Positions 1 through 64,000 of a DNA stretch of 64,000 nt are shown piece by piece. Below the pieces are notes generated by a model. The model made no database searches. It saw only the letters and a list, made by a program, of their open reading frames with translations, and was not told where the DNA came from. This stretch comes from Mobula birostris (Eukaryota): NCBI RefSeq assembly GCF_030028105.1, contig NW_027274690.1, positions 1 to 64,000 of the forward strand, in the 5' to 3' direction. Each line of letters starts with the position of its first letter. Position 1 is the stretch's first letter. The position numbers and the translations under genes are program-made.

Positions 1-640
1 ACCCAGCACTGATCCCTGTGGCACACCACTAGTCACAGGCCTCTACTCAGAGAAGCAATTCTCTACCACCACTCTCTGGCTTCTTCCATCGAGCCAATGT
101 CTAATCCAATTTACCACCTCTCCATGTATACCTAGTGACTGAATTTTCCCAACTAACCTCCCATGCGGGACCTTGTCAAAGGCCTTACTGAAGTCCATGT
201 AGACAATATCCACTGCCTTCCCTTCATCCACTTTCCTGGTAACCTCCTCGAAAAATTCCAACAGATTGGTCAAACATGACCTACCACGCACAAAGCCATG
301 TTGACTCTCCCTAATAAGCCCCTGTCTATCCAAATGCTTGTAGATTCTGTCTCTTAGTACTCCCTCCAATAATTTACCTACTACTGACGTTAAACTCACC
401 GGCCTATAATTTTCCGGATTACTATTCGATCCTTTTTTAAACAACGGAACAACATGAGCCACTCTCCAATCCTCCGGCACTTTACCCGTAGACAGCGACA
501 TTTTAAATATTTCTGCCAGGGCCCCTGCGATTTCAACACTAGTCTCCTTCAAGGTCCGAGGGAACACTCTGTCAGGTCCCGGGGATTTATCCACTTTAAT
601 TTTCCTCAAGACAGCAAGCACCTCCTCTTTTTCAATCTGT
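1..640 (-). mobile_element. CR1-type LINE RT fragment
   Basis: ORF 43-621 with KSPGPD, NYRPVSLTSVVGK, QHGF and DFSKAFDKVPH. Confidence 0.9.
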
Positions 641-1170
641 ATTGGAGTATTGGAGCATTGTCAACAGCTTCGGGGGCCATATATTAGAAAGGATGTGTTG
701 GCATTGGAGAGAGTCCATAGGAGGTTTACGTGGATGATTCCAGAAAGTAAAGGATTAATATATGAGGAGTATTTGCACCGTTGCGCCTGTACTCACTGAA
801 ATTTAGAGGAATGTGGGAGGTCTCATTGAAACCTACCGAATGTTGAAAAGACTTGGTCGGGTAGGTGTGGAGAGGATGTACCCTGTGGTGGGGCTATCCA
901 GAACTAGAGGGCACAGCCTCAAAATTGAGGGGTGACCTTTTAGAGCAGAAGTAAGAATGATTTTTTTTTTCTCCAGAGGGTAGTGAATTTGTGGAATGCT
1001 CTGCCACAGACTGCGGTGGAGGCCAAGCTGTGGGTATATTTAAAGGATGGTCAGGATATGGCAAGAAGACAGGTGTATGGGGTTGAGTGGGATCTGGGAT
1101 CAGCCATGATGGAATGGCAGAGCACACTCGATGGGCTGAATGGCCTCACTGTGCTCCTATGTCTTAAGGT
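641..1170 (+). mobile_element. CR1-type LINE 3' fragment, opposite orientation
   Basis: Degenerate ORF2 C-terminus (RTRGHSLK, NLWNALP). Confidence 0.7.
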
Positions 1171-1443
1171 CTTCTTCTTTCTTCAAAGAATTCCAACAGA
1201 TTTAGGAGGCAAAATTTCCCCTTAAGGAAACCATGCTGACCGGCCTATTTTTCCATCTGCCTCCAAGTACCCCGAAACCACATCCTTGGTTATAAAGGGA
1301 TCTGGTCCAGTCACCCCAGGTTAATGATGGTATGGACTGGTTACTGAGTAGGTCATGGATTGGGCAGGTTATTGTTGGTGTGGATTGGTTAACCTGCCTG
1401 CCTTGTTTAATGGGGCCCCTGTTCTCTCTGCCCGCAGCCCCTG

Positions 1444-1578
1444 ATGATGAGAAGCCCAGTGCTGGTGACCGTTGCCCCCCCACAACTGCTGATTCCCCTC
1501 CCCGCCATCATTATTCTGGTGGTCGGCGTCTACCTGGTGCTGGTAGTGATGGCAGTCATCGTTCGTCAGTGGCTGCTG
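1444..1578 (+). CDS. Small TM + Cys-rich protein, coding exon 1 (MMRSPVLVTVAPPQLLIPLPAIIILVVGVYLVLVVMAVIVRQWLL)
   Basis: 45 codons including a hydrophobic TM stretch, ending at a phase-0 GTGAGG donor (1579). An acceptor (ctctgcccgcag, AG 1436-1437) lies just upstream and in frame, so an earlier exon may exist. Confidence 0.8.
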
Positions 1579-2160
1579 GTGAGGGGGAGAGGAGGGGGGA
1601 ACGAGGGAGGGTTTGGAATCGTTCGTCAGTGGCTGCTGGTGAGGGGGAGAGGGAGAGGAGGGGGAACGAGGGAGGGTTTGGAATCGTTCGTCAGTGGCTG
1701 CTGGTGAGGGGGAGAGGAGGGGGGAACGAGGGATGGTTTGGAGAGGGCTGAGGGTTGAGGGGGAGGGAAGAGTGGTGGCCAAGGGACAGGGAAGAGGGAT
1801 ATTGCGGGGAGGTGGTGGAGAGGAGGAGGGAGTACAAGGAAGAGCAGGGTAGGGAGGGAGAGGAGGGGGGGGAATGAGAATGGGTAGGGGAGGGAAGTTG
1901 GGAAGAGCAGAAAAGGAGGATGGGAGGAGGGAAGGGAGAGGTGCTGGATGGGTGGAGCAGGGCAATGAGGGAGAGGGAAGAGAAGGAAGGGAGAGAATTG
2001 AGGGGTGGTGGGATAGGAGGGGGGAAGGTTGGAGGTGGGAGAGGAGGGGTGGAGGGTGGAGATGGGTTAGGAATGGGTGTGGGTTAAAGAATAATTGAGG
2101 GGTTGGGGTGGGGGTTTATAAGGTACCTGGTGCCATATTGACACTTCCTCCTCTCTGTAG

Positions 2161-2307
2161 GCACGAGGGGTGTGTGGAGAGAGCAACTGTGGGGGTCTGG
2201 GTGAGGACAGTCCGTGTGGCCAGTGTCTGCTGACTCTGGCCCAGAGTTGTGACTGTCGCCTGCCCACCCTCACCAAGTGTATGGACCATTGCTGTCCTCG
2301 CTCGCTG
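2161..2307 (+). CDS. Small TM + Cys-rich protein, exon 2 (ARGVCGESNCGGLGEDSPCGQCLLTLAQSCDCRLPTLTKCMDHCCPRSL)
   Basis: Polypyrimidine acceptor cttcctcctctctgtag, 147 nt, phase 0, GTGAGT donor at 2308, Cys-rich. Confidence 0.85.
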
Positions 2308-2395
2308 GTGAGTGTCCATTACATCCTTCCCCAGTTCCTGTCTCCCATCTCCCACCGTCTGCCCCTTTCTCCCCATGTCATGTCTCACCCTACTA

Positions 2396-5300
2396 ACATG
2401 AGAACAAAAGAAATAGGAGCAGGAGTCAGCCATCTGGCCCGTCAAGCCTGCTCCGCCATTCAATAAGATTGTGGCTGGTCTGACCACGGACTCATCTCCA
2501 CCTGCCTGCCTTTTCCCCATAAACCTTAATTCCCCTACTATGCAAAAAATCTTAAATATATTTACAGAGGTAGCCTCCACTGCTTCATTGGGCAGAGAAT
2601 TCCACAGACTCACCACCCTCTGGGTAAAGCTGTTCCTTCCCGTCTCCATTATAAATCTACTTCCCTGAATCTTGAGCCTTTCATAATTTCATTATTCTAT
2701 AAGATCTCCTCTTAGTCTTCTGAATTCCAGGGAGTACAGTCCCAGGCGACTCAATCTCTCCTCATAGTCTAACCCCTTCATCTCTGCAATCAATCTGCAC
2801 CACCTCCAAACCCAGTATATCCTTCCTCAAGTAAGGAGACTAGAACTGCACGCAGTATTCCAGGTGCGGTATCTTGTACAGTTGCAGCATAACCTTCCTG
2901 CTCTTAAATTCAACCCCTCTCACAATGAAGGCCAACATTCCACTTGCCTTCTTGATAGCCTCCTGCACTTGCAAACCAACCTTTTGTGATTCATGCACAA
3001 GCACTCCCAAGTCCCTCTGCACAGCAGCATGCTGTAATCTTTCACCATTTAAATAATAATCTGTTCTTTCATTTTTCCTTCCGAAGTAAATAACCTCACA
3101 TTTACCAACGTTGTACTCCATCTGCCAGACCCTTGCCCACTCACTTAACTATTATTTCTCTGCTGACTTTCTGTATCTTCTGCACAATTTGCTTTTCCAC
3201 TCAATTTAGTATCATCAGCAAACTTAGATAAACTACACTCGGCCCCCCTTCCAGATCATGAATGTATATGGTGAACAGTTGTGGGCCCAGCAGTGACCCC
3301 AGCGGCACACCGCTCACCACTGATTGCCAACCAGAGTGACACCCATGTATCCCAACTCTCTGCTTTCTGTTAGTTAACCAACCCTCTGTCCATGCTGATA
3401 CATCACCCCAACTCTATGCATCCTTACCTTATGGATAAGTCCTTTATGCAGCACCTTATCAAATGCCTTCTGGAAATCCAAGCAATCCATGCTGCATCTG
3501 CCTGATGGAACCATTTCTTTCCAGAAGCCTCGCTATTTCTTCTTTAATGATAGCTTCAAGCATTTTCCCAACTGCAGATGTTAAACTAACTGGCTTATAG
3601 TTACCTGCCTTTTGCCTACATCCTTTGTTGAACAGTGGCGTGACATTCGCTGTCTTCCAATCCTCCGGAACCTGCCCAGAATCCACAGAATTTTAGTCAA
3701 TCATCACCAAAGCCTCTACTATAACTTCCGCCATTTCTTTCAGTGCCCTGAGATACATTCCATCAGGACTAGGGGACTTATCTGTCTTCAGGCCCACAAG
3801 TTTGCTCAGCACTACCTCTTTAGTGATAGCTATTGATCGAGGTCATCATCTCCCATCGCATCCATAACATCTCTCTTTGGCACATTAGATGTGTCCTCCA
3901 CCATGAAGACAGGCACAAAAAAGTAATTCAAAGCCAATATCAATTCTCCAAGGGACCTATATTCACTTTAGCCACCCTTAGATAAAAAACGTTTATTATC
4001 TGTTTTTATATTTTGTGCTAGTTTATTTTCATAATATAGCTTCCCTTTCTTTCTTGCTTGCTTAGTGTTTCTTTGTTGCTTTTTAAAGTTTTCCCAAACT
4101 TCCAGTTTCCCATTGTTGCTTTTAACTGGAATATACCTTTGTTGAGCACGTGAAAAATCTCTTTGAAAAGTCTTCCACTGTTCCTCAACCATCCCACCAT
4201 ATAGTCTGTATTCCCGGTCTACACTAGCCAAATCTTCCTTCATCCCATTGTTTAGGCATAACACACTGGTTTTAGATTGCACCCTCTATGTGTGAGAAAT
4301 TCAATCATATGTGAGCACTCTTTCCAAGAGGATCCCTAACTGCAAGATCACTAAAGATAACACGTTCCCTTGTAGGTTCAGTAACATGCTGTTCAAGAAA
4401 GCCATCATGGATGCATACTATGAAGTCCTCCTCAGGACTGCCTCGACCAGCTTGGTTCACCCAATCTATGTGCAAGTTAAAGTCCCCCATGATAACTGCT
4501 GTTCCATTCTGTCATGCCTCAGATATTTATCTGTTTATTGCCTGTGCCACTGTAATGTTGTTATTCGGTGGCTGATAGACAACTCCCGCCAGTGATTTTT
4601 TTCCCTTTACTGTTCCTAATCTCTACCCAAATAGATTCAATGTTCTGCTCCTTAGATCTGATATCGTCTCTCACCATCATCCTGATCTCATCTTTAATTA
4701 AGAGCGCTACCCCACCTCCCTTACCTTCCTGTCTATCCTTCCGTATTACCGGATATCCTTGGATATTTAATTCCCAATCCTCTCCACCCTGCCACCACAT
4801 CTCTGTAACAGCCACTAAATCATACCCCTTTGTACTGATTTGTGCCACACATCACTGACCTTGTTTCGAATACTATGGGCATTCAGACAAAGTGCCCTCA
4901 CACTCACTGTGCTTTTAAATTCTTGTAATCTTTTGCGCTTGACCTTTCTTCACTCCATTCTTACTTTTTTTTAATCTTTTGCCTTTTTCTTTATCTTTAT
5001 TCACACTTTTCTTTTGTACTTTATCCACACTTCTCCAATCTGTTGACCCTCCCCCAATTATTCAGCTTAATGCCCTATCCACAGCCCTAGTTAGCGATTC
5101 GCTGGGATCCAGGCCCCATCCCGGTTCAGGTGGAGCCTGCCCCATTGGTACAGCTTCCTCCTTCCCCAATACTGGTGCCAATTTCCCATGAATTCAAACC
5201 CACTTTTCCCACACCGATCCCTAAGCCACACATTTAATTCTCTAATCTTTTTGACCCTAAACCAATTTGCATGTGGCTCAGGTAGTAATCCAGAGATTGT

Positions 5301-6250
5301 CACCATTTTGGTTTTGCTTTTTAGTTTAGTCCCTAGCTGCTCCAACTCCCTCAGCAGAACCTCTTTCCTCTTTCTACCTATGTCATTGGTACCCACATGG
5401 ACCATGACAACTGGATCTTTCCCCTCCCACTGCAAATTCCTCTGCAGGTCAGGTAAGATGTCCCGAATCCGGACATCAGGTAGGCAACACAGCCTTTGGC
5501 ACGCTGTATCCTTGTGACAGAGAACTCTGTCTACTCCCATGACTATACTATCCCCAATTACCACTACATTTCTCTTCTCTCCCTCCTCTTGAATGGCTCC
5601 CTGAACCACAGTGCCACAGTTAGGCTGCTCATCCTTCCTACAGCCCCCACTCTCATCCACACAGGGAGCAAGAATCTCAGACCTGTTGGACAAGCTCAAG
5701 GGCTGAGGCTCCTCTTGGATCCCACTCCCCACCCCACTCGCAGTCACACCCTCTTGTCCCTGACCACAGACTGAATTTGAAGCAGCTGATCTAACAGGTG
5801 TGACTCCCTCCTGAAACAGAGAATCCAGGTAACTCTCCCCCTCCCTGATGTGCCGCAGTGTTTGACGCTCAGATTCCAGGTCATCAACTTTGAGCCTGAG
5901 TTCCTCCAGCCGCCAACACTTGCTGCAGATGTGGTCACCGGGGACCACAATGGGGTCCACCAGCTCCCACATCGTGCAGCTACAGCACATCTCCTGATCC
6001 TGTGTCACCCCTACTTTAGTTAATTAGCTGTAATTTAGTGACTTTTTATTCAAGCCTTACCTGTGCCTCCTCACTGAAGCACTTCAGCCAAAGCCTCGAG
6101 TTCCCACTCCAACACTGGTCCATTCACACAATGGCCACTCTGCTTTACTTTTATTTGCTCCTGCTAATGAATCACGAATCGATTGGTCTGCTGCAAATGC
6201 GCTGATCCCCATGAAACGCTCCATTTTTAAACACTCCTCCCCGACCTGCG
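2396..6250 (-). mobile_element. Degenerate near full-length CR1 LINE in intron 2 of the Cys-rich gene
   Basis: ORF1 5091-6008 with Zn finger (CCSC..CSKC) and SGNH-esterase motifs (VIGDSIV, HVGTND); endonuclease remnants (GGGVALLIK, MGDFN); RT remnants 2840-3700. Confidence 0.85.
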
Positions 6251-6869
6251 CAAAGCTCTCTCTGTGAATTGATTGGCCCACCGCTATTGCACCAAGCCCC
6301 GCAAAATGCTCCTTTTTCAAACTCTTCTCCTTGACCTGTGTGAAGCACTCCGTCTCTCTCTCTTTGCGAATTGATTGGTCCATCGCTATTGCCAACTCTC
6401 CACCTTCACCCAGTGTTGTCCTTGCCCACACCCCCACAATATCTCCATGTCTCATGATTGCCTGCCCCTTTCTTGAGGTGTTTTGTCTCTCTCGTCTCAC
6501 CAATTCCCATCTCCAATCTCCCACCTTCACCCATTTCCCATCTCCCCACCAGTGAATCTGTACCACTCCCCCATCTCCTGTCTCCCAACTGTCTGTCCCT
6601 TTATCCCGTGCCCTGTCTCTTCCTCATCACCCCCCACCCCCATCTGTCTCCTGTCTCTTGCTTGTCTCGTCACTCCCCCCATCTCCCTGCCCTCCCCCGT
6701 ATCCCCACCTGACCCCATTTCCCGCGTGTCCTGTCTCTTCCTTGTTTCACCGTCTCTGTCATCTTCTGTCTCCGTCTCCACTTCATCACTCCCATCATCT
6801 CCTTGTCTCCCCAGTAGCACTCTGCAGATTTCCTTACTGTAACTTTTCATTCTCTGCCTCCCTCCCCAG

Positions 6870-6983
6870 GACTGTGGACGGGGCAACTGCCCTTGCTGCC
6901 CCCTCTGTGACTGTGCCTGTGCCTTCCAGCTGCCCGACTGTGAGACCACCAACTGCATCTGCTTTCAGATCAAACTCCGCTGA
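6870..6983 (+). CDS. Small TM + Cys-rich protein, terminal exon (DCGRGNCPCCPLCDCACAFQLPDCETTNCICFQIKLR*)
   Basis: Acceptor ctctgcctccctccccag, phase 0, TGA at 6981-6983. The spliced 131-aa product resembles, from memory and unverified, the uncharacterised fish protein si:ch211-198p11.6. Confidence 0.85.
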   Translation, partial: DCGRGNCPCCPLCDCACAFQLPDCETTNCICFQIKLR

Positions 6984-8454
6984 TGGGGAGAGGACATTCC
7001 CTCAGTCCTTCATTCGGCCTTCCAGTGGCTTGGTAATCCACAATATCAGAGCAGAATGAGGCCATTCAGCCCATTGTCTGCTCACAAAATTCTAACCCAT
7101 TCCCATTCTCCCACCTTCTCTGTTCCCCCCATTATCCATCAAGAACCTATCAGTCTCTGCCTTAAATACCATCAATGACCAGCCCTCCACAGCTGTCCTT
7201 GCCAACGAATCCCACTGGTCACCACCTTACAGCTGAGGAAATTCCTCCTCGCCTCATTTCTAAATGAGGCTGTGCTATTGGATCACAGTCTATGCCACTA
7301 CTGGAGACATCCACACTGCCCTCGGTTTTTCAATGAGACCTTCCCCCTCCTCCTGACCCCAGTCGAGTAGAGGCCCAGGACCCCAGTGGCTCCTCCTGTG
7401 TCAAGCCTTCTCCATCCAGGGACCGTCCTCCTGAATCTCCCCTTTCCAATGGCAGCACACAGGGCCCAAAACTGCTCACAGTACTCCAAGTGTGGTCTGA
7501 CTGATTCCCTATGTACAGCCTCAGTGGTACAGGTCGACCTTCACTAATCCGACTACCTGTAATCTGGTTTCTTCCATACTCTGGCACTGATCATGCTTAA
7601 TGTGATCCTTCTGTAATTCGGCATTTTCACTAATCCGGTCCCAGTGGTGCTGGATTAGAGAAGGTCGACCTGTACAACATGGAACAATACAGTACAGGCC
7701 CTTCGGCCCTCGATGTTGTACCGACCTCGTAACCTACTCCACCATCAAGCTAACCCTTCCCACCCACACAGTCCATCATTTTTCTTTCATCCATGTGCCA
7801 ATCTAAAAGTCTCTGACACTATCCCTGAGAGGGCATCCCACACATCCACCACTCGCTGTGTAACAATGCCCCCTGACATCCCCCTATACTTTCCTTCAAT
7901 CATTTTAGCATTATGCCCCCACATATTAGCCATCTGTGCCCTGGGAGGAAGGGGTATTATAGCAGCCCCTATTTGCCATTTCTACCACAGGATACAGGCA
8001 CTGGTTGTGCCTCACTAACTTGTATACCGCATCAGATCACCTTTCATCCTCCTGCATTCCAAAGGGAAAAACCCTAGCTTGCTTAAACTTTCCTCATACA
8101 ACATGCTCTCTAAACCAGGCCGCATCCTGGTGAATCTCCTCTGCACCCTCTCTAAGCCTTCTACATCTTCCTGTAATGATGGGACGAGAACTGAACACAG
8201 TATTCCAAGTGTGGTCTGACCAGGGTTGCAGATCTTGAACTCAATCCCCCGACTAATGAAGGCCTCCTTGTGCCTTCATGTTCGAGGCCTGGGTGAATGA
8301 GAAGGGAGGGGACCAGTATATCTACCTCGAGGGGTGGTGTAAGTTGAAACTTTGTACTTTGTGTGGTTTTGTATATGATATTAAATATCTTTTACACCCA
8401 CCCTCGTCCTCACCAGCTCTGGGTCTCTGTCCAGGAAAGATACTGTGGAATATC

Positions 8455-9255
8455 GCAATGAGTACAGACTGGGGGTGAGGGAGCCATTCGTGTCTGTCCC
8501 AGGGGCTCTCGATTCCCACACTGGGGGTTGAGGTAGAGGAAGCCTCACACAGTCTGTACCCACTGTCTCTGTCCTGGAATTCCCACACTGGGGGTGAGGT
8601 AGAGGGTGTGTGTGTGCCTGGTACCTGGCCCGGGAGCTCTCTATACACACTGGGTACAGACTGGGGGGTGAGGTAGAGGGAGTGTGTGTGTGATACCTGT
8701 CCCGGGAGCTCTCGATGTCCACACTGGGTACAGTCTGGGGGTGAGGTAGAGGGAGCGTGTGTGTCTGATACCTGGCCCGGGAGCTCTCTATACTCACACT
8801 GGGTACAGACTGGGGGGTGAGGTAGAGGGCGTGTGTGTGTGTCTGATACCTGTCCCGGGAGCTCTCTATACTCACACTGGGTACAGACTGGGGGGTGAGG
8901 TAGAGGGAGCGTGTGTGTCTGATACCTGTCCCGGGAGCTTATACTCACACTGGGTACAGATTGGGGGGTGAGGTAGAGGGAGCGTGTGTGTCTGATACCT
9001 GGCCCAGGAGCTCTCTATACTCACACTGGGTACAGACTGGGGGGTGAGGTAGAGGGAGCGTGTGTGTCTGATACCTGGCCCGGGAGCTCTCTATGTCCAC
9101 ACTGGGTACAGACTGGGGGGTGAGGTAGAGGGAATTGTGTGTGCAGTACCTGGCCTGGGAGACCTCAGAGCCCACAGTGGATATAGACTGGAGGGTGAGG
9201 GGGAGGGACCTGCCCCGAGGGCTCTCTATACCCACACTGGGTACCGGCTGGGGGG
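8455..9255. repeat. About 76-bp minisatellite, about 10 copies
   Basis: cacactgggtacagactggggggtgaggtagagggagcgtgtgtgtctgatacctg(t/g)cccgggagctctctata repeated. Confidence 0.9.
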
Positions 9256-9699
9256 TGGTGTGTGTGTGTATTGGACAAAACACAGAACTGTACTGCACAG
9301 GAACCACAATGTTGGGCCAAACTAATTCAACTAATCTCATTGAATTCTTTCAGCCTACACTGTAGCATCTCCCTCTATATCCATGCGTCTGTCTAAGTCT
9401 CCACCGTCACCGTGGCAGTACGTTACAGGCACCCACCATTCTGCCTTAAAAAATTCTTCACTAAACATCTGCTGTGAACTTATGCAACGCTCACAAAATG
9501 CTGGGGGAACTCAGCCAGGCAGCGTCTGTGCGGAGGAATAATGAGTCGGTTTCGTCAGGACTGGAAGGAGTGGGGCAGGAAGAGGAGGGATGAAGAAGTA
9601 ATAAGCTGGTAGGTGAGAGGAGGAAGGGATCAATAGGACAGGACAGTGGGCCACGGGAGGAATGGAGGGTCTCCAGATGATGGGTAGGTGAGGTACCAG

Positions 9700-11100
9700 C
9701 TGTCTACTCTATCTGTGCCTCTTGTAATTTCTCAGATCTCCCGTAAACCTCCACCTCTCTGGAGAAAACAACCCAAGTTTGTCCAGCCTCTCCTTACAGC
9801 TCAGGCCTCTAATCCAGGCAGCACCCTGGTGAATCTCCCCTGCACCCTCTCCAAAGCCCCCACACCCTTCCAGAACTGAATGTAATACTCCAGATGTGGC
9901 CTGACCAGAGTTTGATATTGCTTAACATAACTTCTCAATTCTTGAACTTAGCGTCTCGACTGATAAAGGCAGGTGTGCCATACACACCTTCAGGCCTTCT
10001 TTACCAGCCTGTTAACCTGTGGGGCCCTTCCAGGGAGCTGCGGACTTGGAGCCCAAGAGCCCTCTGTACATCAACACTGTTAGGGGTCCTGTCCCTTTAT
10101 AGGTGACCTCCAAATGTAACATTTCAGAGCATAAAGCAGAAAGTCATAGGAGCAGAATGAAGCCGTTCAGCTCATAGAGCCATGGCTGATTTAGACAACA
10201 GGTGCAGGATTAGGCCCTTCGAGCCAGCACCACCATTCACTGTGATCATGGCTGATCATCCACAATCAGTACCCCGTTCCTGCCTTCTCCCCATAACCCA
10301 CACTCTGCTATCATTAAGAGCTCTATCTAAGTCTTTCTTGAAAGAATCCAGAGAATTGGCCTCCACTGCCTTCTGAGGCAGAGCATTCCACAGAACCAGC
10401 ACCCCTCTGTGTGAAAAAGTTTTTCCTCAACTCCATTCTAAATTGTCTACCCCTTATTCTCAAACTGTGGCCTCTGGTTCTGGACTCCCCCATCAGCGGG
10501 AATATGCTTCCTGCCTCCAACGTGTCCAATACCTTAATAATCTTATATGTTTCAATAAGATCCCCTCTCAGCCTTCTAAATTCCAGTGTATACAAGCCCA
10601 GTCACTCCAATCTTTCAACATATGACAGTCCCGCCATCCCGGGAATTAACCTCGTGAACCTACGCTGCACTCCAAGAATGTCCTTCCTCAAATTTGGAGA
10701 CCAAAACTGTACACCATATTCCATGTGGGGTCTCACCAGGGCCCTGTACAACTGCAGAAGGACCTCTTTGCTCCTATACTCAATTCCCTTTGTTATGAAG
10801 GCCAGCATGCCATTAGCTTTCTTCGCTGCCTGCTGTACTTGCATGCTTGCTTTCAGTGACTGATGTACAAGGACACCAAGATCTCGTTGTGCTTCCCCTT
10901 TTCCTAACTTGACACCATTCAGATAGTAATCTGCCTTCCTGTGCTTGCCACCAAAGTGGATAACCTCACATTTATCCACATTAAACTGCATCTGCCCACT
11001 CACCCAACCTGTCCAAGTCACCCTGCATTCTCATAACATCCTCTGCACATTTCACACTGCCACCCAGCTTTGTGTCATCGGCAAATTTGCTAAAATTACT
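9700..11100 (-). mobile_element. CR1 LINE 3' fragments
   Basis: QFNVDKCEVIHFG, LYRALVRPHMEYGVQFWSP, RLRGDLIE. Confidence 0.8.
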
Positions 11101-11289
11101 TTTCATCCCTTTCCACCCCATTCTCCTGCCTTTCCCCCGTTACCTTTGACGCCCTGAGTAACCAAAAACCAATCAAACTCCGCTTTAAATATACGGCCTC
11201 CAAAGCCATCTGTGGCAATAAATTCCAGATTCACCAAGAAATTCAAATAAGTTCACTGTTCAAAGTAAACGTTTATTATCAACATGTGG

Positions 11290-11590
11290 CCATTTTATCA
11301 AGCACACCCACACATTAGGCAAATATCTAATCAGCCAATCCTGTGGCAGCAACTTCAGGACTAAAGGCATGCAGACACAGTCAAGACCAGAGTGGGAAAG
11401 AAACGATTCTGAGCAAGGAATGACTGTTGGTGCCAGACGCGGTGGTTTGAGTATCTCAGAAACTGGAGAACTCCTGGGATTCTCACACACAACAGTCTCT
11501 ACAGTTTACAGGGAATGACATCCAGTGAGCAAAAATGAGAGAGGTCAGAGGACAATAGCCAGATTAGATCAAGCGGACAGGAATGATGGT
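11290..11590 (+). mobile_element. Tc1/mariner transposase 5' relic
   Basis: Translates to GMTVGARRGGLSISETGELLGFSHTTVSTVYRE, a Tc1-like HTH. Confidence 0.65.
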
Positions 11591-12469
11591 GGGAGGTGGG
11601 AAGCTCCATACTTCTGCTGCTAATTGTGTGTGGCGGGGAGGGAGAGAGAAAGAGACGGACGGGTGTCAGGGAGAGGGAGGGGGGTGTCGGGGAGAGAGGG
11701 AGACGGGTCTCGGGGAGCGGGTGTTGGGCGTCGGGGAGAGGGAGGGAGATTCACTTTTTCACTGGCATTTACAGGATAAAGAAATACAATCAAATTTACA
11801 AACAACTGATAAACAAAGACATACAGCCAATGTGCAAAGACCACAAACGAGAACATCTGCAGGGTCTGGAAATCTGAGCAACACACACAAAGCACTGGAG
11901 GAACTCAGCAGGCCGGGCAGCATCTATGGAAAAAAGTACAGTCAATGTTTCGGGCCAAAAAGTCAACTACATTTTTCCATAGATGCTGCCTGGCCTGCTG
12001 AGTTCCTCCAACATTTTGTGTGTGTTGCAAAAGAAGACATTGTGCAAATTAAGAATAATACTAAGAATAAGAGTTATATAGAACCCAAGAAAGTGAGCCT
12101 GCAGAAGCCTGATGGAATCAGTTCAGAGTTGAGAGTTAAAATGTCCCCTCTGGTTCAGGAGCAGGAGCCTGATGTCTGAGGGGTAATAATGGAAAGGGAG
12201 CAGGCCCGGGATGCTGGGGTCCTTGCTAGAAGCTGCTTTCTTGTGGCAGTGTTCAGTGGTGGGGAGGACTTTTCTCCTGGTAGACTGAGGTATGTGCACC
12301 AGTTTCTGCAGCCATTTCTATACCAGGTTGTGATGCAACCAGTCAGAATACTCCCTAACGTACATTGACAGAACTTGTCAGTTTTTGGTGGGATACCAAA
12401 TCTACACAAACTTCTGAAAAAAAGCAGAGATGCTGTCATGCCTTCTTTGTGATTGTAGGTGCTGACTTG

Positions 12470-14850
12470 GCCTCCTGTGGCAATGAATTCCCTGGCTAAA
12501 GAAATTCTTCTCATCTCTGTTCTACAGGATGGCCCTCTGTCCTGAAGCTGCACCCTCTGGTCCTAGACTCCCCACCTGTAAGAAACATCCTCTCTACATC
12601 TACTTTATTAAGCCCTTTCAAAATTCAATGCATTTCAATGAGATACCCTCTTGTTCTTCTAAACTTCAGTGAGTAGAGGCCCAGAGCCATATACATTAAC
12701 TTTTTAATTCCCAGGATCATTCTCGCGAACCTCCTCTGGATCCTCTCCAATGCCAACATATCCTTTCTCAGATAAAGAGCCCAAGTCTGCTCACAATACT
12801 CAAAGTGCAAAGTCTCAGCATTATATCCTTGCTTTTATACAGGGTTCTATTCCTCTTGAAATGAATGCTAACATTGCATTTGCTTTCCTCGCTACTCACT
12901 CAACCTGCAAAATAACCTTTAGGAAATCCTGCACAAGGACTCCCAAGTCCCTTTGCACCTTGGGTTTTTCAATTTTCTCCCCGTTTCGGTGCACTATATT
13001 CCATCTTCCACTTCTTTGCCCATTCTAATCTGCCTAAATCCTCTTGCAGGCTCCCTGTTTCCTCAACGTTACCTGCCCCTCCACCTATCTTCATATCGTC
13101 TTCATATTTTGCAACAAAGCCATCATTTCTATAATGTGAATCATTGACGTATAATATAAAAAGAATTGGTCCCAACAGACCCCTGTGGGACACCACTAGT
13201 CACTGTCAGCCAGTCAGAAAAGGTTCCCTTTATTCCCACTCTTTGCCTCCTGCCAATTGGCCACTGCTTTATCCTGCTAGAAACTTTCCTGTAATACCAA
13301 GGGCTTGTAGCTTGTTAAGCAGCCTCATGTGTGACACCATGTCAAAGGCCTTCTGAAAACTCAAGTACATAACATCCACTAACTCTCCTTTGTCAATCCT
13401 GCCTGTTATTTTCTCAAAGAATTCCAACAGGTTTGTCAGGCAAGATCTTCTCTTAAGGAAATCATGTTGACTTCAGCCTTTATCATGTGCCAAGTATCCC
13501 GAAACCAAATTCTTAACAATCAACAATCTTCCCAGCCGCTGTGGTCAGACTAACTGGCCTATAATTTCCTTTCTTCTGCCTCTCTCCCTTCTTAGAGTTG
13601 AGTAACATTTGCAATTTCCAGTTCTCCAGTGATTCTTGAAAGATCATTACTAATGTCTTCACAGTCTCTTTCAGAACCCTGGGGTGTAGTGCAGGTGACT
13701 TACCTACCTTCAGACCTTTCAGTTTCCCGAGCACCTTCTCCCTGGTAATAGCAACTACACTCATTTCTGCCCCAAATACTCTCCAATTTTTGGCATGCTA
13801 CGTAGCTATTCAGTTTGTCTGCCATTTCTTTGTCCATTACTACATCTCCAGCATCATTTCTAACGGCTTGATATTAACTCTCGTCTCTCTTTTACTATTT
13901 ATATAACTAAAAAATCACTTGGTATCCTCTTTTATATTATTGGCTAGTTTACCTTCAAATTCCACATTCTCTCTCCTTATGCCTTTTTTAGTTTCCTTCT
14001 GTTGGATTTTAAAAGCTTTCTAACCCTCTAATTTTGCTGTAAGACCTCCCTTTTGCTTTTATGCTGTTACCTCATCCTTTCTTTGGAATGCTTCTTCTGA
14101 ATTTCCCCCAGAAACTCTAGCCACTGCTGTTCTGCCATCATCCCTGCCAGTGTCCTCCTGCAATAACTTCAGCCAGCTCCTTTCTCATGCCTCTGTAATT
14201 CTCTTTACTCCACTATAATACTGACACATCTGACTTTAGCTTCTCCTACTCGTATTGCAGGGAGAATCCCATCACATTATGATCACTTTCTCCTAACAGT
14301 ACCTTTATCTTAAGCTCCCTAATCCAATCTGGTTCATTGCACAACACCCAATCCAGAACTGCCTTTTCCCTAGTGGCTCAACCACAAGCTGCTCTAAAAA
14401 GCCATCTCACACACAAATTCCATCTCTTGGGATCCAGCACCAACCTGATTTTCCCAATCTCCCTATACTGTATATCAAAACACCCCTCCCTCATTGCCCT
14501 TTTGACATACATTTTCCATCTCCCTTTGTTATTTGTAGCCTACATCCTAGCTACTGTTTGGGTATCTGACCCAGAATAAATCCCATTCTGGGTCGTTTTA
14601 CTCTTGTAGTTTCTTAACTCTACCAATAAGGATTCTATATCTTCTGATCCTATGTTACCTCCTCCCAACGATTTGATTTAATTTTTTTCTACCAAAAGTG
14701 CCACACCACCCCCTCTGTCTACCTGCCCGTCCTTTCAATATGATGGGTATCATTGGATGTTAAGCTCCGAACTACGATCTTCTTGCAGTCATGCCTCCGA
14801 TGCCTACACCGCCATACCCACAAATCTCTTAACTTATTCCACAGTCAAAT
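12470..14850 (-). mobile_element. Degenerate CR1 LINE ORF2
   Basis: LGPILFILYVND, NYRPVSLT and endonuclease-region remnants. Confidence 0.75.
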
Positions 14851-15149
14851 GCAACACTTCAGTCCTGTATTCACCACTTTTGAATTTGTCTCCATGTAAC
14901 TTGAAGTTAAATTCTCAGTCCTTTTTATTTCCTTTGTCAAGTCTTTAGAACAGAATATTACTGAAGGGTCCAGGCCCTTCAGCCCACAATGTTGTAATCA
15001 ACCTTTTAACCTACTCCATGATCAATCTAACCCTTCCCTCCCACACAGCCCTCAAAATCCAAAGTAAATCTAACACCATATGCAACCTTAAGATTCATTT
15101 TCTTGCAGGCATTCTGCTTTTTCCATCATCCATGTGCCTATCTAAATTT

Positions 15150-17110
15150 CTTAAATTCCCCTTAAAATATTTGTCTCCACCACCACAGCTGGCAGTGCAT
15201 GTGTAAAAAAAATCCTACCTCTGACACCTCCCTGTGCTTTTCTTTAATCACCCTGGTTCAGACATTTCCACCCTGAGAAAAACTCTCCAGTTATCCACAC
15301 AATTTATGCCTCTTATTGTTTTGTACACCTCTATCAAGTCACCTCTCATCCTCCTTCGCTCCGAAGAGAAAAACACCAGCTCACTCAGCCTCTCCTCATA
15401 AGACATGCTCCCCAAACCAGGCAGCATCCTGGTAAATCTCCTCTGTGCTCTCTTTAAAGCTTCCACCTCCTTCCTGTAATGAGATGACCAGAAATGAACA
15501 CAGTATTCCAAGTGTGGTCTGACCAGGGGTTTATAGCGCTGTAACTCATAGCTCTTGAACTCAAACCCTCAACTAAAAGTAAACACACCATACTCCTTCT
15601 CACCAACCCTATCAACTTGTGCACCCCCAAGATCGCTCTGCTCCTCCACACTGCTAAGAATGTTGCCATTAACCCTGTCTTTTGCCTTCAATTTTCACCT
15701 TCCAAAGTGAATCACTTCACACTTTTCTGGGTTAAACCCTATCTGCCATTTCTCAGGCCAGCTCTGCATCCTATTGTAATCTACGACAACTTTAACATGA
15801 TCCACTGTTTCACCAACCTTCATGTCATCTCCAAACTTTCTAACCCACCCTTCCTCTTCCTCATCCAAGCCATTTATAAAAGTCACAAAGAGCAGGGGTC
15901 CCAGAACAGGCAGAATGCACTCCATCAACACCCATTATCTGCCTTCCATAGACACAGCTCCTGACTACCTTGGGGAATCTTGTCAAACCCCTTACTAAAA
16001 TCCACACACACATTTGGTGACTGGAGACCCCCTTCCCTTTTGCTTTATCCTTACTTTTCCAAGCTGTTGTACCTGCAATCCCCCATCCTCCTACTAGTTG
16101 GTTTAAAACCCAAATCCTATTCAAAGCTCTAGTTCGGTGATTTGCCAGGACCTTGGTCCCAGCATGGTTGAAAGGGAGCCCACCCCATTGGAACAAATCC
16201 TCCTTGCCAATCTTTGGGCCATGCTCTCTGAACCTTTGCCAATTGCATGTGGCTTGGGTAACAATCCAGAGACCTGCTGACTTCCTCCAGCATTTTGAGT
16301 GTTAATCTAAAGATTATTACATTTTAATTTAGTATCTAGCTGATTAGGTTCCCTCAGCAGAACACAGGACATAGAAATCTACAGCACATTACAGGCCCTT
16401 TGGTCCACAATGTTGTGCAGACCAAGTAACCTACTCTCGAAACTACCTAGAATTTCCTTACCGCATAGCCCTCCATTTTTCTAAGAACCACATAGCTATC
16501 TAAGTGTCTCTTCAAAGACCCTATTGTGTCCTATTTTTCCTGTTCTTCCTACATTGTCCGTAACACACAGACCATGGCAGCTGGATCTCTCCCCTCCCAC
16601 TCCAAACTCCTCAGCAAGTCAGGTGAGTTGTCCCGAACCTGAACACCAGGGAGTCAAAACGGCCTTCAGGACTCTCGATCCTTGAAACAGAGACTTGTGT
16701 CTGCACCCTGACTATACTATCCCCAATCACCACTACATTTCTCTTCTCTCCCCCTGAACCCCCAGTGTGCCAGAGTTCGGCTGCTCATCTTTCCTACAGC
16801 TGCCTCTCTTACCCTCATGGGGAGCAACAATCTCAGAGCTGTTGGCCGCGTCTCCTCCCACACAGCTTCTGGAGTGCCCCGACCCGCCTTGCTCCAGTCA
16901 CACCCTCGTCAGCCAGGCCACACACTGTTTCTGAGGTTCATCTACCGGGTGTGTCTGCCTCCTGAAACGCAGTGTCCACATAACCCTCCCGATGCACCGG
17001 GTGCCAGGTCATCAACTTTGGGCAAGGTTTGGCCCCCCCCCGCCCCCCCACACCGATCAGGGCCACGTGAAGCCACGGGAGCAGCCGGTGCAGATCACAA
17101 GTCCTGGTTA
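15150..17110 (-). mobile_element. Degenerate CR1 LINE (RT 3' end plus ORF1 remnants)
   Basis: EYCVHFWSSHYRK, VLGPLLFVTFING; the 16550-17100 segment resembles the ORF1 DNA at 5300-5950. Confidence 0.7.
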
Positions 17111-17543
17111 CGCCACCGCTGATGCCAGGCAGACAGTCTCTGAAGAGTATTGGTAATGGCTGGGGTATGTCTTGTAAAGATACTGCCCAGAAGAAGGCAA
17201 TGGCAGACCACTTCTGCAGAAAACCTTGGCAAGAACAATCATTGTCATGGATAAACCATGATCGCCCATGTCATCACGAACGATTACAAAAATAAAGCCT
17301 TACCTGATCTTACCTGCTACTCACCTGTGCCTCACTGCCAAAGCCTCAGACTCCATTGGTGGCCTTGACATCTTCTGTCCAGCTCCTCCCTCCCAGTTAC
17401 CACCTTCCTAGCACCTGACCCTCCTCCCTCCCAGTTACCTCTATTTCTCTCTCCACATCCTTATCCCTCCGTCACTCCCTCTCCCTCCCCATCCAAAAGG
17501 AACGAAAATCCCGACGGCAGTGACTTTAACAAAAAGTGAAATG

Positions 17544-17549
17544 TTTATT
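17544..17549 (-). terminator. Probable TAOK2 polyadenylation signal (AATAAA)
   Basis: tttatt on +, about 370 nt downstream of the stop. Confidence 0.55.
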
Positions 17550-17916
17550 AAAAAAAACTCAAATTACCAAAACGGTAAGGGGATAGGGGAGGGAATGTGG
17601 GAGTGGGAAAGTGAGGGGATAGGGGAGGGAATGTGGGAGTGGGCAAGTGATGGGAGAGGGGAGGGGAGGGAAGGTGAGGGGAGGGGGGAGGGAGGAGTAA
17701 ATGACCTCAAATGAAAAGTAACAAACAATAATAACTTACTGATGACCGGGGTGTAGTACAGAGTCTGATCCCCTCCCAAACCCATCACCCTCTGTCCCTG
17801 TCCCTCCACAATGCCGAATGCTCCAGTCACTAGTGTTCTGTGAAGGTCTTTACGAGGAAGGTGGGAGAGAACAGAGGGTGTGGGGGATGCGGGGTGGGGT
17901 GGACAGAGACATCCCA

Positions 17917-40524
<22,608 letters not shown>

Positions 40525-40779
40525 GGCTTCGTCCAGGGGTCAGGGGTCGTCCTGCTCCACCCCCGCCCCCCCTCGGACCCGGCGAAGGAGCAGGGGATGC
40601 GGCAGCTGTGGGGGGGGGTGGGGGGAGAGAGAAAGGAAAGCATCAGTGTGGGCTGTGTCAGCAAGCGGGGTGGGGAGGGAAGTGGTGAACTGAGGCGAAG
40701 GGATTCAAATAGGGATGGGGGGGGGGGCGGTCAGAGAACAATATTTACCAAGCACGTTTCATAGACGATGTAGTCCAAA

Positions 40780-41700
40780 GTGCTTCACAACGCGATAAAG
40801 TGCAAACATCAGGGTCAAGACAAAAAGATGTCAGTTAGAAGCAAAGCTAAACAAATAGGTTTAGAGTTGTCGTTTACACGTGACAATTAAGTCTGCATCC
40901 CTTATAGTTTTAGGAAAGGAATTCCACAATTTTGGAGTGTAGTTCAGGGAAACTGACCTGCCAATTATCTTGTAAGGAAACAAGAGAAAATCTGCAGACG
41001 CCAGAAATCCGAGCAACACACACAAAAAGCTGGAGGAACTCAGCAGGCCCAAAACATCAACTGTACTTTTTTTACATAGATGCTGCCTCGTCTGCTGAGC
41101 TCCTCCAGCTTTTTGCATGTGTATCTTTTACCAGAGATAGTTTAAAATTTAAGAGACCGATGGAAGAAAACCTGAGAGTTTGAACAGGATTACAAAAAAG
41201 TGATTCAATGATGTTCTCTGGTCCCAGACCATTAAAAGCTTTAAAAACAGGTAAGAGAAATTTAAAATCAATTTCTAAAGGATACAGGAAGCCAATGCAG
41301 AGTAGCTACGACAGAGCGACATGCTCCTCATCCTGGTTTTAATTAAAAGTGTAGCATTGGTGTCCTGAACGAATTATTTTTATCAGTAGATCGCTTTGGA
41401 AGGCCAGTGAATTGCAGTCATTTGATCCATTCGACATAAAGGCGTGAATTAGTTTTTCAGTATCATCACGTGACAGAAATGGATGCACTGTAGCTTTCCA
41501 ACATCTGCTATATATTGAAATGTTGCTGTGCTCACTCTTTTTTTAAATAAGGGTTTTAAAATTGAAATCTGAGGCAAGAAAACAACCTCGGATAGTTACC
41601 TGTGACCCAACTTCCCTTGTTTATCAAGAAGTTTATCTCATTTGACTTTGGGGCCAGCCAGAACGACTTCACTTTTATCCTCATTTCGTTTTAGTAATTA
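40780..41700 (-). mobile_element. L2-type LINE 3' fragment with a short nested repeat (about 40980-41120)
   Basis: DFKFLLPVFKAFNGLGP and YTPKLWNSFPKTIRDA motifs typical of the L2 ORF2 C-terminus. Confidence 0.6.
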
Positions 41701-41812
41701 TTGCAGCCGTAGCAGAGTCAGAGAGTTGTCATTCTCAGTCTCGGCCGAGATGTGTGTCATCTGCAGAGCTACGAGATGAAGGGCAGCATGCAAAAGAAGA
41801 AGGGGCGATTGA

Positions 41813-44355
41813 GGGGACTGCCGCGGTCGGTGGTGTGGGGGGAGATGCGGGAGTGAAGCTGCGGTGGGTGAGGACAGTCTCCCCGCTGCTGTTGGCTCTG
41901 ACACCCGGGGACTGCCCGCGGTCGGTGGTGTGGGGGGAGATGCGGGAGTGAAGCTGCGGTGGGTGAGGACAGTCTCCCCGCTGCTGTTGGCTCTGACACC
42001 CGGGGACTGCCCGCGGTCGGTGGTGTGGGGGGAGATGCGGGAGTGAAGCTGCGGTGGGTGAGGACAGTCTCCCCGCTGCTGTTGGCTCTGACACCCGGGG
42101 ACTGCCCGCGGTCGGTGGTGTGGGGGGAGATGCGGGAGTGAAGCTGCGGTGGGTGAGGACAGTCTCCCCGCTGCTGTTGGCTCTGACACCCGGGGACTGC
42201 CGCGGTCGGTGGTGTGGGGGGAGATGCGGGAGTGAAGCTGCGGTGGGTGAGGACATGTTCCCGCTGCTGTTGGCTCTGACACCCGGGGACTGCCCGCGGT
42301 CGGTGGTGTGGGGGGAGATGCGGGAGTGAAGCTGCGGTGGGCGAGGACAGTCTCCCCGCTGCTGTTGGCTCTGACACCCGGGGACTGCCCGCGGTCGGTG
42401 GTGTGGGGGGAGATGCGGGAGTGAAGCTGCGGTGGGCGAGGACAGTCTCCCCGCTGCTGTTGGCTCTGACACCCGGGGACTGCCCGCGGTCGGTGGTGTG
42501 GGGGGAGATGCGGGAGTGAAGCTGCGGTGGGCGAGGACAGTCTCCCCGCTGCTGTTGGCTCTGACACCCGGGGACTGCCCGCGGTCGGTGGTGTGGGGGG
42601 AGATGCGGGAGTGAAGCTGCGGTGGGCGAGGACAGTCTCCCCGCTGCTGTTGGCTCTGACACCCGGGGACTGCCCGCGGTCGGTGGTGTGGGGGGAGATG
42701 CGGGAGTGAAGCTGCGGTGGGCGAGGACAGTCTCCCCGCTGCTGTTGGCTCTGACACCCGGGGACTGCCGCGGTCGGTGGTGTGGGGGGAGATGCGGGAG
42801 TGAAGCTGCGGTGGGTGAGGACAGTCTCCCCGCTGCTGTTGGCTCTGACACCCGGGGACTGCCCGCGGTCGGTGGTGTGGGGGGGAGATGCGGGAGTGAA
42901 GCTGCGGTGGGCGAGGACAGTCTCCCCGCTGCTGTTGGCTCTGACACCCGGGGACTGCCCGCGGTCGGTGGTGTGGGGGGGAGATGCGGGAGTGAAGCTG
43001 CGGTGGGCGAGGACAGTCTCCCCGCTGCTGTTGGCTCTGACACCCGGGGACTGCCCGCGGTCGGTGGTGTGGGGGGAGATGCGGGAGTGAAGCTGCGGTG
43101 GGCGAGGACAGTCTCCCCGCTGCTGTTGGCTCTGACACCCGGGGACTGCCCGCGGTCGGTGGTGTGGGGGGAGATGCGGGAGTGAAGCTGCGGTGGGCGA
43201 GGACAGTCTCCCCGCTGCTGTTGGCTCTGACACCCGGGGACTGCCCGCGGTCGGTGGTGTGGGGGGAGATGCGGGAGTGAAGCTGCGGTGGGTGAGGACA
43301 GTCTCCCCGCTGCTGTTGGCTCTGACACCCGGGGACTGCCCGCGGTCGGTGGTGTGGGGGGAGATGCGGGAGTGAAGCTGCGGTGGGTGAGGACAGTCTC
43401 CCCGCTGCTGTTGGCTCTGACACCCGGGGACTGCCCGCGGTCGGTGGTGTGGGGGGAGATGCGGGAGTGAAGCTGCGGTGGGCGAGGACAGTCTCCCCGC
43501 TGCTGTTGGCTCTGACACCCGGGGACTGCCCGCGGTCGGTGGTGTGGGGGGAGATGCGGGAGTGAAGCTGCGGTGGGCGAGGACAGTCTCCCCGCTGCTG
43601 TTGGCTCTGACACCCGGGGACTGCCCGCGGTCGGTGGTGTGGGGGGAGATGCGGGAGTGAAGCTGCGGTGGGCGAGGACAGTCTCCCCGCTGCTGTTGGC
43701 TCTGACACCCGGGGACTGCCCGCGGTCGGTGGTGTGGGGGGAGATGCGGGAGTGAAGCTGCGGTGGGCGAGGACAGTCTCCCCGCTGCTGTTGGCTCTGA
43801 CACCCGGGGACTGCCCGCGGTCGGTGGTGTGGGGGGAGATGCGGGAGTGAAGCTGCGGTGGGCGAGGACAGTCTCCCCGCTGCTGTTGGCTCTGACACCC
43901 GGGGACTGCCCGCGGTCGGTGGTGTGGGGGGAGATGCGGGAGTGAAGCTGCGGTGGGTGAGGACAGTCTCCCCGCTGCTGTTGGCTCTGACACCCGGGGA
44001 CTGCCCGCGGTCGGTGGTGTGGGGGGAGATGCGGGAGTGAAGCTGCGGTGGGCGAGGACAGTCTCCCCGCTGCTGTTGGCTCTGACACCCGGGGACTGCC
44101 CGCGGTCGGTGGTGTGGGGGGAGATGCGGGAGTGAAGCTGCGGTGGGTGAGGACAGTCTCCCCGCTGCTGTTGGCTCTGACACCCGGGGACTGCCCGCGG
44201 TCGGTGGTGTGGGGGGAGATGCGGGAGTGAAGCTGCGGTGGGCGAGGACAGTCTCCCCGCTGCTGTTGGCTCTGACACCCGGGGACTGCCGCGGTCGGTG
44301 GTGTGGGGGGGAGATGCGGGAGTGAAGCTGCGGTGGGTGAGGACAGTCTCCCCGC
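41813..44355. repeat. 95-bp CpG-rich, highly homogeneous tandem array, about 27 copies
   Basis: gggactgcccgcggtcggtggtgtggggggagatgcgggagtgaagctgcggtgggYgaggacagtctccccgctgctgttggctctgacacccg. Confidence 0.96.
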
Positions 44356-44399
44356 CCGGACCTTTCCCAGGAAGGGGAGATGTGATCACAGGCCGGTGG

Positions 44400-44680
44400 G
44401 GAGGGGCAGGTTCCCTCCCTTTCTCACCGACTGCCACCCCGAGCCCCGCTCCCTCCCCTCACATTACCGGCCGAACCCTCCCCTCCGCCCTCAACTCCCC
44501 TCCCCTCCCCTCCCCTCCGTCCCCTCGACCTCACCCTCCTCCGCCGCCAGTCCCTCCAAGCCGCTCCACTTCCGATTTATCTACCCCACTTCCTGCGTTC
44601 CGTCCATTTGCCGTTCCCCCTCCTAGACGCACTTCCTGTGTCCGTCCGACCTTCCTTCACCCAACGTCCCTGCTCCGGAA
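44400..44680 (-). promoter_or_regulatory. Putative TAOK2 promoter / non-coding first exon
   Basis: CpG-rich, with clustered ETS-like ACTTCCG/ACTTCCT motifs (44568-44640) and candidate minus-strand donors GTAATG (about 44467) and GTGAGA (about 44427). Confidence 0.4.
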
Positions 44681-46659
44681 CCTTTCTCCACCTCCACCTC
44701 TCCCTCTCGGTTCTCCAACTGTTATCCCTCCTTCCCTCCATTCTTTCTTTTTCTTCCCCTATCCCCTACCTCACCTTTCCTTCTGCTCCCTTTATCCTTT
44801 CAACTACTCTTGCTTCCCTTTCCCTCCGTCCCGACGCCTATCCTCCTCTCTCTATCTAGTAGTCATAGTCATAGTTTATTGATCCCGGGGGAAACTGGTT
44901 TTCGTTACAGTTGCTCCATAAATAATTAAATAGTAATAAAACCATAAATAGTTAAATAGTAATATGTAAATTATGCCGGGATATATTTACATATTTACAT
45001 CTCTTGCTGTTTACTCCGTCCACACTCCATCCCCACCTGATTATCCCTTCTGCACCTCCTCCACTGACATCCCAGCCCTTAATTGCTCTCTCCCTGCCTG
45101 CTTTCTCCCACTATCATTCGAACCGTCCATCATCCTCCTCCTCTACCTTCTGCACTCTCCTGTCTAAGAATGGGTGATGCTCTCTCCCCCTCACCATCGT
45201 CACTTCTCCATTTACCCCCCTCTCCGTCATCTCTTTCCATCCCCTCCCCCTATCCTCCCACTCCATCCCCTTTCTCGCTCCGTCCTTCCCCTCTCCCTCT
45301 CTCCTTCTACATGTAAAGAAATCCTGTGAAGATACTTCAAAAATAAAGAAGTAAAAAGTTTGTAGATATCAAAAAAAGAATACTATAAAGAGCAGTAAAT
45401 GATTTTTAAAAAACCCAAATCAAGTCCTTCCAGGTGAGGCTGCACTTCATCTGTGAGCCTGTTGGGGCCGTCGACTGTATCCAGTGCTCCCGTTGTGGCC
45501 TCCTTAATATCAGTGAGGCCAGATGTAGATTTGGGGACTGCTTTGCTGAGTACCTGTGCTCCATCCACTGGAAAAAGCAGGATCTCCCAGTGGCCACCTA
45601 TTTTAATTCCACTTCCCATTCCCGTATGTCAGTCCACGGCCCCCTCTACTGCCGTGATGAGGGTGGAAGAGCAACACCTCATATTGCCTGGGTAGCCTCC
45701 AACCTGATGACGTGAACATCGACTTCTTGAACTTCTGGTGCTGGCCTCCCCCCCCCCACCCCCCCCATTCCCCTCTCTCTCTTTATCTGCCAGTCACCTC
45801 CCTCTGGTTCTCCTCCCCATTCCCTTTTCACATGGCCTTCTGCCTCCCCTATCAGATTCCCCCTCTCCAGCCCTTTATTTCTTTTGCCAATTGACTTACC
45901 AGCTACTTACCTCATCCCTCCCCCCTCCCAGTTTCACCTATCACCTACCACTTTCTACTTCTTCCTCCCTTCCCCCTCCCCACCTTCCTACTCCGACTTC
46001 ATCTTTTTTCTCCAGTCCTGGTGAAGGGTCTCGGCCTGAAACGTCGGCTGTTTACTATTTTTCATGGATGCTGCCTGGCATTTTGTATGTGTTTTGCTTA
46101 GATCAAATCACTATTTGGTGTGACAGCCCTTTGCTGTAAAAACTGCATCAATTCCCTTAGGCACACTGTCATGCAGTTTTATGAGAAAATTGGCTGGTAG
46201 GTTCTTCAAAGCATCTTGGAGAACTTGCCACAGTTCTTATGCAGACTTTGGCTTTCTTGCTTGCTTCTATCTCGCCAGGTGATCTCAGACAGACTTGGTG
46301 ATGTTGAGGTCACACCATCTGAAACCATATAAAAAATCTGGGGTGCCTAAGACAGTACAATAGGTACATGTGTGTCTTTATACAGTACGTACACATACAT
46401 ACTTGCTGACATTTATAGCTTTTGCAATGTCCCGCTGCTGCAAAACAACAAATTTCACAACATATGCCAGTGATATAAAACTTCATTCCTATTCTGAATG
46501 TGCACAGACTGTTTTCCCAGGGTTGGGCAATCAAGAACCAGAGGGCAAATGTTTAGGGTGAGAGGGGAGAAGTTTAATAGGGACCTGAGGGGGAAATTTT
46601 TTATTTTTTATTTCTTTAGAGATGCAGCACGGAACAGGCCCAACGAGCCACACTGTCCA

Positions 46660-47316
46660 GTAACCCATCGGTTTAACCCCAGCCTAACTACAACTCACCC
46701 ATTTAACCGCAGCCTAATTACAACCCATCGGTTTAACCCCAGCCTAATTACAACCCACCCATTTAACCCCAGCCTAATTACAACCCATCGGTTTAACCCC
46801 AGCCTAATTACAACCTACCCATTTAACCGCAGCCTAATTACAACCCATCGGTTTAACCCCAGCCTAATTACAACCCATCCATTTAACCCCAGCCTAATTT
46901 CAACCTACCCATTTAACCGCAGCCTAATTACAACCCATCGGTTTAACCCCAGCCTAATTACAACCCATCCATTTAACCCCAGCCTAATTACAACCCACCC
47001 ATTTAACCTCAGCCTAAATACAACCCATTGGTTTAACCCCAGCCTAATTACAACCCATCGGTTTAACCCCAGCCTAATTACAACCCATTAGTTTAACCCC
47101 AGCCTAATTACAACTCACCCATTTAACTGCAGCCTAATTACAACCCATCGGTTTAACCCCAGCCTAATTACAACCCACCCATTTAACCCCAGCCTAATTA
47201 CAACCCACCCATTTAACCCCAGCCTAATTACAACCCATCAATTTAATCCCAGCCTAATTACAACCCATCGGTTTAACCCCAGCCTAATTACAACCCACCC
47301 ATTTAACCCCAGCCTA
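46660..47316. repeat. 30-bp minisatellite, about 22 copies
   Basis: taattacaacccatcggtttaaccccagcc and variants. Confidence 0.93.
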
Positions 47317-50047
47317 CCTCCCAGGACATGTCCTCTTCTCATTGTTACTGTCGGGAGGAGGTACAGGAGCCTGAAGACACACACTCAGCGATTCAGGAAC
47401 AGCTTCTTCCCCTCTGCCATCCAATTCCTAAATGAACATTGAAGTTTTGGACACTACCTCACTTTTTAAAATGATTATTTCAATTTTTGCACAATTTTTA
47501 ATTTAACTGTTTAATATACAATCATATACGGTGTGATTTATTTATTTTTCTAAGTTTTTCACTATATTGTATTGTATTGCTGCACATTGCTCAACGGTTG
47601 CTGATATTAGACCTGATTATGATGCGTCATCGAGGATATCTTCACCGCTGTGCCTGCGTCCATCACTGAAGACCCTCACCACACTGGACTGGCCCTCTTC
47701 TCATCACTACCATGGGTGAGGAGCTACAGGAGCCTGAAGAACCACGCTCAGCAATTCAGGGACAGCTTCTTCCCCTCCGCCATCAGATTTCCGGAAGGAT
47801 AGTGAACCTTTGAACACGGTCTCACTACTGCGCTCTTATTTTGCAATACTCATTTATTTTATACATTCTTAATTGTAATTTGTAAAAGTTTTATGTATTC
47901 TGCTGCATAAAACAACCAATGTCACCTCAGCCAGTGAGCCAGTGATAATAAAGCTGATTCTGACTGTCTTTGTAAAACTCTATTGTATCTCTTTTCTGCT
48001 GTGAATGGGAATTCCAGGGTTGTCTCTGACAATGAACTGAATGTAATATCTGAGTCTCTGGCGAGAGGAATTGACTATGGTCTTCAGGATGGGGACACAC
48101 ACTAGTCCCTTTCCTGGGTGTCAACGTCTCTGAAAATCTACCCTGGGCTCAATCACACCGACGGTATACCAGAGGCCTTCATGGGTACCACCCTCCCTGC
48201 TGGCAAGGATATCTTACCAGCGTCTCTACTCCCTCAGGAGACTGAGGCATGTTCCTCACCACAGAAAGCACCCTGTCCGCATACTTCACATCTCGGTACA
48301 GAGAAAGGTCAGCACATCATGGACTCCACGGACTCTGTCTGCACTTATTGTTGTCTCGGTAAAGTGGCCAGCGTCATTAAAGACCCTCCCCCCACCCCGG
48401 ACGTTCCCTCTTCTCCCCACTCCCATTGGGCAGAAATACGTAGCACTGGGCTCAAGGAGTTGTTAGACTATTGCAGAATGCCCTGGAACGCCAGCCTCAA
48501 GTTAACATTTTCTGTCTTTAAAACTGTAGAGATTCACACTGATAAATGAAACAATGCTCCTCTGGACCAAGGTGCACAACACAGTACCTATACCTCACAC
48601 ACAACACATCGTAATATTACCACGAACAAATCCACAAATAATAAGGTGCAATTATGACAGTTTACACGACGAGACCTGGGTGTTGGCAGGGAGTTCAGGG
48701 AGGAGAAGCTGTTTCCCACCCTATCAGTCCTTGAACACACACAAAGTCTTGGAGGAACTCAACAGGTCAAGCAGCATGAACAGATAGTCCACGTTTCAAG
48801 TTGAGACCTTTCTTCAGGACTGAGAAGGAAGGGGGAAGACGCCAGAATAAAAAGGCAGGGAAGAAGGGAAGGAGGCTAACTGAAGGTGATCGGTGAAGGT
48901 AGGTGGGTGGGAAAGGTCAAGGGCTGGAGAAGAAAGAATCTGACAGGACAGGAGACTGAACCATAGAAGAAAGGGAAAGAGGAGGGGTCCCGGGGGAAGT
49001 AATAGGCAGGTGAGAAGAGGTAACAGGTCTGAGGGGGGAACAGAGGAAGGGGAGGAGGGTGGAAAGGGGAGTTTTTTCCTGGAAGGAGTAATCAATATTT
49101 GTACCATCAGGCTGAAGTACCCAGACGGAATACAAGGCATTGCTCCTCGACCCTCTGCTCGGCACAAGGTGATGCTACTGCTATGGTACCTCCTGCCTGA
49201 CAGTAGTGGGTCAACGTGATTGTTAAGGCCTTGCACCTTCTTGTCTGCCTGCACTGCACTCTCTTTTAACAGTGACACTTTATTCTGCACTCTGTAGTTG
49301 TTCTGCCTCAGTGTCTTACGGCCTGTATAATGATCTGATCGGTATGAACAGAGTGCAAGACATTTTTCGCCGTATCTCCATACATGTAACAACAATAAAC
49401 CAATCTGCCAAATGGCCTCAAGAAGGCAGCATCCATAACTGAGGCCCCTCATCACCCTGGGCATGACCTCTCCTCACTGCTCCCCTCAGGGAAGAGGAAC
49501 AGGGGTTCAGGAACAGTTTCTTCTCCTGCACCATCTGATTTCTGCATGAACACCACTGGAATTTGTGGTATTTTTTGACAGTACTGCTGTTGCATACAAT
49601 CTACTTCACGACACTTGTCAATGAAAACAAACCTGATTCTCATTTAAAAGTTGGTGGTGCATGCTGCTCTCAAGTCCAATGTTGTTTCAGACAAAAATGA
49701 AGCCCAACTGACCATTTAGCCTCTCCAGTTAACAAAAGATGATTCTCCCCATAATCATTAGCGTAATCCACCCTGTGATTCTCCCCTTACCAATGAACCT
49801 ATCAATCTCAGCCTTAAATGCACCCAAGAATTTGGCTTCCACAGCCACCAACGGCAACAAATTCACCACCCTTCAGCTGAACAAATTCCTCCCTGTCTCC
49901 GTTCCAAATGGAGGTCCATTTTTCCTGAGGCTGTATCATTGGATCATGGTCTTTCCCATTGTTGGAGATATTCTCTCCACATCCACTCCACCCTTGGGTT
50001 TTCAGTGAGACCTGAACCACACATGTGACATCTGTTCAAAGGTGGGT

Positions 50048-50540
50048 GAGGAGGGAGATTCCCTCTGTGTCTGACCCCGGGAGTGTGTGATGGGACGGTG
50101 CGGAGGGAGTTTCACTCTGTATCTGACTCCAGGAGTGCGTGATGGGACGGTGTGGAGGGAGATTCACTCTGTGTCTGACCCCGGGAGTGTGTGATGGGAC
50201 GGTGTGGAGGGAGTTTCACTCTGTGTCTGACCCCGGGAGTCTGTGATGGGACGGTGTGGAGGGAGATTCACTCTGTGTCTGACTCCAGGAGTGCGTGATG
50301 GGACGGTGTGGAGGGAGATTCACTCTGTGTCTGACCCCGGGAGTGTGTGATGGGACGGTGTGGAGGGAGCTTCACTCTGTGTCTGACCCCCGGAGTGTGC
50401 GATGGGACGGTGTGGAGGGAGCTTCACTCCGTGCCTGACCCCGGGAGTGTGTGATGGGACGGTGTGGAGGGAGTTTCATTCCGTGTCTGACCTCGGGAGT
50501 GTGTGATGGGACAGTGTGGAGGGAGTTTCACTCAGTGTCT
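50048..50540. repeat. 52-bp satellite, array upstream of MAZ
   Basis: ctctgtgtctgaccccgggagtgtgtgatgggacggtgtggagggagattca, about 9 copies. Confidence 0.95.
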
Positions 50541-50639
50541 CTCCCCCTTACTCCCTCCCTTGTCCTCAACCTCTCCCTGCTTTCCTTCCCCTCTCTCCAC
50601 CCCGCCCCTGCCTCTATCTCTGTCTATCCTCCCTCTATC

Positions 50640-51460
50640 CCCACTCTCTCCTTCCGTCTCCCTACCCCCGGGGGAAGGGGGCGGGGACACCTCGGGTTCA
50701 GGGGTCACGCCGCTGCCGCCATGTCGCTGAGCGGCTGCTGTTTGTAAATAGAGGCGTGCGAGAGGACGCAAGCACCCGAGGCCGGGGTCTGGGGCCCAGC
50801 CAGGCCCGTGGCTCCCGAGGGGGCAGGAGCACCAGCAGCACGAAGAGCATCTGCAACCCGGGGCGAAGAACGGCAGGAGAGGCCGGCGCACGCCTGAGGC
50901 CCAGGCCACAGGGCCCGAGCCGAGCCTCAGCGCCGAAACCTCCTCTGCCGCTGCCGTCCCGGTTCCGGGAGCGCGGAGAACCGGCACCAGGGAAGGCGAG
51001 CCCCGAGCTGGGAGGTTCCACGGCTGAGGACCGAGGGTCCTGGGAGGACCTACGGAATTCGGGAGGACCGAGTCCCGGACCCGGAGGACCGCGGTTCGGA
51101 AGCTGGGAGGACTGAGGGTCCTGGAGGACCGGGGACCGGCGGGAGGACTAAGAGCGGGGAAGACCGAGGGGTGGCGGGAGGACTGGCATGGACGCCGCTT
51201 GGAGCAGCTTCATCTTCCCGGTGAGACCCAGGGGAGCGGGGGGCGGGGCTACGGGGGAGGGGGGAGTGGGAGGGCGAGGCCACGGGGTGGGGGAGGGGGA
51301 ATGGGCGTGGCCACACAGTATTTGGGGGAGGGGAGGGGCTAGGGGTAACGGGCGTGATTAGAGGGGGAGCTATACTGGGCGGAGCTCCGTGGGTGGGGGG
51401 TCTGTAGGGAATGGGCGTGGCTTCGGGGTAAGGGGCGGGGCTACATGAACGGGGTCGGGG
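50640..51460 (+). promoter_or_regulatory. MAZ CpG-island promoter / 5' UTR
   Basis: High CpG density, GC boxes (GGGGCGGGG at about 50677, 51240, 51432), GCCGCCAT at 50715. Confidence 0.65.
51188..51220 (+). CDS. MAZ: MAZ exon 1 (MDAAWSSFIFP)
   Basis: MAZ/VEZF1-type N-terminal motif, GTGAGA donor. Confidence 0.85.
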
Positions 51461-54328
51461 GAAGGGACATTACGGCGATAAGGGGTGGGGCTAGAGGGAG
51501 GGGCAAGGGTGTGGGATGGGGCTAGAGGGAGGGGGCAGGGGTGTGGGGTGGGGCTAGAGGCAGGGGGTAGGGGTGTGGGGCTAGAGGGAAGGGGTGTGGG
51601 GTGGGGTTACAGGGAGGGGGCAGGGTGCGGGGTGTGGCTAGAGGGAGGGGGCGGGGGTGTGGGGTGGGGCGAGAAGGGGCAGGGGTGTGAGGGTGGGACT
51701 ACAGGGTAGGGGTGTGGGGTGGGGCTACGGGGAAGGGGCAGGGGTGTGAGGGTGGGACTACGGGGAAGGGGCAGGGGTGTGGGTGGGGCTAGAGAGAAGG
51801 GGTGTGGGGTGGGGCTACAGGGAAGGGGCAGGGGTGTGGGGTGGGGGTAGAGGAGTGAGGCTTTGTGAGGAGGGACAGAACCACCAGGGTGGGGCAGGAC
51901 TACCAGCGAGCCTGCAGAAGGGGTTAGGGGGCTGAGTGAGGGTCTGAGGGGTGAGCATGGCCCACCAGCCCATGGGGATTTAAGGGAGGGTGGGTGTGGC
52001 CTGAGTTGTTGGGGCACTGTGATTGGCTGCTGGGCTTGAAGGGCGGGAACTGAGCCATGAGTGACACAATAGGTGACCAGTGCGAGAGGCAGAGACACTG
52101 GTGACTGACGGACTCGGGAGGACATATTGGGTAGGGTACTGGCATTTCAGGAACTGTGGGGCGCTGGATTAGCCTGTTCGAACTTCAACAGGGTTGTCTA
52201 TCATTGGACTAGGGGTAAAAGAATGAAAGGTTAGGGATCAAAGGTCCAGAGATGAGCGTTTGAGCATTTAGGGTCGAGGGGGCAGCGGGTGGAATGTTGA
52301 GAGGTGAGGGTGAACAGTAAAGTGTAGGATTGAAGTGAGGGGTCAAATGTCAGAGGTGAGGGGTTAGGCAGTGAGGACGAAGGCAGAGATGTGGAGAGCA
52401 GAGAGGCTGGCGTCAGGGGCGAGGGTGCAGGGTACGAGGGTTAAGATGTGTAGGGGTTGAAGGGTGGAGAGGACGGTTGAGGGGTTAGGGGTCAGTGGGT
52501 CGAGATGAGAAGCTGAGAGGTGGGGTGCTCAAGGATTAAGAGGCTGGTGTTGAGAGATTTGGCTCCTGGCGGGGTTGAGGAGTGGGAGGTGTTGGGGGGT
52601 GGTGAAATGTAAAAATGCCACTCACTCCTCCATATTGCTCCTTGTATCCCTCACCCCACCTTTCTCCCCAAATCCCTCCACCCCCCACTCCCTATACACA
52701 ACAGCCGACCTCATCTGATACTCCCACAACTCTTCAGCCTGACTTTCTTCCCATCCTGGGCTCCCCCCCAGAGGAAGGGGCAGCCCCCCCTCCAGCACCT
52801 CCTCCTCCTGCACCCAGTGCACCGGCTCCGGGACAGGATGAGGAGGGAAGGGGCGGGACACCGGAGGCAGCCCCCACACCCCGCTCCCGCCCACGGGGCC
52901 CCTTCATCTGCCCCCTCTGCGGGAAGCACTTCAAGAACAGCTACAACCTGAGGCGTCACCAGGGGACCCACCGAGCAGGGGCCAGGAGGGCCCCCACCTC
53001 CTCGCCCTCCTCCCCCACCACCCCCAGCCCCCCTCCCCGGCCGCCCAGGAAGGAGCACAGCTGTGAGCTCTGCGCCAAGGCATTCCGCGATGTCTACCAC
53101 CTGAACCGTCACCGCCTCTCGCACTCGGACGAAAAGCCCTTCGAGTGCCCCGTCTGCCAGCAGAGGTTCAAACGCAAGGACCGCATGAGCTACCACGTCC
53201 GCTCGCACGAGGGCGGCGTGCACCGGCCCTACGGCTGCAGCCACTGCGGCAAGGGCTTCTCCAGGTGAGGGGGAGGCAGAGGGGGCAGAGAGGGAGGGGA
53301 GAGAGAGGAGGGAAGTGGAGGGGAGAGGGGAGGGGAGGGGAGAGGAGAGGGGAGAGTGGAGCGGAAGGGAGGGGAGTGGAGGAAGGGAGGAGAGGGGGAG
53401 AGGAGGAGAGCGTGGAGGGGGAGATGGGGCAGTGAGGGGGAGGGGAGGAAGTGTGCAAGGGAGAGGGGGAGGGGAGAGTTGAGAAGGGAGGGAGAGGAGG
53501 GAGTTGAGAAGGGAGGGAGAGGAGGGGTGAGGGGGAGTGTGACGGAGGAAAGGACGGGGAGGTGGAGGGAGAGGAGGAGGAGGAGGGAAAGGATGAGAGG
53601 TGATGGCGAGGGAACACAGTGTGAGAGAGGCACTGGTGCTATACTGACCCAATGGCTGCAGCCACTGTGACACGATTCTCCGGGAGTATCTGAGGTACTG
53701 GGGGGGGGGGGGTGGAGAAGGGGCAGAGGGTGAAGGTGAGGAAAGGGAGAGGCGGAAGTGGGTAACGGAGGATGTGGCCATGTGGGATTATTTTGGACAT
53801 TTACCTTTACTTGTTCCCTCCCCCACCCCAAACCAACCCCCCTCACCATCGGCTCTGTTCCAGACCCGACCACCTCAATAGTCACATCCGGCAGGTCCAC
53901 TCGACAGAGAGACCCTTCAAGTGTCAGGTAGGGTGAAAGCGGCAATGGGAGGGGGGTCCAGATGGAGGAATGGTGGGAGGGGGAACATAGAGGAAGGGAA
54001 GCTGTGCATAGCTTGGGAATATGCCATTATCTGACACTCCCCCCCCACTCCCCCTCCCCACCTCTCTGTCCCTCCCTCTCTCCTCCTCCCCCCACTCCCC
54101 CACTTCCCCTGTCTCACTTCCCCCCCCTTCCCCACCATCCCCCCACCCCTGGACAGACATGTACAGCTGCGTTTGCCACGAAGGACCGTCTCCGGGCCCA
54201 CATGATCCGACACGAAGAGAAGGTCCCATGTCACGTCTGTGGGAAACTACTGAGTGCAGCTTACATCACCGACCACATGAAGGTTCACAATGACAGCCCC
54301 AATCACACATGTGACATCTGTAACAAAG
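51188..54328 (+). CDS. MAZ: Myc-associated zinc finger protein, exons 1-4 (3' end outside window)
   Basis: Exons 51188-51220, 52705-53264, 53864-53927 and 54157-54328 join in frame. C2H2 fingers include KAFRDVYHLNRHRLSHSDEKP, RFKRKDRMSYHVRSH, RPDHLNSHIRQVHSTERPFKC and FATKDRLRAH. The N-terminus MDAAWSSFIF and adjacency to TAOK2 favour MAZ over VEZF1. Confidence 0.88.
52705..53264 (+). CDS. MAZ: MAZ exon 2 (Pro-rich region, ZF1-3, start of ZF4)
   Basis: Part of ORF 52615-53268, acceptor acaacag, donor AG|GTGAGG. Confidence 0.88.
53864..53927 (+). CDS. MAZ: MAZ exon 3 (PDHLNSHIRQVHSTERPFKCQ)
   Basis: 64 nt, ctgttccag acceptor, GTAGGG donor. Confidence 0.9.
54157..54328 (+). CDS. MAZ: MAZ exon 4 (TCTAAFATKDRL...HTCDICNK)
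   Basis: 172 nt, GT-AG, zinc fingers. Confidence 0.9.
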
Positions 54329-54334
54329 GTGGGT

Positions 54335-54781
54335 GCGGAGGGAGATTCACTCTGTGTCTGACCCCGGGAGTGTGTGATGGGACGGTGTGGAGGGAGATTC
54401 ACTCTGTGTGTCACCCCGGGAGTGTGTGATGGGACGGTGTGGAGGGAGATTCACTCTGTGTCTGACCCCGGGAGTGTGTGATGGGATGGTGTGCAGGGAG
54501 CTTCACTCTGTGTCTGACCCCGGGAGTCTGTGATGGGACGGTGTGGAGGGAGTTTCACTCTGTGTCTGACCCCGGGAGTGTGTGATGGGACGGTGTGGAG
54601 GGAGTTTCACTCTGTGTCTGACCCCGGGAGTGTGTGATGGGACGGTGTGGAGGGAGTTTCACTCTGTGTCTGACCCCGGGAGTGTGTGATGGGACGGTGT
54701 GGAGGGAGCTTCACTCTGTGTCTGACCCCGGGAGTGTGTGATGGGATGGTGTGGAGGGAGATTCACTCTGTGTCTGACCCC
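54335..54781. repeat. 52-bp satellite, MAZ intron 4, left of the Tx1 element
   Basis: Same unit, about 8.5 copies, starting within a few nt of the exon 4 donor. Confidence 0.95.
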
Positions 54782-54883
54782 TTTTTTTTTTAACAAAATT
54801 CTTTATTACAAATGTCGGTGCTGTACAATATTTACAAAACCAGTGACTAACACATTTACTACACTACAAACAGACAATACATG

Positions 54884-57800
54884 TTAAACCAATATATTAC
54901 CATCCTCATCAATGATGGCATTTACACCCCGCGGAGCCCAATGGTCCCGGAACACCTCTACGGTCGCCGTGGACTGTGCGTATTCCTTTTCAATGTTCAC
55001 CTAGGCACGAACATACCCCCTAAACATAGCCAGGCAGTCTGCCCGGGGAGAACCTCCTGCCACCCTTTTCCAGGAGCCACGGATGGCAATTTTCGCCAGC
55101 CCCAGGAGCAAGTTGACAAGGACATCCTCATCCCTCTGTGCCCCCCTCCTTGCTGGATGACCATATATGAATAGGGTGGGACTGAAATGCAACCAGAAGG
55201 CAAGAAGCAGCCCACGCAAATACGCGAAAAGGGGCTGCAGTCTCGCGCACTCCATGTACATATGGTACACGGTCTCCTCCAGCCCGCAGAAGTGACACGT
55301 GGCTGGGAGATCTGTGTACAGACTAAAGAACTTATTGCAGGGCACCGCTTTGTGCAGCACCCTCCAGCCAAGATCCCCAAGGTGCATGGGGAGGACTCCC
55401 TTGTAAAGGTACTTCCATTGGGGCCCCCCCTCACCTCCAGGTGGGAAGACCGACCGCCATGGCGTGTCAGGACGGTGGACAAATGCTAGGAAGTGGAGGG
55501 TGTGGAGCAGCAGCCCATAAAGGTACCTCCTGCCTGCATCCCTGAATGGGATTGTGGGTGTCGATGAGAGACGGCTCAAGTTGTGTGGATTCGTCTCTCG
55601 GGTAAGGCTGCGGGGCCTGGGCCCGACGAGCAGCTCAGCCCGAGTCGTTCCACACACCCGAGCCGCACCGACATCCGTTGAGACAGGGCAAGGTTCGGCC
55701 AGGACCCCGCCCTCTGCCAGAGGAGGGGATTCCCGGCCTGAGGCAACCATGTTCCAGACTCTCAGTAGGTCCTGATAGAAGCCGGGCAGCCTCTGCAAAG
55801 CAGCACGGCTGACGCCCGCCGGTGGTAGCTGCATATCTTCGGCAAGACAGCAGCCCCTCCGGAGGAAGAAAGTCGCCAACACGTGCCACCTGGGAGGGTG
55901 CTCGGCTTACAGGAATCTCTGCAGCGTCCTGAGGCAGAGAGCCGCCAGTCGTGTGCGTACACACACCAGCGACTGACCGCCTTCTCCTACTGGGAGACTC
56001 AGAACCGCTGCAGAGACCCAGTGTTTCCTGTTTCCCCAGAAGAAGTCCACTAGCTTCCTCTGCATTCTCGCGACAAAAGGGGCGGGGGGGGGCCAAGGTG
56101 ACCATCCGGTACCACAACATGGAGGCCACCAGCTGGTTTATGACCACCACCCTCCCTCGATAGGAAAGCACCCTGAGAAGGCCTGACCAGTGCCCTAGCC
56201 GGGCCATGACCTTTGTCTCCAGGTGCTGCCAGTTCGCCAGCCAGGCCTCCCCAGAAGGACTCAGGTAGACTCCCAGATAGAGAAAGCGTCTGGTGCTCTA
56301 ATCAAAAGCTCTCATCTCCTCTGGCAGGGAGTCCACCTGCCACTGGCCTACTAAGAGTCCGGAACATTTCGCCCAGTTGGTCCTCGCGGAGGATGCCGCC
56401 GAGAAAACATCTTGGCACTCGCGCATCCTCCGCAGGTCACAGGGGTCTGTCATCATGAGGAGTATGTCATCGGCGTAGGCCGAGAGGACGACCCCCATGT
56501 CCGGTTTGCGCAGAACCAGACCTGTCAGCCTTCGCCGAAGAAGGCTGAGGAATGGCTCGACACAGATCGCATACAGTTGACCGGACATGGGGCACCCTTG
56601 ACGCACTCCTCTTCGGAAGCGGATATGTCCTGTCAATGATCCGTTAATCTTAACTAGGCACTTTGCGGCAGAGTACAGGAGCCGAACTCGGGCCACAAAG
56701 TGTGGTCCGAGCCCAAAAGCCTGCAGGGTGCCCACCAGGAAACTGTGGTCCACCCGGTCAAAAGCCTTCTCTTGGTCAAGAGAAAGAAACGCTACCGGGG
56801 TCCCAGTCTCCTGGAGTAGATGGATCAGGTCCCGTACTAGGTGGACATTGTCCTGGATGGAGCGGCCCGGGACTGTGTAAGATTGGTCAGGATGGACCAC
56901 CTGTCCAATTACCGAACCCAGATGGTTGGCCATTGCCCGGGCGAAGATCTTGTAGTCCGCGCACAAGAGGGAGACCGGCCGCCAGTTCTTTAGCAGGCGG
57001 AGGTCTCCCTTCTTGGGCAGTAGGACCACAACAGCTCTTCGCCATGAGAGGGGCATTTCTCCGGTGGCTAGGCTCTCCCCTAGGACAAGGCTGTAATCAT
57101 CCCCCAGGACATCCCAAAAAGCCTGATAAAACTCAACACTCAGTCCATCCAAACCAGGGGACTTGCCCCTCCGGAGTTGCCGAAGGGCAGTAGACAGTTC
57201 CTCCCGAGTCAGGGGGGCATCCAGACGCACTGCGTCCTCTGGGCTGACCTTAGGCAAATCCTTCCAGACCTCATTACACGCCTCCGCATTTGACGGATCA
57301 GGCGAGAATAAGGACCGATAGAATGAACGGACCTCGTTGTTAATTCCATCAGGGTCCGTGATGGAGGAGCCATCGGCAGCCTGCAGCTCCACTAGCTGCT
57401 TTTGAACTCCCCGCCACCGTTCCAACGAGTAGAAGAAGGGTGAGCCACGGTCCAAATCCTGCAGCATTTGGATCCGTGACCTCACGTACGCACCTTGGGA
57501 CTGCTGGAGCTGCAGGTTCCTTAGTGCGTCCTTCTTCTCCTGGTATTCCTGCCACAGCTGCTGGTCTCCGGCGGTCGGACCAAGGCGGGACTCCAGGTCA
57601 AGCAACGCTCTCTCAAGCCGCTCAACCTCAGAGCTCCGCCTCTTTGCTCAAGCCGCTCAACCTCAGAGCTCCGCCTCTTTGTCGACCCCCTAGTGTACTC
57701 CCGACATAAAAACCGGATGTGGGCTTTGCCCACATCCCACCATAGCCGTAGGGAGCAGAACTCTCTCCGCCTCTCCTTCCAGGAGACCCAGAAAGCTCGG

Positions 57801-58582
57801 AACGAATCCCGGAATCGGCTGTCCTCCAGCAGCCGGTTGTTAAAATGCCAATACCCGGATCCCACCCGAGGGTGTAGTGGAATAAATTCTATCCACACAA
57901 GGTGGTGGTCTGAGCACGACACCGGCCGCATGGAGGACGCCGACACGCGGGAGACGTAGGCCCGAGAGATGTAAAAGCGGTCTATCCTGGAACCTCCTTC
58001 TCTAGACCTTCTCGAGAAGGCGCTAGAGTTGGGGTGAAAATTCCGCCAGCTGTCCACCAAGTCAAAGGAGCCGACTAGCTCCTTTAACTTTTTTGCTGAT
58101 GCTGGGTCGCGTTGGAGGCCCGAGCAGTCCTCCGCCTCGAGGGTACAATTGAAATCTCCCCCGAGGATGACGCAATCCCCAGGATCGATGGAGCTCAGCA
58201 GGGTGGACAGCTGACAGAATAGGCGCGTCTGCATCACACCGCGCCTGGGAGCATACACATTGATAAAATGCAATGGTACGCCATCCAGGCGCACAACCAG
58301 GTGGAGCAGACGGCCGGGCACAACGTCCTGGACTCTTTCAATTACTGGCTGGAAGGTCGGGGCCAACAGGATCGCCACCCCGCTAGAAATGGAGCTGAGG
58401 TGGCTCATGTAGACCCCACCCCGCCACTCCAGGAGCCAAGCAGACTTGTCCCCAGGGATGGTATGGGTTTCCTGCAGGAAACTCACCGTATACCACCCAT
58501 CCCTGAGGGCTGAGAGATTGTTATGCCTGCGAAGTGGACCCCTGCTGCCGTTTACGTTGAGACTAGCTATGGTAAGCTTCAT
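54884..58582 (-). pseudogene. Tx1 ORF2: AP endonuclease + reverse transcriptase + C-terminal CCHC, disrupted
   Basis: Motifs SLNVNG, LQETH, GGDFN, SDHH; WRPVSLL, LDQEKAFD, GVRQGCPMS, YADD; CHFCGLEETVYHMYMEC. Disrupted by a 35-bp duplication, a G-run frameshift and premature stops. Confidence 0.9.
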
Positions 58583-58594
58583 GGCGGGAGCACA

Positions 58595-60631
58595 CTAGGT
58601 CTCAGCAGCTGTGCCCATTTCGGTGAGAGCGGAGGCGCCCTCCATCACACTGTCCGGAAAGAAAACAAGGTTACTTTTTGCTTTCTGGGCTCGAGCGGTA
58701 CCAGCGACACCCTGTGACCCGCCATCCCCCATTGGAGCGAGGCTGCTTCTCCCTCTGATGTCCCTTACTAGGTCATCTAGGAAAGATTTTAGTTGTCGTC
58801 TGTCGTTCCCCGACACCGCATTCCTCTTTCCCTTTCCCTTTCGTCCGAGGATGACTCGCAGGGACCTCACCAGCCTCGGCATGCTGGGCCAGCGTAGCGA
58901 GGCTAGTTGACGCCGGTGCTTGGCACCCTCAGAGGTGAGAATAAAGTGCTTAATTTCCTCTACAGGTATCAATGGGGACTTCTCAGGAGGGGGCGAGGAT
59001 ATCCATTATTTCACTATCGAAAGAGTCCCCCTCCAACCCGTCACTGCAGACAGAATCCCCATCGGCCTCCCCGCATGTTCCAATAGATGGCTGCGCTTGT
59101 GACCCATACCGCGCAGCGGGCACCTCGCTCTCACCTGCCCGCTCCACCGTCGCATCAGCCTCATCCACATTTGCGACAGTGGAGGGACAATCTCCAGGGA
59201 CTCCCTGCAAGTCATTAATTGCTGGGGTCGACGTGCACAGAAAATCGCCCTCCCCAGGGGGCAGGCATAGAGGGGAACCCGGCACCTTTGGTCCAAGGGA
59301 TTCACAAGCAGCCTGGTGCTGAGAATGAGAGAGCTTTGTCTCGTCTCCTCTTACACTATTGGGTACACTGGCCTCCAGAGAGGCGCTGACTTGTAGGTCC
59401 TGGGTGGAGGCCTCCAGGGCTGCCTCATTTGTGCAAACAGGGCTATCACAAGCTTTTTGCACAACCACACCATCTTCCCCAGGACTGGTGGCTACATCTG
59501 GGGACTCAGGTTTCGAACCAACCCCTACCCGGATTCCCACCCCTTCCTGGGACTCCCCCGCATCTACATCCCCTGCCCTCTTGCGGGAACGTTCCCTTCT
59601 CCTCTTCACGCCGGAGGAGCACACAGGTGCAGGCTTCACCGATGGGGCGGCGCTCTCTGTTTCCATCGCCCTGTCTGCTTGCGCACCTCCCCGAGCCTCG
59701 CGCTCCACTTCAGGCGAAATGGGCGTGAGCTCTGCAGCCTCAAAGGCCCGCTTCTTACTGTGTTTGGATTTCCCCTTTGCCTTCTTACTCCGCACAGACT
59801 CCACCCCGTCCCCCACCTGAACCATAGGGAGAGGAGCAGGGACCGACCCAACCGTAGGAGTAGGGGCAGGGTGAGGGGCTGGGGCAGGATCACGGGCGGG
59901 GGCAGGGTCAGATGCAGGCGCAGACGCACGCGCAGGAGTAGGATCGGGGCAGAGGTAGCTGGGGCACTGGTGCCCGAAGTGGGCTCCCTCGGGTTCCGGG
60001 CGGCAGGACAGTCCCTCCGAAAGTGCCCCACCCCCCTGCACGCATGGCACCGTGGGCGCTCGGAGCTCCAGTATACCTGATAATCCACTCTCTTGTGCCG
60101 GACAGTAAACCGGCCCTCAACATCGTCCTCCCTTTCCAGCTGCATGAATACCTGACGCCGGAAAGAGATTACGGTGCGGAGGGTGCGTCTCTTAAATTTG
60201 TGTCGGATGGCAGTGATCTCCGACCTTACTTGCCCTAAACGGGCCAGTGGGGGAAGCAAGTCCTCATTTGGAATGAAAGGCTTAACATGCCCAAGCACGA
60301 TACGTTGTGTGGGGGCCGTCACCAGCTCCATAGGTAAAAAGATGTTGTCTACCGTGACTCCCCTGCTTAGGGCCCGGTGCACTAGCTCTTCATTCACCAG
60401 GTAGAACACTGCCTTTCCGAACTCCTTCTCGGTGGCCAGAATACCACCTTTCCCCACAAGGTCCTCCATTGCCTCCACACACTTTTCTAGTGTCATTCCA
60501 GGGCGCAAAATACATTGCACCCCACGTTCCACCTTCACCGACCGAAACAGGGCGTTGTCCGAGGCCGGGGAGGCAGCCGCCCTTGCGTAACTCCCCGAAG
60601 GCACGCGACTCCCTGGAGACCGGTCCGGCAT
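58595..60631 (-). pseudogene. Tx1 ORF1 (Gag-like, CHACRGVGHFRRDC knuckle), frameshifted
   Basis: Split over ORFs 59636-60631, 58983-60050 and 58595-58972 in different frames. Confidence 0.8.
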
Positions 60632-61141
60632 GCTGGCGCTCTTTCCAGTCCGAGAATCCTACAGCGGTGCCGGTTAGAAGTCCTGGAACGAGTCGAATAC
60701 CTGGCCGGGAAAGTTTGCAGTCGACAGTTCCTCGCTGGCTCGGCGCCAGGAAAGGCTCCGTCGGACTTGCAGAGACCCAGGCCGGGAGAGGCCGAAACGT
60801 CCTTCCAGATGCTCCGGCACCAACACCGGACGAAAATCAGGAAAACAATGGAGGAGGAACGTTGCCCCGATGTCAATGGGGGAACGACGGCGTTTGCCTC
60901 CGGTTTTGGAGCGAACCGGCTTCCTGGTGAGTTGCCAGCAGCCGCAGCTGGGAGCTACGCAGTTAGCAGCCGCCGACAAACCCAGCCCAAACCGGCAGTA
61001 AAACTGCACACCGAGTTTCCACACCAGCACCGTCACTCACTCGGTTGTCCAAGAGACTTTTAGAGCCACCTCCAAAGTATTCCACGAACTTTATCCAGTA
61101 GTTTTGCCTCGATTTCTCCCAGCTCAGTCAGCACAGGTCCT

Positions 61142-64000
61142 CTCTGTGTCTGACCCCGGGAGTGTGTGATGGGACGGTGTGGAGGGAGTTTCACTCTGCG
61201 TCTGACCCAGGAGTCTGTGATGGGACGGTGTGGAGGGAGATTCTCTGTTTCTGACTATGGGAGTGTGTGATGGGACGGTGTGGAGGAAGATTCACTCTGT
61301 GTCTGACCCCGGGAGTGTGTGATGGGACGGTGTGGAGGGAGATTCACTATGTGTCTGACCCCGGGAGTGTGCGATGGGACGGTGTGGACGGAGCTTAACT
61401 CTATGTCTGACCCCGGGAGTGTGCGATGGGACGGTGTGGACGGAGCTTCACTCTGTGTCTGACCCCGGGAGTGTGTGATGGGACGGTGTGGAGGGAGCTT
61501 CACTCTGTGTCTGACCCCGGGAGTGTGTGATGGGACGATGTGGAGTGTGTTTCACTCTGTGTCTGACCCTGGGAGTGTGTGATGTGAAGGTGTGGAGGGA
61601 GTTTCTCTCCTGTGTCTGACCCCGGGAGTGTGTGATGGGACTTTGTGGAGGGAGTTTCACTCTGTCCCTGACCCCGGGAGTGTATGATGGGACGGTATGG
61701 AGGGAGATTCACTCTGTGTCTGACCCCGGGAGTGTGTAATGGGACTTTGTGGAGGGAGTTTCACTCTGTCCCTGACCCCGGGAGTGTGTGATGGGACGGT
61801 GTGAAGGGAGCTTCACTCTTGTGTCTGACCCCGGGAGTGTGTTATTGGACGGTGTGGAGGGAGATTCACTCTGTGTCTGACCCCGGGAGTTTGTGATGGG
61901 ACGGTGTGGAGGGAGCCTCACTCTGTGTCTGACGCTGGGAGTGTGTGATGGGACGGTGTGAAGGGAGCTTCACTCTGTGTCTGACGCCGGGAGTCTGTGA
62001 TGGGACGGTGCGGAGGACGTTTCACTCTGTGTCTGACCCCGGAAGTGTGTGATGGGACGGTGTGAAGGGAGCTTCACTCTGTGTCTGACCCCGGGAGTGT
62101 GTGATGGGACGGTGTGGAGGGAGATTCACTCTGTGTCTGCCCCCGGGAGTGTGTGATGGGACGGTGTGGAGGGAGATTCACTATGTGTCTGACCCCGGGA
62201 GTGTGCGATGGGACGGTGTGGACGGAGCTTCACTCTGTGTCTGACCCCGGGAGTGTGTGATGGGACGGTGTGGAGGGAGATTCACTCTGTGTCTGCCCCC
62301 GGGAGCGTGTGATGGGACGGTGTGGAGGGAGCTTCACTCTGTGTCTGACCCCGGGAGTGTGTGATGGGACGGTGTGGAGGGAGTTTCACTCTGTGTGTCT
62401 GACCCCGGGAGTGTGTGATGGGACGGCGTGGAGTGAGATTCACTCTGTGTCTGAACCCGGGAGTGTGTGATGGGACGGTGTGGAGGGAGATTCACTCTGT
62501 TTCTGACCCCGGGAGTGTGTGATGGGACGGTGTGGAGGGAGTTTCACTCTGTGTGTCTGACCCCGGGAGTGTGTGATGGGACGGCGTGGAGGGAGATTCA
62601 CTCTGTGCCTGACCCCGGGAGTGTGTGATTGGACGGTGTGGAGGGAGATTCACTCTGTGTCTGACCCCGGAAGTGTGTGATGGGACGGTGTGGATGGAGC
62701 TTCACTCTGTGTCTGAGCCCGGGAGTGTGTGATGGGACGGCGTGGAGGGAGATTCACTCTGTGTCTGACCCAGGGAGTGTGTAATGGGACGGTGTGGAGG
62801 GAGATTCACTCTGTGTCTGAGCCCGGGAGTGTGTAATGGGACGGTGTGGAGGGAGATTCACTCTGTGTCTGACCCCGGGAGTGTGTGATGGGACGGTATG
62901 GAGGGAGATTCACTCTGTGTCTGACCCCGGGAGTGTGTGCTGGGACGGTATGGAGGGAGATTCACTCTGTGTCTGACCCCGGGAGTGTGTGATGGGACGG
63001 TATGGAGGGAGATTCACTCTGTGTCTGCCCCCGGGAGTTTTTGATGGGACGGTGTGGAGGGAGATTCACTCTGTGCCTGAAGCCGGGAGTGTGTGATGGG
63101 ACGGTGTGGAGGGAGTTTCACTCTGTGTCTGACCCCGGGAGTGTGTGATGGGACGGTGTGGAGGGAGCTTCACTCTGTGTCTGGCCCCGGGAGTGTGTGA
63201 TGGGACGGTGTGAAGGGAGCTTCACTCTTGTGTCTGACCCCGGGAGTGTGTTATTGGACGGTGTGGAGGGAGATTCACTCTGTGTCTGACCCCGGGAGTT
63301 TGTGATGGGACGGTGTGGAGGGAGCTTCACTCTGTGTCTGACGCCGGGAGTGTGTGATGGGACGGTGTGAAGGGAGCTTCACTCTGTGTCTGACGCCGGG
63401 AGTCTGTGATGGGACGGTGCGGAGGGCGTTTCACTCTGTGTCTGACCCCGGAAGTGTGTGATGGGACGGTGTGAAGGGAGCTTCACTCTGTGTCTGACCC
63501 CGGGAGTGTGTGATGGGACGGTGTGGAGGGAGATTCACTCTGTGTCTGACCCCCCAAGTGTGTGATGGGACGGTGTGAAGGGAGCTTCACTCTGTGTCTG
63601 ACCCCGGGAGTGTGTGATGGGACGGTGTGGAGGGAGATTCACTCTGTGTCTGCCCCCGGGAGCGTGTGATGGGACGGTGTGGAGGGAGCTTCACTCTGTG
63701 TCTGACCCCGGGAGTGTGTGATGGGACGGTGCTGAGGGAGTTTCACTCTGTGTCTGACCCCGGGAGTGTGTGATGGGACGGTGTGAAGGGAGCTTCACTC
63801 TGTGTCTGACCCTGGGAGTGTGTGATGGGACGGTGTGGAGGGAGTTTCACTCTGTGTGTCTGACCCCGGGAGTGTGTGATGGGACGGCGTGGAGGGAGAT
63901 TCACTCTGTGTCTGAACCTGGGAGTGTGTGATGGGACGGTGTGGAGGGAGATTCACTCTGTTTCTGACCCCGGGAGTGTGTGATGGGACGGTGTGGAGGG
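61142..64000. repeat. 52-bp satellite, MAZ intron 4, right of the Tx1 element, running off the window
   Basis: Same unit, more than 50 copies. Confidence 0.96.

What the first reader, a model, noticed from the sequence alone, without database searches (positions are those of the whole stretch)
54766..61157. Full-length Tx1 retrotransposon inserted at a defined site in a 52-bp satellite: candidate satellite-targeting element
Seen: the 6.36-kb element splits the satellite. The left array stops at ...ctctgtgtctgacccc and goes straight into poly(T). The right array restarts at ctctgtgtctgacccc rather than gggag, so repeat phase shows a 16-bp TSD. The priming nick falls at CCCC^GGG, the centre of a CCCGGG palindrome, with no T-tract to pair with poly(A), unlike the L1 TTTT/AA preference. 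Known: many Tx1-clade elements have sequence-specific AP endonucleases targeting multicopy DNA (U2 snRNA, tRNA arrays, 5S rDNA, microsatellites, other transposons). Inference: this family may home to the 52-bp satellite, a target I do not recognise as described.
Basis: partly seen in the sequence, partly recalled or inferred. Interest (0 to 1): 0.82.

Follow-up and report, generated by a model that had tools for sequence, protein, structure and literature searches.

The report
Dead Tx1 LINE inside ray satellite
A broken but full-length copy of a Tx1-type jumping gene sits at a cleanly duplicated site inside a 52-base repeat in a ray gene's intron; whether its family aims at that repeat could not be tested here, and such aiming is already known for this group.

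Summary
A 6,360-bp non-LTR retrotransposon lies on the minus strand at 54782-61141. It has a 10-nt poly(A) tail and an exact 16-bp target-site duplication (54766-54781 = 61142-61157). It splits a 52-bp satellite.

It is a Tx1-clade element. Its RT piece is 60% identical over 432 aa to Xenopus Tx1 ORF2, and it falls in a 100%-supported clade with that founder. The copy is dead: ORF2 has two frame changes and three in-frame stops.

The priming nick is at CCCC^GGGAG, with no T to pair with poly(A).

The key claim, that the family homes to this satellite, could not be tested:
- The protein collections hold no close copies.
- Four DNA scans found nothing.
- In the one read-laying run, satellite contigs hid the junction.
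- That call did show one contig, from a related organism, joining the same 3' end to a non-satellite flank.

This scan noted the same arrangement before on other DNA of this genome (s1-145241, s1-895810, s1-896454). Those notes are leads only.

Satellites are already listed among Tx1 targets (PMC4494074). Verdict: probably a new member of a known kind; moderate interest.

The parts
54332..54781 (+). Left part of the 52-bp satellite array (8.7 units); it begins a few bases after a zinc-finger exon's splice donor
   Evidence: TRF; sequence; flank reading
54766..54781 (.). Left copy of the 16-bp target-site duplication, CTCTGTGTCTGACCCC. Its 3' end on the + strand is the inferred primer for reverse transcription
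   Evidence: 16 of 16 positions identical to 61142-61157
54782..61141 (-). Whole Tx1-clade LINE copy, 6,360 bp
54782..54791 (-). Poly(A) tail, 10 nt (read as T10 on the + strand)
54792..54883 (-). 3' UTR of about 92 nt, with an AATAAA signal at 54802-54807
54884..58582 (-). ORF2, collinear with Xenopus Tx1 ORF2 residues 1-1292 and broken. Frame changes lie near 57599-57641 and 56076-56089. In-frame stops lie at 56298-56300, 55907-55909 and 55001-55003. The natural stop is at 54884-54886
   Evidence: tblastn; translation
57599..58582 (-). Apurinic-type endonuclease domain. The catalytic motifs are present. The hairpin loop before SRIDR is 4 residues shorter than in Tx1L
   Evidence: Pfam E 6e-18; human L1 ORF2p E 5.5e-20; 44% identity over 336 aa to Xenopus Tx1; alignment
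56076..57641 (-). Reverse transcriptase domain
   Evidence: Pfam RVT_1 E 2.3e-37; 60% identity over 432 aa to Xenopus Tx1; tree
58595..60631 (-). ORF1 region, split over at least two frames (59636-60631, 58983-60050, 58595-972). A weak CCHC knuckle lies at residues 194-209 of the first piece
61142..61157 (.). Right copy of the 16-bp target-site duplication
61142..64000 (+). Right part of the 52-bp satellite array (54.9 units); it runs off the window
   Evidence: TRF

Best explanation
This is a dead copy, complete in extent, of a LINE from the Tx1L lineage of the Tx1 clade. It entered one unit of a 52-bp satellite by target-primed reverse transcription. Shown: the element's endonuclease nicked the window's + strand at 5'-...GTCTGACCCC^GGGAG-3', and the C-3'OH primed cDNA synthesis directly on the poly(A) tail with no T:A pairing. 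The other strand was cut 16 bp away, which gave the 16-bp duplication. The copy has since decayed: it differs from the common reading at about 2% of places and carries two frame changes and three stops in ORF2. Inferred, not shown: the family's endonuclease prefers this site of the satellite unit, as many Tx1 families prefer one repeated target. The preference is probably not absolute. Each unit offers one such site per strand, and the orientation seen here would be the preferred one.
For: Anatomy and duplication. Tx1L lineage: the RT piece is 60% identical over 432 aa and the EN piece 44% over 336 aa to the protein UniRef names 'Transposon TX1 uncharacterized 149 kDa protein', Xenopus laevis. 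In the RT tree the window pairs with P0084 (98) and is sister to Xenopus Tx1 plus sea-turtle rows (98), within a 5-row clade at 100. Human L1 ORF2p scores only 146 bits. Clade habit: passages of PMC4494074 say many Tx1-clade elements show target preference, and its figure 3 legend lists satellites as targets. Passages of PMC1950540 say Tx1L-EN nicks almost only its own site and that the hairpin loop helps read DNA. The window's loop differs from Tx1L's: it is 4 residues shorter with a different tip. The nick site has no T or A. The unit holds only one YYYY^RRR step per strand. The satellite is a very abundant multicopy target: the first bin has depth 3.1 million in X1 against 11-131 thousand for the element bins. 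Leads only, not support: notes s1-145241, s1-895810, s1-896454 and s1-145548.
Against: Only one copy was examined, and no count of flanks was possible. The satellite fills 3,805 of 57,624 non-element bases of the window (6.6%) and is very abundant in the reads, so a chance hit is not unlikely. One contig of run X14, from a related organism, joins the same 3' end to a non-satellite flank (table 7). Only 1 of about 73 units here is occupied, although 44 carry an exact GACCCCGGGAG. The family is very abundant (25,205 and 20,833 contigs laid in X1 and X4), which fits a generalist as well.
Confidence: 0.5

Rival explanations
1. Chance insertion. The family has no preference for the satellite. This copy landed in, or survived in, an abundant and harmless repeat inside an intron, and it looks special only because the repeat makes the duplication easy to read.
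For: The satellite is 6.6% of the window's non-element bases and has by far the greatest depth in the laid reads. The family is very abundant. One X14 contig shows a non-satellite flank. Only 1 of about 73 units is occupied.
Against: The element sits in the Tx1L lineage, whose founder is strictly site-specific. The nick at CCCC^GGGAG is unlike a relaxed L1-type site. Unchecked scan notes report the same arrangement in three other pieces of this genome.
Confidence: 0.3
2. Short-motif preference. The endonuclease likes a short G+C-rich pyrimidine-to-purine step such as CCCC^GGG wherever it occurs. The satellite is hit often only because every unit carries one such step, and many copies lie elsewhere.
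For: The nick falls at the only YYYY^RRR step on the + strand of the unit. In the X14 contig the nicked strand also ends in a C/T run...CCACCTCTC. That flank is G+C-rich and not satellite.
Against: The minus strand has a near-mirror step, TCCC^GGG. A short-motif enzyme should use both orientations, and nothing here shows whether it does. This rests on two junctions only.
Confidence: 0.15
3. The '16-bp duplication' is really a 36-bp target deletion, or a later unequal exchange in the array. The second-strand cut would then not be 16 bp away.
For: In a 52-bp tandem array, +16 and -36 give the same repeat phase. No variant site inside the 16-mer can tell the two apart.
Against: Duplications of 7-20 bp are the usual outcome of this insertion mechanism (general knowledge). 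The two copies are identical at 16 of 16 positions, and both junctions are clean.
Confidence: 0.05

Closest known systems
Tx1L of Xenopus laevis, founder of the Tx1 clade
   Same: The ORF2 layout is the same: apurinic-type endonuclease, RT, then a C-terminal zinc-binding part. ORF2 is collinear over residues 1-1292. Identity is 60% in the RT and 44% in the EN, and both fall in the same 100%-supported clade. Tx1L also inserts into a repeated target (passages of PMC1950540).
   Different: The target differs. Tx1L goes to one site in the DNA transposon Tx1D, while this copy lies in a 52-bp satellite. The hairpin loop of the endonuclease is 4 residues shorter and has a different tip. Specificity is shown by experiment for Tx1L and is not shown here.
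Tx1 families with satellite or microsatellite targets: Kibi at (TC)n, Koshi at (TTC)n, crocodilian families at (TTCC)n/(TTTC)n, and the families marked 'Sat' in figure 3 of PMC4494074
   Same: They are Tx1-clade elements that sit in tandem repeats, which is the kind of target proposed here.
   Different: Here the unit is a 52-bp G+C-rich satellite and the host is a ray. I could not see which families carry the 'Sat' label, because the figure and the supplements are not held. Those families met a count of flanks (over 20%); this one has not been counted.
Human L1
   Same: It has the same domain order and the same insertion mechanism, with a poly(A) tail and a duplication of similar length. Its EN and RT are recognisably related (E 5.5e-20 and 9.9e-42).
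   Different: L1 nicks at TTTT/AA and can pair the T-run with poly(A). Here the nick is CCCC^GGGAG and no pairing is possible. The ORF1 here has no match to the L1 ORF1 families in Pfam.

Membership tests
Tx1 clade of non-LTR retrotransposons | The RT groups with Tx1L in an RT phylogeny | tested here: met
   The RT piece is 60% identical over 432 aa to Xenopus Tx1 ORF2. In the tree of 31 rows, the window plus P0084 (98) is sister to Xenopus Tx1 plus two sea-turtle rows (98), in a clade at 100. Limit: no labelled L1-clade row was in the tree. Human L1 ORF2p was compared by score only (146 bits).
Tx1 clade of non-LTR retrotransposons | An apurinic-type endonuclease at the N-terminus of ORF2 | tested here: met
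   Exo_endo_phos E 6e-18 over residues 6-226. The catalytic motifs are present in the alignment.
Tx1 clade of non-LTR retrotransposons | ORF1 with a CCHC zinc knuckle (feature recalled, from no call) | tested here: inconclusive
   zf-CCHC scores 20.1 bits against a cut-off of 20.8. No L1-type ORF1 family matched. No Tx1 ORF1 reference was at hand.
Target-specific Tx1 family (criterion of PMC4494074) | One type of sequence occurs in more than 20% of the flanks of the family's copies | not testable with these tools
   Only 1 copy was seen in the window. Other copies could not be fetched. One non-satellite junction was seen in X14.
Target-specific Tx1 family (criterion of PMC4494074) | Independent copies lie at the same nucleotide in the same orientation | not tested
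   Only an unchecked note (s1-145241) claims this for two copies elsewhere. I could not compare its site with CCCC^GGGAG.
Target-specific Tx1 family (criterion of PMC4494074) | The endonuclease nicks the target site in vitro | not testable with these tools
   This is a bench test. It was done for Tx1L according to passages of PMC1950540.
L1 clade proper | A relaxed TTTT/AA nick site that can pair with poly(A) | tested here: not met
   The nick is at CCCC^GGGAG, with no T or A at the junction. This is one copy only.

The most novel reading that the evidence does not exclude
A Tx1L-lineage family of mobulid-type rays has retargeted its endonuclease, through a shortened DNA-reading hairpin loop, to a G+C-rich site (CCCC^GGGAG) in a very abundant 52-bp satellite. 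It primes on poly(A) without any base pairing, and it has spread to thousands of copies inside that satellite, including arrays that begin at intron starts of genes. That would be a natural, high-copy example of retargeting in the lineage where endonuclease specificity was first dissected.
Probability: 0.4. Interest if true: 0.5.

Novelty: new member of a known kind. Interest (0 to 1): 0.35.

Why it matters
If the preference is real, this family would pair a close relative of Tx1L with a quite different G+C-rich target. Tx1L is the element whose endonuclease specificity has been tested at the bench. Comparing the two endonucleases, starting with the hairpin loop, would then show how target choice shifts in this lineage. 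It would also help explain why this satellite and this LINE are both so abundant in these rays. If the preference is not real, this is an ordinary nested insertion of a dead LINE in an intron repeat.

Tried and rejected
Routes to other copies:
- Protein route. Searches with the C-terminal piece (58 hits, best 54% identity) and the RT piece (773 hits, 120 listed, best 67%) found no copy of this family. The search of all representatives (best 57-67%) found none either.
- DNA route. A 25-base 3'-end pattern gave 0 matches in metagenome, viral and genome contigs. A 31-base satellite pattern gave 0 matches in metagenome contigs.
- Reads. The single read-laying run included 82 bases of satellite. 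Satellite contigs filled the tables of joints and loose ends, 631 loose-end rows and 47,030 pieces were not shown, and contigs that bridge the junction could not be seen. Run X21 laid nothing.
- Earlier findings searched by sequence gave nothing.

Other steps that led nowhere:
- The satellite matched no Rfam family, so I dropped the idea that it derives from a small-RNA gene.
- Cluster names (1 of the 22 listed members carries a name, 'hypothetical protein') and the Atlas did not help to name the clade.
- I looked in the window for the non-satellite flank seen in X14 and found 0 matches.
- I considered and rejected an L1-clade reading on the nick site and scores.
- I considered a second, older copy in the window; blastn found only the element itself.

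Literature limits:
- The original Tx1L papers are not held. What I say of them comes from passages of PMC1950540 and PMC4494074.
- The supplements of PMC4494074 (its target tables) and figure 3 itself could not be seen. They may name satellite-targeting families.
- Print check: searches (6 papers; 9; 6; 0; 15; 3) listed no paper on a Tx1 element in a ray satellite. I saw listings and abstracts, plus passages of five papers. Repbase cannot be searched here.
Full report
WHAT IS THERE. The + strand reads satellite up to ...CTCTGTGTCTGACCCC at 54781. Ten T follow (54782-54791), then unique sequence. At the other end unique sequence stops at 61141, and the satellite restarts with the same 16 bases at 61142-61157, followed by GGGAG. 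The two 16-mers agree at 16 of 16 positions, and the next base outward differs from the satellite, so the duplication is exactly 16 bp. TRF finds the same 52-bp unit at 50045-50540 (9.5 copies), 54332-54781 (8.7 copies) and 61142-64000 (54.9 copies). blastn of the insert against the whole window returned only the insert itself (1 row), so the window holds one copy.

THE ELEMENT. On the minus strand the 6,360-bp insert has these parts:
- a 510-nt leader;
- an ORF1 region with a weak CCHC knuckle (20.1 bits against a cut-off of 20.8);
- an ORF2 with an apurinic-type endonuclease (Exo_endo_phos, E 6e-18), a reverse transcriptase (RVT_1, E 2.3e-37) and a weak zf-RVT match;
- an AATAAA signal 10 nt before a 10-nt poly(A) tail.

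tblastn with Xenopus Tx1 ORF2 maps residues 1-334, 307-827, 823-955 and 1051-1292 in order onto 58582-54902. The reading frame changes near 57599-57641 and near 56076-56089. In-frame stops lie at 56298-56300, 55907-55909 and 55001-55003. The natural stop is at 54884-54886. The copy is therefore complete in extent but dead. Laid against contigs of three public runs, it differs from the common reading at 108, 124 and 131 of 6,000 places in X1, X4 and X14, mostly by transitions (table 1). That is about 2%.

WHICH CLADE. The protein collections hold nothing close. The best identities were 54% for the C-terminal piece (58 hits), 67% for the RT piece (773 hits, 120 listed) and 57-67% among representatives. 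A bridging search with the nearest full-length representative (P0181) brought in a protein that UniRef names 'Transposon TX1 uncharacterized 149 kDa protein' of Xenopus laevis (P0344). To it the window's RT piece is 60% identical over 432 aa (533 bits), the endonuclease piece 44% over 336 aa, and the C-terminal piece 44% over 211 aa. Human L1 ORF2p scores 146 bits with the RT piece and 75 bits with the endonuclease piece.

In a maximum-likelihood tree of 31 RT rows, the window pairs with an unnamed ENA protein (P0084, support 98). That pair is sister to Xenopus Tx1 plus two sea-turtle proteins (98), in a five-row clade at 100. The zebrafish 'pol-like protein' and the alligator protein named TX1 lie in another group. 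The rows were my own choice of 30 proteins, and no labelled L1-clade row was available.

HOW IT GOT THERE. The + strand carries flank, then T10, then the antisense of the element. So the + strand's ...GACCCC-3'OH primed reverse transcription on the poly(A) tail. The first nick was therefore at 5'-GACCCC^GGGAG-3'. This is shown by the junction, assuming no untemplated bases. No T or A lies there, so priming needed no pairing with poly(A). This is unlike the TTTT/AA site of L1 described in passages of PMC1950540. The second cut was 16 bp away on the other strand, which is inferred from the duplication. By repeat phase alone, a 36-bp deletion would look the same. The consensus unit has one YYYY^RRR step on the + strand, the one used, and a near-mirror TCCC^GGG on the minus strand.

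DOES THE FAMILY AIM AT THE SATELLITE? This is the heart of the finding, and I could not test it. The routes I tried are listed under Tried and rejected. What the reads call did show:
- The family is very abundant in two organisms: 25,205 contigs were laid in X1 and 20,833 in X4.
- The bin that holds the satellite has a summed depth of 3.1 million in X1, against 11-131 thousand for the element bins. The tool warns that these sums are not copy numbers.
- In run X14, one contig joins the element's 3' end (from 54783) to a flank that is not the satellite, through a T-run broken by one C. Two of the six X14 loose ends listed end in GATC. I take X14 for a GATC-cut reduced library, so this may be a single locus (inference).
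- Contigs that bridge the satellite-element junction, if there are any, were not visible. 631 loose-end rows and 47,030 pieces were not shown.

In the window the satellite makes up 3,805 of 57,624 non-element bases (6.6%). 44 units carry an exact GACCCCGGGAG, and 1 of about 73 units is occupied. On my own evidence, the case for homing rests on three things: the clade's habit, the unusual nick site, and the kind of target. The case against rests on n = 1, the abundance of the satellite, and one non-satellite junction.

WHAT IS KNOWN. Passages of PMC4494074 say that many Tx1-clade elements show target preference:
- Tx1 inserts into Tx1D.
- Keno inserts into U2 genes.
- Kibi and Koshi insert into (TC)n and (TTC)n.
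- Crocodilian families insert into a Mariner, other transposons or (TTCC)n/(TTTC)n.

[quoted passage not shown] The legend of its figure 3 lists 'Sat, satellites' among known targets. Passages of PMC4640811 name the Tx1 clade as one of three groups that hold most target-specific families. Passages of PMC1950540 say that Tx1L-EN nicks almost only at its own site. They also say the hairpin loop between two beta strands, with RDGH at its tip in Tx1L, lies where it can read the DNA. In my alignment the window's loop is 4 residues shorter and has a different tip. That fits a different target, but it is inference only.

A preprint on manta and devil ray genomes (10.64898/2026.10.27.761883, passages) reports LINEs at about 29% of those genomes and does not contain the term Tx1. 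Six searches listed no paper on a Tx1 element in a ray satellite.

EARLIER NOTES OF THIS SCAN (leads, not evidence). Three other pieces of this genome carry first-reader notes of a Tx1 LINE in a 52-bp satellite (s1-145241, s1-895810, s1-896454). The follow-up on s1-145241 reports two independent insertions at one nucleotide and files them as a likely new member of a known kind. The follow-up on s1-145548 says half of the fetched copies of a Tx1 lineage sat in a short satellite. I could not see their sequences, so I do not know whether their site is the one seen here. The statement that the genome is of a manta-type ray also comes only from such notes.

SETTING. The bases just left of the array (54172-54324) read as a C2H2 zinc-finger exon (weak Pfam matches) that ends in AAAG|GTGGGT. 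The array begins a few bases after that splice donor. The element therefore lies antisense in this gene's intron.

VERDICT. This is most likely a new member of a known kind: a Tx1L-lineage family with a possible preference for a ray satellite. The homing claim is at about even odds until the flanks of other copies are counted.

Noticed in passing
The left edge of the upstream array at 50045 carries a 45-bp copy, 91% identical, of that exon/intron junction. The array edge was therefore duplicated together with about 30 bases of exon.
   Followed up: partly
run X14, laid at window 54783 (table 7): A contig of a related organism joins the same element 3' end, through a T-run broken by one C, to a G+C-rich flank that is not the satellite and is not found in this window (0 matches).
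   Followed up: partly
window 100-648 and 3516-3830, minus strand: Two further RT-like stretches, 26-30% identical to Tx1-type RTs: remains of other, unrelated LINEs.
   Followed up: no
window 25306-34885, 41813-44355, 46662-47316, 20079-21112: Four other large tandem arrays: a 49-bp unit with 196 copies; a 95-bp unit with 27 copies at 98% matches; a 30-bp unit with 22 copies; a 45-bp unit with 23 copies. The window is unusually rich in minisatellites.
   Followed up: no
runs X2, X5, X6, X8, X12, X16, X18: Seven runs guessed to be RNA hold 0.30-0.38 of the element's sampled words, about as much as the DNA runs. The family may be transcribed, or these runs may really be DNA.
   Followed up: no
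window 54700-60699 against runs X1 and X4 (table 2): Summed depth falls only about 2-fold (X1) to 5-fold (X4) from the 3' to the 5' part of the element. That is a mild 5' truncation bias for a LINE family.
   Followed up: no
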